From the NCBI GenBank assembly GCA_964402965.1, contig CAYODY010000005.1, positions 1-60,584 of the forward strand: a stretch of DNA of 60,584 nt. The letters are read 5' to 3'. This document shows positions 1-60,584 of the stretch, in pieces (the stretch's first letter is position 1; the number at the start of each line of letters is the position of its first letter). Position numbers and translations under genes: made by a program. The notes beneath the pieces were generated by a model. That model was not told where the DNA came from. It saw only the letters and a list, made by a program, of their open reading frames with translations, and searched no databases. The stretch is from an uncultured Candidatus Saccharibacteria bacterium. GTDB taxonomy: Bacteria > Patescibacteriota > Doudnabacteria > UBA920.

Positions 1-55
1 GAGCACTCGGTTTGGGACCGAGAGGTTCCGGGTTCGAGTCCCGGGTTCCCGACCA
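1..55 (+). tRNA. tRNA-Pro(UGG), 3' part only (5' end is off-window)
   Basis: Anticodon arm ctcgg/tttggga/ccgag gives anticodon TGG with G37. T arm is ccggg-ttcgagt-cccgg. Acceptor 3' strand, discriminator A and an encoded CCA end at 55. Confidence 0.85.
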
Positions 56-104
56 GATATTTCAATAGACTAAAATTTAAGCATAGCGGGATCTACCCAA
101 CTGT

Positions 105-179
105 GCGGGTATCGTATAATGGTTATTATCTCAGTTTTCCAAACTGATGACGGGGGTTCGATTCCCCCTACCCGCTCCA
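105..179 (+). tRNA. tRNA-Gly(UCC), CCA encoded
   Basis: Hand-folded cloverleaf. Acceptor is gcgggta/tacccgc, anticodon arm tcagt-tttccaa-actga (anticodon TCC), T arm ggggg-ttcgatt-ccccc. The D stem is weak. Confidence 0.85.
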
Positions 180-181
180 AA

Positions 182-213
182 GAAAAAAGTCTGACTTTAG
201 TCGGGCTTTTTTC
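182..213 (+). terminator. Hairpin plus T-run after tRNA-Gly
   Basis: gaaaaaagt-ctgac-ttta-gtcgg-gcttttttc is a contiguous stem of about 14 bp followed by a T-rich run. Confidence 0.6.
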
Positions 214-215
214 TT

Positions 216-385
216 TTGGTTAGTGGACATAGAGGAATCGAAAAAGAACGTGCCCGAGCGAAGCGAGGGATGAAACATGCTGGGAGCATGTTTCAAGTGA
301 CGGGGGTCGCCGCAGCGTAACTCGACGACTCGCCATAGGCGGGAGGAGAGTAGCGAGAGGTGACCAATTCCCCCTAACCGCTCCA
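216..385 (+). pseudogene. tRNA-Gly-derived tRNA-like segment: a duplicated 3' half with a 57-nt insert in the T-loop
   Basis: 298-309 plus 367-385 (tgacgggggtcg / attccccctaaccgctcca) match tRNA-Gly 148-179 apart from one missing T and one C>A change. 310-366 is inserted between the g and a of the T-loop. 217-223 can pair with 374-380. The 5' part is not a recognisable cloverleaf. Confidence 0.4.
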
Positions 386-417
386 AAAAAACACCCATCG
401 GAAGATGGGTGTTTTTG
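386..417. terminator. Bidirectional intrinsic terminator
   Basis: An A-run, then stem acacccatc / gatgggtgt with a GGAA loop, then a T-run. It serves the + strand unit and the convergent HU gene. Confidence 0.7.
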
Positions 418-442
418 TATTTAATCGTGCATATAGTTTGAA

Positions 443-736
443 CTAAGAATTACGAAGCTTTACTGCATCTTTAAATGCTTCACCAGCTTTAAACTTTGGT
501 GTGTTTAATTCTGGGATTTGAATTTTTTGTTGTGGGTTTCTAGGATTAACGCCAATGCGAGGTGCGCGATGAGAAACACTAAACTGGCCAAAGCCACTAA
601 TGTTTACTTTATCGCCAGTACGCAAAGTCTCATACACTAAATTAATAAATGTATTTAACATGCGTTCCGCTTCTGTGTAGGTTACAGACATACGGGCGGC
701 CAACTGTTCAATTAAATCTGATTTATTTAAGTTCAT
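443..736 (-). CDS. hup: HU/IHF-family nucleoid DNA-binding protein
   Basis: 97 aa. LIEQLA...ISGFGQFSV..RAPRIGVNPRNPQQKIQIP..PKFKAG is the typical HU beta-arm. Confidence 0.9.
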   Translation of the reverse strand: MNLNKSDLIEQLAARMSVTYTEAERMLNTFINLVYETLRTGDKVNISGFGQFSVSHRAPRIGVNPRNPQQKIQIPELNTPKFKAGEAFKDAVKLRNS

Positions 737-881
737 AAGTGCCTTGATTATATCACATTCTGGTAGCTATTTCAAAAATATACCACCAATAGTATTAATT
801 ATTGCCGCGATGCCTATTTCTATGAATTTCCAAATTTTTCTTAGCATTCCCATGTATTCATTATAGCACTAATCCATGGTG

Positions 882-2831
882 CTATTCCGCTCTCCCAGTT
901 AAAACAAACTTATACAAAGCCACAGCTCCAGCTGTTACTGTAGCAATACCCATGGCAACTATTTTAGCTATAGAGTCTTTAGCAGTATTCGTAGATTTTT
1001 TGGCTTCTTGAGATTCTGCATCTGTTTTTTGATCAGTCTTAGTTGATGAATTCACTTTTGCCGCATTTGTTACAGGCTGAACAGAGGTCTTCTGCACTGG
1101 CTTAGACTTGGCTGTTGAAGTTTTAGTAGCAGTTTTAGATGGAGTTTTTGAAATTGTTTTAGCTACAGATTTCGCAGTTGTTAAAACTTGGGTTGTCTTC
1201 TCTGCTTTTTTGATAGATTCCTTCTTAATTGTTTCTGGAAGAAGTAATATGTTCGGTTCGCCATCTGTAACTTTTGTTGTCCATAGAAACCCATCTTCAA
1301 AGCTTGAAAAGCTTGCTCCTTTTACTGAAGCAGAATATGTAACTTTACTTAATACTTTTGTTCCATCTGTTAATAGCACTGTCTGGCCAGAATTTCGTAA
1401 CTGCGCAGGCAAATTGGGTTTGAGTAAAACTAAATATTCATCTGGTTCAAGTAGTTGGTTTGGTAGCAGCTTCTTTCTATCGCCTACCCAAACATAGATA
1501 TTCGCAAGATTTGCATCTTCTTCTCCGGAGTTATAAATTTCTAAAAACTCCTGTTGGTTTAAATCAGGTTGAGGCAAAATTTCTGAAATTATCAGTCCGC
1601 TGTTATCGTAAGTTGGTAGTGGTTCTTGGTCTGGCTGTGGATCGGATTCTTCTTCTATATTTGGAGGTACATTTTCTTCGCCTAGAGAAGGCTCAGTCCA
1701 ATTCCACTCTTGATCAAAATAGCTGTAAGTTTTCCCTTCTGATGCATCTGATTCATAAACAACAGTTGAAAGAGGTTCACCTGCTTCCGTAAACAATGTA
1801 ACTACATCACCACCTGAATTATTCATAGCAAATTTTCCAGCAGGAATTGTTAAAACCTCGTATGTTTGAGCAGGAATTTCTAAGCTTGGTAAAATATATG
1901 CATCATTTGTCTGGGAATCTATTTGAGAGATATCATCTAAAATATATTTTTCTATATTCACTGGTTCTGTGCCTGCATTAAATACTTCCAACTGCTCTGC
2001 GCCTGAATCCGTTCCAACAGGGTTCGGTAGAATTTCGGTAATGACCAAGTTCGGTTTAATAGTTACCGGAACAGGTGTTGGCAATGGCGGGTCTACTTGT
2101 GGCGTTGGTTCTGGGTCTGGCGTTGGTTCTGGGTCTGGGTCTGGTGTTGGATCTACATCTGGGTCTGGTTCAGAAACAGGTGGTAGAAACTCAACTTGAG
2201 AATTCCTTGGCGCGCTGGTAGAAATTTGAAACTGTTTAATAGTGCCGAGCAAATCTAAACGAACCATGGATTCATTTGCTACAGGATTTTGAGTAACTAC
2301 AGTTTCAAAACCGTTAGCACTATTCCCCCACGCAATGCTATCTATTATTTCTCCTGTATCACTTTCGCCTTGTCCTTGCCGTCGTAGAGCAACTCCGTTA
2401 TTATCTGCTAACGTAACGGATGTTGTTGTATCTGGGACTGTAGAGATTGCATTAAAACCGCTATTTGCCCATAAGTAAAAATGGTGCGCTGGAACTATGG
2501 TTACGCTTGTCCAAGATTTAACTAAAGTATCTGTACTTGCAGTTGCAGTACGCTTTACCAATCTGTGGCCATTGAGGTCAAAAGGTAGATCTGTTGGATT
2601 GTAGAACTCCACAAAATCCTCCTGAGTGTGACCGGTTCCACCAGTAATTTGCACTGCGGAAATTTCCAGTGTGGCTTGTGAAGATATTAAGGACATTTGC
2701 GAAGGTGTTTCCAGCAAATTCTGAATAGACGAAGATTGAGCATGAACAGCCACTGGACTAAACATTACAAGCAAAGCTTGTGCTACGAACAAGTACGCAA
2801 ATTTAGCGTACCAAGTATATGTATTTTGCAT
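882..2831 (-). CDS. Secreted lamin-tail-domain (LTD) repeat protein with a C-terminal TM anchor
   Basis: Start moved to MQNTYTW..., which gives the signal peptide ...SPVAVHAQS. Several EFVE(F/I)YN LTD-like segments are present. There is a PDPxPxP linker, a K/T/S-rich stalk and a terminal hydrophobic helix. Confidence 0.6.
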   Translation of the reverse strand: MQNTYTWYAKFAYLFVAQALLVMFSPVAVHAQSSSIQNLLETPSQMSLISSQATLEISAVQITGGTGHTQEDFVEFYNPTDLPFDLNGHRLVKRTATASTDTLVKSWTSVTIVPAHHFYLWANSGFNAISTVPDTTTSVTLADNNGVALRRQGQGESDTGEIIDSIAWGNSANGFETVVTQNPVANESMVRLDLLGTIKQFQISTSAPRNSQVEFLPPVSEPDPDVDPTPDPDPEPTPDPEPTPQVDPPLPTPVPVTIKPNLVITEILPNPVGTDSGAEQLEVFNAGTEPVNIEKYILDDISQIDSQTNDAYILPSLEIPAQTYEVLTIPAGKFAMNNSGGDVVTLFTEAGEPLSTVVYESDASEGKTYSYFDQEWNWTEPSLGEENVPPNIEEESDPQPDQEPLPTYDNSGLIISEILPQPDLNQQEFLEIYNSGEEDANLANIYVWVGDRKKLLPNQLLEPDEYLVLLKPNLPAQLRNSGQTVLLTDGTKVLSKVTYSASVKGASFSSFEDGFLWTTKVTDGEPNILLLPETIKKESIKKAEKTTQVLTTAKSVAKTISKTPSKTATKTSTAKSKPVQKTSVQPVTNAAKVNSSTKTDQKTDAESQEAKKSTNTAKDSIAKIVAMGIATVTAGAVALYKFVLTGRAE

Positions 2832-3045
2832 AACATTGGATATTAATAATATCCTTATTATGCAGAAGTACAGTTCAAGACTACATAAATAAAAACCCAA
2901 ATAAAAATAAAAATTTTATCTGGGCGAATTATTTTGCACGAACTTCACGTACTAATAAACAAAACGGGCTAATAGACAAGCAAATTTTTTGCTATTCTTA
3001 CAACTTGTAATTTACAACTTAGGGTAACTACCGCTGACAACAATT

Positions 3046-4245
3046 CTATATATTAAGTTGGTTAACCATTCGAGTTTGTAACACACCACCAATTTCGGTA
3101 TCCCAATCTGGCCTAATAGACTGCACTGCTTCGCCAGGCCAATATCCCCACGAATCTAGAACGCTCATGCTTGGGAAAGCATAGCGCTTGGCATCTTTCA
3201 TTACATACAAAGTTCCTAAATCTAAAATTAGCGTTCCATCTGGATGTACAATTTGGTCCGAACTAATTGGCTCAAGCGTTGTCATGAAAGAAGTATCTCC
3301 TGGATACACGCTTTTGTAAGAATAGTTTAACCCTTTAAAGACTGCTTCAGACGTAAAACCAGCTCGCTGACCGTTGGTGATTAAATATACTGTGCCTTTA
3401 TCGTTAATTAAAGAGCCATTTCTTGGTGGAATGAATGCAGTCGTTAAAGTTGTTGAACCGGTTGGAGTATATGTAATTACAGGCAATGCCATATCTGCGG
3501 AGTTTGCTTTCACAACTCCTGACCAAGTATTAAATTTGTAAGAAGTGAACGCTCCAGCGGAAGTGTATGGACTACGAGACGCCGTAGAACCACTCCCTAC
3601 TATGCGGTAAATTGTTCCGTCTGGTCCCGCAATGTTTGTCCCCTCTCCGTGAGCTTGAGCGTTGTCTACAGGAGGAAGTATTGGCGGTGTGTCTCCTGCA
3701 TTTTTACAAGTTACCTGTGTAGATGGATTAGCGGTATTTTCTGGACTTGAAACATAGACTATAGCGCCCAAGACATACAAATGGAAAAGATAATCTTTAA
3801 GCCCAGCCGCAGAAGGATCTGTTTGAACTACATTGACCAATTCTGCCATGCTGCTTGAAGAGATTGAGCAAATTTGAGGAGATGGACCATTTTTAAAACC
3901 TTGGAAATAGATTTTACAGCTCGATCCTTCCAAACCATCAATACGAGCAATAACTGTTTCTTTTGAGGTTGTGGAATATACTTCGCTAGATGCTTTTGCA
4001 CAAGACATCAAAGCTTCCGACATACATTTAGCAGAAGAAATATCTGAAGATGTTGGTTTGTTTGATGGACTAATTGGAATATTTTCTTGAGTAAGCTTCC
4101 CACAATCTAAGTATCCAGCTGGAGCTGCAGCACTAACTTCCCTAACAAAAGGGGTAATGGTAGCAATAGGGGTAATTGAAATAGCAAATGGTAAAGACAG
4201 TGCAATTATTGAAAACAGTAAAAATATGTGTGCGATCTTTTTCAT
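3046..4245 (-). CDS. Secreted protein, function unknown
   Basis: 399-aa ORF with an N-terminal signal or TM segment (MKKIAHIFLLFSIIALSLPFA). No motif recognised. Confidence 0.55.
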   Translation of the reverse strand: MKKIAHIFLLFSIIALSLPFAISITPIATITPFVREVSAAAPAGYLDCGKLTQENIPISPSNKPTSSDISSAKCMSEALMSCAKASSEVYSTTSKETVIARIDGLEGSSCKIYFQGFKNGPSPQICSISSSSMAELVNVVQTDPSAAGLKDYLFHLYVLGAIVYVSSPENTANPSTQVTCKNAGDTPPILPPVDNAQAHGEGTNIAGPDGTIYRIVGSGSTASRSPYTSAGAFTSYKFNTWSGVVKANSADMALPVITYTPTGSTTLTTAFIPPRNGSLINDKGTVYLITNGQRAGFTSEAVFKGLNYSYKSVYPGDTSFMTTLEPISSDQIVHPDGTLILDLGTLYVMKDAKRYAFPSMSVLDSWGYWPGEAVQSIRPDWDTEIGGVLQTRMVNQLNI

Positions 4246-4275
4246 TTTGTATTTTTTAACGAGAAGTTGATTTAA

Positions 4276-4674
4276 TTATAACCCAATTTTATTGGCAATG
4301 AAATATGTTGCTGCTGAAACCAAACCTCCAAGCAATGCTCCCCATACCATATCTACAATAGTAACTATAAGTGGCCAATCTTTAACTGTTGCCAAGTTTG
4401 TAAGATCGTATGTTGCGTAAGAAATTAGACCAAATAGTACCCCAAAAAGCAACGCATGAGCTAATGAATTTTTTTCCATTGCTGGAGATATTACAAACAC
4501 AATCAGACCTACTATGAATAATAAATAAAATAAAATTGCTGCCACCCAGTTCACATCTGGCTTCAATAGAAAACCAATTTGGTTTTTGTAAAAACCATTA
4601 GAAACAATGCCAAGCCAGATCATATCTATAACAAAAAATATTGGTAGAGCAATTGCATAAAGTTTTATGAACAT
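4276..4674 (-). CDS. Small 4-TM membrane protein (DUF2177-like)
   Basis: 132 aa with four hydrophobic helices and a YATYDLTN motif. The family call is from memory. Confidence 0.5.
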   Translation of the reverse strand: MFIKLYAIALPIFFVIDMIWLGIVSNGFYKNQIGFLLKPDVNWVAAILFYLLFIVGLIVFVISPAMEKNSLAHALLFGVLFGLISYATYDLTNLATVKDWPLIVTIVDMVWGALLGGLVSAATYFIANKIGL

Positions 4675-4704
4675 ATGTTTGTACTTTTATTTATTAAGCG
4701 TTAA

Positions 4705-5334
4705 TTACTTTGATATTACGGGCATTTTGCCAATGTAATTTTTGTCATTCACTAAACTAACCATCGCCTCTGCTACTTTCTTCCGACTTGTGAGTAGTTC
4801 TGCGGGCCCACCATTGGTTAATTCGTATTTACTTATGGCTTTTTGGCTATTTCCCAATTTTAGGACGCGGACAATAGTCCAATCTAAACCTGAGTTTTGC
4901 AAAACTTTAGCATGCCCTATTCCATCGGCAACTCTATTTGGGTCTACTATTTGAACAAAGAAGTTTAAAATTATATCTATCATGGATGGCTTGTCTCCAT
5001 CAATTCTTACACCAGTTCCAGTAAGCGTAATTATTCTTTGAACATGATTTTCTCGCATTGCTCTAACTATGTTAACAGTGCCGTTTGTTTGCATTTTTGG
5101 ATCAGAGCCTTTTATGTGCCCTATGGTGCTAATAACTGCATCAACATTCATACAAGCTTGTAAAACTTGCTCATAATTTTGAACATCGCCTTTTACTATT
5201 TCTATATCATCTTCCGCCAATGTAGCAGGACTTTTAGAATACACAAACGCTTTTATTTCAAAACCATGACTTTTTGCAGATTTTAAAACCTCAACTCCTG
5301 TTCTACCGTCAGCACCAAAAATACATATCTTCAT
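4705..5334 (-). CDS. NAD(P)H-binding Rossmann protein (NmrA/atypical SDR-like)
   Basis: N-terminal MKICIFGADGRTG matches the GxxGxxG dinucleotide fold. 209 aa. Confidence 0.65.
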   Translation of the reverse strand: MKICIFGADGRTGVEVLKSAKSHGFEIKAFVYSKSPATLAEDDIEIVKGDVQNYEQVLQACMNVDAVISTIGHIKGSDPKMQTNGTVNIVRAMRENHVQRIITLTGTGVRIDGDKPSMIDIILNFFVQIVDPNRVADGIGHAKVLQNSGLDWTIVRVLKLGNSQKAISKYELTNGGPAELLTSRKKVAEAMVSLVNDKNYIGKMPVISK

Positions 5335-5337
5335 AGA

Positions 5338-5736
5338 CTACATGTTCAAATATGTAATCGTAAGTTGTAACACAGTAGCAAACGATACCCAAAGCACATA
5401 AGGAATATTTGCATACGCCACCCATTTAACGTGTGGATATACAGCTATTAACGCCCAAACTAAAGTAATTAGAACAAGGATAATATCTATGGAAGCAAGA
5501 AGGTTATTTTTAAGAGTAAATTGAAAATAAGTAAAAGAAAAATTAAAAATTAAATTCAATATAAATGGAAGCACAACTGCCTTTGGTAGTTCTTTTTTGT
5601 ATGCTTTGTAAAAAACTGTCCCATACGTAATAGCAATTACTGTGTATAGGAAAGTCCAAACTGGACCAAATAGAAAACTAGGTGGCGCCCAAGTTGGTTT
5701 AATTAATGTGCTGTACCAGTTGTATGCATTATTCAT
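5338..5736 (-). CDS. tspO: TspO/MBR tryptophan-rich sensory protein
   Basis: WYSTLIKPTWAPPSFLFGPVWTFLY, five TM helices and an aromatic-rich composition. Confidence 0.75.
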   Translation of the reverse strand: MNNAYNWYSTLIKPTWAPPSFLFGPVWTFLYTVIAITYGTVFYKAYKKELPKAVVLPFILNLIFNFSFTYFQFTLKNNLLASIDIILVLITLVWALIAVYPHVKWVAYANIPYVLWVSFATVLQLTITYLNM

Positions 5737-5801
5737 AATTTTGTTGAATTAATATATGTCTTAAGTATACACCAAGTTAACTGAATAAAAATAAAAACCG
5801 C

Positions 5802-6236
5802 TTATTCGGCGGTTTCTTTTTCTTCAGGTTTTAAATTTTTGTACAAAGTACCAAGCACACCATTCACAAACTTTCCACTCGATTCCCCACCGAAACGCTT
5901 CCCCATCTCCACAGCTTCGTTAATAGCAACTTTTGGCGGATTCTTTTTTGCAAACATCAATTCAAAAATTCCTAAACGCAAAACGTTGCGGTCAATAACT
6001 GTAATTTGTGATATTGGCCATTCAGGAGCAGTTTCTACAATGATTCTGTCTATATCTTCAAAATTATTAACAACACCTTCAATAAGCTCGTGGGCAAATT
6101 CGGTATCATCTGCACCGGGGGCAAATTCATCTAGAGCATGATTAACAATCTCCGTTAAGTTTCCGGTACGGTTGTTAAAATCCCATTCAAATAGTGCTTG
6201 GAGCGCAACTGTGCGCAAAAGATGTCTGTTTGCCAT
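5802..6236 (-). CDS. nusB: Transcription antitermination factor NusB
   Basis: RTVALQALFEWDF...IDRNVLRLGIFEL...PPKVAINEAVE..K.FGG..S.KFVNGVLG. Confidence 0.85.
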   Translation of the reverse strand: MANRHLLRTVALQALFEWDFNNRTGNLTEIVNHALDEFAPGADDTEFAHELIEGVVNNFEDIDRIIVETAPEWPISQITVIDRNVLRLGIFELMFAKKNPPKVAINEAVEMGKRFGGESSGKFVNGVLGTLYKNLKPEEKETAE

Positions 6237-6308
6237 ATATTTTATGTAACTATATTGTAAAGCTGACTATAGAAAAACGCAACAAAACCCTACAAAAAAA
6301 CGCAAAGT

Positions 6309-6476
6309 TTAAACTACTTTGCGTCCTTTGTAATTACCACAGTTTGGACATGGCTTATGTGGCTGTGTAGCGCTTCCACAGTTTTTACATGTAGCAAAAC
6401 TACCAGCTGTTAGAGCATGATGGCTACGACGTTGGTCACGGCCACTGCGGGTTTTGTGTTTCTTTGGAACTCCCAT
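6309..6476 (-). CDS. rpmF: 50S ribosomal protein L32 (below the ORF-track size cut-off)
   Basis: Hand translation gives MGVPKKHKTRSGRDQRRSHHALTAGSFATCKNCGSATQPHKPCPNCGNYKGRKVV*, 55 aa. It has the L32 N-terminus and a CxxC...CxxC zinc ribbon. Confidence 0.9.
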   Translation of the reverse strand: MGVPKKHKTRSGRDQRRSHHALTAGSFATCKNCGSATQPHKPCPNCGNYKGRKVV

Positions 6477-6656
6477 GAAATAAAAATATATTAATCAATG
6501 GGATAATTATAACTAAAAAGTCCTTTGCCGTCAAGACGGTCAATTTCCCGTTTATATGAACATGTATATGGTAAATAACCCGGCAAATATGGGCGTAAAA
6601 ATAAAGATAAATCAAAAAATAAGACCGGTCGCGCTTGAGCAAGACCGGCCTGAATT

Positions 6657-7292
6657 TTAGGAAAGAATAAAGAATTTCTCCCTTATTCCGTCCAAAAGAT
6701 GCAAATCCTCACCAAAAACGAATTTTTTGGTACGGACGATGTTTGTGCAGTTATGAGGAATAGTTGTGTTGACTTGGTAGTCTGCACCATACTTCTCCTG
6801 AACAATCTGCAAAGCGGTTGTTACCGTTTTGGTGGTTGCGTTCGCTTTGGTTAGCGTTACCGACTGCGGTGTAACATCAAGTTGCTCCAGATCTAAACTA
6901 AGTAGTGCTAAAGCAAAATAATGATCCTCGTAATCGTTGCTATCCTTTGTGAACTCGCCATTTTTGTACTCTAGGGATTCAGCCACCATTGGGTACGGCG
7001 ACATTTCGTGTGAGATAATCACTTGACCATCATGACACGAAACATTTACTAAGACGGGAGTCTTTGAGCTAATAACCAGCTCTTCGGAGTTAACAGACTG
7101 AGCCATGATCGACATCTTTTGAGATGACATTTTTGGCAAACCATACTTTGTCAGAACGGTTCGCTTGTCTACCATAGAAGTTTTCCGGACAGTCTTTTTT
7201 CCCGAATTTCCCGAAGATTTCTTTTTTGCTTGCGCCACAACGATGGAGGCAGACAAAAAGAAAAGAACAAACATCAAAATAAGTTTTTTCAT
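6657..7292 (-). CDS. Secreted protein, function unknown
   Basis: Start moved to MKKLILMFVLFFLSASIVVAQA (signal peptide). AGGAGG lies 6 nt upstream at 7299-7304. Confidence 0.6.
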   Translation of the reverse strand: MKKLILMFVLFFLSASIVVAQAKKKSSGNSGKKTVRKTSMVDKRTVLTKYGLPKMSSQKMSIMAQSVNSEELVISSKTPVLVNVSCHDGQVIISHEMSPYPMVAESLEYKNGEFTKDSNDYEDHYFALALLSLDLEQLDVTPQSVTLTKANATTKTVTTALQIVQEKYGADYQVNTTIPHNCTNIVRTKKFVFGEDLHLLDGIREKFFILS

Positions 7293-7365
7293 TGTATTCC
7301 TCCTGACGAATTGATCAAGCAATTTGCTTACCGCTATTATACCTCTATATTATGAAAAAATATAG

Positions 7366-7390
7366 CGACTAGAAACGACTACTAGCGACT
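7366..7390. repeat. Three CGACT cores at an exact 10-bp period
   Basis: CGACT occurs at 7366, 7376 and 7386 within tatagCGACTagaaaCGACTactagCGACTac. Confidence 0.8.
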
Positions 7391-7658
7391 ACTGATGGAT
7401 TAAAAAACCACATACTCAGCAAATAAATTTGCCAGATATGTGGGTTTTTAAGTGCCCCCAATCCGAGTAACCGAAATCAGGAGCCCGAGTCTCGTCTGGC
7501 CAATGCCAGAAATTTCAATAAACAGAACTACGAGTAATAAGGCATTCTACCGCATAAACGACTTTTTGTCAACCTCCCCTAAATACCCAACTTTACGCAT
7601 TTTTATGTTATTGCTACTATTCCAAATAGAGATTTTCAAATAGATATTTTGAAGAATT

Positions 7659-8117
7659 TTGGAAAAGATACGGAGGATATTGCAAATGATTGAATTAGTG
7701 TTTGTTGAATCATGGCTAGAGAAAGGAGATGCCTTAGCGAGCGCATTGTACGAACTTCTCCAAAAAGAAATTTCGTACACTCCCATAAAAGTTGAAGGAA
7801 AGTTGAGTCCTAACATCTTTTCTGCTGAAGAACACTTGCTGAAAATGAAGCCATCGTGGGTTATATTTTACAACCCGGAAGATTCGATGGTGATTTCAAC
7901 ACTTTCACGCCTGTACTCCCGTTCGCAAAAAGAAGTGAACAAGATTTTTTTGTACGTAAATTCCGTAGACAAAAATCTGGAGGCAGAAGATAAATACGGA
8001 ACTGTATACACTGTTAAACTACAGGAGAATTTAGCACAGACTGCAAAGCTTGTTGCTGAAAAGATTCTGAATCACCCAAATGCCACAGACCAAATCTGTA
8101 GCACTCCAGCAGACTAA
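7659..8117 (+). CDS. Hypothetical protein
   Basis: 152-aa ORF followed by a terminator. No motif recognised. Confidence 0.45.
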   Translation: MEKIRRILQMIELVFVESWLEKGDALASALYELLQKEISYTPIKVEGKLSPNIFSAEEHLLKMKPSWVIFYNPEDSMVISTLSRLYSRSQKEVNKIFLYVNSVDKNLEAEDKYGTVYTVKLQENLAQTAKLVAEKILNHPNATDQICSTPAD

Positions 8118-8146
8118 CAGACGGAACCAAAACAATCATCACAAAC

Positions 8147-8187
8147 CAAAAGTGCGCCCCGACCAAGTCGATGCGCACTTTTTATTT
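8147..8187 (+). terminator. Intrinsic terminator
   Basis: Stem agtgcgc/gcgcact with a nested cgac/gtcg pair, then TTTTT. Confidence 0.65.
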
Positions 8188-8267
8188 TCTATTTAAGGCA
8201 ACCTGCAATTTATTTCAGATTCGATCAAAGCAGTTATAAAATGAAACTGGTTCAGGTTAAAGCGAGT

Positions 8268-9947
8268 TTAGAATCCCATTCCTCCCATACCAGGCATTCC
8301 CCCGCCCATTCCTGCGCCTGCATCTTGTTTAGACTCTGGTTTGTCGACAATAATAGTTTCTGTGGTTACTAATGTAGAAGCTATAGACACAGCGTTTTCC
8401 AAAGCAAGACGTGTAACTTTTACTGGATCAACAATTCCTGCTGTGATCATGTTTTCTTTTTTACCCTCTTCCCACTTCATTTCGTTGTAGTCCGCAAAGT
8501 TGTAACCTGCATGACCACCAGCTGTTTGAACGAAGCTCACAATACCAGAACTTTCAGCTCCTGCATTTTCGGCAATCTGACGTAGCGGTGCTTCTAGAGC
8601 TTTGCGCACTATCATCGCGCCGCGCTTCTCGTTTTCTGCAAAGTAACTGCCTTGAGAAATTTCACGTTCTAGGGTTGGCGCAATTTTTGCAAGCGCGGCG
8701 CCTCCACCAGCAACGATCCCTTCTTCTACAGCAGCACGAGTTGCATTTAACGCGTCTTCAATTTTAAACTTCTTCGCTTTCATTTCAGTTTCGGTGAAAG
8801 CACCGACTTTAATTACACCAATTCCGCCACTTAAACGAGCCATGCGTTCTTGCAATTTTTCTTTATCAAAGTCAGAGCTGGTTTCTTTTGCTTCTGCTTT
8901 AATTTGAGCAACACGTTCATCTAGTTTAGTCTTGTCGCCAGCGCCATCTACAATTGTTGTGTGCTCTTTCGTTGCAATAACCTTACGAGCTTTACCAAGT
9001 TGTTCCATTTCGGTTTTGTCTAGAGCTAGCCCAAGGTCAGAAGTAATAACAGTTCCGCCAGTTAGCACTGCAATATCTTGCAGCATTTCTTTGCGACGAT
9101 CACCAAAACCTGGAGCTTTCACAGCTAATACTGAGAAAGTACCGCGAAGTTTATTTAACACAAAAGTTGTTAGTGCCTCGCCTTCAACATCATCTGCAAT
9201 AATTACTAATTCTTTCTTACCTGTTTGAGCAATTTTTTCTAACAATGGCAAAATTTCTTGCACACTTGAAATTTTCTTGTCTGTAATTAATATAAATGGA
9301 TCTTCCCACACTGCTTCCATTCGTTCGCTATTCGTAACCATGTAGGATGAAACGAAACCGCGATCAAAGCGCATTCCTTTTACAACTTCTTTTTCAATGC
9401 CAATGCTCTGACCTTCTTCTACGGTAATTACACCATCATTACCTACTTCTTCCATTGCTTCTGCAATGAGTTTACCAACTTCACTATCTAAAGAAGAAAT
9501 TGTAGCAACTTGTTCAATTCCTTCACGACTTGAAACAACTTGTTTTACTTTATTCAATTCTTCCACAACAAAACGCACAGCCTTGTCCATGCCGCGTTTT
9601 AAATCGTTGGCTTTGTAAGTGTTTCGTTCTAGTTCAATAAACGCTTCTTCTATCATTTTCTGCGCTAAGACTGTAGCAGTTGTAGTTCCATCACCTGCGT
9701 CGTCATTTGTTTTATTTGCAACTTCTTTAATTAGCGATACTCCAATATTTTGGAATTTATCTTCTAATTCAATTTCTTTTGCAACTGTTACTCCATCATC
9801 GGAGATTGTTGGACTACCATAACCACGATCTAAAATAACTGCTTTACCAGTTGGTCCTAATGTTACCTTAATTGCGTTAGCTGCAATGTCTACGCCTTCT
9901 TTAATTGCTTGTTTGGCATCTGAGCCGGTTTTAATCAGTTTACTCAT
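8268..9947 (-). CDS. groL: Chaperonin GroEL
   Basis: 559 aa. [25 protein letters not shown] and a C-terminal GGM repeat. Confidence 0.97.
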
Positions 9948-9992
9948 GTGTGTTTCCTTTCTTTATGTTCCTATTTAGTTTCCCTATTTAGA

Positions 9993-10301
9993 TTAGCTTT
10001 CAATAATTGCGACTGCCTGTGAGTCTTCATCGTCTGCAACATAGACGATTTTATACTTTTCTTTTTCTCCGCTTTCCCCTGATACTTCAACTTCTGCGAT
10101 TCCATATCCGTTAAATACTACAGTATCCCCTACTTTAATTCCGTATTCTTCAATCAGTTCACCTTTTCCAACCGCAATTACAGTACCTTGGTTTGGTTTT
10201 TCTTTATCTGAATTAGACGGAAGTACAATGCCAGAAGAAGTAACTTCTTCCTGAGAAAGTTGTTTAACTAGTATTCTATTTCCAAGAGGTTTTATTTGCA
10301 T
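9993..10301 (-). CDS. groES: Co-chaperonin GroES
   Basis: IKPLGNRILVK...SGIVLP...G.V.AVG.G. It lies directly upstream of groEL. Confidence 0.93.
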   Translation of the reverse strand: MQIKPLGNRILVKQLSQEEVTSSGIVLPSNSDKEKPNQGTVIAVGKGELIEEYGIKVGDTVVFNGYGIAEVEVSGESGEKEKYKIVYVADDEDSQAVAIIES

Positions 10302-10337
10302 ATAACTCCTTTATTTTAAATTAATTATTAAAATTGA

Positions 10338-10364
10338 TTATCACTCTCATTGTACGAGTGCTAA
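10338..10364. promoter_or_regulatory. CIRCE (HrcA operator) inverted repeat
   Basis: TTATCACTC-N9-GAGTGCTAA matches consensus TTAGCACTC-N9-GAGTGCTAA with one mismatch. It lies in the groES leader and promoter. Confidence 0.85.
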
Positions 10365-10377
10365 CGGTCTTTGTCAA
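10349..10377 (-). promoter_or_regulatory. groES promoter
   Basis: On the minus strand, TTGACA-17 nt-TACAAT. CIRCE overlaps the spacer and the -10 box. Confidence 0.7.
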
Positions 10378-10396
10378 GATTACGATTTTACAACTA

Positions 10397-10405
10397 TGAT
10401 ATACT
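10397..10405 (+). promoter_or_regulatory. Extended -10 (TGaTATACT) 6 nt before the ATG at 10412; leaderless-type
   Basis: tgatatact-gatttt-ATG. Confidence 0.55.
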
Positions 10406-10411
10406 GATTTT

Positions 10412-11230
10412 ATGGATAAGCAAACACAGTTCAATACAGCTTTCAATACAGCCAAAGATTCATACGACACCCAAAAGGGAGCGCAAAACTACCTAGATTT
10501 TCTATCATCAGAAGATGGGAAATTTTATCAAAAAGTTTTACTAGAAACTTTTTTAAATCATTTAAACGAGAACGGAGAAAACAAAACTGACCAAAAAATT
10601 TTAGATGCCGGATGCGGACCTGGATGGATGACTTCAGAGCTACACAAAACTTACAACAACATCCAAGGGTGCGATGGCTCTAGTTTTTTTATTAACCATG
10701 CAAAGGATGAGTATCCACAAATTAAATTTGATCAAGTAGATTTAAATTTGCCACTTCCCTACTCCGATAATGAATTTGGTTCTATCATTTTAAGCATGGC
10801 ATCAGATAACCTAGAAAATCAGGCAGATGCTTTTAAAGAAATGTTTCGTTGTTTGAAACCTAACGGGAAGTTAATGCTCGCAGTTGCAAACCCTTACTAC
10901 GCTTACCCTGTTGGTGTTTGGAAACGTGGTTTTTGGGGACGACTGTTAATGCGAAAACCGAAACTTCTTGTTAAGCCATACCATTGGCTCTCTGGGAAAT
11001 TTAACGCTGCAACCAATGCAGGTGTTAAAAAGCAAGTAACTTACAATAGTAATCTGCGTTTTTACTTCTACACTTTTTCAGAGCTAATAAATAATTTACG
11101 CAAGTCTGGATTAAACTTTGAGAAATTAGAAGAATTAGGAAGCAAAGAAGATAGCGCAAATTACAATATGGAATATCGAATGCATCGTTTTCCAGTGTTA
11201 ATATATTTAGAATTTAAAAAACCAGTATAA
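10412..11230 (+). CDS. Class I SAM-dependent methyltransferase
   Basis: Motif I ILDAGCGPGWMT, plus a post-I acidic residue and a motif II-like region. Confidence 0.7.
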   Translation: MDKQTQFNTAFNTAKDSYDTQKGAQNYLDFLSSEDGKFYQKVLLETFLNHLNENGENKTDQKILDAGCGPGWMTSELHKTYNNIQGCDGSSFFINHAKDEYPQIKFDQVDLNLPLPYSDNEFGSIILSMASDNLENQADAFKEMFRCLKPNGKLMLAVANPYYAYPVGVWKRGFWGRLLMRKPKLLVKPYHWLSGKFNAATNAGVKKQVTYNSNLRFYFYTFSELINNLRKSGLNFEKLEELGSKEDSANYNMEYRMHRFPVLIYLEFKKPV

Positions 11231-11243
11231 TCTGGTTTTTTAA

Positions 11244-12176
11244 TTAGTGTGTTTGTTGTTTAACGAAAAAGTTTTGCAATAAACTTTCATGTTTACTTTG
11301 TGGGTGGAAAGACAGCTGGTCTTCTCTAGTGAAGACGAAAGGTCCTTGGTTAATTCTTTTCTGCTGCCATTTTCCAAGAAAACTTTCTAGCTTTTTACCT
11401 AATGCATTTGTAAAGATTTTCTCAAGGAATTTTTGTAACTTAGATTGTGCTTCAGAAGAAATTTCAGGGAAAGACGCATTTGGATAGAACTGTCGTATCC
11501 AACCTTCATTATTTCTTTGGAATTCATTTATCACCGATGGATACACAACAGGGCGAAGTTTAATGTATTCCATTGCCTGATACAAATTTCTTTCTACATC
11601 CAATTCGCGAGGTTTCGCCAAATAATGATTTAAACAAAATCTATTAGTAATTTTTAAGCCGTGCCGGCGTACTCCAAAAATTTGGAACCAAGCTGAAAGT
11701 AGTGTGCGAGCGGTCCACAAAAAATTTGCGTCGGTAATTATTAGCAAATCGATGTCGCTAGTGGCGCGTTGTTTACCAAGCGCCTGTGACCCTGCCAAAG
11801 CAATTCCTCTAATAAATGGAATGTGTTTTGTGGGGAGTAAAAATCTGCGAATTAATTTTTCACGTTTAATGCCATGAAAATAATTTTTCTGACGTTCATC
11901 TATTAAAACTTCTCTGTGAGGATATGCGTAAAACCCATTCTTTTCTACTAATCTACCGTCATGAGAAAGAATATACAATTGAGTTAAAATAGTATCAAGA
12001 TGAATCTGCGGACTTGTTACTGGCGAAGATTCTGGTACAAGTTCAAACTGCTCGTTTAGTTTTGACCGAAGTGCGGGCATGTCTGCAACCAAATACTTGT
12101 GAATTTCCATTGCTGTAAGAGGCATTTGTTGCAAATCAAAAAAACGTATTGTATCTAAAATTCTCTGAGCAAGCAT
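11244..12176 (-). CDS. Nucleotidyltransferase-domain (Pol-beta superfamily) protein
   Basis: GSQALGKQRATSDIDLLIIT matches the GS...DxD NTase signature. The N-terminal region resembles a winged helix. Confidence 0.6.
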   Translation of the reverse strand: MLAQRILDTIRFFDLQQMPLTAMEIHKYLVADMPALRSKLNEQFELVPESSPVTSPQIHLDTILTQLYILSHDGRLVEKNGFYAYPHREVLIDERQKNYFHGIKREKLIRRFLLPTKHIPFIRGIALAGSQALGKQRATSDIDLLIITDANFLWTARTLLSAWFQIFGVRRHGLKITNRFCLNHYLAKPRELDVERNLYQAMEYIKLRPVVYPSVINEFQRNNEGWIRQFYPNASFPEISSEAQSKLQKFLEKIFTNALGKKLESFLGKWQQKRINQGPFVFTREDQLSFHPQSKHESLLQNFFVKQQTH

Positions 12177-12526
12177 TATAATCCTAAACTTTCTGCCTTT
12201 ACTTCTTCCCAGTCGCCGTATTCATTTTCCTGATACACGCGAACTTTGTGTGAAAATTCTGTATCAGACAGAACATATTCAGTGCGTGCTGTGTCGCCTT
12301 GACGATGAGAATAGTGCTGGATTTTATCTAGCACTACTGGTTTGTTTTCGCGGACAACTTTATAGCGTTCGCCTGTTGTTGGCAGAGTAAACTCAACAAC
12401 ATTTTTTGTTCCACCTTCAACAACTTCTCCACGATCGTCTTCAAAAACCTTTTCCAAACTTATGCCGACATTCTCGAAACGTTCATCGGCAGTTTCTACA
12501 AATTGTTCCCAACGTTCGTCTGTCAT
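12176..12526 (-). CDS. Acidic hypothetical protein, coupled to the NTase gene
   Basis: 116-aa ORF. Its stop codon and the downstream NTase gene's start codon share nt 12176. Confidence 0.5.
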   Translation of the reverse strand: MTDERWEQFVETADERFENVGISLEKVFEDDRGEVVEGGTKNVVEFTLPTTGERYKVVRENKPVVLDKIQHYSHRQGDTARTEYVLSDTEFSHKVRVYQENEYGDWEEVKAESLGL

Positions 12527-12544
12527 TTGTTTATTTAGTTAATG

Positions 12545-12820
12545 CTATTTAGAATATTGTTCTATTAAAGAATCCAAGGATGCACCACTCCCACCACCAG
12601 TCAAACTGTCTATACTGTAAATGGAAGTTAAAGATTTCATTGCAAACGGAATTATGGCAATTGTTGCCAACAATGGAACTACAATTAATGCAACAGTAAT
12701 AATTAACTGCCACTTCATGTAGTTTTTAGTTTTCCGTGTTTGCTCGTATATTTCTTCGAGCATTTGACGGTCGGTTAGCTGTGGTTCAACTATTTGATTT
12801 TGCATCTGATTGTTTTCCAT
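12545..12820 (-). CDS. Small single-pass membrane protein
   Basis: 91 aa with one central hydrophobic helix (WQLIITVALIVVPLLATIAIIPF). Confidence 0.45.
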   Translation of the reverse strand: MENNQMQNQIVEPQLTDRQMLEEIYEQTRKTKNYMKWQLIITVALIVVPLLATIAIIPFAMKSLTSIYSIDSLTGGGSGASLDSLIEQYSK

Positions 12821-12830
12821 TATTTTATTA

Positions 12831-13802
12831 CTACTTCTGGTCTTTTGGACAATAGGCGCTAGTACGCCCGCCCAACTTAATGCTTTTTATTATTGTACCA
12901 CAGACGAGGCACAGCTGATTCTTGCGTCCATACACGTAATGGTGTTTGCCCATACTTCCCCATTTTCCATCTGTTCGAATGAAATCTCCAACACTAGAGC
13001 CTTTATACTTCACACCCATTTTTAAAACAGGTTTAATTTGTTCGAACACGGCGCGTAATTCTTTTTTAGAGAGAGAATCCACTTGGCGATCCGGTGCAAT
13101 TCGCGCATGAAACAAAATTTCATCACTATATATATTTCCAATTCCAACAACCACTTTTGTATCCATTAACGCTAATTTAATTGGAATCTTTTTTCTATTC
13201 TTTAAAGCATTCTCAAAAACTTCAAAAGTGAAATCTTTTTCCAAAGGCTCAGGTCCGTAATTTTTAAACTCCCCTACTTTATCTAAGTCTTTACTGTGAA
13301 CGAGGCGTAAGTATCCAAACTGACGAACATCGTTGTAGTACAAAGTTGAGCCATCTGTGAAATAGAAAACAACGTGCGTATACTTACATGGAAGTTTCAC
13401 TAATGGCGCAGTAACTTTATTTAAAATTTTGTATTTACTCCCCGTCTTTTTTGCCTGAATTTTATCTTCAAATATAAACTGCCCTGTCATTTTTAGATGC
13501 ACTAACATGGTTATTGGCATTGAGCTTGGGCTAGCGTCTACCTTGTTTTTCAATCTAGATAAATTTGATAAATTGAAAATTAGCATTTTCCCACGACGGT
13601 TTACAGACAAAATTTTTCTTCCTGTTAAAAGATTCGCAAATTCATCTACAGTTTTCTGATTTGCTACGCGGATATTACTCACAGTTTGTGGACCAATGCT
13701 AATAATCTTCGCCAAGTGGACAGCGAGACGTTTAATTTGCCGACCTTTAAGACGGGAATTTAATTCAGTAACAACTGTATGTACTTCGGGAAGTTCTGGC
13801 AT
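12831..13802 (-). CDS. mutM: Formamidopyrimidine-DNA glycosylase (Fpg/MutM)
   Basis: Start moved to MPELPEV, the catalytic N-terminal Pro. C-terminal zinc finger CLVCGT...YCPKDQ. Confidence 0.88.
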   Translation of the reverse strand: MPELPEVHTVVTELNSRLKGRQIKRLAVHLAKIISIGPQTVSNIRVANQKTVDEFANLLTGRKILSVNRRGKMLIFNLSNLSRLKNKVDASPSSMPITMLVHLKMTGQFIFEDKIQAKKTGSKYKILNKVTAPLVKLPCKYTHVVFYFTDGSTLYYNDVRQFGYLRLVHSKDLDKVGEFKNYGPEPLEKDFTFEVFENALKNRKKIPIKLALMDTKVVVGIGNIYSDEILFHARIAPDRQVDSLSKKELRAVFEQIKPVLKMGVKYKGSSVGDFIRTDGKWGSMGKHHYVYGRKNQLCLVCGTIIKSIKLGGRTSAYCPKDQK

Positions 13803-13840
13803 AGTTGAATTATGTCTTATTCCTGCCACTCCAGCAAGGT

Positions 13841-13869
13841 TTGACTACTCTAATATTGATAAGTATAAT
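13841..13869 (+). promoter_or_regulatory. Near-consensus sigma-70 promoter
   Basis: TTGACT-17 nt-TATAAT, followed by a 51-nt leader with AGGAGG before the ATG at 13921. Confidence 0.7.
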
Positions 13870-13920
13870 GGCTTTGGTTGTTTAACCATAATTTGCTCAG
13901 AATTATTAGGAGGATATAAA

Positions 13921-14409
13921 ATGAGTATTTTAGAACCGGGGAAAGTTGCACTTTTTATTTCCCAAAGCTCATCAGACACAGAGATTAGCGCTTTCGTTAG
14001 AACAGAAGCAGATGTGCTATACCACTACAAAGTAATAACGACAAGCGGCAACAACATTTTTCAAAGCCAAGAAGGTGCTATATTGACAGATGAAAATAGT
14101 CTAAAAGCTAGATATGTCGTCACTGCAAAAACTACAAACCCTAGAATGCTAAATGAGTTGGCACCATTCTATTACCATAACACCACAGATGATTTTGAAT
14201 GGTATGACCCAAGCGTCAAGCTATCATCAGCATTGTGGCTGGCCTACCTAACCTCATGTGTAGAGAATTCGTACACATCGGCACGGTCCGAAAAAGCTTC
14301 TAGTGAGGTTTTATCTTCGTTGCAACTTTTAAAAGAATATCTGTGTAGAAATCTTACGAAATGGACCAATCAAGAAAGAGCTGTGACGGTCAATTTGATA
14401 AGGTCATAA
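13921..14409 (+). CDS. Hypothetical protein
   Basis: Start moved to MSILEPG, which has AGGAGG upstream. The longer track ORF would overlap fpg. Confidence 0.5.
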   Translation: MSILEPGKVALFISQSSSDTEISAFVRTEADVLYHYKVITTSGNNIFQSQEGAILTDENSLKARYVVTAKTTNPRMLNELAPFYYHNTTDDFEWYDPSVKLSSALWLAYLTSCVENSYTSARSEKASSEVLSSLQLLKEYLCRNLTKWTNQERAVTVNLIRS

Positions 14410-14482
14410 GTTTTCAAAAGCCAAAAAGAGCTGTCTAAAAAGATGGCTTTTATTTTGTCCAAAAGTAAATAAACCCGCTATT

Positions 14483-14491
14483 TGCTATACT
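14483..14491 (+). promoter_or_regulatory. Extended -10 (TGcTATACT) 6 nt before the rel ATG; leaderless-type
   Basis: tgctatact-aaatat-ATG. Confidence 0.55.
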
Positions 14492-14497
14492 AAATAT

Positions 14498-16018
14498 ATG
14501 CAAGATTTCTTCAAATCTATCCCACATAAATTTACTGCAGACGAGAAAGCTTTAATACAAAAAGCTCTAGATTTTGCTACGGTTGCGCACAAAGGTCAAA
14601 AAAGAAAAAGTGGCGAACCTTTTCATACTCATCCTAAATCTGCAGCAATTATTTTAGGGCAAATATTTCCAGACCCAGCAACTATTTGTGCAACTATTCT
14701 CCATGACATTACCGAAGACACAAATACGACTGATGAAACTTTACGCAAAGAATTTGGTGATGAGATTGCATCTTTGGTAGATGGAGTGACCAAGCTTGGA
14801 AAAGTCCGTCTACGAAATAGTACAGATGAATACTACTTGGAAAATTTGCGCAAAATGTTCATGGCTACAAGTAAAGATGTACGCGTAATGTTAGTTAAGC
14901 TTGCGGACAGACTTCATAACATGAAAACAATCTCTGCACTTTCTCCAGTTAAACAACAAAAAATTGCTAGTGAAACTTTAGAAATGTATGCGCCAATTGC
15001 CGCTCGCCTTGGAATTGGAGCTTGGAAAGACGAATTGGAAGATCTTTCGTTCCAGGTAGTTGACCCTGAAAATTACAAAAAAACTGAAGCTCTTTTGAGA
15101 GAAAGACTAGAACAACGTAATTTGAGTACAAAAGCAGTCCAAAAAGAACTTGCGAGTATTTTACGTTTGGAAGGTATTAAATTCCAAAATATCACAGGTC
15201 GCACCAAACGAATATATTCTCTATACAAAAAACTTCAACGCTACGATGGAGATATTTCAAAAATTTACGATAAAGTTGCCCTGAGAATAATTACAAAGTC
15301 TACTTCGGATTGTTACGCCGCATTAGGAATTATTCATAAACATTTTCAACCAATGCCCGGTCGCGTTAAAGACTACATAGCGACACCAAAACCAAATGGT
15401 TACCAAAGTTTACACACCACAGTTTTTGACTACGATGGACGCGCGTTTGAAGTACAAATTCGTACAGACTTAATGCACGAATCTGCAGAACGCGGAATTG
15501 CCGCTCACTGGTTCTATGAAGAACAAGGCAAACCTGAAAAGGCTCAAAAAGGTGCATCTTGGTTTAAAGAACTTCACGCTTGGCAAGAAGAAATGGCAAA
15601 TAATCCCGAAGAATTTCTGGAAACTTTAAAAATAGATTTTTTCCGAGATCGTATTTTCGTACTCACTCCAAAGGGTGATGTAAAAGATTTACCAATGGGT
15701 GCTTCTGTAATTGACTTTGCATTTTCGGTTCATACAGACTTGGGTTACCAAATGATGGGCGCAAAAATTAACGGTAAAATGGGTAAAATTACAGACACAC
15801 TCAAACAAGGAGATGTTGTAGAAATTTTAAAATCTAAAAAGCCAGCAACACCATCGCGCGACTGGCTTGCTGCGGCAAAAACTAGCCACGCCCGTGCACT
15901 AATTCGTAAATATTTAGTAGAACACGATAAAGGAATTTTTCAAAGGGTTCGTGAACTTAAACTACAAGATATCTCCTCTCGCCTACCAGGACTGCCTACA
16001 TTTTTCAGGAAAAAATAA
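14498..16018 (+). CDS. rel: RelA/SpoT homologue (HD hydrolase, synthetase and TGS domains)
   Basis: HD region HTHPKSAAIILG...LHDITEDT. Synthetase region RTKRIYSLYKKL...GYQSLHT. TGS region VLTPKGDVKDLP.GAS.IDFAF.VHTDLG. Confidence 0.9.
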   Translation: MQDFFKSIPHKFTADEKALIQKALDFATVAHKGQKRKSGEPFHTHPKSAAIILGQIFPDPATICATILHDITEDTNTTDETLRKEFGDEIASLVDGVTKLGKVRLRNSTDEYYLENLRKMFMATSKDVRVMLVKLADRLHNMKTISALSPVKQQKIASETLEMYAPIAARLGIGAWKDELEDLSFQVVDPENYKKTEALLRERLEQRNLSTKAVQKELASILRLEGIKFQNITGRTKRIYSLYKKLQRYDGDISKIYDKVALRIITKSTSDCYAALGIIHKHFQPMPGRVKDYIATPKPNGYQSLHTTVFDYDGRAFEVQIRTDLMHESAERGIAAHWFYEEQGKPEKAQKGASWFKELHAWQEEMANNPEEFLETLKIDFFRDRIFVLTPKGDVKDLPMGASVIDFAFSVHTDLGYQMMGAKINGKMGKITDTLKQGDVVEILKSKKPATPSRDWLAAAKTSHARALIRKYLVEHDKGIFQRVRELKLQDISSRLPGLPTFFRKK

Positions 16019-16094
16019 TTATCCATATTCTTCAGAAAAACTTTATTTTTGTTTTATATAGAATTGAACAGTGCTATGCCATACTTGCAAAAGT

Positions 16095-16165
16095 GGGCCT
16101 GGTATGGTTACGAGCGTGGAGTTGACATTCGCGTTTCGGGAGTTCAATCCTCCTCAGGTCCACCA
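16095..16165 (+). ncRNA. Non-canonical tRNA-like element (acceptor stem, T arm, encoded CCA; no D stem)
   Basis: Acceptor gggcctg/caggtcc has 7 bp including one G-U. T arm is gggag-ttcaatc-ctcct, followed by discriminator A and CCA. Only 36 nt lie between acceptor and T arm. There is a weak anticodon-like arm gtgga-gttgaca-ttcgc. Confidence 0.45.
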
Positions 16166-16224
16166 CTTCAGCTTGACAATAGTTCAAGAACATCTTAAAA
16201 TATTCTTAGATGTCAACTCCACGC
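16114..16224. repeat. 15-nt perfect inverted repeat flanking the T arm and CCA
   Basis: GCGTGGAGTTGACAT at 16114-16128 and its exact complement ATGTCAACTCCACGC at 16210-16224. Confidence 0.9.
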
Positions 16225-16250
16225 GGGCTCAAACTATATTGAGACGCAAC

Positions 16251-16276
16251 AAAAAACACCCGCAAGGGTGTTTTTT
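16251..16276. terminator. Bidirectional intrinsic terminator
   Basis: An A6 run, caccc-gcaa-gggtg, then a T6 run. It lies between the tRNA-like locus and the 3' end of ndk. Confidence 0.75.
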
Positions 16277-16295
16277 AATTATACGTTTTTACAAA

Positions 16296-16802
16296 CTATT
16301 TTGTAACTGTATGTTTTGTATACAATGGTTCGTGACTAACTAATTCTTCTGGATCAAACCAAACTGCAATTTCAGTTTTTGCTTCTTCAAGAGTTGCAGA
16401 ACCATGAATTAGGTTGTATAGTTTTGGATCGCTAGTTGAGTCTATGTGCTTGAATGATGCGTGAGCGTAATCTCCACGAATTGTTCCAGGAGCTGAAGAT
16501 TTAGGTTCTGTTGAACCGATCATCTTACGAACAACTTCAACTGCTTCAATACCTTCTAAAACAATTGCCACAATTGGACCAGAAGTTAACATGTCTATCA
16601 TTGCATTACGAACATGTTCACCACGGCGAATTGCTAAATCTTCAGTATAATGTTTACCTGCTCTGTCTGAATTTGGCTGTAGCATTTTCAAGCCAATAAT
16701 TTTCAATCCAACACGTTCGAAGCGTTGTAGAATTTCCCCTACTAAACCTCGTTCTAAAGTATCTGGTTTTAAAAGTACCAAGCTCTGTTCTATTGTTTCC
16801 AT
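16296..16802 (-). CDS. ndk: Nucleoside-diphosphate kinase
   Basis: LVLLKPD...GLVGEI..RFE..GLKI.GLKM and the active-site region NLIHGS. Confidence 0.88.
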   Translation of the reverse strand: METIEQSLVLLKPDTLERGLVGEILQRFERVGLKIIGLKMLQPNSDRAGKHYTEDLAIRRGEHVRNAMIDMLTSGPIVAIVLEGIEAVEVVRKMIGSTEPKSSAPGTIRGDYAHASFKHIDSTSDPKLYNLIHGSATLEEAKTEIAVWFDPEELVSHEPLYTKHTVTK

Positions 16803-16823
16803 AAAATATTTCTATGTGATTAA

Positions 16824-17579
16824 TTATTTGTCAGAAATAACTGCTTTTGAAATTACAACTTTCTCTTTTGGAGTTCCATCTGTTGGACCCATTTGAGGAG
16901 TTATTGGGACTGCACCAATTTTATCTACTACATCTAAGCCAGAAACAACTTTACCAAAAATTGTGTAATTATGTGGAAGTTGATTATCCGCTAACATAAT
17001 GAAAAATTGACTTGAGTTTGTGTTAGGACCACGGTTTGCCATTGCTAGTACACCATGCTTGTAACCTTCTTTTGCACTTGGAGTGTTTGGATCTAATTCA
17101 TCTTCAAAATCTTCACCAAAAGCACTTTGACCACCTGTACCTGTTCCAGTTGGATCACCACCCTGAATTACAAAACCTTTTGCAATACGGTGGAAAGTTA
17201 GACAATCGTAGTATCCGCTGTTAGTAAGACGCAAAAAGTTCTCTACTGCTTTTGGAGCATCTTTGTCGTAAAGTTGAACTTTAATGTCTCCAAAATTTTC
17301 TACTGATAGAGTTACAAATTGATTTTTGATATTGATAGGTTGCAACATAAGTTTATCGTTTACATTTCTTGAACAGCCAGCATCTGCTGTACTCTTCTGA
17401 TTATTAGCTTGATCTTGTGTAGAATTGCTGTTTGAATTCTGATCTTCAGTTTCAGAAGTACTTGTTTGAGAAGTTTCATCTTTTACTTCTGTGTTCTGAT
17501 TCCTGGAAAGTGTCCAAAGAATACCTCCACCGACCAAAACTATAACTAAGATTATCGTTACCCAATGGTATGTTTTCAT
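16824..17579 (-). CDS. Membrane-anchored cyclophilin-type peptidyl-prolyl isomerase
   Basis: FHRIAKGFVIQGGDPTGTGTGG and MANRGPNTNSSQFFI, with an N-terminal TM helix. Confidence 0.88.
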   Translation of the reverse strand: MKTYHWVTIILVIVLVGGGILWTLSRNQNTEVKDETSQTSTSETEDQNSNSNSTQDQANNQKSTADAGCSRNVNDKLMLQPINIKNQFVTLSVENFGDIKVQLYDKDAPKAVENFLRLTNSGYYDCLTFHRIAKGFVIQGGDPTGTGTGGQSAFGEDFEDELDPNTPSAKEGYKHGVLAMANRGPNTNSSQFFIMLADNQLPHNYTIFGKVVSGLDVVDKIGAVPITPQMGPTDGTPKEKVVISKAVISDK

Positions 17580-17599
17580 ATGTTTTTATTGATTATTTT

Positions 17600-19060
17600 T
17601 TAAAGTTTACCATGATTTTTTAGTCTTTGCAATCTAAAAAATACGTATAAAATAAGTATGATGTAATAAAATACGTAAACATAAATTGGGAAAATTAACT
17701 CTACGCTAGCGAAAGGAATACTGGAAAATTTTTCAGTGATGAATAAAATTGCTGACGTGAGAAGTTGAGCAGGATATACAAACGCGTTGCCGATTATTGG
17801 AATTAAAGATAGCGCACCGAACAACATTATCCAAGTTACAAATGGAAGTACGAGGATATTAGCTGCAATTGCAATCACGCTAAAAGTTTCAAAATTGTAA
17901 GCAATAATTGGCCAAGTAAAAAGAATTGCGCCGATTGTTGGACGAAGTTCATTTTCTAAAAAGACTTGTTTGCTTTCTGGATCTTTAACCTGAAAAGCAA
18001 GCAATACACCTAACGTAGCAGATACACTAAGTTGAAAACCAACATCCCAAACCAACACCCGAGGATTCTGCAAAATCATAATCACACTAACAATTAATAG
18101 CGAGTACAAACTCGCGTATCGTCTTCCCAAAAGCTGTGCGACTATCATGAGTAGCGCCATTATAGCGGCGCGCACCACGGCGGCAGTTGCACCCGTAACA
18201 ACAACGAACATAACCACGACTACGACTGTAAGTAAGTTTGTGGCGCGCCGCCCTAAGTAGTACACCAATGCCCCACATGCCGTAGCAATAACCGTCATAT
18301 TAAAACCAGACACAGCAACAATATGAGTTAAACCTGTTCGCTGAAAAGCGGTTAGCACATCTTTTGGAATATTTTGCTTTTGACCAATAAGCATTCCAAT
18401 AATTATACTCCCCTCTTTGTTTGGGAAAACAAGCGATTGTTTTTGTAAATATCTCCTTAATGAAATTAGTGGTGCGCGCCAAGTTATTGGCCAATTTTGT
18501 GGTTCTACCACAGAAAAATATGAACGATGCAAAACTATAACTTTTGGTTTTTTAAGGACTGCGTAAATTTGCCAGCGTTGTAAATATCCAACATAGTCAA
18601 AACCACTAAAACTCTCTGGCATTTGTACTTCACCTCGTAACCAGACTCTGTCTCCATTATGCGCATCAGGAATTGGTGTATAAAGTTGAGCACGAATATA
18701 TTGAGAAAATCCATCTGGTAAAATGACAAGTTGCAGACTAGTATGCCCGTTAAAACTTGATACGCTTAATTGAGGATCTTCGACGATCACCCCCTCCATG
18801 TCTATTTTACTTCCAATATATGTATTATATTCATTTGGTTTAAATGAAGCATTAGAATACCAAACCCCAAAGGTCAATCCAAATACCATACAAAGTAACA
18901 TTGCTCCAACAAACTTTCTCCAAAGTAAAATTAAGCTTGTGATTACAAGAACAAAAAGAAAGTGAAAATAGAAGTGCGTAAAACTAATTTCATAGATTGA
19001 TGCGACAGCAATTCCCCCAACAAAAGCACACAAAAAAGCAGATACATATTTTGGCGTCAT
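17600..19060 (-). CDS. comEC: ComEC/Rec2-family DNA-uptake channel (competence domain only)
   Basis: Polytopic membrane protein with TGLTHIVAVSGFNMTVI. TACAAT lies 6 nt before the ATG (19067-19072). Confidence 0.75.
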   Translation of the reverse strand: MTPKYVSAFLCAFVGGIAVASIYEISFTHFYFHFLFVLVITSLILLWRKFVGAMLLCMVFGLTFGVWYSNASFKPNEYNTYIGSKIDMEGVIVEDPQLSVSSFNGHTSLQLVILPDGFSQYIRAQLYTPIPDAHNGDRVWLRGEVQMPESFSGFDYVGYLQRWQIYAVLKKPKVIVLHRSYFSVVEPQNWPITWRAPLISLRRYLQKQSLVFPNKEGSIIIGMLIGQKQNIPKDVLTAFQRTGLTHIVAVSGFNMTVIATACGALVYYLGRRATNLLTVVVVVMFVVVTGATAAVVRAAIMALLMIVAQLLGRRYASLYSLLIVSVIMILQNPRVLVWDVGFQLSVSATLGVLLAFQVKDPESKQVFLENELRPTIGAILFTWPIIAYNFETFSVIAIAANILVLPFVTWIMLFGALSLIPIIGNAFVYPAQLLTSAILFITEKFSSIPFASVELIFPIYVYVFYYIILILYVFFRLQRLKNHGKL

Positions 19061-19182
19061 GCCATAATTGTATCTGCTTCTAGTTCAATTCCTGATCAAA
19101 AGATTATAAGGTTTTACTGAAGAAATTATAAAATATTGATAAATTTTACTTCGAGTCTTACTTCCAATTTACTTCGATCAAA

Positions 19183-20412
19183 TTACTTCAATTTTTCTGC
19201 AAGATCACTTACCTTCACTGTTTCTTGCTCGCGCTTCACTAGATCTTTTAACTGTACTTCATCATTGCTGGATTCTTCCTCACCCATAATAATCGCGTAT
19301 GGGATATTTTTGCTTTCTGCATATTTAAATTGTTTATCTAGTTTTGCGGTTGAATAGTAAAGCTCTACGTTAATTCCTGCTGTGCGCAAATTATTTGCAA
19401 GCGAGATGTATTTATTTTGCAAATTTTCCGACAAGTTCAAAACTAATGCCTGAATTGGAGTAGCAGTTTCCGTCTCACCCATTTCATCCAAAGCCTGCAA
19501 CAAGCGGTCAATTCCAATACTTCCCCCAACTGCTGGAAGTGATTCTTTTGAAAAAGTGTCTACTAGGTTGTCGTAACGACCACCACTACAAATACTTCCG
19601 TATTCTGGTTTATCTGATAAGTAAATCTCAAATACAGTTCCTGTATAGTAGTCTAATCCACGCGCGATACTTGGATCGAACTCCACAGTAGCACTCACGC
19701 CAAATGACTGAATCATTTCTATTAGCTTTGCAATATTTTCTGGAACGTTTTGTTTAGCGCTTTCCCCCAACATCAGTTTAGCATTTTCAATTTCAGCAGA
19801 ACTCACACCTTTATCTTCCATTTCTTTTACAACACCATCTAATCCGATCTTATCTATTTTATCTATAGAGCGAACTGCCTCTGGAGAAAGTCCAGCAAAA
19901 CCAGCGCGGTCATTTAACCGAACTTTGTAGTTTTTCACACCAACCGCTTCGAGAGCCTGACATACACACGCAATAACTTCCGCATCCGCCAAAGGTGAAT
20001 CTGTTCCAACAGCGTCTACATCACACTGATAGAATTCTCGTAGACGTCCTTTTTGAGGATTATCCGCACGCCATACTGGCGCAATTTGATATCGCTTAAA
20101 AGGCAAAGTTAGCTGACCTTGATTCTGCGCAACATAACGCGCAAGTGGAACGGTTAGATCGTAACGCATAGCAACGTCACGGTCACCGTTATCTTTAAAA
20201 GAATAAACTAGTTTTTCGTCATCGCCGTACTTCCCCATTAAAATTTCTTTGTATTCTAGAACTGGAGTAGATAACGGCAAAAATCCTAACCGTTCAAAAA
20301 CGCTTTGGATTTTACTAAACATTTCCTGACGAGCTTTCTGCTCAGTTAGGCCGTAATCACGAAAACCTTTAAGTAAACGAGGTTCAATTTTTTGTGCTTT
20401 TTCATTAGACAT
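19183..20412 (-). CDS. hisS: Histidyl-tRNA synthetase
   Basis: Motif 2 region RYQIAPVWRADNPQKGRLREFYQCD, motif 3 region GGRYDNL...GGSIGIDRL, and a C-terminal anticodon-binding domain. Confidence 0.9.
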   Translation of the reverse strand: MSNEKAQKIEPRLLKGFRDYGLTEQKARQEMFSKIQSVFERLGFLPLSTPVLEYKEILMGKYGDDEKLVYSFKDNGDRDVAMRYDLTVPLARYVAQNQGQLTLPFKRYQIAPVWRADNPQKGRLREFYQCDVDAVGTDSPLADAEVIACVCQALEAVGVKNYKVRLNDRAGFAGLSPEAVRSIDKIDKIGLDGVVKEMEDKGVSSAEIENAKLMLGESAKQNVPENIAKLIEMIQSFGVSATVEFDPSIARGLDYYTGTVFEIYLSDKPEYGSICSGGRYDNLVDTFSKESLPAVGGSIGIDRLLQALDEMGETETATPIQALVLNLSENLQNKYISLANNLRTAGINVELYYSTAKLDKQFKYAESKNIPYAIIMGEEESSNDEVQLKDLVKREQETVKVSDLAEKLK

Positions 20413-20418
20413 GTCTAG

Positions 20419-20427
20419 ATTATAGCA
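20419..20427 (-). promoter_or_regulatory. Extended -10 (TGCTATAAT) 6 nt before the hisS ATG; leaderless-type
   Basis: On the minus strand: tgctataat-ctagac-ATG. Confidence 0.55.
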
Positions 20428-20487
20428 AGAATAAGGGCAAAAAGAAAAACAGCGCGTAAGTGACGCTGTTTTGTTAATGCGACGTGT

Positions 20488-21150
20488 TCATGCTTGCGTG
20501 TGAAGCCATTTCAAGCAAAACAAGAAGCCAAACAGTCTGGAAGAAAATTCATCCAAAAATTCAGGACCCTCCAGAGAGTCATCTGTGAGAGAACTTCGAA
20601 TGATTCTTCTCTTCAATTCCCTTTTGGGAAATTTGGGGATGAGTGCCGCGGTTTGCTTCTTACTATAGAAAATCCCAACCTCGCAAGGATTACTCTTGAT
20701 GTAAAAAGCTGACATATCAATTGGGAAAGCCAAATTTTCATTGATGAGGATGGTGTTCTTACCAGGAATACAATACTCGTAATAGCCACTATGTTTGAAA
20801 TATTCGTATTGCTGGGCAAGATCGTAATCGAGAAAGTTAGATTTTAACAAATCCTCGACAACCAAAGCGAGGGTTAATGAAATGAAAGGATTGAAAGTCA
20901 CAGACTCAATATCAGAAAAATCTGGAATTATGATCTTATCCAAATTTCTCAAGAACTGTGATTTTAATTCTTCATTGAGCTTATAGCCTTCTTTTTCGAA
21001 ATCTATCAGGCATTGAGCAATTGCAACTTGGCTAAAACAGAAGCTTACACTGGCCATGCCCTTAAAGATTATTCGAAGAACTGCCGAAGGTATTCCTTCA
21101 AGACTAAACGCAAATACCTTAATATCAACTCTCGTATCAAATTCAGACAT
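20488..21150 (-). CDS. Orphan hypothetical protein
   Basis: 220-aa ORF. AAGGAGG at 21158-21164, its own TGCTATAAT at 21191-21199, and its own terminator at about 20448-20472. Confidence 0.55.
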   Translation of the reverse strand: MSEFDTRVDIKVFAFSLEGIPSAVLRIIFKGMASVSFCFSQVAIAQCLIDFEKEGYKLNEELKSQFLRNLDKIIIPDFSDIESVTFNPFISLTLALVVEDLLKSNFLDYDLAQQYEYFKHSGYYEYCIPGKNTILINENLAFPIDMSAFYIKSNPCEVGIFYSKKQTAALIPKFPKRELKRRIIRSSLTDDSLEGPEFLDEFSSRLFGFLFCLKWLHTQA

Positions 21151-21213
21151 ATTTAGGCCTCCTTAACCAAATTTCTTTCTTAACTTTCAAATTATAGCAA
21201 AGAGTGGGTAAAC

Positions 21214-21240
21214 AAAAAAACCGGCAGTTGCCGGCAAATT
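21214..21240 (-). terminator. Intrinsic terminator of the DUF202 gene
   Basis: ccggca-gt-tgccgg, with a T7 run on the minus strand. Confidence 0.65.
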
Positions 21241-21256
21241 TACAGATCTATCTAAA

Positions 21257-21619
21257 CTACTTCATTCCCAAAATGAATTTTAAAGTTGAACCTATCTTAC
21301 TTTTCTTTAACTTAGTGGCTCTAGTAACTGTATCCCCTTTCACGCGAAGTAGGATTTTATCTATTTCTCTAAAACGATTATATCCATGAATAACCAAAAG
21401 TACTCCGACTACCACAAATGCCCAACCCAAGTAATACATTGAACTGTCTGGAAAAATTTTAATTAAGGTAACCCCAGCAGCTACTAAAGTTAACGAAGTA
21501 CGAACATAAGACATAAACGATGTTTCGTTAGTCATCATTGTTCGGTCAACAGCTAAATAATCACGAAGAATCATCTGCTCGTGATCTTTTTCATAAGGGA
21601 TATATGGGTCTTCTGACAT
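21257..21619 (-). CDS. DUF202/YidH-like small membrane protein
   Basis: DYLAVDRT.M.NE.SFMSYVRTSL plus two or three TM helices. Confidence 0.55.
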   Translation of the reverse strand: MSEDPYIPYEKDHEQMILRDYLAVDRTMMTNETSFMSYVRTSLTLVAAGVTLIKIFPDSSMYYLGWAFVVVGVLLVIHGYNRFREIDKILLRVKGDTVTRATKLKKSKIGSTLKFILGMK

Positions 21620-21714
21620 AAATTATCTTTTTGTTTCAAAACTAACCTTGTTAAGGGTATTATAACATAATTTAGAAACTTTATACAATTTAGCTTGTCT
21701 AGTATACTTTGATT

Positions 21715-23496
21715 ATGAAAAAACGATTTTTATCCCCTGGAGAAAAAATAGAAAATTTCTCAACGTGGGCATTATTAAAAAGTATTAACCAGAAAATTAA
21801 ACCATACCGAGGAAAGTTTCTCTTGGGAAGTTTTTTGCGACTGACTGCTGATATTTCGAATCTATATCCTACTTATGCCTTAGCTTCCCTAATTACAATT
21901 CTATCCAAAGGCAACGTTGCCCAAAGTGCAAATAAAATTTGGACAATTGCAATATTGTGGATAATATCAGCTATATACAGGGTGATATGTAAATATTTTT
22001 CGAAGAAAATACTTTTCAGGATTTCTCAAAAAACTGCTTTAGATGTTGAACAAGAATCTATTAGCCACATGTTCAATTTAGACATGGCGTGGCATGAAAA
22101 AGAAAACACAGGAAACAAACTTCAAAGAATTAAAAATGCTTCGAATGGTTACAGAATGTTGATGAACATTTGGATCAATAATTTGATTGAAATCATTATT
22201 AACTTTATTGGAGGTCTCGTAATACTATTTAACTTTAACAAACCTATTGCGCTTGCTACTGGAATTTTTCTAATTTGTTACCTAACTCTTTCAAAAATTA
22301 TTCGAGAGAAAGCAGCGATCGCTTACAATGAAGTTAATATTCAGGGAGAAGAACTCACTGGCCTTCAATACGAAGCCGTTGCCAACATTCGTTCAATAAA
22401 AATAATGTCCATGGTGAAAACCATGAAGGACCTCCTTAATTTACGAACAAATTCAGTATTCGAAGCAATTAAAAAGAACGTCTTTTGGACTCAATTCAGA
22501 AGTTTGGTTGAGCAAGCGCTTGCATTAATTTTTAAATTTGGAATTTTAATTTTTGTAGTATATGGAATTATTAAAGGAAGATACGAGGCTGGCCTGTTAA
22601 TTCTATTCAATAACTACTTTAATAATGTATGGATGTCTGTTGATGAACTTTCCAATGTCAGTCAGGATATTTTGGTTTCAAGGTACTCAATCTCCCGTCT
22701 AAATAAAATCATGGATGAGAAAGTCACAATCGATGACGAAAAAGGCAAAAGACCATTCCCTACTGACTGGAAAACGATCCAATTAAAAAACGTAAACTTC
22801 TCTTACGAGAATAACTTAGTTTTGAAAAATATATCTTTTGTTATAAACAGAGGTGAAAAAATTGGTATCATCGGGCTCTCTGGAGCTGGTAAATCCACAA
22901 TATTTAAACTTCTTCTAAAAGAATATGAGAACTTTGATGGTGAGATTTTAATAGATAATGTGCCGATCCGAGAGATCAGCAAAAAGAAGTATTTTGAATC
23001 AACAGCAGCAGTACTTCAAGAAACTGAAGTGTTCAACTTCTCATTAAGAGAAAATATCTTTTTTGCTGGACCTGGAACTAAGAACAAAGAAAGCGAACTT
23101 CAGAAAGCACTAGAAATAGCTCACGTAACAGACTTTTTACCAAAACTTCAAAATGGCGTAGATACTGAGATTGGTGAAAAAGGAGTACGACTTTCTGGAG
23201 GAGAAAAACAAAGACTTGGCATTGCCAGAGCTGTGTTTAAAAATCCGCAACTTCTTTTACTAGACGAGGCAACCTCACATTTAGACTTAGAATCTGAAGA
23301 AAAGATTCAAGACTCACTGCACAAATTCTTTAAGAATGTCACAGCTGTTGTTATCGCCCACCGTCTTACAACAATTAAAGAAATGGATAAAATTATTGTT
23401 ATAGAAAATGGCGAAGTAATAGAATCTGGGAATTTTGCCGAACTAACCGCCAAGCGTGGACGATTCTTCGAGCTATGGGAAAAACAGAGATTGTAA
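21715..23496 (+). CDS. ABC exporter, fused permease and ATPase
   Basis: Walker A GLSGAGKST, signature LSGGEKQR, Walker B LLLLDEATS. ATG at 21715 is preferred because TATACT at 21703-21708 lies 6 nt upstream. Confidence 0.88.
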   Translation: MKKRFLSPGEKIENFSTWALLKSINQKIKPYRGKFLLGSFLRLTADISNLYPTYALASLITILSKGNVAQSANKIWTIAILWIISAIYRVICKYFSKKILFRISQKTALDVEQESISHMFNLDMAWHEKENTGNKLQRIKNASNGYRMLMNIWINNLIEIIINFIGGLVILFNFNKPIALATGIFLICYLTLSKIIREKAAIAYNEVNIQGEELTGLQYEAVANIRSIKIMSMVKTMKDLLNLRTNSVFEAIKKNVFWTQFRSLVEQALALIFKFGILIFVVYGIIKGRYEAGLLILFNNYFNNVWMSVDELSNVSQDILVSRYSISRLNKIMDEKVTIDDEKGKRPFPTDWKTIQLKNVNFSYENNLVLKNISFVINRGEKIGIIGLSGAGKSTIFKLLLKEYENFDGEILIDNVPIREISKKKYFESTAAVLQETEVFNFSLRENIFFAGPGTKNKESELQKALEIAHVTDFLPKLQNGVDTEIGEKGVRLSGGEKQRLGIARAVFKNPQLLLLDEATSHLDLESEEKIQDSLHKFFKNVTAVVIAHRLTTIKEMDKIIVIENGEVIESGNFAELTAKRGRFFELWEKQRL

Positions 23497-23551
23497 GCTC
23501 AAGATCGTCAGTTCAAAAATCCATTTTCCAAAGAAATAAAAAAGCATTCCC

Positions 23552-23611
23552 TAACGAGACTATTGGAGCTCAGCATCACGCGAAGCGTGAGCGTAGCGAC
23601 CTAGTCGAGGT
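23552..23611 (-). repeat. Hairpin-nested module, copy 1 (reverse orientation, different apical hairpin)
   Basis: The reverse complement reads acctcgactaggtcgctacg-ctcacgcttcgcgtgatg-ctgagctccaatagtctcgtta. It is enclosed by outer stem 23539-23551 / 23612-23624. Confidence 0.85.
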
Positions 23612-23635
23612 GGGAATGCTTTTTATATTTCTTAT

Positions 23636-24877
23636 CTATTTCATTTTCTTGCGAATGAACGCTGGAATATCTAATTCATCTTCATCTGTTTCATCCTTAC
23701 CCATTTGTTGTACTGGGTCTGCAGGTTTTGGACTGAACAACGGCTTGCGAACTTCTGGACGAGCAGGTTCTGCAATGTCTATATCTACAGAATTAGTGTT
23801 TGTTGTTTGAGATGGAGTTGCTGAAAATGGTGATGATTGCACTGGATGTGCCAATGGTTTGATCATTGGTTCATCTTGTGTTGGTGCAAAGTTAATGCTT
23901 GAAGGTCGACGATTGTGCTCATCGAACCCAGTTGCGATAACTGTAATGCGGATTTCATCGCCCATGCTTTCATCAATAACAGTACCGAACTTAACGCGAG
24001 CATCTGGGTCTACATTCTTAGTAATAACCTTAGCTGCTTCGTCTATTTCGAACATACCAAGGTCAGGACCACCGGTAATATTGAATAGAACGCCTTGAGC
24101 TCCGTCTATGGTCATATCTAGCAAAGGAGAGTTTACAGCGGCTTTAGCGGCCAATTCTGCGCGATTCTCACCACTTGCTTTACCAATACCCATCATAGCT
24201 GTACCGGCATCTTGCATAATAGTACGAATATCGGCGAAGTCGGCATTAACTACACCATGAGTAGTAATTAAATCTGAAATACCGGCAATCCCCTGACGAA
24301 GAACTTCATCAACAGTAGAGAATGCTTCAATTAAAGAAGTCTTTTTATCTATGATTTGTAAAATGCGATCGTTCTGAATAGAGATAATTGCATCTACTTT
24401 ATCTTTCAAATTTTCATAACCAGATTCTGCAATTTCTTTACGCTTACTACCTTCAAAAGTGAAAGGCTTAGTTACAACAGCAATTGTTAATATGTCGCGA
24501 TTCTTGCAAAGCTCTGCGATAATTGGTGCAGCACCTGTTCCAGTTCCACCACCAAGTCCACAAGTAATGAAAACCATGTCGGCGTTTGAAATTACTTCTT
24601 CAATTTCTTCTTGGCTTTCTTCTGCAGCTTGACGACCAAGTTCTGGATTCATTCCTGAACCCAAACCTTTAGTTATTGATTTTCCAATGTGAACTTTTTT
24701 GTCTGCTTGGTTATTGTGTAGAGCTTGAGCATCGGTGTTTACCGCGATAAACTCTACTCCACGAATTCCAAGCTGAGCCATACGGTTTACAGCAGTGGTT
24801 CCAGAACCACCAACACCCATCACCTTAATACGTGCAAATGTTTCAATTTTCGGTTTAACTTCCATAGATTTTTTCAT
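23636..24877 (-). CDS. ftsZ: Cell-division GTPase FtsZ
   Basis: GVGGSGTTAVNRM and the tubulin signature GGGTGTGAAP. Confidence 0.97.
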   Translation of the reverse strand: MKKSMEVKPKIETFARIKVMGVGGSGTTAVNRMAQLGIRGVEFIAVNTDAQALHNNQADKKVHIGKSITKGLGSGMNPELGRQAAEESQEEIEEVISNADMVFITCGLGGGTGTGAAPIIAELCKNRDILTIAVVTKPFTFEGSKRKEIAESGYENLKDKVDAIISIQNDRILQIIDKKTSLIEAFSTVDEVLRQGIAGISDLITTHGVVNADFADIRTIMQDAGTAMMGIGKASGENRAELAAKAAVNSPLLDMTIDGAQGVLFNITGGPDLGMFEIDEAAKVITKNVDPDARVKFGTVIDESMGDEIRITVIATGFDEHNRRPSSINFAPTQDEPMIKPLAHPVQSSPFSATPSQTTNTNSVDIDIAEPARPEVRKPLFSPKPADPVQQMGKDETDEDELDIPAFIRKKMK

Positions 24878-25011
24878 CAGTTTATATTTCTATATTAAAG
24901 AAAAAAACGCAAAATAACAACTCAAACGGTCTAAAACTCTTTCAATTGTTGTTTTGCGTTTTATTTTTATTACTCCAGCACTATTTTAGTGCTAATTGGA
25001 CCAAAGTGCCT

Positions 25012-26259
25012 TTATGGCATGATTGCTTTGAACCACTTCTTCAATTTTACCACATTCTGGTTTTCTAACAAGCCCTTAAATGGATTTGAAAAACTCATGC
25101 CAGAAAGACTTGTGGTGAAATTACTACCCCACAATGCAAGACCTACAACTGTCGCAAATGAAGGATCAACAACTTGGTCAATAATAGTATCTGTTTCACT
25201 AGGCACTCCTACTGAAACTGGAAGTCGCAAATAGTGTTTTGCAAATTCAACAATTCCAGGAAGCGCTGCCCCACCACCAGTTAGAACAATTCCTGCTGGG
25301 AGCTTTCCATCTTTGTCTACTCGTTTTAATTCTGCTGTAATACGATCAAAAATTTCTTCCAAACGTGCTTCAATAATTTCTGCAACTAGAAGTTGAGAGA
25401 TTCTTGTTTCTTCATCTGGATCTATTTTAGACATATCTATTTCAGCAAGCTTGTCTACAAGAGCAGGACTTGCCTTGCCATACAAAGTTTTAACTTTTTC
25501 TGCAGTATCAATTGTACAACGCAGTCCAATAGCAATGTCGTTTGTCATGTGCATTGAACCAATCGGAACAATCGCTGTGTGAACTAAATTATTTTCTTCA
25601 TACACCGCTAAAGAAGTAGTGCCTGCGCCTAGGTCTATAACTGCCACACCTAACTCTTTTTGACGCTTATTTAAAACAGATTGTGCTGCTGCCAAAGGTG
25701 AAAGCACCAACTGGTCTACCTCCAAACCAGCTTGTGTAATTGCCTTAGTAAGGTTTTTCAAGAAAGGAAGCGCGCCATGAATAATAATAGTCTCTACTTC
25801 CAAACGAATTCCTGTCATCCCAATTGGATCTTTAATCCCCGACTGGCCATCTAGAGTAAAGGTTTTTGGAATAACATGAATAACTTCTCTGTTCGGTGGA
25901 ATTGAAACAGCTTGAGAAGCATCTATTACTCTAATAACATCGTTCTCGGAAATTTCACCATCTGCACGAGACACAGCAATAACGCCTTTTGAATCTAAAC
26001 AAGAAATGTGGTTACCACCAACAGAAATATTTGCATGAGCAACTGGCACACCAGTCATCCTTTCAACTTTTTCTAAGACTGCTGAAATAGAAGATACAGC
26101 TTCATCTATATCTACAATAACGCCTTTACGCATTCCATTTGCAGGAACACTTGCGGCGCCAATTATGTTAATACGACCAGTTTCTTCTAATTTACCCTGC
26201 ACCACGCGAATGGTGTGAGTTCCAACATCTAGGCCGACTATGTATTGTTCTTTTGCCAT
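25012..26259 (-). CDS. ftsA: Cell-division protein FtsA
   Basis: Actin-fold motifs VGLDVGT, VIDLGAGTT and LTGGGA. It lies directly upstream of ftsZ. Confidence 0.92.
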   Translation of the reverse strand: MAKEQYIVGLDVGTHTIRVVQGKLEETGRINIIGAASVPANGMRKGVIVDIDEAVSSISAVLEKVERMTGVPVAHANISVGGNHISCLDSKGVIAVSRADGEISENDVIRVIDASQAVSIPPNREVIHVIPKTFTLDGQSGIKDPIGMTGIRLEVETIIIHGALPFLKNLTKAITQAGLEVDQLVLSPLAAAQSVLNKRQKELGVAVIDLGAGTTSLAVYEENNLVHTAIVPIGSMHMTNDIAIGLRCTIDTAEKVKTLYGKASPALVDKLAEIDMSKIDPDEETRISQLLVAEIIEARLEEIFDRITAELKRVDKDGKLPAGIVLTGGGAALPGIVEFAKHYLRLPVSVGVPSETDTIIDQVVDPSFATVVGLALWGSNFTTSLSGMSFSNPFKGLLENQNVVKLKKWFKAIMP

Positions 26260-26281
26260 ACTTTGTTTTTAAATAGATGAG

Positions 26282-26722
26282 TTAGCTCAATTTTTCTTTG
26301 AGCAGTTTAGCTACCAATGCTCCGTCGGCGGTGTTACCAAAGTGCCCTTTTAAAGCACCCATGGCTTGTCCAAAATCTTTGGTTGTCCAAGAGTTTTCAG
26401 CAATTTTAGATTCAATAATTTTCCCAATTTCTTCTTCACTGACTTGTTCAGGAAGAAATACAGATAAAACTTTCAATTCCGCTTCTTCTTTTTCCGCTTG
26501 TTCAATACGACCAGAATCGCGAAAAGCAGTAGCTGCTTCTTTGCGTCGCTTAGCTTCAGATTGAACCAATGTCAAAACATCGGCGTCAGTGAGTTCTGTG
26601 CCTTTAGCAATTTGATCGTTTTGAATTCGAGTTTTTAAAGCGCGAAGTGTGTCTGCAGAGATTTGATCTCGTGCCTTTAAGGCAGTTGTCAATGCAGATT
26701 CAACTTCTGAAAGATTGGGCAT
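26282..26722 (-). CDS. GatB/YqeY-domain protein
   Basis: ALKARD....TLR.L...I...., 146 aa with the typical YqeY layout. Confidence 0.7.
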   Translation of the reverse strand: MPNLSEVESALTTALKARDQISADTLRALKTRIQNDQIAKGTELTDADVLTLVQSEAKRRKEAATAFRDSGRIEQAEKEEAELKVLSVFLPEQVSEEEIGKIIESKIAENSWTTKDFGQAMGALKGHFGNTADGALVAKLLKEKLS

Positions 26723-26786
26723 GAAAATTTTGTTTTAAATTTAGTTTCGCTTGCGCGAGATTTTTTGGATATTGTCTAACTTCAAC

Positions 26787-27023
26787 CTATCGGCGACCAC
26801 GAGATGGTTTAACCGGTTTACCAAGACGCTTTAGTTCTTCACGAACTTCGCGCATTTCACTACGACGTTGAGCATCTGTACGTTTTAGGTTACGACTCTG
26901 TGCTGGCGCAAAAAAGCGCGTCTTGCGGGCGCGAATTAGAACACCGCTTTGTTGAATCTTACGATTAAAACGGCGGAGTAGGTTATCAAATGATTCGTTA
27001 TCTTTACGTTTTACTTCTACCAA
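26787..27023 (-). CDS. rpsU: 30S ribosomal protein S21 (TTG start)
   Basis: VEVKRKDNESFDNLLRRFNRKIQQSG.L...RK..FF..P. GAGGTG Shine-Dalgarno upstream. Confidence 0.88.
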   Translation of the reverse strand: MVEVKRKDNESFDNLLRRFNRKIQQSGVLIRARKTRFFAPAQSRNLKRTDAQRRSEMREVREELKRLGKPVKPSRGRR

Positions 27024-27132
27024 AAAATTTCACCTCACTTTAAAATGTGGCCTCAAGGACCTTAATCTCAGTAATTATACGTCATTTCCCCTCGGAGGTC
27101 AAATTGACGATCAACCCTCAAAACTAATTACC

Positions 27133-27191
27133 ACCTCGACTAGGTCGCTACGATTTGCTTTCAGCAAATCTGGGCTCCAATAGTCTCGTTA
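27133..27191 (+). repeat. Hairpin-nested module, copy 2
   Basis: acctcgactaggtcgctacg-atttgctttcagcaaat-ctgggctccaatagtctcgtta. It is enclosed by outer stem 27115-27132 / 27192-27208. Confidence 0.85.
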
Positions 27192-27212
27192 GGTAATTAG
27201 TTTTTGGGTTAT

Positions 27213-27542
27213 TTATTCAATTAGAAAATCCAGCTGTTCTTTAGGAATCCCTAATGATAAACCATAGTTAACAGCAGGGATCCATGAATCCTTATTATCA
27301 TATTCAAATTTGAAAATCTTATTCTTATAGACTGCTATAATACTATTTCCATTCCAAAAATGCATATACCAACTAACACCATTGATTTCTTGAGAGAGCT
27401 TATTAATATCTTCTTCTGATATTTCGACAGTATATAAATGCCAACCCAAATTTTCAGTTTTTCTAGAACTGATTATTTTGAAATCAGTTAATATTTTTGG
27501 GTTTACTAAACTCTCTAAGATAATAGTGCCAGTATATTCCAT
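27213..27542 (-). CDS. Hypothetical protein
   Basis: Start moved to MEYTGT. TGtTATAAT at 27549-27557 lies 6 nt upstream. The longer ORF would run into the 27554-27573 hairpin arm. Confidence 0.5.
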   Translation of the reverse strand: MEYTGTIILESLVNPKILTDFKIISSRKTENLGWHLYTVEISEEDINKLSQEINGVSWYMHFWNGNSIIAVYKNKIFKFEYDNKDSWIPAVNYGLSLGIPKEQLDFLIE

Positions 27543-27553
27543 ATTTCTATTAT

Positions 27554-27647
27554 AACAAATAACCGCCATCTCTGAACGCATACGAGGTCATATATCCAAG
27601 AAAATCTATATGCCCGAGTCTAAGTGAAGAGATGGCGGTTATTTGTT
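27554..27647. other. Perfect 20-bp stem enclosing a 54-nt loop
   Basis: aacaaataaccgccatctct at 27554-27573 pairs perfectly with agagatggcggttatttgtt at 27628-27647. A T-run follows. Confidence 0.8.
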
Positions 27648-27651
27648 TTTA

Positions 27652-27993
27652 TTATTCTTCCAATTGCTTCCCACCAAGTAAATGCATATGTAAGTGCTGA
27701 ATTACTTGTCCGCCTTCTTTTCCGCTATTTATGACGATCTTAAATCCGGATTCAGAAATACCAGTTTTTAGGGCGTAATTTTTTGCAGCGAGAATAAGTT
27801 CACCAATTAAGTTAGTGTCTTCATCTGTTAATTCATTTACAGATTTAATATGGCGCTTAGGCATTACCTGAACATGCACGGGTGCTTTTGGCATAATATC
27901 TCGAAGAACCATCACATCTTCATTTTCAAAAAGGATATCGCCTGCCACTGTCTTGTTACCAATATTACAAAAAATACAATTTGGATCTGTCAT
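27652..27993 (-). CDS. HIT-family nucleotide hydrolase (HinT-like)
   Basis: Histidine triad HLHMHLLGG; CIFCNI near the N-terminus. Confidence 0.88.
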   Translation of the reverse strand: MTDPNCIFCNIGNKTVAGDILFENEDVMVLRDIMPKAPVHVQVMPKRHIKSVNELTDEDTNLIGELILAAKNYALKTGISESGFKIVINSGKEGGQVIQHLHMHLLGGKQLEE

Positions 27994-28008
27994 TTATTTC
28001 TATTTTAA

Positions 28009-29355
28009 TTAACGTTCAAGTCTTTTCTTAACTTCTGCAATTATTTTATCATACGAAAATATTTCTTGCATACCACTTTTTACATCACGCAAAATTACCA
28101 TTTCGTCCATTGCTTCTTTTTGTCCCATAATTAAAGCGAGTGGTGCCTTCATTTCTTCAGCTTGTTTAAGTTGATTCTTAACTCCTACTGTACCAAAATG
28201 ATCATGAACACTGATTTGATGTGCAATTAGGTCGCGGAAAAGTTTTAAACTTCGTTTTGCTGCCAACTCTCCCAATGGAACCAAATAAACATCGCTATGG
28301 TTTTCTGGACGAACATCAGATTCTGAAAGTTCCATGGCTCTTACTAAGCCCGCAAGACTCCCTGTGAATCCAAACGCTGGCATAGCTTTTCCAGAAATAC
28401 TTTTTAGCAACAATTCGTGATGTGCAGCTTCGCCAATAACAATTGTCTGATTTCCTTTTTTATATTTAACAATCAAACTTGTTCCAGTAGAACCTTCGGA
28501 ACCAAAATACAATTGATTCAATTGATACGGAAGTGCAAGTTCATCTAAAGCTTCTAAAATGTCTGTGAAATGTTTACGAGATGCATCATCTAAAAAGTCT
28601 ACTATTGCAGGAGCTTCTGCGGTAATAACTTGGCAATCCATATTGTTGCAACTCAAAACGTTCAACACCCGACCACGAACCTGAGCAGTGCAATTATCAC
28701 AAAGCTCGAACTCTTTGCCTTTGAGATAGTCTTTCAAAACACTGGCATATGCCGCTTGGGATGTTGCGTCTCCTGCTGTATTAATTTCTAGAAGCACTTC
28801 TCCATCTAATCCTAGACGTTGAGTTAAATCCCATACAGCACTAATAACCTGAGCTTCTGTTAAATGGTTAAACTGACCGAAGACCTCATATCCAAATTGA
28901 TAATTAAATTGCAAAGCACCTTTTGTATCTAATTCAGCAACATTCCCTAAATACATCCATTTAGACATAGGTTGTTCATCCATAATCTTAGATTGAACAT
29001 AGTGCCTTAAAACAGAAGGAAGCACTGAAGATCTAACTCCCATTGGCTTACTTCCACCTTGTACAAACAGAATGCGTTCTAACAGTTCAGGTTGGCTTTT
29101 AAAATAATCGTTATATGTTTTTTGCTCCTCTACGATAGAAGTTTCAACGGGATGAAAACCGTACAATTTAGAAATAGTTCTAATCTGTTGTAGAATTACG
29201 CTTAAATATGGGCTATTCTGTGTGGCGATGTCTCTTAGGCCATTAATATTCCCACTCTTTGCGACTTTAGTAGGAGCTGATTTTTCTGCTGCTGCCTTTT
29301 CTAAGGCAATTTGTTTGGCGGTAGCCGCAACAGTTTTTTTAGCAGTTTTAAGCAT
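28009..29355 (-). CDS. Degenerate HisRS paralogue (HisZ-like) with a 4-Cys insertion
   Basis: Class-II HisRS-like core and a C-terminal anticodon-binding-like domain. The motif 2 region reads KWMYLGNVAELDTKGALQFNYQFGYEVFG. Insertion CDNC...CNNMDC. K/A-rich N-terminus. Confidence 0.6.
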   Translation of the reverse strand: MLKTAKKTVAATAKQIALEKAAAEKSAPTKVAKSGNINGLRDIATQNSPYLSVILQQIRTISKLYGFHPVETSIVEEQKTYNDYFKSQPELLERILFVQGGSKPMGVRSSVLPSVLRHYVQSKIMDEQPMSKWMYLGNVAELDTKGALQFNYQFGYEVFGQFNHLTEAQVISAVWDLTQRLGLDGEVLLEINTAGDATSQAAYASVLKDYLKGKEFELCDNCTAQVRGRVLNVLSCNNMDCQVITAEAPAIVDFLDDASRKHFTDILEALDELALPYQLNQLYFGSEGSTGTSLIVKYKKGNQTIVIGEAAHHELLLKSISGKAMPAFGFTGSLAGLVRAMELSESDVRPENHSDVYLVPLGELAAKRSLKLFRDLIAHQISVHDHFGTVGVKNQLKQAEEMKAPLALIMGQKEAMDEMVILRDVKSGMQEIFSYDKIIAEVKKRLER

Positions 29356-29369
29356 TGTCGATATTTAGA

Positions 29370-29984
29370 CTAATTAGTAAATTGGGCTTTTGGAAATTTA
29401 GTTAATCCAAAACTGTTCATAGGAAATACGCGGAGCCAAGCAGTACCAACAATATCACTCTTTGGAAGAACACCCCACACACGAGAATCACTTGAAGCTA
29501 AACGATTGTCTCCTAATACATAGTACTCATCACTACCAAGAGTTACTGTTTCATCTTTTCCGAAAGTAATGTCTTGATTTGAAAGATACGGTTCATTTAA
29601 TGCACTACCTTCTGGATGCTCTGCGTTGTAAACATACACTTTACCATTTTCTACTTTTACTTTTTCACCTGGTAAACCAATAATGCGTTTAATAAAAAAT
29701 TGTGATATGTCTTTTGGATATCTAAATACTATTACATCCCCTCTTGCCGGTTCATTAAATCTGTAAGTCATTTTATTGATGACTAAATATTCGCGGTTGT
29801 GATAGTTAGGCACCATTGATGAACCCGAAACTATAAATGGCTCGGCTACAAAATAGCGGAATCCTACCATTACAATGAATGCAATGATCATAATTCTAGC
29901 GAGTTCCCAGAGGAACGAACCAACCGAAGGATTTTTTTCCGGTGTAGTTTCAGATGAAGTTTCAATGATTTCGTTTTCAGACAT
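29370..29984 (-). CDS. lepB: Signal peptidase I
   Basis: SGSSMVPN (catalytic Ser box), GDNRLASSDSR, and an N-terminal TM helix. The start at MSENEI is preferred but uncertain. Confidence 0.85.
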   Translation of the reverse strand: MSENEIIETSSETTPEKNPSVGSFLWELARIMIIAFIVMVGFRYFVAEPFIVSGSSMVPNYHNREYLVINKMTYRFNEPARGDVIVFRYPKDISQFFIKRIIGLPGEKVKVENGKVYVYNAEHPEGSALNEPYLSNQDITFGKDETVTLGSDEYYVLGDNRLASSDSRVWGVLPKSDIVGTAWLRVFPMNSFGLTKFPKAQFTN

Positions 29985-30135
29985 ATTTTGTTTCCTTATG
30001 TAAATAACATTCCAACTATACCACCCTGTTTCAGTCATTGCAAGAGCTAAAATAGATAGATCTTAGACATATTTCTTACCCTAGCGAAGAAAGTCGTTTT
30101 CGAGTATAATACCTAAGTAAACTTTACAGAAAGTC

Positions 30136-31578
30136 ATGGAAGAAATTAATTTTGTAGACAAAAAAATAACCCCACCAGCAATATCCACTACCAATTATGG
30201 TGGTGGTAATTTTACTCCTGAGCCCAAACCACCAAAACGTAGCAACCCTCGCAGGAAATGGAAATGGTTTTTAGGAATTTTAGCAGTGCTAATTCTTGTT
30301 TTCGGTATTTTTGTAGCGGCACGTGCTAGTGGTTTAATTAATAAAATTTTCATTGGTCAAAATTCAAGCATCTACAGCAGAATTTCTGATTTAATATCTT
30401 CAAGTACTGGCGGCACAAAACTTGAAGGTGAAAATGATGGACAAGTTAATGTGTTGCTATTGGGAATTGGCGGACCAGAACACGATGGTCCATATTTAAC
30501 GGACACAATGATTCTTGTTCAAATGCGTCCTAAAGATAAAAAGGCAACTTTAATTTCTATACCTCGTGATTTTCTTACAAACACAAAAGAAATTGGCCAA
30601 AGAAAAATAAACGCAGTATTTGCGGAAAGCTACAGTCGAAGTAAGGACTGGAATTCTGCTGGCGAAAGCATTCGCCAAGTTGTTTCTAAAATGACTGGTT
30701 TAGATATCCCCTACTTTGCAGTCATAGACTTTAAAGGTTTTGAAAAAACAGTAGATCAACTCGGTGGAGTAGATATACAAATTGAAAACACTTTCACAGA
30801 TTACACCTTTCCAGACAATGGTTTAGGATACATCCCTCCTGTAACTTTCAAAGAAGGACAAGAACACATGGACGGAAAACGTGCTTTAATTTTTGCCCGC
30901 TCTCGTCATGCCGCTGGATCTGAAGGATCAGACTTTGCTCGTAGCGCCCGCCAACAGAAAATTATTTATGCAGTTAAATCCAAAGTAGAGTCTTTGAATA
31001 TTGTTGCTGATGCAGGTAAAATTAACGAGATTTTTTCTATTGTTGGACAGCATTTCCATACCAACCTAACACCTGGTCAAATGCTTCATGCTTACAATCT
31101 AGTAAAAGATTTTCCTAAAGAAAATATTATTAATTTAAGTTTGGATCCTGAAGGTGGAGTGATTTGTCCACAAACTCTAGAAGAAAGTGGCGCATGGGTA
31201 CTTACAATTTGTCCTGGTAAAACAACTAACGACTTACAAGACTACTTCAAAAATAGTTTTTCAACTGGTCAGCTTGCTTCTGAAAAAGCAACTGTTTGGT
31301 TAGCAGACAGTAGTACAACAGGCAAACTATACAAACAAGCAGAAAAAGAATTAACCAACGCTGGAATTAGAGTATTGAAAGTACTATATGGAGGCCAACC
31401 GCTAACTCAAAATGTTATATATTCTGTGAACCATAAACCTGCTACATCTGATTTCATTACTAGTAAATTAAATGCAAGCTCAGTTTCACTTCCACCTCCA
31501 GGAATTAAGATAGATTCTTCGAAGGTAGATGTTATCGTAATTCTTGGTAGTAATGATGCTGCCAACTCAACTAAATAA
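30136..31578 (+). CDS. LytR-CpsA-Psr (LCP) family cell-envelope phosphotransferase
   Basis: N-terminal TM helix, then VLLLGIGG....GPYLTDTMILVQM...ISIPRD and ARSRH. Confidence 0.82.
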   Translation: MEEINFVDKKITPPAISTTNYGGGNFTPEPKPPKRSNPRRKWKWFLGILAVLILVFGIFVAARASGLINKIFIGQNSSIYSRISDLISSSTGGTKLEGENDGQVNVLLLGIGGPEHDGPYLTDTMILVQMRPKDKKATLISIPRDFLTNTKEIGQRKINAVFAESYSRSKDWNSAGESIRQVVSKMTGLDIPYFAVIDFKGFEKTVDQLGGVDIQIENTFTDYTFPDNGLGYIPPVTFKEGQEHMDGKRALIFARSRHAAGSEGSDFARSARQQKIIYAVKSKVESLNIVADAGKINEIFSIVGQHFHTNLTPGQMLHAYNLVKDFPKENIINLSLDPEGGVICPQTLEESGAWVLTICPGKTTNDLQDYFKNSFSTGQLASEKATVWLADSSTTGKLYKQAEKELTNAGIRVLKVLYGGQPLTQNVIYSVNHKPATSDFITSKLNASSVSLPPPGIKIDSSKVDVIVILGSNDAANSTK

Positions 31579-31584
31579 TAAATT

Positions 31585-32904
31585 ATGTCATCTCAACTAC
31601 CAATCTTAGCAATCGTCGGTGAACCAAACGTGGGCAAATCCACTTTGATGAACAAAATTGCTGGCAAACGACTTGCCGTTACTTCAAACGTTGCAGGCAC
31701 AACTCGCGATCGTCACTACGTAGACACCGAATGGAACGGTGTAGACTTTACTATGGTCGATACAGCAGGAGTTACTTTTAACAACAAGCAAGAGTTAGAA
31801 GCAGAACTTGAAGAACAAATAGATATTGCTGTTCAGGAAGCGAATATGTTGCTGTTAGTTGTAGATGCTAAAGCAGGAGTTGATGTAATAGACCGCAAAG
31901 CATTGCTTAAATTCCGCAAACTAAAAAAGCCGATTGCCGTTGCAGTAAACAAACTAGATTCTCCTAACAACTTAGAAGCGCTAACTGCACCATTTTTAAA
32001 GTTAGGAATTAAGCATGTCTTCCCTGTATCTTCTGCGACAGGACGCGGAATTGGCGATTTACTGGATCAAGTTGCTATAGAACTAAAAGCATCAGCTGTT
32101 CGCAAAGAAGTTGTCCCAGTTGGAATTTCTGTAAGTATTGTTGGAAAACCAAATGTTGGTAAATCTAGTATTTTGAACAAAATTCTTGGCGAAAATCGTG
32201 TAATAGTTTCCCCTATTGCTGGAACAACTCGCACTTCTATAGACACCCACACCGTAATTGATGGACAAGATTATACTATAATAGACACCGCTGGTTTAAA
32301 GCGTAAAGAACATAGACAAAAACAGCCAGACGTTTTCTCTGGATTCCAGACATACAAATCTATCCGCCGTAGTGATGTTGTTTTGTTCGTTATAGACGCT
32401 TCACAAACCGTAACTAAACAGGATCAAGTTATTGCAGGTGAAATTTTTGATCAAACAAAAGGTTGCATTATTGTTGCCAATAAAATGGATTTGTTTGATG
32501 GTGATGAAGATAAATTAAAGGATTATATTTCTCATCACTTCCCTTTCCTGTGGTTTTGTCCTGTATTTTTTGTGTCTGCTGAAACAGGAGATGGCTTAGA
32601 TGAAGCCATTGCTCGTATAAAACCAATTTACGACAACAGGTTAAAACAAGTACCTCAGGAAGAAATAGATAGTCTTTGGGAAAAGACAATGAAAAATAAT
32701 CCGCCAAAGAGAATGCTAGACCAAAAAGTTCCGAAAGTTTACGGTCTGGAACAAATAGATACAGACCCGCCAGCATTCTTGTTAACTGTTAACCACCCTG
32801 CTGCTATTTCTACTCAATACAAACGTTTTCTTCTTAAAGAAATTATTAAGAATTTGGACTTCTGGGGTACTCCTATTAAATTGCATTTGAAGAAGAAAGA
32901 GTAG
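31585..32904 (+). CDS. der: Ribosome-biogenesis GTPase Der/EngA
   Basis: Two G domains (GEPNVGKST...DTAG...NKLD and GKPNVGKSS...DTAG...NKMD) plus a KH-like C-terminus. Confidence 0.93.
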   Translation: MSSQLPILAIVGEPNVGKSTLMNKIAGKRLAVTSNVAGTTRDRHYVDTEWNGVDFTMVDTAGVTFNNKQELEAELEEQIDIAVQEANMLLLVVDAKAGVDVIDRKALLKFRKLKKPIAVAVNKLDSPNNLEALTAPFLKLGIKHVFPVSSATGRGIGDLLDQVAIELKASAVRKEVVPVGISVSIVGKPNVGKSSILNKILGENRVIVSPIAGTTRTSIDTHTVIDGQDYTIIDTAGLKRKEHRQKQPDVFSGFQTYKSIRRSDVVLFVIDASQTVTKQDQVIAGEIFDQTKGCIIVANKMDLFDGDEDKLKDYISHHFPFLWFCPVFFVSAETGDGLDEAIARIKPIYDNRLKQVPQEEIDSLWEKTMKNNPPKRMLDQKVPKVYGLEQIDTDPPAFLLTVNHPAAISTQYKRFLLKEIIKNLDFWGTPIKLHLKKKE

Positions 32905-32930
32905 ATAGAAATAAAATTAAAGGTGTTGTC

Positions 32931-32989
32931 ACCTCGATCAGGTCGCTACTATTTGCTTTCAGCAAATCTGGGCTCCAATGATCTCGTTA
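32931..32989 (+). repeat. Hairpin-nested module, copy 3
   Basis: acctcgatcaggtcgctact-atttgctttcagcaaat-ctgggctccaatgatctcgtta. It is enclosed by outer stem 32919-32930 / 32990-33001 between convergent genes. Confidence 0.85.
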
Positions 32990-33030
32990 GACAACACCTT
33001 TTTATTTTACAAATTTTACTCCAAAAGAAT

Positions 33031-34782
33031 TTACGCGTAGCTACCAGATTGAATGTGCCAAAGTTTTTGATATTTACCTTCTTGAGCTTTGAGCAATTCT
33101 TCATGTTTTCCTTGCTCAGTAATTTTTCCGTCTTCTATGACAACTATTCTGTCTACTGCCATGATTGTTGAAAGTCTATGAGCAATAACTATAGTTGTTT
33201 TACCTTTCATTAAAGTTTTTAAGGCATCTTGAATTAGACTTTCACTTTCAGAATCTAGTGAACTTGTTGCTTCATCCAAAACCAATATAGGTGCATTCTT
33301 TAATATAGCCCGAGCAATTGCCACGCGTTGGCGTTCTCCACCAGATAGCTTAACCCCACGTTCTCCAACTAATGTATCATACTTGTTTGGAAGCTTTTCA
33401 ATAAATTCATGACAATGCGCAGCCTTTGCCGCTTCTACTACTTCATCCAAGGTTGCATCTTGTTTTGCATAACGGATGTTTTCGAAAATGCTTCTATGGA
33501 AGAGAATAGGGTCTTGCGGTACTAACGACATATTTTGTCTCAGTGAAACTTGGGTTACCTTAGAAATATCTTGATTATCTATTGTGATTTGTCCATTAGT
33601 TATATCGTAAAAACGGAACAACAGCTTAACGATAGTGCTTTTACCTCCACCAGAAGGACCCACAAGAGCAACTCGCTCACCTGCCGAGATTGTTAAATTA
33701 AACTTATCAAATATTTCTGGATTATCTTTATACTTGAAAGAAATATTGGAAAAATTAATCTCTCCATTTTTTACGAACATCTTATCTGCATTCGGTAGAT
33801 CTTTTACCTCATGAGAAGTAGTTAAGATTGTCGTCATTTCATTAGCATCTGCGATACTCTGGTAAAGTTTACGCATGTTTCTTCCTATTTCCCACAAATG
33901 GTGAAATACACTCAACATAAAACTTTGTAGTAAAACAAAGTCCCCTACTGTAATTTTCCCTTGTCGCCACAAATGAACTGCAGCATACATTAAAACAAAC
34001 TCAAGGATTATCATCATACCCCCTTGAAAAATATCTACATAATTTGAAATATCCCAAGCTTTTCTTCGACGTACATACTGTTCGTGAATAATGCCACTAA
34101 AGGTAAATTTTTCTGTCTTCTCTGCTGCAAAAACCTTGATGGCGCTATTATTAGTCAATGTGTCTGCCACGTGGCCTGAAACTTTCGTATCTTGTTCTGC
34201 TGTACTTAAATCGTATTTAAATCTAAATCTTGAGAGTGACCAAGTGCAAACCAAATACACAGAAACCCAAATGCCCAAAATATATGCCGCAAGAGGAATC
34301 TGAAAAGCCAGAGTAACAAAAATAAATAAAAGTAAAATTATTGTCCTGCCTATTCCAAAGATAAATTCGTCAGCAACTGTTTCAAAAGCTCTATCAAAAC
34401 GTCCTAACTTAGCGACTAAACCACCAACAAAATTGTTGCTAAAAAAATCAGTAGAGTGATCTAAAATATAGTTATAACAAGTTTTATATAAATCACGTTT
34501 TGTTTTTCCCTGAAAAACATTAGTAAATGCAATTACAGAGCGCCATCCTATGTTATAGGTTATAGCGGAAGCTGAAATATAAAAAACCATTCTAATAGGA
34601 TAATCAATAGAACTAAAATCTCCAGTCGCAACATAATTGAGCAAAAATTTATAGAAGAACGGCTGAGCGATATCAGACACCATTACTAATACCATAAACA
34701 GACAAATGAAAAAGATATACCAGCTGTACTGTTTAGAATGTTGCCAAAAGATTTTTAGAGTTTGCCATGTGAGTGATTTCAT
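33031..34782 (-). CDS. ABC exporter, fused permease and ATPase (MsbA-like)
   Basis: Walker A GPSGGGKST, signature LSGGERQR, Walker B ILVLDEATS. Confidence 0.9.
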   Translation of the reverse strand: MKSLTWQTLKIFWQHSKQYSWYIFFICLFMVLVMVSDIAQPFFYKFLLNYVATGDFSSIDYPIRMVFYISASAITYNIGWRSVIAFTNVFQGKTKRDLYKTCYNYILDHSTDFFSNNFVGGLVAKLGRFDRAFETVADEFIFGIGRTIILLLFIFVTLAFQIPLAAYILGIWVSVYLVCTWSLSRFRFKYDLSTAEQDTKVSGHVADTLTNNSAIKVFAAEKTEKFTFSGIIHEQYVRRRKAWDISNYVDIFQGGMMIILEFVLMYAAVHLWRQGKITVGDFVLLQSFMLSVFHHLWEIGRNMRKLYQSIADANEMTTILTTSHEVKDLPNADKMFVKNGEINFSNISFKYKDNPEIFDKFNLTISAGERVALVGPSGGGKSTIVKLLFRFYDITNGQITIDNQDISKVTQVSLRQNMSLVPQDPILFHRSIFENIRYAKQDATLDEVVEAAKAAHCHEFIEKLPNKYDTLVGERGVKLSGGERQRVAIARAILKNAPILVLDEATSSLDSESESLIQDALKTLMKGKTTIVIAHRLSTIMAVDRIVVIEDGKITEQGKHEELLKAQEGKYQKLWHIQSGSYA

Positions 34783-34788
34783 ACAGTA

Positions 34789-34797
34789 ATTGTATCA
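34789..34797 (-). promoter_or_regulatory. Extended -10 (TGaTACAAT) 6 nt before the ATG at 34782; leaderless-type
   Basis: On the minus strand: tgatacaat-tactgt-ATG. Confidence 0.55.
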
Positions 34798-34861
34798 CTA
34801 ATTTCGTAAAATTTATAAGTTCTGACCAATGATCGGAGCAGTTGTCCAAGGCGCGCCAGGC

Positions 34862-34870
34862 TGTTATACT
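34862..34870 (+). promoter_or_regulatory. Extended -10 (TGtTATACT) 6 nt before the pth ATG; leaderless-type
   Basis: tgttatact-ttcaat-ATG. Confidence 0.55.
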
Positions 34871-34876
34871 TTCAAT

Positions 34877-35431
34877 ATGAAACTAATAGTTGGCCTTGGA
34901 AATCCTGGTAAGCAATATGAAAACACCCGCCACAACGCAGGGTTTTTAGCAATAGATTTTTTTCTATCTAAGCGTTCAGCTATTTCTTGCCAAAGCAAAT
35001 TCAAAGCGTTAATTTGCGAATTCCACGAAACAAAAAATGATAGCACTGTCGAAAAGGTATTTTTTGTTAAACCACAAAGCTTTATGAATTTATCTGGTGA
35101 AGTTGTTCACGAAATTGTATCTTTCTACAAGCTAGATCCCTCTAAAGACTTACTAGTCTTACATGATGAAAAAGATTTAGCTTTTGGGATTTTAAAAGAA
35201 GCGCATGGTTCCGGTGGCGCTGGTCACAACGGCGTTCAAAATATAATAGATGAACTTGGTACAAAAGATTTTGCGCGCGTGCGAATTGGAGTGGAAACTC
35301 GTGAAGCAGACTCACCTATTCCAACAGATGTGTTTGTTCTATCGCCTTTTTCAGAAGAAGAACTTGAGACTTTAAATAAAGAGGTCTTTCTAAAAACTAC
35401 TGAGCTAATAGAAAAGTTTATACAAAATTAA
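34877..35431 (+). CDS. pth: Peptidyl-tRNA hydrolase
   Basis: Start moved to MKLIVGLGNPG..Y..TRHNAGF, the canonical Pth N-terminus. Confidence 0.9.
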   Translation: MKLIVGLGNPGKQYENTRHNAGFLAIDFFLSKRSAISCQSKFKALICEFHETKNDSTVEKVFFVKPQSFMNLSGEVVHEIVSFYKLDPSKDLLVLHDEKDLAFGILKEAHGSGGAGHNGVQNIIDELGTKDFARVRIGVETREADSPIPTDVFVLSPFSEEELETLNKEVFLKTTELIEKFIQN

Positions 35432-35436
35432 AATAG

Positions 35437-35475
35437 CAAAAAGTCCTACCAAAACATTTGGTAGGACTTTTTTTA
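35437..35475 (+). terminator. Intrinsic terminator of pth
   Basis: aagtcctacc / ggtaggactt stem followed by a T7 run. Confidence 0.75.
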
Positions 35476-35757
35476 TCTACACAACCCCACTTACAAGTGA
35501 GAGTTATTAGGCATACGCCTAGATAACTCTACTTGCCCGCTAAAACCATAGAATAGGAGGGATGATCTATGGATTCGCGACTTGCAAGTAGGGTCGTACA
35601 GACAATAGCTTCAATTCGTTACTTTGGTAGTATACACTAAATTGACGTTTTTGTCAAGCCCCTTCCCTTCCCCATCTATACATCTTTTCCACCAAATTCA
35701 GTAAAACTTTAGAATTATTTTACGCTAACTTTATCATCCTTTTGTTAGCCTGAAAGT

Positions 35758-36480
35758 ATGAATACAAACACATCCTATTTTGATTCCCTGGAATCAAAAA
35801 TATATTTCCTTCGTGGTCGGAGGGTAATGTTAGATAGCGACCTAGCTTTTTTGTATGGCGTGCCAACAAAAAGATTAAATGAGCAAGTCAGAAGAAACAC
35901 ACAGCGATTCCCCGAAGATTTTATGTTTCAACTCACACAAGAGGAGTTCGACCATATACGGTCGCAATTTGTTTCCGCATATGTGGATAACAATTCTTTA
36001 AGGTCACAAATTGTGACCTTAAACAGTGGACAACTATCTTCAAGGTCGCAAATTGCGACCTTGAACGATCAAGATGGCTTAAATGAGCCAAACTTGAAGT
36101 CACAATCTGTGACCTCAAGTGGGGATAACCTACCTTCAAGGTCACAAATTGTGACCTTGAACAAAAGCATGAGGTCGCAAATTGAGACCACATCAAAACG
36201 TGGACAAAATATTAAGTACCTTCCCTTCGCATTTACCGAGCAAGGGGTGGCAATGCTATCTTCTGTTTTAAAAAGCGAGCAAGCAATTCTAGTAAATATT
36301 CATATTATGCGGACATTCACAAAAACGCGTGGGATGTTGGCACAAAACCAACAACTCCGCGAACTCATAGAGAATCTGGAAATTAAATACGACGCCAATT
36401 TTAAAACCCTATTAGACGTCATTGAACTAATATTAACCCCGCAAGACATTGTAGAGAAAGGAAAAAATGAACGAATATAA
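35758..36480 (+). CDS. ORF6N/KilA-N-like DNA-binding protein with an internal RSQ(I/F)(V/A)T repeat expansion
   Basis: IYFLRGRRVMLDSDLAFLYGV.TKRLNEQV.RN..RFP.DFMFQL and YLPFAFTEQGVAMLSSVLKS. Confidence 0.75.
   Translation: MNTNTSYFDSLESKIYFLRGRRVMLDSDLAFLYGVPTKRLNEQVRRNTQRFPEDFMFQLTQEEFDHIRSQFVSAYVDNNSLRSQIVTLNSGQLSSRSQIATLNDQDGLNEPNLKSQSVTSSGDNLPSRSQIVTLNKSMRSQIETTSKRGQNIKYLPFAFTEQGVAMLSSVLKSEQAILVNIHIMRTFTKTRGMLAQNQQLRELIENLEIKYDANFKTLLDVIELILTPQDIVEKGKNERI
36000..36159. repeat. Perfect 21-23 nt palindromes inside the CDS
   Basis: 36000-36020 aaggtcacaaattgtgacctt; 36041-36063 caaggtcgcaaattgcgaccttg; 36137-36159 caaggtcacaaattgtgaccttg. Degenerate copies lie near 35959, 36099 and 36171. 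Confidence 0.9.
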
Positions 36481-37600
36481 TTTAACACCAGAATTAGACG
36501 CTGATCTAGAAGCACTCTATCTATATATACTCTCGCTTCTGCCTGTCAGAGAATTAGCAGTATTTGAAAAGTGGCGATTAAACGCGGGTTCGTTTGAAGC
36601 TATTTACTTTGCAGACGAGCAAGAACTCGGAAAATTTGGTTTTCCTTTTCAACTCCTTGGAAAATTAGAAGAAGTAAAGCGAGAACACTCATTGGAAAAA
36701 ATTGTCACAGATTTAGCGCATACAGGCGTAAAAGTTTTACCATACTACGATGCACAATACCCAATTCTTTTAAAAGAAATTTACGATGCTCCCCCAGTGT
36801 TGTTTTACCGAGGTGAGCTCTTTGAGCAAAACACACAGCAAAGCAACGAGCCATGCATTGCTATAGTAGGTTCACGCGCCATGACTCCATACGGCACCAT
36901 GGCAATACCACGCATCACATCCCCCCTTCTGGATGCAGGAATTACAATTGTTTCCGGTCTCGCATACGGTGTAGACAGTTCTGCGCACAAAGAAAGCGTC
37001 GCGCGCGGCCAACGAACAATTGCAGTCTTAGGCTCGGGCGTGGATGATGAATCTATTTACCCACGCGCGCACTTTAAACTTGCACAAGAAATTTTAGACA
37101 ACAAGGGTCTACTCCTCTCAGAGCAACCACCATTCACCCCTGGTTTACCATATAATTTTGTCGCACGAAATAGAATCATTGCAGGCCTTTCTCTTGGTGT
37201 TGTAATAGTAGAGTGCAAACTTAAAAGTGGAGCCTTAATTACTGCCGATTATGCAGGAGACTTTAACCGGGCGCTTTACGCAGTCCCTGGGCCTATCTAT
37301 TCAAAACTAAGCGATGGGCCTCACAAACTTATTGGCGATGGTGCTATGTTAATTACATCTGGTCAAGATATTTTAGATGACCTAGCTATATCTCAACCGC
37401 AACTAACTAAACAACTTGAAACGAAATTAACAAACACCGAACAGACTGTGTTAGAATGTATTCAAGATACACCTCGCGCTATTAATGAAATTGCTGGCAT
37501 TTCAAATTTAGATATAAGCATTGTCGCGCAAACAATTACTTTGTTAGAACTAAAAAATTTAGTCAAAGAATTGGGTGTAAAAGGTTATATAAAAATATGA
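36467..37600 (+). CDS. dprA: DNA-processing protein DprA (Smf)
   Basis: VGSRAMTPYG, SGLAYGVDSSAH and NRIIAGLS, with a C-terminal winged-helix-like tail. Confidence 0.88.
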   Translation: MNEYNLTPELDADLEALYLYILSLLPVRELAVFEKWRLNAGSFEAIYFADEQELGKFGFPFQLLGKLEEVKREHSLEKIVTDLAHTGVKVLPYYDAQYPILLKEIYDAPPVLFYRGELFEQNTQQSNEPCIAIVGSRAMTPYGTMAIPRITSPLLDAGITIVSGLAYGVDSSAHKESVARGQRTIAVLGSGVDDESIYPRAHFKLAQEILDNKGLLLSEQPPFTPGLPYNFVARNRIIAGLSLGVVIVECKLKSGALITADYAGDFNRALYAVPGPIYSKLSDGPHKLIGDGAMLITSGQDILDDLAISQPQLTKQLETKLTNTEQTVLECIQDTPRAINEIAGISNLDISIVAQTITLLELKNLVKELGVKGYIKI

Positions 37601-38790
37601 ACAAAGCTTACAAAATTTTATTTGCATCAATTGTGACATTGTTAATTGTGACTGGTGTGAACTTTTGGTATCAGACTCACAAACCTGTACCGATTGATTC
37701 CAAAAAACAAACTAGCGGCGCAAATTCTTTTGAAGACTATTACAACACTGCGCAAAGCCTCAAAGAAGAAAAAAGCACAACAACAGATATCACCTTTTTA
37801 GCTATGGGAGATATAATGCTCTCGCGCAATGTTGCTGGGCAAATGTTTAAGAACGGAAAAGATTCATACTGGCCTTTCCGTAGTCTAGAAGACACTCTTC
37901 ATTCAACAGATTTTAACTTTGCTAACTTAGAATCCCCTTTCTCTGGTTCCGATGATTTTCCAAGCACAGGCTCTTTGGTATTTAATGCACCTACTTGGAC
38001 TCTGCCAGGACTAGGACAATATAATTTTAAAGTTTTAAACCTAGCAAATAACCACGCGCTCGACCAAGGCAAAGATGGTTTACTTTACACTAAAAGTGCG
38101 TTAATACGCGAAGGTTTAACTCCTGTTGGTGTTGGCGCAAACTTAAAAGATGCGTGGCAAGGACAAGTCTATTCTGTTAAAGGTGTGCGCGTTGGGTTTA
38201 TTGGCGCATCATATTCTTCCATAAACGATGGAGGACAAGTTAAAAATGATTACGTTGCTAGAATTGAAGATACAGCAAAATTGAAAGCCGCGATTGCCGA
38301 TTTACGGACACGGGCGGATTACGTTGTAGTGACGATGCACGCGGGCGTGGAATACACCCGTACACCAAACTCCGCGCAAACTACTTTTGCTCGCACAGCC
38401 ATAGACTATGGTGCAGACATTGTAATTGGAGCTCATCCACATTGGATTCAAACAAACGAAATCTACAAAGGAAAACCAATCTATTACTCTCTAGGAAACT
38501 TTGTGTTTGACCAAATGTTTAGCCAAGACACCAAAGAAGGTTTAATGCTCAAAATTACTCTAACAAAAGCAGGAGCTTGTGCGACAAATGCCAGCGCTTC
38601 GCCAAGCGGACAGCAACAAGTTACTTGCGGAGATTCTTTGCAGGGCGCACCTGTTTCTGCTAAGTTAAAACAAATTGAATTGCTTCCAGTGATTATAGAA
38701 AACTACGGTCAACCCCGTTTAGCCAACGACGCTGAGAAGAAAAGTATATTTAAAAAAATCGGCGTAACTACTGGTGTAATCGCGCCATAA
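37597..38790 (+). CDS. CapA/PGA-biosynthesis family metallophosphatase-like protein
   Basis: N-terminal TM helix, FLAMGDIMLSR, NLANNH and GAHPHW. Confidence 0.75.
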   Translation: MNKAYKILFASIVTLLIVTGVNFWYQTHKPVPIDSKKQTSGANSFEDYYNTAQSLKEEKSTTTDITFLAMGDIMLSRNVAGQMFKNGKDSYWPFRSLEDTLHSTDFNFANLESPFSGSDDFPSTGSLVFNAPTWTLPGLGQYNFKVLNLANNHALDQGKDGLLYTKSALIREGLTPVGVGANLKDAWQGQVYSVKGVRVGFIGASYSSINDGGQVKNDYVARIEDTAKLKAAIADLRTRADYVVVTMHAGVEYTRTPNSAQTTFARTAIDYGADIVIGAHPHWIQTNEIYKGKPIYYSLGNFVFDQMFSQDTKEGLMLKITLTKAGACATNASASPSGQQQVTCGDSLQGAPVSAKLKQIELLPVIIENYGQPRLANDAEKKSIFKKIGVTTGVIAP

Positions 38791-38795
38791 TCTTT

Positions 38796-39143
38796 ATGAC
38801 CTCTAAAACTTTTAACTTAATATTTCGCGAAGTTGATTACAAAACTTTTTTGCGAATCAAAAATGGCCAAAAAATTTACGAAACTCGAGCAGGAATGCCC
38901 GAGTATTTAGATTTATCCTCAGGCGATAATTTAATAATTTCGTGTGGAGCTGATACAATTACAAAGACAATTCTTGAAGCACATCATTTTAAAAATATTG
39001 ACGAGTTACTACAAAAAATTTCTCTCGATGATATTATGCAACAAGGCACAACGCGCGAGCAAGCAATTGAAAAATGGAATAGTTTTCCAGGTTACCCAGA
39101 GCGCATTGCCAAGTACGGAATTATTGCGTGGAAATTAAATTAA
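38796..39143 (+). CDS. ASCH-like small protein
   Basis: 115 aa with a F..I..G.K..E.R pattern. The assignment is weak. Confidence 0.4.
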   Translation: MTSKTFNLIFREVDYKTFLRIKNGQKIYETRAGMPEYLDLSSGDNLIISCGADTITKTILEAHHFKNIDELLQKISLDDIMQQGTTREQAIEKWNSFPGYPERIAKYGIIAWKLN

Positions 39144-39198
39144 TTTGACAAGAACTACAACTTCAAGTTAAACTCCACCTTGTACTTAAAAATATTTC

Positions 39199-41529
39199 AT
39201 GTCCAAACAACTTATTATAGTAGAGTCGCCTACAAAGGCGCGCACAATATCTAAATTCCTTGGTCCCGACTACGAAGTCGAGGCCAGTTTTGGTCACGTT
39301 CGTGATTTACCAAAATCTAAAATCTCTATAGATATAGAGCACGATTTTAAACCAGATTACGCCATCGCCCCAAAAGCTGTTGAGGTGATTTCAAAACTAA
39401 AAAAGATGGCAAAAAATGCTTCCTCTATAATACTTGCAACTGACGAAGACCGCGAAGGAGAAGCTATTTCGTGGCATCTAGTGGAAGCACTAGGAATGAA
39501 GTACAACGATCCTAAATTAAAGCGAATTGTTTTCCACGAAATTACCAAACCAGCAATTTTGCATGCTTTAGAAAATCCACGAGAAATTGACCTAAATTTG
39601 GTAGATGCTCAACAAGCTCGTCGTGTTTTAGATAGAATTGTCGGATACGAACTCTCCCCTTTCTTGTGGCGTAAAATCCGCTATGGTTTAAGTGCAGGTC
39701 GCGTGCAATCCGTTGCGATACGTTTAGTAGTGGAACGTGAGCGTGAAATTCAAGCTTTCAAAGCCGAAGAGTATTGGAGCATTGAAGCAAATCTTTCTAA
39801 GTTAAACGATGAACTTAAATTCATTGCTAAACTTTCTAAAATTGATGACAAAGCTGTTGGTAAAATGGGGATTTCTTCAAGCGATCAAGCGAAGAAAATT
39901 ACTACAGACTTAGAAGGTGCTGAATACAAAGTCATAGACATAACTAAAAAAGAAGTTAAACGAAATCCATCCGCACCATTTACCACCTCTACTCTACAAC
40001 AAGAAGCGGCACGCAAACTTGGTTTTAGCGCCAAGCAAACTATGGCTGTTGCTCAAGGACTTTACGAAAAAGGTCACATTACTTACATGCGTACAGATAG
40101 CTTAAATTTAGCAGCATCTGCCTTGGCGCAAGCACAGGAAGTTATTACAGCGGAATTTGGAAAACAGTACGGTTTAAGCGAACCTCGTCACTACGCGAAT
40201 AAGAGTAAGGGTGCGCAAGAAGCTCACGAAGCCATTCGCCCAACAGACCTTTCTCTATTACCACAAAACATGCGTTCTAAAGCAGATGCAAAAGCTTTAC
40301 GTTTGTACGATCTAATTTGGAAGAGAACAATTGCTAGCCAGATGCAACAAGCTATTTTTGATCAAACTGGTGTAGATATTTCCGCTAGCGCTAAAAACAA
40401 TGCAACTTCCAAATATACTTTTAGAGCAAACGGACAAGTTGTGAAATTTGATGGATTTATTCGTGCATACACAGAAGGTACAGATGAAACTAACGAAGAC
40501 GAAATTGAAGGCGCATTACCAGATCTATCTGTTCAAGAGAATCTAAAATTAAATGAGCTTTCTCCCCTACAACATTTCACTGAACCCCCTGCTCGATATA
40601 CTGATGCATCGCTAATTAAAGCTTTGGAAACTGCTGGAGTAGGACGACCTTCAACCTATGCCCCAACACTAACAACTGTTCAAGAGCGTGGGTATGTTAC
40701 CAAAGAAGACAAAAAGTATGCACCAACCGAAGAAGGTTACATGGTAACAGACATGCTTGTTGCCAACTTTCCGGAAATCGTAGATATAAACTTTACATCC
40801 CATATTGAAAAACAATTCGACGAAATTGCTGAAGGCAAATTAAAATGGGTTCCAGTGATGGAAGAATTTTATGGTCCATTCAAAAAGAATTTAGACGAAA
40901 AAGAAAAAACAGTTGAGAAAACGATTGAAGTTTCCACTACCCCTTGCCCTCATTGTTCAAAATTGATGTTAATAAAATATGGCCGCATGGGGAAATTCTT
41001 AGCTTGTCCAGAAGAAGGAAGCAAAGTTACTTTACCGATGCCAGAAGAAGCTGCACAAATTAAAGCTCTTGAAGAAAAAACCAAAGATGAGCTCTGTCCT
41101 ATCTGCGGTAAGCACATGGAAGTTAAGCGCGGACGTTTTGGTTTCTTCCTTGGCTGCGTGGACTATCCAAAATGCAAAGGAATAGCAAAAATTTGGAATA
41201 AAACTGGATTTAAATGTCCTATGTGTTTAGAGTCTACAGACCGTGCTGACAAACCTGGTGATGTGGTTGAGAAAAAAGGACGTGGTCGAGGTAAACCATT
41301 CTGGGCATGCACCCGTTGGCCAGATTGTACAATGATCATCAACGCTAAGCCTGAATCCGAAGCGCAACTTGCTAAGCTATACGCAGAAGCGAAAGAAAAA
41401 GCCGCTAATCCTAAACCAAAAAGTAAAGCTAAAGTAAAGAGTAAGGCTGCTAACAAAAAGACCAAAGCTAAAAGCAAAGAAACCACAGAAACTCCAGATG
41501 AAGAAAATGTAAATTCAGCCCTTGAATAA
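39199..41529 (+). CDS. topA: DNA topoisomerase I with C-terminal zinc ribbons and a Lys-rich tail
   Basis: TOPRIM region LIIVESPTKA...DEDREGE, active-site region ITYMRTDS, and three C4 zinc ribbons. Confidence 0.95.
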   Translation: MSKQLIIVESPTKARTISKFLGPDYEVEASFGHVRDLPKSKISIDIEHDFKPDYAIAPKAVEVISKLKKMAKNASSIILATDEDREGEAISWHLVEALGMKYNDPKLKRIVFHEITKPAILHALENPREIDLNLVDAQQARRVLDRIVGYELSPFLWRKIRYGLSAGRVQSVAIRLVVEREREIQAFKAEEYWSIEANLSKLNDELKFIAKLSKIDDKAVGKMGISSSDQAKKITTDLEGAEYKVIDITKKEVKRNPSAPFTTSTLQQEAARKLGFSAKQTMAVAQGLYEKGHITYMRTDSLNLAASALAQAQEVITAEFGKQYGLSEPRHYANKSKGAQEAHEAIRPTDLSLLPQNMRSKADAKALRLYDLIWKRTIASQMQQAIFDQTGVDISASAKNNATSKYTFRANGQVVKFDGFIRAYTEGTDETNEDEIEGALPDLSVQENLKLNELSPLQHFTEPPARYTDASLIKALETAGVGRPSTYAPTLTTVQERGYVTKEDKKYAPTEEGYMVTDMLVANFPEIVDINFTSHIEKQFDEIAEGKLKWVPVMEEFYGPFKKNLDEKEKTVEKTIEVSTTPCPHCSKLMLIKYGRMGKFLACPEEGSKVTLPMPEEAAQIKALEEKTKDELCPICGKHMEVKRGRFGFFLGCVDYPKCKGIAKIWNKTGFKCPMCLESTDRADKPGDVVEKKGRGRGKPFWACTRWPDCTMIINAKPESEAQLAKLYAEAKEKAANPKPKSKAKVKSKAANKKTKAKSKETTETPDEENVNSALE

Positions 41530-41543
41530 ATCCTCTAAATAAG

Positions 41544-43259
41544 CTAAAATTGTTGAGTATTTACTGGTTCCTCACTGCTAAGGGAACCATGCTCAACTTT
41601 GGGTCTGTAGCTCAGTTGGTAGAGCAGTGGCCTTTTAAGCCATTTGTCGCGGGTTCGAATCCCGCCGGACCCACCAAATGAGTCTTGCTCGAATATAGGA
41701 TTGCCTTTAGTTTTATTACGGCATAAGTAATCCAACGGTTCTTGCAAGACAGCACGGACAATTTGTCCATCACGCATATACAATTCTTTGAATAACGTTC
41801 GAGCCAAGAGAGCCTTCATTTGAGGCTCTTTTGCGTTTTGGTAGGCATACGCGCAACTAACCGTTAGTGATAGTGCAATCTCAACAGTACGGACGACTCC
41901 CGCAATTTTACTTTCAACTTTACCGAGTTCATCAGTTAACTTTGTATCTTCCATTCCTAATTCAGCCATAACCGTATGGTACAAATCCATATCTCCAGAG
42001 GTGTTATTTTCTTTATCAACTAACTGAAGAACTAAGTTTTTCTTCTGCCGTTTAATGTTCGCTACTTTCCCTAGTATATCCTTACGGGCTTTTTCATAGA
42101 TAACATGTTCATCAGAAAACAATCCCCTGACTTTTGCTTGAAGCTTTTCAGTAGTAGATACAGGCAGGTTGATAGTTTGAAGAAGTTTCTCAAACTGATT
42201 TTCATACTCAGACTCATGATGGTACTTCTGACTACAAGGTACTTTCCTTTTCTTGATAGCCTTTAGACAACGAAGATACCGATAGATGTTCTTTTTACGA
42301 GTTACCTGCTCATCACTAGTCATTTTACTACTGCACTCATCGCAGTATGAGATGCCTTTAAGGATAGAAAACAAACGCCACTTCCGACTTGAACTACTAG
42401 AGCGTGATGAGCATACCGCTTGGGCTTTATCGAATAACGCACGATCTAAAAATAGTTCGTGGTTACCATTTTCATTTACAACTCCGTCCCATATAATATG
42501 CCCAATATAGAATTTGTCTTGGAGAATGCGAGCCAAATAGCTAGCTTGCAAAACACTGCGAGTCTGACCTTTAAATAAACGAAGTGGAAACCCTTCATCA
42601 ATAAGCTGTTCAGCTAAATCACGAGTTGACCAGTTGCCAGTAGCATACAGTTCATATGCCCTAGTGACCCATTTAGCCTCTGTCCAGTCTACTTCTATCC
42701 ACGCCTTAACTTTACCAGTAGACGCTTTCTCCTGAACATTTTTATATCCATAAGGGGCTGTCCTTGGCCAACCCCCAGCTTTCGCTTTCTGTATTAGATT
42801 GTTCTTAACTCGGCGACCATGTTGAGCAGAATAGAATTCTGCTAGTGAAGATAGGATTCCTTCCAACATTTGACCCTCAGGGCTGTCATCAATACCTTCT
42901 GTGGCGGAAATTAATTTAACATTGTGTTTACGCAATGCGACTTTAATAAGTGAGAGGTCATCACGATTGCGAGCTAGGCGGCTTAGGTCGTAAACAGTGA
43001 TTGCCTGAACAGACTTATCTTTTTCACAACGATTTAGCATATCCAGCAGTGCTGCACGATCCATTGTGCGAGCACTCAGTCCTGCATCTGTGTAAATGTC
43101 TGTCTCAAGGTTAAATGTGTAGCCATTTTGCTCTGCGTATTCTGTACATTTAGCTTGCTGTGTTGGGAGAGCAATGCCTTTTTCGGCTTGCTGGTCGGTT
43201 GATACCCGTAGATAAATGAGGGTAATACCTTTTGATTGATTTATTGATTGTTCGTTCAT
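41544..43259 (-). CDS. Large serine recombinase; the last ~44 codons are read-through across the tRNA-Lys antisense
   Basis: Resolvase N-domain ITLIYLRVSTDQQ...YDLSRLARN, a recombinase domain, and zinc ribbon CDEC...YLRC. The C-terminal FGGSGGIRTRDKWLKRPLLYQLSYRP is the reverse complement of the tRNA. Confidence 0.85.
   Translation of the reverse strand: MNEQSINQSKGITLIYLRVSTDQQAEKGIALPTQQAKCTEYAEQNGYTFNLETDIYTDAGLSARTMDRAALLDMLNRCEKDKSVQAITVYDLSRLARNRDDLSLIKVALRKHNVKLISATEGIDDSPEGQMLEGILSSLAEFYSAQHGRRVKNNLIQKAKAGGWPRTAPYGYKNVQEKASTGKVKAWIEVDWTEAKWVTRAYELYATGNWSTRDLAEQLIDEGFPLRLFKGQTRSVLQASYLARILQDKFYIGHIIWDGVVNENGNHELFLDRALFDKAQAVCSSRSSSSSRKWRLFSILKGISYCDECSSKMTSDEQVTRKKNIYRYLRCLKAIKKRKVPCSQKYHHESEYENQFEKLLQTINLPVSTTEKLQAKVRGLFSDEHVIYEKARKDILGKVANIKRQKKNLVLQLVDKENNTSGDMDLYHTVMAELGMEDTKLTDELGKVESKIAGVVRTVEIALSLTVSCAYAYQNAKEPQMKALLARTLFKELYMRDGQIVRAVLQEPLDYLCRNKTKGNPIFEQDSFGGSGGIRTRDKWLKRPLLYQLSYRPKVEHGSLSSEEPVNTQQF
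41601..41676 (+). tRNA. tRNA-Lys(UUU), CCA encoded
   Basis: Canonical cloverleaf. Acceptor gggtctg/cggaccc, D arm gctc-agttggta-gagc, anticodon arm gtggc-cttttaa-gccat, T arm gcggg-ttcgaat-cccgc. Confidence 0.93.
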
Positions 43260-43417
43260 AATAGTTACTGTTAATTATTTGGATAATAAAACCCTGCCTA
43301 GGACTCGGTGTCGCAGCCGAGGTGCTGTAAACTTTGCCTAGGTAGGGCTTTGGGATTCTATGTCGCAGATAATTGTTACTTTAATTATATCATACGACCT
43401 GCCTCTACCAGAGTCTG

Positions 43418-43448
43418 GTCTTTGCTGACAATGCTGTCTTGCTGTCAA
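43418..43448 (+). repeat. Island junction motif, copy E
   Basis: gtctttgctgaca-atgctgtcttgctgtcaa is related to the minus-strand reading of copies A, B and D. Confidence 0.55.
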
Positions 43449-44998
43449 AAAGGAACTTCACTTACGCTTATATCCTCATTTTCATTACTTAAAGGTTCAA
43501 CGCTCGGCGTGACAGCAAGGGTAGTAATTTGAATGTTGCGCAAACCATCTCCCCGATCACGGGTTACTAAGATTCCTCGCTCTCGCAGATTAGGAATGAC
43601 TTCTTCGAGTTTTCGCCATAGCCAGTTTGCTTGCTTAGGCAAAACTTTTTGTTTGTCCAACCCTATTCCGTCCGCTACATCTTTTAGTTCAGTCAAAAGT
43701 GCAGTTGGAGTTCCCTGCCACTCAGCATGAATTTTCATAAACTGCATTATCATAAAGGCTACGCTAGAAGTTTCAATTACTTCATCATGTTGTAGTTGAC
43801 GGTTAGCTTTGAGAGCAGAAATGAAAGTACCTTTACCAATCCCCAGCACCTCACTCGCTCCTGCACCAAACTGTGCAAAGCCTGCCATGCGATACTGCTC
43901 TAAACCTTCAACTTTAGGATTATCTTTTCGGTACTTCATAGTTTGAGATATTACTGTAAACAATGCACCGAGCAAACGAGGGCGAGCCTCTTCAAATCGC
44001 GCGAACAATTTTTGCTCATCTTCGTAGTTTTCAGGAGGTTGTAAATTAACTATCAAAGCACGGTCTAATATATCTGGTTTATCTATCGGTAAGTTAATGC
44101 CATTCATACCAAGCACTCGCTGAAAGGAATAAATAACGTCGTCGTCATTGGTAAATAACTCTCGCTTGCTAAAACCTTCTCCAGTTACTACACGACATAG
44201 TAAGTCAGAGAAATCAGATTTGATAGGACTCAAATTATCCAATGGCAGAAAGTAATTATGACTGGCTTGTTGAATGAACTCATTTAAATCTCGCTGTGGA
44301 CCGACAGTTTCAAGCATTGAAGGGTCAAGTAAACGCCGCAATAACTTGAACAGTGTTGTCTTTCGTGAACCTTTTTCGCCTTTAACGACAAGTATAGGGT
44401 GTGGGAATCCCTGTATCAGGGCAGTTGCAAGCCATATCAGCAACAGCAATCGCTCTTTCGAATCACTTGGTTCTGGAATGAAGTCAAAAACTTCCTCCAA
44501 CTCTCCGCCCTCTATAGGAATAACCTGTGCCTTTTGATGTGCAAACCGATAGAATAAGATTGGGGGCTTTTCTACTACTTGCCAGCCATTCTCTGTAATT
44601 TTGGCTGCCTTGCCATCACCCAAGTCATACCACAGCTCATTGCCAATTGTAGATGCTCTGACATGTAACTCAATTTGCTTGCCTTCATGCAAGGCGTGTC
44701 CTTCCAAAGTTCGTACCGCAGTTTCTATAATTGCAGAATTAATTGGCTTGCCTAATGACTTCCACCCTAAATGCGATAGCCACGACTTAAACTCACGATT
44801 ACGCAACCGCAAGATTTTGCCGCCATTTCCGTCCATTGCAATGTACGCTGAACCAAACTGGTCGTGGAACAAAACTGACTCGCCTTTCAGTACCTTATTG
44901 ATAAGAACAGTTGTTTGACCTTTATCTTCCTCGTTTAAGATTTCGCTTTGAGCTGTATCTTTCACAGCAATGTTATCTCCGATGAGAGCTTCTTCCAT
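43445..44998 (-). CDS. P-loop NTPase, D5/VirE/P4-type replication helicase-like
   Basis: 517 aa. Walker A-like VVKGEKGSRKTT in the central region. The family call is tentative. Confidence 0.45.
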   Translation of the reverse strand: MEEALIGDNIAVKDTAQSEILNEEDKGQTTVLINKVLKGESVLFHDQFGSAYIAMDGNGGKILRLRNREFKSWLSHLGWKSLGKPINSAIIETAVRTLEGHALHEGKQIELHVRASTIGNELWYDLGDGKAAKITENGWQVVEKPPILFYRFAHQKAQVIPIEGGELEEVFDFIPEPSDSKERLLLLIWLATALIQGFPHPILVVKGEKGSRKTTLFKLLRRLLDPSMLETVGPQRDLNEFIQQASHNYFLPLDNLSPIKSDFSDLLCRVVTGEGFSKRELFTNDDDVIYSFQRVLGMNGINLPIDKPDILDRALIVNLQPPENYEDEQKLFARFEEARPRLLGALFTVISQTMKYRKDNPKVEGLEQYRMAGFAQFGAGASEVLGIGKGTFISALKANRQLQHDEVIETSSVAFMIMQFMKIHAEWQGTPTALLTELKDVADGIGLDKQKVLPKQANWLWRKLEEVIPNLRERGILVTRDRGDGLRNIQITTLAVTPSVEPLSNENEDISVSEVPF

Positions 44999-45150
44999 TA
45001 TTGTTTCCTTTCTTTGTTAGCAAGTTGTTCCCCAGCGTGAAGCTGTCGAGCAATAGTCGCTAACGCCAATGCCAAACAATCCACAAGCCGATTTTCTTGG
45101 GCTTGCATATCCATATCATTTATTTCAATTGCTTTAAGGGCGTCTGACAT
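44998..45150 (-). CDS. 50-aa ORF translationally coupled to the P-loop gene (TAATG overlap)
   Basis: Hand translation gives MSDALKAIEINDMDMQAQENRLVDCLALALATIARQLHAGEQLANKERKQ*. Its stop overlaps the downstream ATG by 1 nt. Confidence 0.4.
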   Translation of the reverse strand: MSDALKAIEINDMDMQAQENRLVDCLALALATIARQLHAGEQLANKERKQ

Positions 45151-45233
45151 TGATTAAATTTAATAAAAAAGACCATAGCGTTTTGCTATAGCCTTAATAT
45201 ATTCTTTTAGTAGTCATTCCAACACGGAACGGA

Positions 45234-45280
45234 TGTGAAAGATTGTGATTAATTGTGATACGAATGTGACATGAATGTGA
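45234..45280. repeat. Five phased TGTGA iterons
   Basis: TGTGA cores start at 45234, 45244, 45254, 45265 and 45276, giving spacings of 10, 10, 11 and 11 bp. Confidence 0.85.
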
Positions 45281-45281
45281 T

Positions 45282-45980
45282 TTAGGTAATCAGCTTATAA
45301 CCATGATTTTTAATGTTCTGTATGAAATCCTGATGTTTCGCTTTATGGGCTGGCAGAATTTCTAGAGCTTCTTTGATATTTCTAATATCAAAAGTTAAGT
45401 TTCTGATACTATCTTTAGTAGGATTAGCACCCAATAAATCTTCATAAGTCGCTTGATAATTCTTGCTATCTGCCAATTTCAAAATTACTTCAAACTGTTT
45501 GGATGTAGGGTTGAATTGAGTGGGTATCTCATTGATATGTACAATGCCTGTTAATCGATTAATTTTTAACTCCCCCTCTTTGAGAGCAACTACAACGATA
45601 TCTTCATCATGTTCAGGCTCATTTTCTGTTTTTCGGTTTGGAGATGAAGGATTCAATCCCCCAGTGTGGGCCAAAAATTTCTTCTTATCTAAAAGGCATT
45701 TTGCAACTTTGTAAGTAACGCGAGTTGCCGCATATTCACCAAGTGGAATATCTTCAAATCTTTCGTCAATTACATAATCTTCTACAACTCCTTCTTCTTT
45801 GAGTTGTTCAAGAGCATCTACTCTTAAACCATAAGAGACGCTCTCATCATCAAACTCTTCAACATCATCATCTCCTAAATACACTTCATAACGTATTTTA
45901 TTGCCTTCAGGGTGCTGATCATACTGTTGGCGTAACTCTATTAAAATTTCCTGTAAGTAGTCAAAAGTTGTTTTAGGCAT
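45282..45980 (-). CDS. Protein with a C-terminal OmpR/PhoB-type winged-helix DNA-binding domain
   Basis: The C-terminus ...FEVILKLA....ATYEDLL.......SIRNLTFDIRNIK.....FIQNIKNHGYKLIT fits the trans_reg_C pattern. TAGAAT lies 6 nt before the ATG. Confidence 0.55.
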   Translation of the reverse strand: MPKTTFDYLQEILIELRQQYDQHPEGNKIRYEVYLGDDDVEEFDDESVSYGLRVDALEQLKEEGVVEDYVIDERFEDIPLGEYAATRVTYKVAKCLLDKKKFLAHTGGLNPSSPNRKTENEPEHDEDIVVVALKEGELKINRLTGIVHINEIPTQFNPTSKQFEVILKLADSKNYQATYEDLLGANPTKDSIRNLTFDIRNIKEALEILPAHKAKHQDFIQNIKNHGYKLIT

Positions 45981-46108
45981 ACTTATATTCTACCGCATTT
46001 AAGCCAGTTTTCATAACTCATTACTTATCAAGTTCAGAGTGAGGAAAATTGAACAATTCTATACTTACGACCAGAGAGAAAGGGTCTAAATCAGAGTATG
46101 CCGAAATC

Positions 46109-46744
46109 CTACGACATCTTAACCTTTGCTTGGGATAACTTTTCATAAGTCTGTTCAGCTGCCTCAGAGCCTAACCATTTCTGTTTAGCAACTATCCATC
46201 GTAAAAATGGTTTAGCGACCTTGTTGCCATAAACTCTACGCTTGGAATGTTTGAGCATGTTACTGACCTTCATAGCTCTGTTCATACGATATGCCATCTC
46301 TGCCAGCACCCCACCTCTACGATTGATAGTCTGCAACTCATAACTGAGTTCCAAACACTTTCGACACGAGAAGTAATTAGGCTTGCGGTCAGGGCGAAGA
46401 TACAGCTTACTGCGTAAACTACCGCACATAACGCAAAAGAAGAATGGTTTATTTCCAAAATGAGTCTCGCAGGTCAAGATAGTAATAACTTGGGTCTGTG
46501 CGATTCCTTTATATGGGTAAATGACTTGAACCTTGAACGGATCACTCTTAATTACCTTGTAGCCTATGAGCAGAGTATCGTACTGGCTAGATATATATGC
46601 TTTACCTGATTTAGACTCTCCCTCTTTGTTAGGGTGGAGAAGATTACGGCTTAGAGAACCAATAGATAATGAATAGCACTCTTCCACAGTCATTTTGGGA
46701 TACAGTTTTTGTTGTTTAGGTTGATCGAAGAATTCTTGTTCCAT
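46109..46744 (-). CDS. Zinc-ribbon protein, function unknown
   Basis: CVMCGS...(17)...CRKC. TAAAAT lies 6 nt before the ATG. Confidence 0.5.
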   Translation of the reverse strand: MEQEFFDQPKQQKLYPKMTVEECYSLSIGSLSRNLLHPNKEGESKSGKAYISSQYDTLLIGYKVIKSDPFKVQVIYPYKGIAQTQVITILTCETHFGNKPFFFCVMCGSLRSKLYLRPDRKPNYFSCRKCLELSYELQTINRRGGVLAEMAYRMNRAMKVSNMLKHSKRRVYGNKVAKPFLRWIVAKQKWLGSEAAEQTYEKLSQAKVKMS

Positions 46745-46762
46745 ACCTTAATTTTAAATCAA

Positions 46763-46792
46763 GTCAGCAGGACAGTATAGACGGCATAATTT
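46763..46792 (-). repeat. Island junction motif, copy D
   Basis: The minus strand reads aaattATGccgtctatactgtcctgctgac, a mini-ORF MPSILSC* ending 20 nt before the 46744 start. Confidence 0.55.
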
Positions 46793-46983
46793 GAACATCT
46801 TATGCAGAGGTTTCCCTACACAGGACTCCTGAGGATATAGAAAGGATTGTTTACCAACCACTCCCCACCCACCCCCTTCATACTCTCTGTGTTCCTAATA
46901 CAATTCCTCTTTAATGAATTGCAATTCAAACCGCCACCCACCTGTGAGTGGCTTGTTAATCATTAAACGAAAGGGTTACTCAA

Positions 46984-47199
46984 ATGAGCAAGAACCTAGC
47001 AGTACTAGCTGAGTTCGATAACCACGACTGTAAAAGTTCAGCTGACTCAGGATGCAATACCTGTGTCTTCTTCTCTCGAAGCAAAGTCCGTTGGAATCGT
47101 TTCTTAGAGAAGATGGACTTGGTTAGAAAGAATAGCAAGCACATTGACTCTCAGCTAATCAACCACATCATGCAACCAACACAGGAGGAAAGCCAATGA
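46984..47199 (+). CDS. Small hypothetical protein
   Basis: 71-aa ORF. It overlaps the next gene by ATGA. Confidence 0.4.
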   Translation: MSKNLAVLAEFDNHDCKSSADSGCNTCVFFSRSKVRWNRFLEKMDLVRKNSKHIDSQLINHIMQPTQEESQ

Positions 47200-47501
47200 T
47201 TGAATTAAAAGAGATACTAGCAATCCCTAGTTCATACAGGGGTTCAGAAAAGTCTGCTGCGAAAGTCAAAGAACAGATAGCACTTAGATGGCCTAAGCTA
47301 GCAAAGGACTATGACCCTAGATTCACTACCCGCACCGCAAGGGCATGGCAAGTGATAGGTTACAGAATCAAGAAAGGTGAGAAAGCCATTAAGAGCATTA
47401 CAGTAATTGAGAAGACCGATAGCAAGGGCAAAGTCATTGAAAGCTATCCTAAGGTTATTTCGCTCTTTCACATAAATCAGATCGAAAAGATGAAGATATA
47501 G
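47196..47501 (+). CDS. Small ArdC-N-like (ssDNA-binding, anti-restriction-type) protein
   Basis: TTRTARAWQVIGYRIKKGEKAIKSI resembles the ArdC N-domain core (...G..V.KGEKg). The call is tentative. Confidence 0.35.
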   Translation: MIELKEILAIPSSYRGSEKSAAKVKEQIALRWPKLAKDYDPRFTTRTARAWQVIGYRIKKGEKAIKSITVIEKTDSKGKVIESYPKVISLFHINQIEKMKI

Positions 47502-47614
47502 TACCAGATGAGACTCTGAATGTTTTTTAAAATTCCTGGCTTTATGTCGGGTTAAGCGTTTTGGTAGTGATCGTACAACAAAACTACCAACTCTAACAAT
47601 TAAACTATCCATAT

Positions 47615-47971
47615 ATGGAAACAACTCAACCCCGTGTCCAGTTAAACGCATCACTTAGGTACAGCCCTACTGGAGAGCTGATTAGCCGAGACTTGCTGAT
47701 TAACTTCAGAGAGGAAAGTGTGGACGAGTGCGTTAAGTTACTCGGAGACTTTAACAGGCAGTTCAACATCAATCTAGGTTTGGCAGAGCAACCACAAATT
47801 GCCTCACAAACCACGATACTGCCTGCGGACGCTCCAAGCGATTGTCCAAGATGCTTAGTTCCTCTAATCAAAAGAAAAGTTAGTAACAGGGAAAGTGCTA
47901 GTTATGGAAAAGAGTTCTTAGGCTGTGGCAACTATGCTCGCAAGGGCTGTCTTTTCAGTCATTGGCTGTAA
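47615..47971 (+). CDS. Protein with a topoisomerase-type C4 zinc finger
   Basis: CPRCLVPLIKRKV......GKEFLGCGNYARKGC has the same architecture as the TopA C-terminal ribbons in this window. Confidence 0.5.
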   Translation: METTQPRVQLNASLRYSPTGELISRDLLINFREESVDECVKLLGDFNRQFNINLGLAEQPQIASQTTILPADAPSDCPRCLVPLIKRKVSNRESASYGKEFLGCGNYARKGCLFSHWL

Positions 47972-47974
47972 ATG

Positions 47975-48006
47975 AAAAAGGCTGGGTGCAATACCAGTCT
48001 TTTTTT
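47975..48006. terminator. Bidirectional terminator between convergent genes
   Basis: An A5 run, ggctgg / ccagtc stem with one G-U pair, then a T7 run. Confidence 0.65.
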
Positions 48007-48010
48007 CAAT

Positions 48011-48658
48011 TTAGCGCGACTTACCAGTTTCTACGAACTTGTGAGTTTTGATTGAGTACAGAACATCTGATTCTACGGCGTTATTACACACTCGCCCAAC
48101 TGGTTCGCCTGTTTCTATATAATTTTGCACTCGCATATCCCAACATTGTCTACTAAACTCTTCGTATCCTTCGGGTTTAGCTCCAGACTCATTAAGTAGT
48201 TTAGATAAATCTGTAAAATCAGTCGGTACTACCTGCCACGATAAACCTTTAGCACGAAGGCTGATAATTCGAGCGTCTGTTGTACAGTCACTATAATTGC
48301 GTTCATTCCACCGAGCATTACCATGAGCCTCAACACAAACTTTCAATAGTGCTTGATAACGATTACTGAATTTGCTTCCTGTCACTGCCTCTAACTTATA
48401 CTCAACCTTATCAATGACCATGAAATTACCGACATCTCCTCTAGGACAAACAGTCTCATTGCTCAATGATTTAATTCCATTCAATGGATGTATGCTAGTA
48501 CACCTTTCATTGTTAAGAGCCGTAACTATACTATTAGCGTACTTCGTTGCTGCGGACTTGTTCGCAATTAGACTGATATAACCAATGCTAGCTAAAACTA
48601 ATACTCCGACAATTATTAAAACAGTTTTTATAGTTCTATTTTTATATGTTAATACCAT
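48011..48658 (-). CDS. Membrane-anchored protein, function unknown
   Basis: Start moved to MVLTYKNRTIKTVLIIVGVLVL, giving a 10-nt overlap with the upstream gene. Confidence 0.5.
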   Translation of the reverse strand: MVLTYKNRTIKTVLIIVGVLVLASIGYISLIANKSAATKYANSIVTALNNERCTSIHPLNGIKSLSNETVCPRGDVGNFMVIDKVEYKLEAVTGSKFSNRYQALLKVCVEAHGNARWNERNYSDCTTDARIISLRAKGLSWQVVPTDFTDLSKLLNESGAKPEGYEEFSRQCWDMRVQNYIETGEPVGRVCNNAVESDVLYSIKTHKFVETGKSR

Positions 48659-49101
48659 TGTGCAACTCCCCCATGATGAGAGCAAGTGCCTCTTCTATTT
48701 TGACTAAAGCTATATGTTCCATCGCCGCATTGAGCAGATGCTCCTGCTGGCACGCTATTGTCTGAGGAGTATGCGGGAGAATGAACTTGATTGCCGTCTA
48801 CATTTTGATAATAGTTATCATTAGAAAGAGGCTTGCTTTGTGTAGACGTAGCTTTTGGAACTGCTTGAACCTCAGGAGTAACTGTCTTCGTATCAGTCTG
48901 TTCCTGAACAACTGGCAAGGACTGTTCTAACGTAGTGCTTGTCTGAACTGGTATTGTTTGTTGAGTACCAGTTTGAGATTGAACCTGTGGAGTAGGAGTA
49001 GGGCTACTCGCTATTCCAATAGCAGTGAACAACCCAACAGCCGACAATGGAATGATATACCGCTTCTTCTTGTACCACTTGCGTACTTCTTCGTTTTCCA
49101 T
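48649..49101 (-). CDS. Membrane-anchored DUF3761-like protein
   Basis: A TM helix, a T/Q/P-rich linker, and C-terminal CGDGTYSFSQNRRGTCSHHGGVAQW. Confidence 0.6.
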   Translation of the reverse strand: MENEEVRKWYKKKRYIIPLSAVGLFTAIGIASSPTPTPQVQSQTGTQQTIPVQTSTTLEQSLPVVQEQTDTKTVTPEVQAVPKATSTQSKPLSNDNYYQNVDGNQVHSPAYSSDNSVPAGASAQCGDGTYSFSQNRRGTCSHHGGVAQWY

Positions 49102-49124
49102 AATATGTTAATTAAATAATAGGC

Positions 49125-49448
49125 TTATTTATAAGCTAAATATACTATGATTGGAATAAATAGTAAACTGCTAAATGCTAGTGTAGTAAGCGGTGCGAAG
49201 TATACACCACCATACTGTTGATTACTGTCTGATAAATTATAGGCATCACTCACATTAGGCTCTTGCTCTAAAAATGGAGTTCCATCTATATAGTTATAGC
49301 GTGCATCGCCATAAGAACTTCTATTGCACTCCTCAACCCCATATTCATTTACAGGACACTTGAGAGTCAAGGCCAAAGACTCATTTGGTACAGACATGAA
49401 AACAACTAAAGCTATAAGTGAGACAATGCTAACTTTTACTTTACTCAT
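49125..49448 (-). CDS. Small secreted or membrane protein
   Basis: 107 aa with an N-terminal signal peptide and a C-terminal TM helix. Confidence 0.45.
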   Translation of the reverse strand: MSKVKVSIVSLIALVVFMSVPNESLALTLKCPVNEYGVEECNRSSYGDARYNYIDGTPFLEQEPNVSDAYNLSDSNQQYGGVYFAPLTTLAFSSLLFIPIIVYLAYK

Positions 49449-49458
49449 ATTCCAATCC

Positions 49459-50280
49459 TTAATTCTGACAGATTATAGCTTCCGTCCCCAGTTCATACTT
49501 CAATGCGTCTAACAAATCATAACGGGTTCCAACATGGTCGATTAACTTTGCCTCAATAGCTTGTTTGCTAGTTAGTATTCTTCCGTCTGCTAATGGGAGA
49601 AGTTGAGCCACGTCAATTTTCCTGCTATCTGCAATACTCTGTGCCATTATGTCAAAGGCACTATCGATGTTCTCTTGGAGATTGGCTCTTTCTTCTGCTG
49701 TTAATTCTTTGTCTGGGTTAGTGATGTCTTTAAACTTTCCACTTGAGAGTTCGTTAAAGGTGATACCCTCAGATTCATTCTTTACTGAGTTATCAATGAA
49801 TGAATAAGTTGTTCCCATGTTCCCTAACATTGATGTCGGATACGCATAGACTAAGTCAGCCGCACTGGCTATCCAAAACCCTGCACTAAGGCCTTGCGAT
49901 CTAATTAGAGCATAGACTGGCTTTTCAATATGCTGGATTGTAGCGACAATGTCTTCTGCAGAGGTAACTTCTCCACCTGGACTATCGATGTCCAAAATAA
50001 TGTACTCTATTCCTTCTTGCTCGTTAGCAGTTTCCAATTGTTTAACTACATTCAAAGCATCTGTGTAATAACCTAACTCTGGTGGTAGTTCCCCATATGC
50101 TATGAGTTGCCCACGAATTGGTATTGACGCTACATTTGATAAAGTCGGACACTCTTCAGTGTCGCCAGATAACCAAAAAATACCAATGGAGGCAACTACT
50201 AGATAACAGGCTACGGTTACAAGCCAAAATATGACTCTCCCTATCTGCTTGATTGTTTGTTTTGATGGCAGTGTTAACAT
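49459..50280 (-). CDS. S49-family (SppA/ClpP-fold) serine peptidase, membrane-anchored
   Basis: An N-terminal TM helix, then LDIDSPGGEV and GLSAGFWIASAAD. Confidence 0.7.
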   Translation of the reverse strand: MLTLPSKQTIKQIGRVIFWLVTVACYLVVASIGIFWLSGDTEECPTLSNVASIPIRGQLIAYGELPPELGYYTDALNVVKQLETANEQEGIEYIILDIDSPGGEVTSAEDIVATIQHIEKPVYALIRSQGLSAGFWIASAADLVYAYPTSMLGNMGTTYSFIDNSVKNESEGITFNELSSGKFKDITNPDKELTAEERANLQENIDSAFDIMAQSIADSRKIDVAQLLPLADGRILTSKQAIEAKLIDHVGTRYDLLDALKYELGTEAIICQN

Positions 50281-50300
50281 AGTTTTTTCAATTCTTAATT

Positions 50301-50852
50301 TTATTTAGGTACAGGCATAACCCACTCAACACTCGTAACCTGTTCAGTCTTAACTACATCAGACAGTAGCTTCTTACTGCCTATTGTCTTGGTCATCAAT
50401 GACTCATACACTGCGACATCTTCACTGTATTCCTTGGTGGCTTGAGGTTGAAGAGCAAATGCAGGGTACATAACCTCTCCTATTAAGTTCACAGTCCTCT
50501 CCTGCAATACTTGCCCATTTGAACTAAGGGTAATTTTCAAGGTTACACTTTTCACAGCGCACTCTTTGGAGTTATTTTTAACAATTCCATTAACATGAAG
50601 CTTGTTTTGTATCCCACTAATCTGACTAGTTGGTTTTAAAATTTGAACATCAGATGACTTGCCTGATGGGCAAGGCTCTAACTTTCCTAGTAAATTACCC
50701 AGTGGTCCATTACCTATAGGTGGAGGAGTTACAACTATAGCCTGACGTTGCCTAGTTACGAAGTAGGTCGCTACGCCAATAATGACAAAAACAGCAACGA
50801 CTAAAAGCCATGTATGACTGGTTATCCACTTGTTTTGTCTTGGTTCTGCCAT
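50301..50852 (-). CDS. Membrane-anchored protein, function unknown
   Basis: 183-aa ORF with an N-terminal TM helix. It is the first gene of a five-gene minus-strand cluster. Confidence 0.5.
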   Translation of the reverse strand: MAEPRQNKWITSHTWLLVVAVFVIIGVATYFVTRQRQAIVVTPPPIGNGPLGNLLGKLEPCPSGKSSDVQILKPTSQISGIQNKLHVNGIVKNNSKECAVKSVTLKITLSSNGQVLQERTVNLIGEVMYPAFALQPQATKEYSEDVAVYESLMTKTIGSKKLLSDVVKTEQVTSVEWVMPVPK

Positions 50853-50881
50853 AGATTTACCCTTTTAATCAGTATAACAAA

Positions 50882-50900
50882 ATATCTAAATTTTAGATAT
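50882..50900. promoter_or_regulatory. Perfect 9-1-9 palindrome, candidate XRE operator
   Basis: ATATCTAAA-T-TTTAGATAT lies in the divergent intergenic region. Confidence 0.55.
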
Positions 50901-50927
50901 GCGGATTCCGTATACATACTTATCTAT

Positions 50928-51146
50928 ATGGGTACTACTATTCGAACAAAGGAATACAAGGTCTTTATACAGCAGCTCAAAAAAGCTCGGCTTGAAGCAG
51001 GGCTTAAACAGGTTGAGGTGGCAAAGAAGTTTAAACGACCACAGTCATATATAGCCAGAGTTGAATCAGGAGAATACCGAATAGACGTAATGGAGCTAAA
51101 AAGATTCGCCAAGCTCTATGGCAAAGACATCAAGTACTTTCTCTAG
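50928..51146 (+). CDS. XRE-family helix-turn-helix regulator
   Basis: L...R...GL.Q.EVA.K......I.R.E.G....D...L..FA..Y. 72 aa from the MGTTIRT start. Confidence 0.8.
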   Translation: MGTTIRTKEYKVFIQQLKKARLEAGLKQVEVAKKFKRPQSYIARVESGEYRIDVMELKRFAKLYGKDIKYFL

Positions 51147-51168
51147 CCTTTATGCAACCAAAAAACCG

Positions 51169-51191
51169 AAAACCGCTCTGTGGCGGTTTTT
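51169..51191 (+). terminator. Intrinsic terminator
   Basis: aaccgc-tctgtg-gcggtt followed by a T-run. Confidence 0.6.
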
Positions 51192-51221
51192 AAATACTCT
51201 CAAAAAGAGTATAATGCACTT

Positions 51222-51656
51222 ATGAAATATATTTTATCTGCGATATTAGCAGTCACCCTACTTGGTGCAAGCTGTGATGCCAGCCAAAAACAATCTGATA
51301 ATACTTTTGATAAAAATCTAAAGTGTAAACAAATAGCCTCTGAATTAGACGCTCAAAAAAGAGACGAAGAACAGAAAGCATCAAAAGCTGGGTTGTTATT
51401 CTATACACGTTTTAGTGGTAGCGAAACTAAATATAGCGAGAAGTTAAGCACATGTTTATATACATACACATTAAACATTCCTAGCACTCCAAATGTACCA
51501 GGGTCTCAAAGTAGATTCCTTGTAGATAGCTTAACTAATGAAGTCTTAGCAATGTATACCACATTAGACGATCAACCCATTGCAGAAAAGATAGAGGCTC
51601 AAAAAGCATTCTACGATAGATATAACGAACTTTACCTTGAAGGAGAAAGCAAATGA
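51222..51656 (+). CDS. Lipoprotein, function unknown
   Basis: Start moved to MKYILSAILAVTLLGASC (lipobox LGASC). TATAAT at 51210-51215 lies 6 nt upstream. Confidence 0.6.
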   Translation: MKYILSAILAVTLLGASCDASQKQSDNTFDKNLKCKQIASELDAQKRDEEQKASKAGLLFYTRFSGSETKYSEKLSTCLYTYTLNIPSTPNVPGSQSRFLVDSLTNEVLAMYTTLDDQPIAEKIEAQKAFYDRYNELYLEGESK

Positions 51657-51889
51657 AAATGAATACGGAAAGAATTATAATAATCGTTTTAGCAATACTT
51701 CTGATTTGGTTTGCTTCTGCAATTATTAGACTTGAAAACTACCATTATGCAGTACAGGTGGGTATATGTGCTAATAGCACTCAAACTGACGAATTCAAGA
51801 AACACATGGAACTAGAAAATTGTTTGAATAACACTCAGACCAGAGCGAGTGGTATCTGGCATTTAATGTATGGTCTAAACATATTCTAA
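51653..51889 (+). CDS. Small membrane protein
   Basis: 78 aa with one TM helix. ATGA overlap with the upstream gene. Confidence 0.45.
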   Translation: MKMNTERIIIIVLAILLIWFASAIIRLENYHYAVQVGICANSTQTDEFKKHMELENCLNNTQTRASGIWHLMYGLNIF

Positions 51890-51949
51890 TCTGACGAACT
51901 AAACCCTATCATAATCGCATAAGATAAGTTTTTTTGTTACTATAAAGTT

Positions 51950-52828
51950 ATGGAATCTACGACAACCACAGACGATTTTGGGCTTAAACATATAATATTT
52001 GGCACTCCTTCAGAACACGAATTCTTTCTGGTTCCTGGTATTTGTTTAAGCTATGAAATGTTTACTAAAACTTATGATGACACGGCTATCTCTTGGACTG
52101 AACACTTAATTCAACAAGGCTATCGTGTTCATATCTTAGATTGGCAAGATTTTCACCCCCCGACTAACGAACATTTTGGGAGCTTTATTAGCAGAGCAAT
52201 TGCTAACCTGATTCAACAAAACGGCAAGCCATGCACCTTAATTACTCATTCTACTAGCGGGGCCTATGGTTGGAAGGTACTTGGGGAAAGTGATTTGCTT
52301 AAAAACATTATTGCCATTGCACCAGCGCCGCCTGGAAATATTCAAAAATCATTCCCAGTTGAAGATATGGGCAAAGAGTTTGTATTCAAATCTGGGGAAT
52401 ACACTTATCACATAGACCCAGTAAAAGGATTTAACCCAGACTTGTTATGGGTCGAAGAAAAGTTAGTTGCTCATGGCTTAAAATTCCCTGAAGATAAATT
52501 TCAAGACTTACTGAGCATATGTAATCGATGTGACCCAAGAGCAATTATGGAACGTTTCAATGCAAATGATTCTCAGATTAAGATAGATGAAGATAACCTA
52601 ATGGATAGGCAAAACACTAAAGTATTTGTTATCACTGGTGATAACGATCCCCCACACCCTTACGAAACCGATAACGGTATTGTGGAATACCTAAAAACTT
52701 TAAATGTTGGGGCTAGTTTCATTTGGCTAGCAGAGCACAATTTACCTGGACATGGTCATATGATGATGATGGAAAAAGGTTCAACTGAGATACTAAAACT
52801 AGTTCTTAACTTAATAAGCAACCCTTAA
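51950..52828 (+). CDS. Putative alpha/beta-fold hydrolase
   Basis: Nucleophile-elbow-like ITHSTSGAYG and a C-terminal GHGHMMM. The evidence is weak. Confidence 0.4.
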   Translation: MESTTTTDDFGLKHIIFGTPSEHEFFLVPGICLSYEMFTKTYDDTAISWTEHLIQQGYRVHILDWQDFHPPTNEHFGSFISRAIANLIQQNGKPCTLITHSTSGAYGWKVLGESDLLKNIIAIAPAPPGNIQKSFPVEDMGKEFVFKSGEYTYHIDPVKGFNPDLLWVEEKLVAHGLKFPEDKFQDLLSICNRCDPRAIMERFNANDSQIKIDEDNLMDRQNTKVFVITGDNDPPHPYETDNGIVEYLKTLNVGASFIWLAEHNLPGHGHMMMMEKGSTEILKLVLNLISNP

Positions 52829-52837
52829 TACAGGAAT

Positions 52838-53701
52838 ATGGAAAATAACTCTTATCAAAAACGGATTGTATCGTACGAAAAAATTCATTCAATTGATGAA
52901 AAGGACTTTGAAACTTTAGTATCAATTGTTAACCCTGAAAACGGACAAGTAATTTTAGACGCTTGTTGTGGTTACGGTTCTGTCACAAAACATTTACAAG
53001 GAGCAGTTACCTCAAAAGGCTTGGATACCAAAATAGTGTTGTTGGATAGCAGTGAGTTACAGTTAAATCGTGCTCAGGAAAATCTGACTGCCGAAAACTT
53101 AGAATTTACTCTTTCAGATTCAAGGCACACACCATTCCCAGATAACCATTTTGATACTATTGTAAATAAAATGGGATTACATGAAGTAGACAGAGAAAGT
53201 CAAAAGCAGATGGCTACGGAATTGTATCGAATTCTGAAGCCTGGTGGCAAGATTATCATTTGGGAATTAGCACTTGATAGTAAGACTCAAAAACCTTTTT
53301 CGGAACTAATCAAAAAGAAAGATGAACTCTCTGGCTTTGAGTCATTGATTCGTAATCGTTATTTCCCTAGAAAAGAAGAAACTCTTGAACTACTGACGGA
53401 AACAGGATTCGAAAATGCAGTTGTTGAGCATGATGTTTTCCCTAAATTATCTATTCGAAATCGAAGGGAAGAATTTGTATCAGCTGACAGACTAAAAATC
53501 TTACAAGAAAAAGGATTTATCGAAGAGTCTGATGAGGCTGAACTCGACAAGTCAGCGGAAGAAAAAATTTGGCAACTGCGCCAATTTATTAAAGATAAGC
53601 TCTCGGATGCAGAAAAGACCGCTATGAGCTACTTTGAAACTGAAGACGATACAATATTGAGTGCGTCAAAGGCAATTTTCAAAGCCATTAAGCCAAGCTA
53701 G
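52838..53701 (+). CDS. Class I SAM-dependent methyltransferase with a C-terminal extension
   Basis: Motif I ILDACCGYGSVT and motif post-II LKPGGKIIIWE. Confidence 0.7.
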   Translation: MENNSYQKRIVSYEKIHSIDEKDFETLVSIVNPENGQVILDACCGYGSVTKHLQGAVTSKGLDTKIVLLDSSELQLNRAQENLTAENLEFTLSDSRHTPFPDNHFDTIVNKMGLHEVDRESQKQMATELYRILKPGGKIIIWELALDSKTQKPFSELIKKKDELSGFESLIRNRYFPRKEETLELLTETGFENAVVEHDVFPKLSIRNRREEFVSADRLKILQEKGFIEESDEAELDKSAEEKIWQLRQFIKDKLSDAEKTAMSYFETEDDTILSASKAIFKAIKPS

Positions 53702-53748
53702 TCTGTCCTGACAAATTACTTAATTTACAATTACACTGCAACTAATTA

Positions 53749-54345
53749 TTATGCTTTGGCTATTACATGAAAAAGATGCCAATGCTTTACTACCCCACTC
53801 GCTAGTTTGCGGTCTATTTCTTCTTCTTCAAATTCCAAAACTTCCATATTACTAAACAAGTCTTCCACTTCAGATTTAGTATGAAAAGTGAACTCTCTTT
53901 CTTGCTCATTCCATTGGTCACGAACACCAAAGAACTGCCCTACAAAAACCCCTTCAGTCGCCAATGACTGCTCTATGCCATTCCACACTTTCTCAAAAGT
54001 TTTAGGAGAGTTAAATGGAAGTGCGTAATGCGCATTAACCAAGTCATATTCCTTTACGGGAAATACGAACTCGTCGAATGGTGATTGAATAAATTCAAAA
54101 TTATTTTTTGGTAACTGTTCCAATAAGGCCTGCGGAGGTAGTTCTTTGTCGATAGCGATTACTTTACTAAAGCCTTGTGATAGTAAAAACTGAGCGTCCA
54201 CTAAGTCACCAGTACCCAAGTCCACAGCTATACCTTTGTTTTGTAAAAAAGAAGTTGCTTTAACCAAAAATGAGGCAACGGGTCGATTTTTTCTATCCGT
54301 GTAATGTTCTTGCCAATCTATATTCATATGTTGTAATGATATCAT
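53749..54345 (-). CDS. SAM-dependent methyltransferase (TehB-like)
   Basis: Motif I-like AVDLGTGDLVDAQFL, 198 aa. Confidence 0.55.
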   Translation of the reverse strand: MISLQHMNIDWQEHYTDRKNRPVASFLVKATSFLQNKGIAVDLGTGDLVDAQFLLSQGFSKVIAIDKELPPQALLEQLPKNNFEFIQSPFDEFVFPVKEYDLVNAHYALPFNSPKTFEKVWNGIEQSLATEGVFVGQFFGVRDQWNEQEREFTFHTKSEVEDLFSNMEVLEFEEEEIDRKLASGVVKHWHLFHVIAKA

Positions 54346-54371
54346 TTTTCTTGCAGAGCAAAAACTGGTGA
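54343..54371 (-). repeat. Island junction motif, copy C (5' UTR plus start codon)
   Basis: The plus strand catttttcttgcagagcaaaaactggtga matches 57468-57496 at 27 of 29 positions. The 'cat' is the start codon of the 53749-54345 gene. Confidence 0.75.
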
Positions 54372-54499
54372 GCCAGGGTTCAAAAAAGCACCCTTTAGAA
54401 TTTAATTTCTTGGGTGCTTTTATTTAATTCGCTCAACTAGATGTGCTTACTATGGAAAAACTTGCCATTGAATCTATTTTATATTTTCAATCCCAGTTC

Positions 54500-55237
54500 T
54501 CAATCTTTTGGATTCTCTTTATCGAATACTCCAATAGAACTGGAACCATTAAGCCAGGATACATACAATTGTTCTCCAGATTTATCTTTAGAACGTCTAT
54601 CTGAAATGTTATGATCACCTTTAGATATTCTAGCTATCAAATTCTCCCCTGCTTCTTGAGATATAGGAAATTTTAAAAAGTAATCACTAGTTCTTTTTAT
54701 ATATTCGTCTTCTATCCCACGTACAATATGAGCTATCTCATATCCTGATAATCCATCATTTTGTATTATTTGGGATAGCGCATCCCCTATATTCTCTACA
54801 GTCATCTCGTAACCAATGGTTTTAAGGTAGTTTGCAGCTCCGTCAACGAAGCCGCTATACTTATTACTACCAAAACTAGACTTTGAAATTTTGTTACTAA
54901 CGTCCATATCCTGAATACTAGAAAGCATGTGCACGGCAATTTGTTGCAGCTCTTCAGGTGTAAAATTTAAAGATTCAGCAATATTTGTTTTTATGCGGGT
55001 CTTATCAATCTTAAATTTTACGTAATCGCCTTGTAGGATTTTTTCCCTCATATCTTGATAAGATTCAACTCTTGTTTCTCTATTTTCTATATTTGCCTCG
55101 GCTGCCTCTTTATAGCGGGTGGTATTCTTCTCATCATCCAATACGGTTTTAGCCATTTCTCGGTCATCTTTGCGGATAGATTTCAAATCATCAGCAAGAT
55201 TATCTCTAAATCCCTCGGTGTTAAATGATTTTTCCAT
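54500..55237 (-). CDS. Orphan hypothetical protein
   Basis: 245-aa ORF with no recognised motif. Confidence 0.5.
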   Translation of the reverse strand: MEKSFNTEGFRDNLADDLKSIRKDDREMAKTVLDDEKNTTRYKEAAEANIENRETRVESYQDMREKILQGDYVKFKIDKTRIKTNIAESLNFTPEELQQIAVHMLSSIQDMDVSNKISKSSFGSNKYSGFVDGAANYLKTIGYEMTVENIGDALSQIIQNDGLSGYEIAHIVRGIEDEYIKRTSDYFLKFPISQEAGENLIARISKGDHNISDRRSKDKSGEQLYVSWLNGSSSIGVFDKENPKD

Positions 55238-55255
55238 TTGATTTATTAGTATTAA

Positions 55256-55277
55256 ATATCTTGCTTAAATAATAGCA
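55256..55277 (-). promoter_or_regulatory. Shared promoter/leader box 1 (TGCTATTAT-TTAAGCAAG)
   Basis: 20 of 22 positions identical to 56638-56659. Extended -10-like on the minus strand. Confidence 0.5.
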
Positions 55278-55449
55278 TAAAATAGGGTTGGCAACTATTT
55301 GTTGCCTGTTATTGGCATACGGGCGCAGAGCGGGTAATTTGCCCAATGAGGGCAAGAGAATGGAAGATACCCATTTTTTAAGACACAGTCTCTGTCACTT
55401 TTAAGTACTTATACCGAGACACCAAATTAAACAGTGTCTAAGCTATTAA

Positions 55450-56610
55450 CTAGTCTTGTACTTCGTCTTTAGAATAATATTTAGAAACTACTTTTTTCAG
55501 CTCTTCATCTATTTCATGAGGGTCTACTTTAAGCAAGTCGTTTTCCATAATATAATGCACTGCGCTTGATATTGGGAGTATTATTCTGTATTTCCCCAAT
55601 TTATCCCATCTTTCATGCCGATCTTTAATAGTAAGAACAGAGTCAGAAACTGGGATTTGTTCGGAATCGGCAACAGTGTGGATTTTACCTTCGCCTAATA
55701 ATTCAGTCAGCTTCTTTTTCAAAGAGCGGACAGTAATCTCTTCTATTTTTGATTCAGCTACAAAACCACCGTAGTCAATAGAAACTACTTCCTTTAATAT
55801 TCCTTGTTCTGCCAATTGTTCTATAAGGTTTTTTATTGACTTACGGACTTCAAAATTTTCTGGTATTTTCTCACCATAACCAACCATCGCCTGTGCCAAT
55901 CTTTTACTACTTGAGTCATCCAAAAAATCCAAAGTCTTCAAATAAAAACCTAGAAGTTGCTCATCGGTACTAGATTCGTCCTCGATATATGCTTCTATTT
56001 GATTTCGTAATTCTATGGCTTCTTTGCTAAACCCTAGGGAACTTATAATCTGGTGTTTTAACAAAGAGCCTTGAGCCGTTTCTAACGGCTTGAAACCGTG
56101 CGCCGTTAATGCCATTTTTGATATATAAACCTCTTGGATTTCTGGATGCGCGTCTATCAATTTCTTTACTAATGATTCAATAGCAGCTAGTTTCTCTTGA
56201 AAAGATTTTTCTCCTTCCAAGGTTTCTGCATATTCTGAACCCATTAATGCAGGGGTCATTATTTCTGCTGATAATTCATCCAAGTTACGCTCACTATCTT
56301 TATTATCCCAGTTTCGAAAATACTTAGCCGTAGTTTCGTCAAATAATACCTCACCTTGTTTTATTTGTTTAATTACGTCTTCTGGTACATTATCCTTAAT
56401 GTATCTCATTACTTCTTTATCTTCTATAGCTTGGGGCACCACCATAGCTTCGGTTCTCCTATCAATGCTGCTAAACTCCTCCATAAGTTTCGGGACCATG
56501 TTACGATACAAATCATTATCCCTATAAGTGATATATACAGGGCTGTTTTTTGTAATTTCCTTTTCCTCTGGACCAGGCTGAGCAATCTCAGGATTGTGCT
56601 TATTCTCCAT
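55450..56610 (-). CDS. Orphan hypothetical protein
   Basis: 386-aa ORF with no recognised motif. Confidence 0.5.
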   Translation of the reverse strand: MENKHNPEIAQPGPEEKEITKNSPVYITYRDNDLYRNMVPKLMEEFSSIDRRTEAMVVPQAIEDKEVMRYIKDNVPEDVIKQIKQGEVLFDETTAKYFRNWDNKDSERNLDELSAEIMTPALMGSEYAETLEGEKSFQEKLAAIESLVKKLIDAHPEIQEVYISKMALTAHGFKPLETAQGSLLKHQIISSLGFSKEAIELRNQIEAYIEDESSTDEQLLGFYLKTLDFLDDSSSKRLAQAMVGYGEKIPENFEVRKSIKNLIEQLAEQGILKEVVSIDYGGFVAESKIEEITVRSLKKKLTELLGEGKIHTVADSEQIPVSDSVLTIKDRHERWDKLGKYRIILPISSAVHYIMENDLLKVDPHEIDEELKKVVSKYYSKDEVQD

Positions 56611-56637
56611 ACATTTAATAAATTAATACTTTATAAA

Positions 56638-56659
56638 ATACCTTGCTTAAATAATACCA
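56638..56659 (-). promoter_or_regulatory. Shared promoter/leader box 2 (TGGTATTAT-TTAAGCAAG)
   Basis: 20 of 22 positions identical to 55256-55277. Confidence 0.5.
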
Positions 56660-56760
56660 CGAAACAGTAATTCCACAGAAGACTGATGGCTGCTTAGAAA
56701 ACCTCAAAAAAAATAGCCCAGTTCCCGAAAGAACTAGACTACTAGTGGTTTGGCAAGATT

Positions 56761-57261
56761 TCACTCTTGCATGAATAAATACTTTCTTAAGTCACGCCTC
56801 GGCTGGTCACCTGAATCGTAAATGCACGAATCAAGGAGCTGGACTCCGTCTCTTTCGAAACAGAATGCCGTCAGAACGTGAGCATTACCGCCGTCGGTCT
56901 TAGGGCAGACCGCATCGATTGCGAAGATGTAATCCCCAGGCGGAACAGTTGGTGCATCCAGCATGAACTGAATCGGAGTATCGGACGGGCATTTTGATAA
57001 GCCCAGCTCAATACCTTTGTTCAGCACTTGGTTATGACTAGCGTTTGCTGGTAGACCGAAGTCTTTGACTGGATCAACAGCAACCAAATTCGCTGTCATG
57101 CCTTGCTTGCTGTCTGGAAAAGCAAAGCCGATCTCGAAGAGAGTGTGAAGGATTTTGTTGTCCTTCTGAAACCGACCCAGCGATTCTCTGACCTTTGCTT
57201 CTGTGGTCAAGTCAACACCGAAAGTCAACGTGCATATAATCGAAAAAGATAAAGTATTCAC
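56761..57261 (-). CDS. Orphan protein, compositionally atypical (GTG start, AGGAGG Shine-Dalgarno)
   Basis: 166-aa ORF. GTG at 57259-57261 with AGGAGG at 57268-57273. Confidence 0.55.
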   Translation of the reverse strand: MNTLSFSIICTLTFGVDLTTEAKVRESLGRFQKDNKILHTLFEIGFAFPDSKQGMTANLVAVDPVKDFGLPANASHNQVLNKGIELGLSKCPSDTPIQFMLDAPTVPPGDYIFAIDAVCPKTDGGNAHVLTAFCFERDGVQLLDSCIYDSGDQPRRDLRKYLFMQE

Positions 57262-57442
57262 TATAATCCTCCTGAGATTAATAACTTCTGTTGCCTGCTG
57301 TAAGTAAAAACTTAGTCTTACAAGTCAGGTGGCTAGTTATTTATTTTGGATATATTATAGCATAATACTAGAATTATGTCAAGTTTAATGAATAAACCCC
57401 ATATTTGGTAATGATTTGTAATCATAGGTTTTCCTACATATG

Positions 57443-57496
57443 CTGACAGCAAAGACGGTATAGGCAGCATTTTTCTGGCAGAGCAAAAACTGGTAA
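57443..57496 (-). repeat. Island junction motif, copy A (composite of the B-like and C-like halves)
   Basis: 57443-57475 matches 60357-60389 at 28 of 33 positions. 57468-57496 matches 54343-54371. Confidence 0.8.
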
Positions 57497-57551
57497 ACTG
57501 GAGACAGGTTAATCTAGCCCAACAACTACTTTAAAATTATATTTACAGCAT

Positions 57552-57785
57552 ATGGCTCATAATACTAGAGAGATCCTCAACACCTATCTTAAGGACGATA
57601 AAGAGTACAAAGCTTACATTAAGCAATTTTTTAATGTAGCTTGGAGTAATCAAGAAACCTCTAAGGGAAAGAAGGCACTGACGAAAGCCGACATAGCAAT
57701 TATCAAAAAGATGAGAGCAACAGTTGATCGCTCTCATAATGCTTGGCTTAAAGCTATCGGTGCACTTCCTAATAAATCAAAGTAA
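57552..57785 (+). CDS. Small basic hypothetical protein
   Basis: 77-aa ORF, 4 nt upstream of the next gene. Confidence 0.45.
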   Translation: MAHNTREILNTYLKDDKEYKAYIKQFFNVAWSNQETSKGKKALTKADIAIIKKMRATVDRSHNAWLKAIGALPNKSK

Positions 57786-57789
57786 AATC

Positions 57790-58386
57790 ATGAAACGAAC
57801 AGTAAAACTCTCTGAGTTAATAAATAATCAGCACAACCATGTTGACTCTGACATTACTCAAGAGAACATTGAGTCAGTGAAAAACTCCTACCCAATTCAT
57901 ATAGACCTGATCCATATCCTCGAAAATGAAGAGTTAGTCGGTGCGGCTAATGAGTTAGGTGATGCATTGGAAACTGATGTACTTGTTTATGAAATTGACG
58001 AAGGCATGGGAGGCGGTGGCGACAATACTGTTTGGATTCAGCTATTGCACCAATGGCCAACCATTATCGCCCTTAGCAATGCGTTTACCATATTACAACA
58101 GATCAACACTCTCCGAAAAGCCCTACCTTCTTTACTTAAATTCTTTAAAGCTGCATCGAATGGGAAAACCCCTCGTCCCCCTATCATCAAGTATGCTGGT
58201 CCAAACAATTCATGGATTGAATTCCGCTTCTTTTATTTCTTTGACGATGAGGAATACACAGACGGAGTTAATGCCATTCCAGAAGCATACAATTCAGCTC
58301 AGTTTGCCAACAACCAAGATGTACTTATGATTTTCGACCCCAAACAGAAAAAATGGTTTATCGAAGGCATTCGACATCATGACTAA
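57790..58386 (+). CDS. Hypothetical protein
   Basis: Start moved to MKRTVKLSEL, immediately after the upstream stop. Confidence 0.45.
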   Translation: MKRTVKLSELINNQHNHVDSDITQENIESVKNSYPIHIDLIHILENEELVGAANELGDALETDVLVYEIDEGMGGGGDNTVWIQLLHQWPTIIALSNAFTILQQINTLRKALPSLLKFFKAASNGKTPRPPIIKYAGPNNSWIEFRFFYFFDDEEYTDGVNAIPEAYNSAQFANNQDVLMIFDPKQKKWFIEGIRHHD

Positions 58387-58411
58387 CGCCTAAACTATTA
58401 AATTTAAACAT

Positions 58412-58939
58412 ATGTTGACTGAGGGTGAAGCAAATTATTTAGCGAGACTTCCAAAAGAAGTACTGGAAAAGCCAGTAGAGATTTTCACATGGGGAGACTA
58501 TGGTGATTATGGTTTAAAAATTGCTGGAATAGTTATGGACGAAATTAGGTTCACTGTTCCTGGTTTAGAAATTATATTTATGGGTTCAATGGCATTAGGT
58601 ATTACAGGGCAGAAAGATATAGACCTATCTATTTTAAGCCCTGCTGAAGACTTCCCTATTCACCGTCCTAAATTAGAAAAGCAGTTTGGCTCTCCTGACA
58701 AAATAGCTAATACTGCAGTTGGTTGGCACTTTATGAGAGATGGCTATGAAGTCGGCATTTACCTAACTGACCCAGTAAAATCACAGGTGCAGATTCAGTT
58801 AGATGTGTTCAATTTACTCAAGAATGATTCGAACCTATTAAACGAATACGAGGAGTTGAAGATCGAAGCTAAAGGCTTGCCATACAGAGAATACCAAATT
58901 CGAAAGTACGATTTCTTCCACAAGATTTTGGCTGACTAG
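58412..58939 (+). CDS. Nucleotidyltransferase-fold protein (GrpB/ANT-like)
   Basis: IIFMGSMALGITGQKDIDLSIL matches the GS...G...DxD pattern. Confidence 0.4.
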   Translation: MLTEGEANYLARLPKEVLEKPVEIFTWGDYGDYGLKIAGIVMDEIRFTVPGLEIIFMGSMALGITGQKDIDLSILSPAEDFPIHRPKLEKQFGSPDKIANTAVGWHFMRDGYEVGIYLTDPVKSQVQIQLDVFNLLKNDSNLLNEYEELKIEAKGLPYREYQIRKYDFFHKILAD

Positions 58940-58983
58940 CCAAATTTGTTATACTCACAATATAGCCATTAAATAAACAGCAT

Positions 58984-59436
58984 ATGGAAACTAATGAAGG
59001 AAAAGGTCAATTATTCAATCATGACGGCGAGCCAGTAACTCAAGAGCAATTTGACCAAGAAAAATATGAGGATAAAATTTACCCTGTAATAGAGTACTTG
59101 GAAGATTTGCAAGAAGCTGATAAAATGGGCGTTGACTTAGCAATGTCAGGAGATGCAATCAACCATGAAACGAAAAAGAAATATACCCCTGAAGAGATGC
59201 GACAAACAGCTTCTGAAACTGATCAAGCTCTTCAAGAACTAAAAGAAGGTAATTCCGAGAAAGCATTAGGAATTTTACAACGTCAGCTAGAAGCTAGGGA
59301 GAAACATGCTGATGAACCATTCTGGAACTATCGTGAAGATGCTAAGCCTACTGATGAAGAAAAGATTGAAGAAGAGAAAAAAAGAGTTCAAGGAGACATT
59401 GAAAAAATCAAAAAATTGATTGAACGGATGCAATAA
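58984..59436 (+). CDS. Acidic coiled-coil-like hypothetical protein
   Basis: 150-aa E/K-rich ORF followed by a terminator at about 59447-59478. Confidence 0.45.
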   Translation: METNEGKGQLFNHDGEPVTQEQFDQEKYEDKIYPVIEYLEDLQEADKMGVDLAMSGDAINHETKKKYTPEEMRQTASETDQALQELKEGNSEKALGILQRQLEAREKHADEPFWNYREDAKPTDEEKIEEEKKRVQGDIEKIKKLIERMQ

Positions 59437-59520
59437 CGCCTTGCACAAAAAAACACCTTACTGATTAGGGTGTTTTTTAATGAGTAAATTTGTTACGAAG
59501 CTATTCTAGCAAAGAACCAT

Positions 59521-59553
59521 AAAAAAATACCCGAACATTTCTGTTCGGGCAAA
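59521..59553 (-). terminator. Intrinsic terminator of 59582-60217
   Basis: cccgaac / gttcggg stem with a T7 run on the minus strand. Confidence 0.65.
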
Positions 59554-59581
59554 TCTTATACTTAAGACCATTTCGGTCGCT

Positions 59582-60217
59582 TTAAATTTTTTCGAGTTCC
59601 AAACTTTCGGAAACTCTGAATTTTCCAACAACCTTATAATCAACGTTGCAGCCTTCGGAAACGGTGATTGTTAAATCTCCGTTTTCTGCCTTCGGCTTGA
59701 TACCACGCTCCAGATCGTTGCCGAAATATTTTACGACCATCGAATCGATATCGATACTCTCGCCCGTTATCGGGCTGAAAAACATGTACGTATCACTACA
59801 TCTGAAAGCGATAGCATACTTGCCACAGTACACATCTGATTCATAGCCAGGAAGTCCTTGGAATCGAACAAGTTTTCCATCGGGAGTATATACATCAACC
59901 CGATTTTTTTCCGAATATCGAAGCATGAAATATCCTTCCTGCGGTTCCTTGTCGTTATAATTGATCACTCGCTCCCATATAATGGGACTGCAGGTATTCG
60001 ACTCAGGTTTTCCCTTTTCAAGTGTTATGGGAAGCATTGTTTGCTTGTCGATGACAACTTGTCCTGACAGGCCAGCCCCATAAGTAAAGCTCTTAAAGAA
60101 AGAGCCAAAGAACACGCAACCTAGGTCAACGATGGTAAGGTCTTTGTTGGTTAAAACAAAAGACAACGACTCGGCAATACTAATTGCCCCGATTTTCGTT
60201 TGCGCAGCTTTTTTCAC
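59582..60217 (-). CDS. Orphan protein (GTG start, AAGGAG Shine-Dalgarno)
   Basis: 211-aa ORF. GTG at 60215-60217 with AAGGAG at 60226-60231. Confidence 0.55.
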   Translation of the reverse strand: MKKAAQTKIGAISIAESLSFVLTNKDLTIVDLGCVFFGSFFKSFTYGAGLSGQVVIDKQTMLPITLEKGKPESNTCSPIIWERVINYNDKEPQEGYFMLRYSEKNRVDVYTPDGKLVRFQGLPGYESDVYCGKYAIAFRCSDTYMFFSPITGESIDIDSMVVKYFGNDLERGIKPKAENGDLTITVSEGCNVDYKVVGKFRVSESLELEKI

Positions 60218-60356
60218 GATTTTTTCTCCTTATACTTTGAATTTAACCTATGATAATGGCACTAGATTAATTGCACACATTATAGAATAAAACTGATATT
60301 TTGTCAACATTGTAAAACCAGCTAATCTTTAGGGCTTTATATTAGGGTGGGGTACT

Positions 60357-60389
60357 CTGACAGCAATGACACCATAGACAGCATTTTTC
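60357..60389 (-). repeat. Island junction motif, copy B
   Basis: The minus strand reads gaaaaATGctgtctatggtgtcattgctgtcag, a mini-ORF MLSMVSLLSEYPTLI*. Confidence 0.75.
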
Positions 60390-60532
60390 CCAAACTAGAA
60401 ACATACTTAGGCAGAAACCAACAGCCCCTCTTTCTCCAACATCTTGTAGCAAGTATCAAAGTTAGCTACCTGTATTGGTTTGAGGATATGTACTAGATTC
60501 TTAACATACTCGAGCATTGGGGTCTTCAGCCC

Positions 60533-60578
60533 ACCAAAGAGCAGTAATGTCACGAAAGTGATGTTACTGCTCTTTGGT
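60533..60578 (+). other. 21-bp hairpin with a GAAA tetraloop at the window edge
   Basis: accaaagagcagtaatgtcac-gaaa-gtgatgttactgctctttggt, with two G-U pairs. Confidence 0.75.
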
Positions 60579-60584
60579 TTGTTA

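Follow-up and report, generated by a model that had tools for sequence, protein, structure and literature searches.

The Recombinase Gene and tRNA-Lys

The window, the whole stretch of 60,584 nucleotides analysed here (contig C5), belongs to an 887-kb assembly of an uncultured Saccharibacteria bacterium and contains the sole tRNA-Lys(UUU) gene that ARAGORN finds in that assembly. The gene for a large serine recombinase (LSR) reads into this tRNA gene from the opposite strand:

41601–41676, forward strand: tRNA-Lys(UUU), intact, CCA encoded; the tRNA-side half of attB (ARAGORN)
41544–43259, reverse strand: LSR open reading frame in the integrated state, 571 aa, stop codon at 41544–41546 (ORF list, Pfam, homologue C-termini)

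On inspection of the sequence the end of the LSR frame reads ...PIFEQDS-F-GG-SGGIRTRDKWLKRPLLYQLSYRP, and its last part is the reverse complement of tRNA-Lys (41601–41676), as an earlier note on this DNA had described. Residues 1–530 are common to the integrated protein and to the form predicted for the excised circle, and residues 531–571 (41544–41669) are host-derived read-through, made up of the antisense strand of the tRNA and the tRNA 5' leader.

Pfam recovers all three domains that had been named from the letters: a Resolvase domain at residues 14–164 (E 1e-30), a Recombinase domain (PF07508) at 194–284 and a Zn_ribbon_recom domain (PF13408) at 299–360, the latter two above gathering score. 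The motif YLRVSTDQQ holds the nearly invariant S20, as in an N-terminal resolvase-type catalytic domain with its catalytic serine; C306, C309, C331, and C342 are invariant among 36 relatives, and the protein retains its full length and every residue that is invariant in the family. A coiled-coil within the zinc-ribbon domain (helices 356–404 and 409–455, pLDDT about 80–90) is seen in the AlphaFold2 model of the relative P0010, which is 55% identical, and is carried over to the window's LSR by alignment. By its domains, cysteines, coiled-coil, and att sites the protein is a large serine recombinase, or serine integrase. Its best NCBIfam match is CcrB (NF047343), at a sub-threshold 111.5 bits against a cut-off of 900; judged by sequence similarity, it is a relative of CcrB, the SCCmec cassette chromosome recombinase, rather than a CcrB member.

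In the alignment of relatives, family conservation of the LSR stops at P-[VI]-F-[DE]-x4-5-GG, which agrees with the point near ...GNPIFEQDS where the recognisable sequence had been said to end. In integrated relatives the reading frame ends between 2 and about 60 codons beyond the junction, which clearly marks the host-derived tail as unselected; an open frame across the tRNA is by itself no more than chance.

Element Boundaries and Attachment Sites

Four congeners (G007, G003, G018, and G013) have topA, tRNA-Lys, a terminator, and a further gene, gene X, in this order and without an insert. The comparison with related genomes, suggested in the earlier note as a way to define attB, thus yields empty sites and places an element junction at the 3' end of the tRNA; the contrary outcome, the same gene order to the right of the tRNA with no empty site, is not what the congeners have. 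The host flank beyond the element lies on contig C12, where it is syntenic with the congeners' gene downstream of tRNA-Lys; we infer its position from a unique, syntenic 55-nt overlap that links contig C5 to C12. The features at the two ends are as follows:

41677–60536: integrated element, 18,860 bp
41670–41676: attL core CCCACCA, comprising the final three bases of the acceptor stem, the discriminator (41673), and CCA; dyad centre at 41671
41677–41704: attP arm inside the LSR coding sequence (codons ...NPIFEQDSF), with the inverted-repeat arm TCGAATAT and TCGA at 41689–41692
60407–60535, reverse strand: detached LSR 3' end, GG plus 40 residues (LKTPMLEYVKNLVHILKPIQVANFDTCYKMLEKEGLLVSA) plus stop; the other attP arm, with TCGA at 60510–60513
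60530–60536: attR core CCCACCA, right end of the element; the copy in a second species (G011) has ...GGGGTCTTCAGCCCACCA directly against the host terminator
60537–60584: start of a mini-insert outside the LSR element, roughly 200 nt and older, continuing on contig C12

The partner junction had been expected beyond 60584 and is instead located within the window, at 60530–60536. A search of the window alone for a direct repeat marking the partner site returned nothing useful because the shared core is just 7–9 nt. Identity between attL and attR is limited to CCCACCA(AA) (41670–41676 versus 60530–60536), and it places the crossover within the 3'-terminal part of the LSR gene, where it had been predicted. 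In six elements the identity blocks are 4–9 nt long, and they overlap at tRNA positions -2 to +1 around the discriminator. The crossover in the window probably lies within 41671–41674, equivalent to tRNA positions 71–74; since an odd number of nucleotides separates the attP arms, which puts the dyad centre on a nucleotide and not between two, the crossover dinucleotide is not pinned. A crossover at the last acceptor bases or the discriminator leaves almost nothing of the tRNA to be restored; the encoded CCA is not restored in two relatives.

In an attP alignment built from reconstructions of six elements and from two uninterrupted genes, the arms carry TCGA at -21 to -18 and +18 to +21 from the dyad centre, and the inverted-repeat arm in the coding sequence coincides with the conserved P-[VI]-F-[DE] codons. 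On the tRNA side the T-loop TCGA (41655–41658) stands at +13 to +16, versus 18–21 nt in attP. This matches the published 5-bp offset between LSR attachment sites, in which the motif for the zinc-ribbon domain is 5 bp nearer the centre in attB than in attP (PMC3783163). We propose that the T-loop TCGA may be the zinc-ribbon-domain motif of the attB half-site.

A Recombinase Gene Split by Its Own Integration

Reconstruction of the excised circle, in which 60536 is joined to 41677 (predicted junction ...GGGGTCTTCAGCCCACCA/AATGAGTCTTGC...), closes the LSR gene in frame and gives a protein of 570 aa, with the same stop position in this genome (G000) and in G011. The proposal that integration replaces the native C-terminus and stop codon is thereby borne out: the 40-residue tail and stop at 60407–60535 on the reverse strand are in frame on the circle.

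The locus very probably represents an 18,860-bp integrative element that was inserted by its own LSR at the extreme 3' end of tRNA-Lys(UUU), with attP inside the LSR gene and the tail of that gene detached. In the mechanism proposed here, attP would lie about 40 codons before the LSR stop, with the P-I-F-E... codons and the ...L-E-Y... codons as its arms, and the excised circle would carry the LSR gene whole, encoding 570 aa with the conserved tail. Strand exchange at tRNA positions 71–74 (last acceptor bases, discriminator, and first C of CCA) would keep the tRNA intact; integration would move the last 40 codons 18.9 kb off, to the other end of the element, and would part the tRNA from its terminator, and the integrated LSR gene would run on through the antisense strand of the tRNA to a chance stop, giving 571 aa. 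The tRNA-side attB may be recognised partly via the universal T-loop TTCGAA, 5 bp nearer the crossover than the TCGA of attP, which would explain how relatives have moved among many tRNAs and tmRNA. Of this picture, the comparisons establish the junctions, the empty site, the in-frame split of the gene, the conservation of its tail, and the pattern across the family, whereas the precise crossover dinucleotide, the part played by the T-loop motif, and an effect of the tail swap on activity are deductions.

The detached tail has a conserved motif, LLEY...Q...[FW][ED][NT]CY, and four columns (E, Y, Q, and C) are invariant among seven aligned tails. An hmmsearch (E 1e-14 to 1e-26) detects homologous tails both in the uninterrupted LSR genes P0010 and P0016 and at the far end of each of four further elements, and the tail profile matches orphan tail ORFs of 51–65 aa in a library of 1.8 billion proteins. 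Conservation of the tRNA-derived extension in homologues away from tRNAs, which the earlier note had named as evidence against its reading, is not seen; P0010, P0016, and P0127 have the native tail.

The consequence of the tail swap for the enzyme can be read in two ways. A tentative reading is that the split acts as a switch built into the element: the complete enzyme would be encoded on the circle alone, its conserved tail would be required for attP x attB integration, for stability or for the restraint of excision, and the integrated tail-less variant would differ in activity. Each integration would then reprogramme the integrase without a separate regulator. It is also possible, though short of probable, that the read-through is incidental and the tail dispensable, the LSR working equally with either C-terminus or none and attP lying in the gene for compactness. 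Variable stops in the integrated relatives fit this second reading, as do the location of all catalytic and DNA-binding domains before residue 530 and the fact that excision is necessarily carried out by protein from the integrated, tail-less gene. The AlphaFold2 model of full-length P0010 (41 sequences; mean pLDDT 82.5, body confident) leaves tail residues 516–554 undocked at pLDDT 37–57, giving no confident structure and therefore no structural hint of a role for the tail. Against dispensability, the tail is conserved as protein among LSRs of about 50% identity, and this conservation continues for about 35 codons past the crossover, much farther than an att site would need; the tails of G000 and G011 differ by 8 synonymous and 3 non-synonymous codon changes, and orphan tails stay intact in integrated elements.

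A Second Copy and the Region to the Right of the Element

In G011, a genome of a second species, this tRNA carries a related element of 11.2 kb. The LSR gene with its upstream spacer (1,768 nt) has 100% nucleotide identity between G000 and G011, whereas the host flanks are about 25% diverged (topA 77% and gene X 74% identical); the sharing of an unchanged integrase module by two species directly attests to recent horizontal exchange. The distribution of the element across the class is sporadic (7 of 146 genomes), and the site is empty in most congeners. These observations, and an LSR that retains its full length and every invariant residue, make it very improbable that the element is a fixed, immobile remnant with an LSR frame that is decaying but still open. 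Such a remnant would agree with the annotation scans, in which no virion or conjugation genes are recognised in the element, and with a search of this assembly for attP and attB junction 30-mers, in which no junction contig, circular or empty-site, is found; current mobility in this population is therefore not demonstrated by the assembly.

The mini-insert that begins at 60537 is made up of a terminator hairpin, a covarying module of 75 nt, and a stretch of 21 nt that duplicates the 3' end of tRNA-Lys, and its family recurs behind many tRNAs, always with its own 21-nt tRNA copy; Rfam gives one match only on the C12 end, a sub-threshold hairpin. The exact 21-nt direct repeat CGAATCCCGCCGGACCCACCA (41656–41676 and, in virtual coordinates on C12, 60716–60736), which is followed by a host-like terminator resembling that of G007, could be taken to bound an element of 19,060 bp with a T-loop-to-CCA crossover like that of tyrosine-integrase islands, but this is highly improbable, as the repeat is missing from the G011 copy, whose right end ...CAGCCCACCA stands directly against the host terminator, the 21-nt junction gives a circle ORF with an unconserved 59-residue tail whereas the CCCACCA junction gives the conserved family tail, and the two candidate ends are separated by about 200 nt that form a mini-insert in its own right, of a family found behind many other tRNAs.

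Targeting of tRNA and tmRNA Genes by Related Recombinases

Of the 29 loci of relatives, from at least seven phyla, 22 have a tRNA or tmRNA gene antisense to the 3' end of the LSR gene, and two of these relatives sit at tmRNA genes; the association is non-random. The generalisation that serine recombinases are less often associated with tRNA-adjacent sites than tyrosine integrases, made in the earlier note, does not extend to this LSR clade, where tRNA targeting is the rule. In-frame reconstruction of the gene also works for four elements at tRNA-Arg(GCG), tRNA-Val(GAC), tRNA-Val(CAC), and another tRNA-Lys. The uninterrupted genes P0010 and P0016 are on contigs without a tRNA, and P0127, likewise uninterrupted, agrees with the junction reconstructed for the tRNA-Arg element.

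The 3' ends of tRNA and tmRNA genes, generally regarded as the territory of tyrosine integrases, are the habitual target of a broad clade of LSRs with members in Patescibacteria, Acidobacteriota, Actinomycetota, Dependentiae, Planctomycetota, Pseudomonadota, and Bacteroidota; in this clade attP lies within the integrase gene itself. In annotation, an LSR ORF whose final codons are tRNA antisense is an integrated form with a swapped C-terminus, and the true C-terminus is encoded by a small "orphan ORF" at the opposite island end; locating the orphan tail ORF fixes both boundaries of the island to the base. In engineering, these would be natural integrases with the universal tRNA T-arm as an attB half-site, and the native enzyme sequence needs reconstruction across attP before assay. 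In Saccharibacteria, the recent exchange concerns a group with few known mobile elements.

Comparison with Known Integration Systems

The integrases of A118/LI, phiC31, and Bxb1 and SPbeta SprA share with this LSR the three-domain architecture with a coiled-coil insertion, and canonical phage LSRs have in common with it short att sites, minimal attP/attB identity, and the 5-bp motif shift. The canonical phage systems have attP separate from the int gene and integrate mostly into protein-coding genes; here, in contrast, the LSR gene itself contains attP, and integration is directed to tRNA and tmRNA 3' ends. In islands of tRNA-targeting tyrosine integrases, the enzyme is a tyrosine recombinase, and a block of identity from the crossover to the tRNA 3' end makes the gene complete again; the enzyme here is a serine recombinase. 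SSV1-type archaeal integrases are tyrosine recombinases whose gene is partitioned on tRNA integration, split near the middle, and inactivated; here just the last 40 codons are detached.

Myxococcus phage Mx8 targets a tRNA gene. Its attP lies inside the integrase coding sequence, and integration changes the C-terminus (intP to intX; PMC6070905). In both Mx8 and the element described here, integration thus replaces the 3' end of the integrase gene. The Mx8 enzyme, Int, is one of the tyrosine recombinases, unrelated in family and chemistry, and its changed activity was shown experimentally, whereas a change in activity here is a prediction. If the split is a switch, it would be the serine-recombinase counterpart of intP/intX, used by the whole tRNA/tmRNA-targeting clade.

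The closest published precedent is DsiB, a CcrB-like serine recombinase of the ssrA-specific genomic islands of Dehalococcoides (McMurdie et al., 2011; PMC3146451); a literature search for an LSR gene spanning attP gave nothing beyond that study. The dsiB gene always overlaps attL, its stop codon is never within the island, and the authors speculated that the gene is perhaps complete only on the circle (PMC3146451). As far as the described layout allows the two to be likened, each gene adjoins and overlaps attL and is transcribed toward, and antisense into, a tRNA-like target, for DsiB the 3' end of tmRNA. DsiB islands have a 20-bp direct repeat and an inferred insertion point in the T-loop, whereas the identity here is 4–9 nt and the crossover is placed at positions 71–74; DsiB has a small partner recombinase, DsiA, and none is recognisable here. 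The detached conserved tail, identified in the present element, was not identified in the DsiB study.

Cargo of the Element

The part in common with the G011 element, as delimited by blastn, comprises the LSR gene, a gene for a 517-aa P-loop protein (43445–44998), a segment at about 46.0–48.0 kb, and the tail end. The 517-aa protein has no family match, and its sole PDB similarity, to an ATP-binding protein over residues 198–236, is weak (E 0.2). Neither a recombination directionality factor nor a second Resolvase-domain ORF is found in the element, which may be a satellite, a cryptic prophage, or an integrative plasmid. Cargo specific to G000 occupies roughly 48.0–60.3 kb and, as annotated with Pfam, PHROGs, NCBIfam, and PADLOC, includes an S49/ClpP-like peptidase, a DUF3761 protein, an alpha/beta hydrolase, two SAM methyltransferases, and many orphans; the S49/ClpP-like peptidase matches a PHROG head-maturation protease family (E 4e-48).

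Recombinase Reading Frame at tRNA-Lys

The complete contig C5 of genome G000 (887 kb, 26 contigs, 98% complete) carries a large serine recombinase (LSR) gene that the earlier note described as a three-domain reading frame running antisense through tRNA-Lys. This description is borne out by Pfam, ARAGORN and the sequence: the Resolvase (residues 14-164), Recombinase (194-284) and Zn_ribbon_recom (299-360) domains proposed for checking are all found above Pfam gathering scores, and past ...NPIFEQDS the frame reads F-GG-SGGIRTRD...LSYRP, on the reverse complement of the assembly's sole tRNA-Lys(UUU) gene.

41544-43259, minus strand: LSR open reading frame, 571 aa (ORF list of the window), stop at 41544
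41601-41676, plus strand: tRNA-Lys(UUU) with encoded CCA (ARAGORN)
43445-44998, minus strand: 517-aa protein adjoining LSR
49459-50280, minus strand: S49/ClpP-like peptidase
60407-60535, minus strand: detached LSR C-terminal tail and stop (in-frame circle reconstruction)

Ends of the Element and Empty Sites

In a second species (G011), the same tRNA is occupied by a related element of 11.2 kb; the right end of that element is ...GGGGTCTTCAGCCCACCA, with the host terminator directly adjoining. The same right-end sequence is found at window 60519-60536, and the element is therefore 41677-60536 (18,860 bp); the partner junction, which the earlier note had expected past 60584, lies inside the window at 60536. 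The junctions, attL and attR, have only CCCACCA and two A in common. A candidate attR on contig C12, where 21 nt of the tRNA 3' end recur exactly, was ruled out by the G011 element end. Since a unique 55-mer is common to the right end of C5 and the reverse complement of C12, and a homologue of the host gene downstream of tRNA-Lys (gene X) lies on the C12 flank, the chromosome resumes just past the window.

Comparison with relatives, as the earlier note had suggested, reveals an empty tRNA-Lys site in four congeneric genomes (G007, G003, G018, and G013), in which the order is topA, tRNA-Lys, terminator, gene X. Between G000 and G011 the LSR gene and its upstream spacer are 100% identical over 1,768 nt; nucleotide identity is 77% for topA, 74% for gene X and 90% for the 517-aa gene kept beside LSR. 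An LSR relative occurs in 7 of 146 genomes of the class. Empty sites, the G011 copy, these identities and the sparse distribution together mark a mosaic mobile element that was transferred recently.

On the host side of attR, G000 has an extra 1.7 kb (C12 ~27019 down to 25316; L007 ORF 2-1444) separating the tRNA-Lys terminator from gene X, absent from G007, G011, and G005; the region downstream of tRNA-Lys is thus variable beyond the LSR element. The extra segment codes, convergently with the tRNA, for the C-terminal portion of a large, repetitive protein that is probably exposed at the surface.

A Recombinase Gene Split by Integration

When 41677 is joined to 60536, as in the circular form, the LSR frame runs on past G530 through LKTPMLEYVKNLVHILKPIQVANFDTCYKMLEKEGLLVSA to a stop, for a product of 570 aa. 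The G011 tail has three substitutions and an identical stop position; its codons differ by 8 synonymous and 3 non-synonymous changes, with the stop TAA/TAG. Two homologues on contigs without any tRNA (P0010 and P0016) are uninterrupted and end in a homologous tail. In four further integrated elements (see table), tblastn and hmmsearch locate the detached tail at the far end, on the LSR strand (E 1e-14 to 1e-26), and in all four it joins LSR in frame at the junction. As read from these reconstructions, the LSR gene is split by integration. This agrees with two proposals of the earlier note: that integration replaces the native C-terminus and stop, and that crossover lies at or within the 3' end of the recombinase gene. 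A serine-integrase island at a tRNA, with its attachment site within the integrase gene, is well supported by comparison among relatives.

A profile built from seven tails and searched against 1.8 billion representative proteins gave 13 matches; the majority of those inspected are 51-65-aa "orphan" ORFs, plainly detached tails. One match, P0127, is a 183-aa fragment with a contiguous junction, ...EQASVCDQDRTLLEY..., in agreement with the reconstruction for the tRNA-Arg element. The seven aligned tails have four invariant residues (E, Y, Q, and C) and the motif L[LI]EY[IVL]..L...[LMV]...Q...[FW][ED][NT]C[YF]..[LV].

In the 18-kb contig of P0010 (L033), the uninterrupted gene lies beside genes for a TrwB/TraG-type coupling protein, RadC, SpoVG, DUF5659 and HTH proteins. 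This contig has no tRNA and is not circular by terminal overlap; it may represent a conjugative or mobilisable element in its unintegrated state, or one integrated elsewhere. At L051 11180-11620 (Saccharibacteria G076, CAYSUI010000001.1), an LSR copy without its N-terminal ~125 residues runs into a 45-nt tRNA-Lys 3' fragment, followed by a degenerate second far-end-like piece (TGGTGGGCTGAGTGGG...), a terminator and an intact tRNA-Lys; this tandem arrangement suggests that a single site has seen one integration after another, with decay.

Integrated elements: tRNA at the LSR 3' end; element size; attP/attB identity block in tRNA sense
G000; tRNA-Lys(UUU); 18,860 bp; CCCACCAAA
G011; same tRNA; 11.2 kb; CCCACCAA
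L051; tRNA-Lys fragment; 4.5 kb; CCCACCA
L048; tRNA-Val(CAC); 7.5 kb; GCCCAC
L047; tRNA-Arg(GCG); 7.4 kb; TCAC
L045/L049; tRNA-Val(GAC); 7.8 kb; CGCCCATTA (L045)

Attachment Sites

Six reconstructed circle sites (attP) and two native ones were aligned. Common to them are inverted arms, TATTCGA ... TCGAATA, which place TCGA at -21..-18 and +18..+21 relative to a central nucleotide; this nucleotide is complementary to tRNA position 71, which precedes the discriminator by two bases. As the arms coincide with codons that are themselves conserved (P-[VI]-F-[DE] and L-E-Y), those residues are doubly constrained. The six identity blocks intersect at -2..+1 around the discriminator, which places the crossover dinucleotide within tRNA positions 71-74 (window 41671-41674). 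Two relatives lost the originally encoded CCA on integration; nothing past the discriminator therefore needs restoring.

On the tRNA side of the empty host site (attB), the T-loop TTCGAA places TCGA at +13..+16, which is 5 bp nearer the centre than its position in attP; an equal attP/attB offset is described for the LI integrase zinc-ribbon-domain motif (PMC3783163). We infer from sequence that the universal T-loop serves as the attB zinc-ribbon-domain motif, which, if true, would make for easy hopping between tRNAs.

Distribution and Possible Consequence of the Tail Exchange

In nearly all close and distant LSR homologues, the C-terminal peptide is a translation of antisense tRNA, read in either of two frames (xRTxD...LYQLSY or GFEP...). 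A tRNA or tmRNA gene lies antisense at the LSR 3' end in 22 of 29 loci examined directly (tRNA-Lys, Val, Arg, Ala, Pro, Met, Asn, and Gln; also tmRNA), and the labels on the genomes are Patescibacteria, Acidobacteriota, Coriobacteriia, Actinomycetes, Babeliales, Planctomycetota, Pseudomonadota, and Galbibacter. Since the length of the host-derived extension ranges from 2 to about 60 codons, this stretch is unselected read-through.

Tail conservation at the protein level reaches well past the att site and orphan tails persist intact, which argues that the tail is important in the circular form. A real switch, in which circle-encoded and chromosome-encoded LSR would differ in activity or stability, is a tentative proposal; a functionally neutral overlap carries similar weight. 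The catalytic and DNA-binding domains all lie upstream of residue 530, and in P0010 the body, unlike the tail, is confidently modelled by AF2. Integration also strips the tRNA of its terminator, and any transcript running on from the tRNA would be antisense to the 3' end of LSR.

Related Systems

In the ssrA islands of Dehalococcoides, the CcrB-like LSR gene dsiB invariably overlaps attL and has its stop beyond the island; its authors speculated that it might be complete only on the circle (McMurdie et al., 2011; PMC3146451). Those islands differ in having a 20-bp repeat and a partner, DsiA, and no detached conserved tail was found there (PMC3146451). Mx8 is a tested precedent among tyrosine integrases (PMC6070905). 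Among tycheposons LSRs are a minority (27 of 937) and a split gene is not mentioned; our literature search found no paper describing the present LSR clade or its split gene.

Cargo and Neighboring Insert

The 517-aa protein has no Pfam, PHROG, NCBIfam, or PADLOC match, and its sole PDB similarity is weak (E 0.2; residues 198-236, to an ATP-binding protein). On the P0002 and P0003 contigs (L043/L044), unannotated 530- and 534-aa proteins, similar in size and position, follow a Zn_ribbon_DnaG protein, which makes a replication helicase or primase-associated role likely. The peptidase in the G000-specific cargo matches the PHROG family of head-maturation proteases (E 4e-48); across the whole element, no capsid, portal, or terminase was recognised.

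Between the element end and the host terminator lies a ~200-nt insert (window 60537-60584, on into C12; L007:1501-1700, minus strand). Its parts are a terminator hairpin, a pair of small hairpins, a module of 75 nt (GGGGTCGCCGTAGCG...GAGGTGAC) and 21 nt that repeat the tRNA-Lys 3' end exactly, from within the T-loop onward. Copies of this module are present in 30 of 95 genomes from the family and usually lie some 70-110 nt behind a tRNA gene (Leu, Ser, Asp, Pro, Arg, Ala, or Lys). Of 25 copies checked, 15 are followed by at least 21 nt repeated from the 3' end of the tRNA in question (14 of them by exactly 21 nt), and the module's stems show clear compensatory changes, e.g., GC/AU at 11:11 at one pair.

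What the first reader, a model, noticed from the sequence alone, without database searches (positions are those of the whole stretch)
57443..57496. A roughly 30-nt junction or mini-ORF motif recurs five times in the element, upstream of unrelated cargo genes
On the minus strand, copy A reads GAAAAATGCTGCCTATACCGTCTTTGCTGTCAG (57443-57475). Copy B (60357-60389) is 28/33 identical. A diverged copy D lies at 46763-46792. Copy E is a plus-strand tandem partial copy at 43418-43448. Each of A, B and D contains an ATG opening a similar short peptide: MLPIPSLLSAY..., MLSMVSLLSEYPTLI* and MPSILSC*. They lie upstream of three unrelated minus-strand genes, 56761-57261, 59582-60217 and 46109-46744. The adjacent half of A (57468-57496) matches 54343-54371 at 27/29 positions, where the same ATG is the real start codon of the methyltransferase 53749-54345. 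A conserved leader-plus-start segment is therefore joined to different downstream sequences. There are three possible explanations. It may be a shared regulatory leader or upstream ORF. It may be debris from repeated recombination at a preferred site. Most interestingly, it may be a cassette-junction sequence through which cargo genes are swapped, by analogy with integron attC/attI sites. No specific recombinase is linked to it except the serine recombinase at the element end.
Basis: seen in the sequence. Interest (0 to 1): 0.7.

Follow-up and report, generated by a model that had tools for sequence, protein, structure and literature searches.

The report
Iteron-like repeat arrays of a mobile island
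The recurring ~30-nt motif is neither a mini-gene nor an integron-like cassette junction: it is three tandem 9-bp repeats (wwTGCTGTC), most likely binding sites (iterons) for the replication helicase of a tRNA-Lys-integrated mobile island in a Patescibacteria-like genome, much as in staphylococcal SaPI and SCCmec elements.

Summary
A, B, D and E are each a triple tandem array of 8-9-nt units, consensus wwTGCTGTC. A position matrix built only from arrays in other contigs ranks these four as the top four sites in the window (28.6-37.2 bits; shuffle maximum 15.7). All four lie in the island right of tRNA-Lys.

Arrays keep their positions in diverged relatives:
- E sits at the stop codon of a 517-aa gene, upstream of the serine-recombinase promoter.
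- D sits just upstream of the operon that leads to that gene.

The 517-aa protein models as a SaPI Rep / SCCmec Cch-type self-loading helicase. Those helicases bind short direct repeats directly downstream of their own genes. More distant relatives carry different short repeats at the same place.

The fifth "copy", M, has no array. It is a 27-nt copy of the segment flanking A, and it abuts a real breakpoint where a methyltransferase gene lost its NUDIX partner. Its ATG is probably not the start codon.

Not supported: the mini-ORF, an attC-like hairpin, and a general cassette junction (other gene-content breakpoints have no motif).

Verdict: a new member of a known kind, iteron/operator arrays. 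What A and B do in the cargo region is unresolved.

The parts
57445..57469 (-). Array A: three tandem 9-nt units, AATGCTGCC TATACCGTC TTTGCTGTC. It lies in the divergent intergenic region between the 166-aa gene (-) and the 77-aa gene (+).
   Evidence: 28.6 bits with a matrix built from other loci
57468..57496 (-). Segment X, flanking array A: ACCAGTTTTTGCTCTGCCAGAAAAATG. On the + strand it contains CTGGCAGAG. This resembles the -35 region (TTGGCAGAAG / CTGGTAGAGG) that follows E-type arrays upstream of the recombinase gene.
54343..54371 (-). M: an array-less copy of segment X (26/27). It abuts the methyltransferase module and marks a recombination breakpoint.
60359..60383 (-). Array B: AATGCTGTC TATGGTGTC ATTGCTGTC. 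It lies 49 nt upstream of a 12/12 consensus promoter.
   Evidence: 32.0 bits
46763..46786 (-). Array D: TATGCCGTC TATACTGTC CTGCTGAC. It ends 19 nt upstream of the ATG of the 211-aa zinc-ribbon gene, the first gene of the run leading to the helicase. It is conserved 23/25 in L013 and identical in L028.
   Evidence: 32.9 bits
43423..43446 (+). Array E: TTTGCTGAC AATGCTGTC TTGCTGTC. It overlaps the helicase stop codon and reads opposite to the helicase gene. It ends 33 nt upstream of the -10 box of the recombinase promoter. Proposed origin iterons.
   Evidence: 37.2 bits
43511..43517 (-). Single inverted TGCTGTC unit, 62-64 nt from array E, inside the last codons of the helicase gene. Conserved in L011; L026 has a degenerate equivalent.
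43445..44998 (-). 517-aa P-loop NTPase: a self-loading SF3/D5-like helicase of the primase-helicase family, with a winged-helix-like C-terminal domain. Candidate array-binding protein.
41544..43259 (-). Large serine recombinase. The 3' end of its ORF runs through the tRNA-Lys gene on the opposite strand. Left end of the island.
41601..41676 (+). tRNA-Lys(UUU), the integration site of the island.
46109..46744 (-). 211-aa zinc-ribbon protein (the D gene), a core gene downstream of array D. Its homologue in L013 is preceded by two inverted arrays.
57354..57382 (-). TTGACA-17-TATAAT promoter (with TG extension) of the 166-aa gene module. Homology to L004/L005 begins here or about 30-55 nt upstream, and excludes the array.
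60279..60307 (-). TTGACA-17-TATAAT promoter of the 211-aa gene downstream of B.
53749..54327 (-). Methyltransferase gene, with its probable true start at 54327. It was captured without its NUDIX partner; nucleotide homology to orthologues covers 53744-54346 only.

Best explanation
The window carries an integrative island at tRNA-Lys in a Patescibacteria-like genome. The host assignment is only an inference from distant methyltransferase homologues.

The island's conserved core is a large serine recombinase, a self-loading SF3/D5-type helicase, a 211-aa zinc-ribbon protein and small ArdC-N-like and zinc-finger proteins. The 'motif' is this island family's cognate repeat array: three head-to-tail 8-9-bp units, wwTGCTGTC, with T3, G7 and C9 invariant in 30 units.

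Proposed mechanism (inferred, not shown):
- The helicase binds the units through its C-terminal winged-helix domain, as SaPI Rep and SCCmec Cch2 do.
- Array E, at the helicase stop codon and between the helicase and recombinase genes, is the origin. It probably also influences the adjacent recombinase promoter.
- Array D, in inverted orientation at the head of the gene run leading to the helicase, acts as an autoregulatory or pairing site.
- Arrays A and B are extra copies in the cargo region. They are either still bound, coupling strong cargo promoters or DNA pairing to the initiator, or they are relics of E-type 'array plus -35' regions from earlier rearrangements.
- M is such a relic: the array was lost when a methyltransferase gene was joined at the array edge.
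For: 1. The arrays are real and confined to the island.

2. Their positions are conserved while the surrounding DNA is not.
- The D array is 23/25 identical in L013 upstream of the orthologous gene. The helicase there is 60% identical in protein, and no other nucleotide similarity is found in that intergenic region. L013 also has a second, inverted array flanking a TATAAT.
- E-type arrays occur at the helicase stop codon in L026/L027 (helicase 55%) and in the last codons of the helicase in L018-L025 (50%), in the same orientation.
- L018 also has a triple array in the intergenic region upstream of the long gene run that ends at the helicase.

3. The helicase is the only protein matched by tblastn in all four array-bearing lineages. 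The recombinase gave no hit in L026/L027, and the one in L018 is only 23% identical.

4. The AF2 model (pLDDT 84.7) matches the SaPI5 primase-helicase 7ola (TMt 0.57), SCCmec Cch 5dgk, PriRep1 7pds and D5/E5. Its C-terminal topology is beta-helix-helix-helix-beta-beta.

5. Published precedent. SaPI Rep binds iterons directly downstream of rep through a C-terminal winged-helix domain. Cch2 binds three direct repeats in the cch2-ccrC intergenic region (PMC7581432, PMC9371898).

6. In 13 loci of this helicase family, 5 have a triple repeat of period 8-12 nt within 70 nt of the helicase stop, against 3.5% of control windows (P about 5e-5). The units are lineage-specific: CGTGACG in L032, GTGAGCGT in L033. 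Clusters lie in both orientations around the stop in L033 and L036, and a second cluster lies upstream of the helicase in L032.
Against: - No binding or replication data exist; the binding protein is inferred only.
- The arrays are also promoter-proximal, so a separate transcription factor would explain D, A and B equally well.
- L013 lacks a clear TGCTGTC array after its helicase. It has a different 16-nt repeat and a degenerate GACACCG/GACAATC pair there instead.
- The stretch between E and its inverted unit is coding sequence, not a classical AT-rich spacer.
- SaPI and SCC elements are not known to scatter iterons among cargo genes.
- A and B have no orthologous sequences available, so their conservation is untested.
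- The window and L011 are one lineage, which weakens the 5/13 count to 4/12. By my estimate, not recomputed, that is still P about 5e-4.
Confidence: 0.6

Rival explanations
1. The arrays are operators for a dedicated island transcription factor rather than for the helicase. Candidates are the 211-aa zinc-ribbon protein, the 232-aa protein with a weak OmpR/PhoB-type winged-helix match, and the XRE-type 110-aa protein. That factor would co-regulate the replication operon, the recombinase and some cargo promoters.
For: - D overlaps the core promoter region of the 211-aa gene.
- In L013 two inverted arrays flank a TATAAT immediately before the orthologous start codon.
- E ends 33-40 nt upstream of the -10 box of the recombinase promoter.
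- A and B lie 49-62 nt upstream of the only two 12/12 consensus promoters in 17.5 kb.
- The unit CTGTC resembles the PhoB half-site, and the 232-aa protein has a weak Trans_reg_C match (E 0.11).
Against: - L028 replaces the 232-aa gene with an unrelated 243-aa gene but keeps array D unchanged.
- No homologue of the 211-aa protein was detected in the L018 locus, which still has arrays.
- The 9-bp period does not fit OmpR-type 10-11-bp phasing.
- Repeats at the helicase 3' end recur across the family with lineage-specific sequences. That is the signature of an initiator's own origin.
Confidence: 0.22
2. A, B and M are non-functional debris. They would be left-over copies of an E-type 'array plus recombinase-promoter' region from earlier rearrangements or element accretion. 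On this reading, the motif marks old recombination joints rather than a working site.
For: - M is an array-less 27-nt copy that ends within 3 nt of a proven breakpoint.
- Read on the + strand, A has the array followed by CTGGCAGAG at E-like spacing, but no -10 box.
- Homology of the 166-aa gene module to L004/L005 ends about 0-30 nt from the edge of array A, and those homologues have no array.
- The close relative L028 has different cargo and no extra arrays.
Against: - All nine invariant positions of A and B are intact despite five substitutions between them. This is a weak argument, since chance gives P about 0.2.
- D and E are clearly under constraint, so the motif as a class is functional.
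- No helicase or recombinase gene remnants flank A or B.
Confidence: 0.12
3. The motif is an integron-like or other site-specific cassette junction through which cargo genes are exchanged.
For: Two module boundaries (the methyltransferase and the 166-aa gene) lie at or near motif edges.
Against: - The arrays are direct repeats with no dyad symmetry and no hairpin (z > 0).
- No tyrosine recombinase was found among the island ORFs scanned.
- The arrays do not track the serine recombinase.
- Breakpoints at 45167, 46016 and 47981 have no motif.
- The flanking genes have their own promoters and mixed orientation.
- No related copy of the motif turned up in 185,579 species-representative genomes or in IMG/VR; the three genome matches were in unrelated organisms and looked like chance.
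Confidence: 0.03
4. The motif encodes a conserved leader peptide or upstream ORF (MLPIPSLLSAY...).
For: A, B and D each contain an ATG in the first unit.
Against: - None has a Shine-Dalgarno sequence.
- The ORF lengths are 45, 15 and 7 codons, and the peptides are unrelated beyond the motif.
- Substitutions between A and B are not enriched at synonymous positions in any frame.
- E-type arrays begin TTTGCTG, with no ATG.
- In L013 the ATG runs in frame into the downstream gene.
Confidence: 0.02

Closest known systems
SCCmec 'pattern 2' replication module (Cch2 helicase, three AAGTG direct repeats in the cch2-ccrC intergenic region)
   Same: - Both are integrative elements with a large serine recombinase and a D5/SF3-type self-loading helicase.
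- Both have three short direct repeats in the intergenic region between the helicase gene and the recombinase gene.
- The helicase has a C-terminal dsDNA-binding domain (PMC7581432; fold match to Cch 5dgk).
   Different: - The host phylum is different.
- No sequence-level similarity: phmmer against the PDB found only two marginal P-loop matches at E 0.2.
- The unit is 7 nt within a 9-bp period, against a 5-nt unit.
- Further arrays lie at the operon head and in cargo.
- Binding has not been tested.
SaPI/PICI origins (iterons immediately 3' of rep, bound by the winged-helix C-terminal domain of Rep)
   Same: - Short repeats lie directly downstream of the helicase gene.
- An oppositely oriented unit lies about 60 nt away.
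- The repeat sequences are lineage-specific.
- The best structural match is to the SaPI5 primase-helicase 7ola.
   Different: - SaPIs use tyrosine integrases.
- SaPIs have 6-12 iterons flanking a non-coding AT-rich region.
- Here there are three units plus one inverted unit, and the intervening stretch is coding sequence.
Phage P4 ori/crr and iteron-plasmid control loci (own knowledge: the P4 alpha primase-helicase binds TGTTCACC octamers at ori and at crr 4.5 kb away; plasmid Rep proteins autoregulate through repeats in their promoters)
   Same: Several separated clusters of one short repeat, bound by the element's own initiator, including promoter-proximal clusters.
   Different: This is recalled from the literature and was not tested here. 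There is no evidence that A or B is needed for replication.
Integron attC/attI cassette sites
   Same: Only superficial: a short recurring sequence next to unrelated genes.
   Different: No hairpin, no IntI, no promoterless unidirectional cassettes, and breakpoints that are not systematically at the motif.

Membership tests
Iteron-type origin of a self-loading SF3/D5-like helicase (SaPI Rep / SCCmec Cch type) | The element encodes a helicase of this fold | tested here: met
   AF2 model with pLDDT 84.7. Foldseek hits 7ola, 5dgk, 7pds and D5/E5 at E 1e-9 to 1e-6. Longer homologues carry Prim-Pol, PriCT or Toprim domains.
Iteron-type origin of a self-loading SF3/D5-like helicase (SaPI Rep / SCCmec Cch type) | Short direct repeats immediately downstream of the helicase gene | tested here: met
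   Array E overlaps the stop codon. The same holds in L011, L012, L026 and L027; in L018 the array lies in the last codons.
Iteron-type origin of a self-loading SF3/D5-like helicase (SaPI Rep / SCCmec Cch type) | The position is conserved across the family while the repeat sequence is lineage-specific | tested here: met
   5 of 13 loci against 3.5% of control windows, P about 5e-5. Units are CGTGACG in L032 and GTGAGCGT in L033.
Iteron-type origin of a self-loading SF3/D5-like helicase (SaPI Rep / SCCmec Cch type) | Oppositely oriented iterons flank an AT-rich region that can melt | tested here: inconclusive
   One inverted unit lies 62-64 nt from E, but the spacer is helicase coding sequence. 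L013's D-type arrays flank a 34-nt AT-rich stretch.
Iteron-type origin of a self-loading SF3/D5-like helicase (SaPI Rep / SCCmec Cch type) | A C-terminal winged-helix domain binds the repeats, and the region supports replication | not testable with these tools
   Only the predicted beta-helix-helix-helix-beta-beta topology at residues about 426-493 is available.
Integron attC/attI cassette site | An imperfect palindrome that folds as a hairpin in single-stranded form | tested here: not met
   Fold z-scores are +0.4 to +1.2 for A, B and D on both strands. The arrays are direct repeats.
Integron attC/attI cassette site | An adjacent IntI tyrosine recombinase and promoterless, co-oriented cassettes | tested here: not met
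   Only a serine recombinase was found among the island ORFs scanned. The genes have consensus promoters and mixed orientation.
Large serine recombinase att site | A site of about 40-50 bp with dyad symmetry at the element boundary, co-varying with the recombinase | tested here: not met
   The arrays are internal direct repeats. They persist in L018, whose recombinase is only 23% identical.
Upstream ORF / leader peptide | A conserved translatable ORF with a ribosome-binding site and constraint at the amino-acid level | tested here: not met
OmpR/PhoB-type direct-repeat operator | A cognate winged-helix regulator is encoded alongside, and half-sites are phased at 10-11 bp | tested here: not met
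   The period is 8-9 bp. The only candidate (the 232-aa protein, Trans_reg_C E 0.11) is absent from L028, which keeps array D.

The most novel reading that the evidence does not exclude
The island's replication initiator doubles as a global regulator of the element. Iteron arrays placed upstream of strong cargo promoters (A, B), at the head of its own operon (D) and next to the recombinase promoter (E) would tie cargo expression, excision and replication to one protein. Alternatively, the arrays would act as multiple pairing or origin sites. Either way, array edges would be preferred joints for acquiring new cargo. This would be a previously undescribed organising principle for mobile islands in Patescibacteria/CPR bacteria.
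Probability: 0.2. Interest if true: 0.6.

Novelty: new member of a known kind. Interest (0 to 1): 0.38.

Why it matters
Mobile elements of Patescibacteria/CPR bacteria are almost uncharacterised. This analysis defines a family of tRNA-integrated islands built on a serine recombinase plus a self-loading helicase, together with their cognate repeat, wwTGCTGTC x3. The layout matches SCCmec and SaPI replication modules from a distant phylum. It gives concrete, testable sites: an origin candidate and operator candidates. It also gives a protein domain to test. The recurring motif upstream of unrelated genes turns out to be initiator or regulator binding sites rather than a new cassette-exchange system.

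Tried and rejected
- Exact-protein look-ups of four window proteins found nothing. The window is itself the whole contig.
- A scan of genome contigs for the A/B pattern gave three matches in unrelated organisms. The one inspected (L001) shares nothing with A or B beyond the pattern, so I treat all three as chance. IMG/VR gave none.
- An IMG/VR scan for segment X gave none.
- A looser array pattern in IMG/VR hit only unrelated 9-nt tandem repeats. Two look like coding repeats. One phage contig has three perfect TATGCTGTC units abutting a promoter.
- The metagenome scan for the D array found one true relative (L028) and one chance hit in a contig of 61% GC.
- Pfam, PHROGs and NCBIfam scans of the island proteins left most of them without a family.
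- I considered coding-remnant readings of the motif on both strands. One is a plus-strand '...DSKDGIGSIFLAEQKLV' tail; the other is a minus-strand '...KNAAYTVFAV'. I rejected both: no frame shows synonymous bias and no full-length paralogue exists.
- Rfam gave no credible match at gathering score or at E <= 1, and there is no RNA structure.
- I considered an att-like 'X-O-Z / X-O-Y / W-O-Z' hybrid-site model with core GAAAAATG. I dropped it because the order and orientation of the copies do not fit integration products. GAAAAA is simply the A/T-rich lead-in of the first unit.

Full report
**What is in the sequence.**
Copy A reads as quoted at 57443-57475 on the minus strand. Copy B (60357-60389) is 28/33 identical to it. 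The neighbouring 27 nt of A (57468-57494) match 54343-54369 ('M') at 26/27, with blastn-short E 2e-7.

By plain identity the proposed copies D and E are not significant. They score 20-21 of 33, and Markov shuffles of the window give about 15 and 4 such hits.

**The unit of repetition.**
The motif is really three head-to-tail units of 8-9 nt:
- A: AATGCTGCC TATACCGTC TTTGCTGTC
- B: AATGCTGTC TATGGTGTC ATTGCTGTC
- D: TATGCCGTC TATACTGTC CTGCTGAC
- E (plus strand): TTTGCTGAC AATGCTGTC TTGCTGTC

A whole-window scan for three such units at 8-10-nt spacing returns exactly these four sites, and none in 200 shuffles. That scan's unit pattern was derived from these same arrays.

I therefore repeated the test with a position matrix built only from arrays found later in other contigs (L013, L026, L018). 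It ranks E, D, B and A as the four best triples in the window, at 37.2, 32.9, 32.0 and 28.6 bits. The maximum in 20 shuffles is 15.7.

Across 30 units from the window and its relatives, T3, G7 and C9 are invariant. All four arrays lie in the last third of the window. M has no array.

**Genomic setting.**
- The window is a complete 60,584-bp contig.
- GC content is about 38%.
- Its methyltransferase has distant homologues annotated as Parcubacteria/Patescibacteria. The host assignment rests only on that.
- tRNA-Lys(UUU) lies at 41601-41676.
- A large serine recombinase gene (41544-43259, minus strand; Resolvase, Recombinase and Zn_ribbon_recom domains) runs its 3' end through the tRNA gene.

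So an island begins at the tRNA and extends past the contig end.

A related contig, L011 (GCA_020049755.1), carries the same island at tRNA-Lys next to topA. Its island DNA is 87.6% identical to the window's, but the flanking chromosome is only 66-82% identical (mostly 72-75%).

Comparison with L011/L012, L028 and L013 defines a conserved core:
- the recombinase
- a 517-aa NTPase
- a 50-aa ORF
- a variable slot
- a 211-aa zinc-ribbon protein
- divergent 71-, 101- and 118-aa genes

Everything beyond 47981 is variable cargo.

**The arrays are conserved cis elements of this island family.**
- *L013* (helicase 60% identical in protein). The orthologue of the 211-aa gene is preceded by TATGCTGTCCATACTGTCCTGCTGTC, which is 23/25 identical to array D. 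That intergenic region is otherwise unalignable. A second, inverted array (AATGCTGTCCTTGCTGTCTTACTGTC) lies directly before the start codon, and the two flank a TATAAT.
- *L028.* Array D is identical.
- *L026/L027* (helicase 55%). The array GACAGTAAGACAGCAAGGACAGCA starts at the helicase stop codon and is followed by the recombinase promoter, TTGGCA-16-TGTGATATAAT. Place and orientation match array E in the window and in L011/L012.
- *L018-L025* (helicase 50%). Two good units plus a degenerate third lie in the last codons of the helicase gene. A further triple (TACTGAC/TACTGTC/TGTTGAC) lies in the intergenic region upstream of the 10-kb gene run that ends at the helicase.

In the window, D and E are in inverted orientation and bracket the run from the 211-aa gene to the helicase.

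**Which protein goes with the arrays.**
The helicase is the only protein matched by tblastn in all four array-bearing lineages. The recombinase gave no hit in L026/L027, and the one in L018 is only 23% identical. The 232-aa protein is replaced by an unrelated gene in L028 although array D is unchanged.

The 517-aa protein has no Pfam hit. Its longer homologues carry Prim-Pol, PriCT, Toprim or DUF3854 N-terminal domains.

An AlphaFold2 model (pLDDT 84.7) matches these structures at Foldseek E 1e-9 to 1e-6:
- the SaPI5 primase-helicase 7ola (TMt 0.57)
- SCCmec Cch 5dgk
- SaPI PriRep1 7pds
- ASFV PrimPol
- NrS-1
- poxvirus D5/E5

The model ends in a beta-helix-helix-helix-beta-beta winged-helix-like module at residues about 426-493.

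The literature gives a direct precedent. SaPI Rep helicases recognise iterons immediately downstream of rep through a C-terminal winged-helix domain. SCCmec Cch2 binds three direct repeats in the intergenic region between cch2 and the serine recombinase gene ccrC (PMC7581432 and PMC9371898). That is the arrangement of array E.

**Family-wide test.**
I examined 13 loci with homologues of this helicase, including eight IMG/VR contigs at 28-35% identity.
- Five have a triple repeat of period 8-12 nt within 70 nt of the helicase stop codon, against 3.5% of 2,322 control windows. The binomial P is about 5e-5.
- Counting the window and L011 as one lineage gives 4 of 12. By my estimate, not recomputed, that is about 5e-4.
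- The units differ by lineage: CGTGACG in L032, GTGAGCGT in L033, GCGTCAC in L036.
- In L033 and L036 the units form oppositely oriented clusters around the stop codon.
- In L032 a second cluster lies upstream of the helicase gene.

A conserved position with a co-evolving sequence is what iterons bound by the element's own initiator look like.

**The A-M match and the junction idea.**
Read in the GACAGCA orientation, the arrays are followed after 7-21 nt by a second shared element, yTKGCAGAGG. In the E-type context this is the -35 region of the recombinase promoter. Segment X of copy A (CTGGCAGAGC) is such an element, and M is a second copy of X without the array.

M does sit at a real joint. 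In four related contigs the methyltransferase directly follows a NUDIX gene. Nucleotide homology with the window covers only 53744-54346, so it stops within 3 nt of the end of X.

The motif ATG at 54345 is probably not the start codon. The window's own database gene call is 192 aa and close homologues are 193-194 aa, which fits the ATG at 54327. In the orthologues the upstream codons are stops.

The 166-aa gene downstream of A has two homologues (90% and 70% identical). They share the promoter, a strongly conserved 5' UTR and the gene, but have terminators instead of the array upstream.

Some module boundaries therefore lie at or near motif edges, but others do not. L028 differs from the window at 45167, 46016 and 47981, and none of these has a motif. 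L028's cargo has no arrays.

**Rejected readings.**
- *Mini-ORF.* There is no ribosome-binding site. The lengths are 45, 15 and 7 codons. No frame shows synonymous bias. E-type arrays lack the ATG.
- *attC-like site.* There is no hairpin, with fold z-scores of +0.4 to +1.2. No tyrosine recombinase was found among the island ORFs scanned. The flanking genes have consensus promoters and mixed orientation.
- *Serine-recombinase att site.* The arrays are internal direct repeats and do not co-vary with the recombinase.
- *Known RNA family.* Rfam gave no credible match.
- *Widespread motif.* Scans of 185,579 species-representative genomes and of IMG/VR gave only matches that look like chance.

**Best explanation and what remains open.**
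*Shown:* four real arrays, conserved in position across diverged islands and associated with a SaPI/SCC-type helicase gene.

*Inferred:* the helicase binds them; E is the origin and also lies next to the recombinase promoter; D is an autoregulatory or pairing site.

*Unresolved:* whether a separate transcription factor reads the arrays (rival, about 0.2). Also unresolved is whether A and B are working sites upstream of the only two perfect consensus promoters in the cargo or relics of earlier E-type regions.

**Verdict.**
The cassette-junction and uORF interpretations are not supported, and the shared-cis-element reading is broadly right. This is a new member of a known kind (initiator iteron/operator arrays) in a poorly studied lineage.

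Noticed in passing
window 41544-41676: The serine recombinase ORF reads through the tRNA-Lys gene on the opposite strand (its C-terminus reads ...GGIRTRDKWLKRPLLYQLSYRP...). The integrated state therefore supplies the recombinase's C-terminal tail and stop codon. L011 has the same arrangement.
   Followed up: partly
window 43262-43345 (minus strand); L013 11725-11790; L026 2470-2540: A conserved stem lies just upstream of the recombinase start codon: CCCTGCCAGG...CCTGGCAGGG followed by TTTTATTATCCAA. It occurs in three diverged lineages, with apparent compensatory changes. It looks like a terminator or attenuator, or a structured leader.
   Followed up: partly
window 57262-57335 (minus strand); L004 250-324; L005 410-484: The 5' UTR of the 166-aa gene is more conserved (87-93% nucleotide identity) than the protein (70-90%). 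It contains a hairpin, CCTGACTTGTAAG...CTTACAGCAGG. It may be a cis-regulatory RNA.
   Followed up: no
window 57422-57440 and 46806-46825 (minus strand); L004 about 190-215; L005 307-336; L018 1324-1353: A second short element recurs near arrays and promoters: TGTAGGRAAACCT / CATAGTGGAAGAYGTGGCAACT. L005 and L018 share an isolated 30-nt stretch at 29/30 in otherwise unrelated DNA.
   Followed up: partly
window 35956-36164: Near-perfect palindromes, AAGGTCACAAATTGTGACCTT, are repeated 3-4 times. They lie inside an ORF (35758-36480) and encode repeated 'RSQIVTL' peptides of what looks like an ORF6N-like protein. I made that identification by eye and did not check it with a family search. DnaA-box-like TGTGGATAA motifs lie between them.
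   Followed up: partly
window 27132-27228, 32930-33026, inverted copy 23534-23624: An element of about 95 nt is present in three copies in the chromosomal part (77-88% identical). Its nature is unknown.
   Followed up: no
window 60534-60577: A perfect 20-bp-stem hairpin followed by TTTGTT lies at the very end of the contig, just past array B. It gave a weak Rfam match to a 3'-UTR stem (E 0.009, below gathering score). It may explain why the assembly ends here.
   Followed up: no
window 43260-43400: The region between array E and the recombinase start contains further direct repeats: TGCCTAGG x2, TGTCGCAG x2 and GTTACTnTTAATTAT x2.
   Followed up: no
L015 9478-9504 (IMG/VR contig, 51% GC): An unrelated viral contig has three perfect TATGCTGTC units directly abutting a TTGACG-17-TATATT promoter. 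The architecture is similar but it is probably independent.
   Followed up: no
window 41519-46061 compared with L011: The island core is 87.6% identical between two genomes whose flanking chromosomal DNA is only 66-82% identical (mostly 72-75%). This is consistent with recent horizontal movement of the island.
   Followed up: partly
window 47196-47501 and 47615-47971: By eye, the 101-aa core protein resembles an ArdC N-terminal ssDNA-binding domain (W..G..IKKGEK...LFHINQ). The 118-aa protein ends in a topoisomerase-type C4 zinc ribbon. Neither reaches a Pfam threshold.
   Followed up: no
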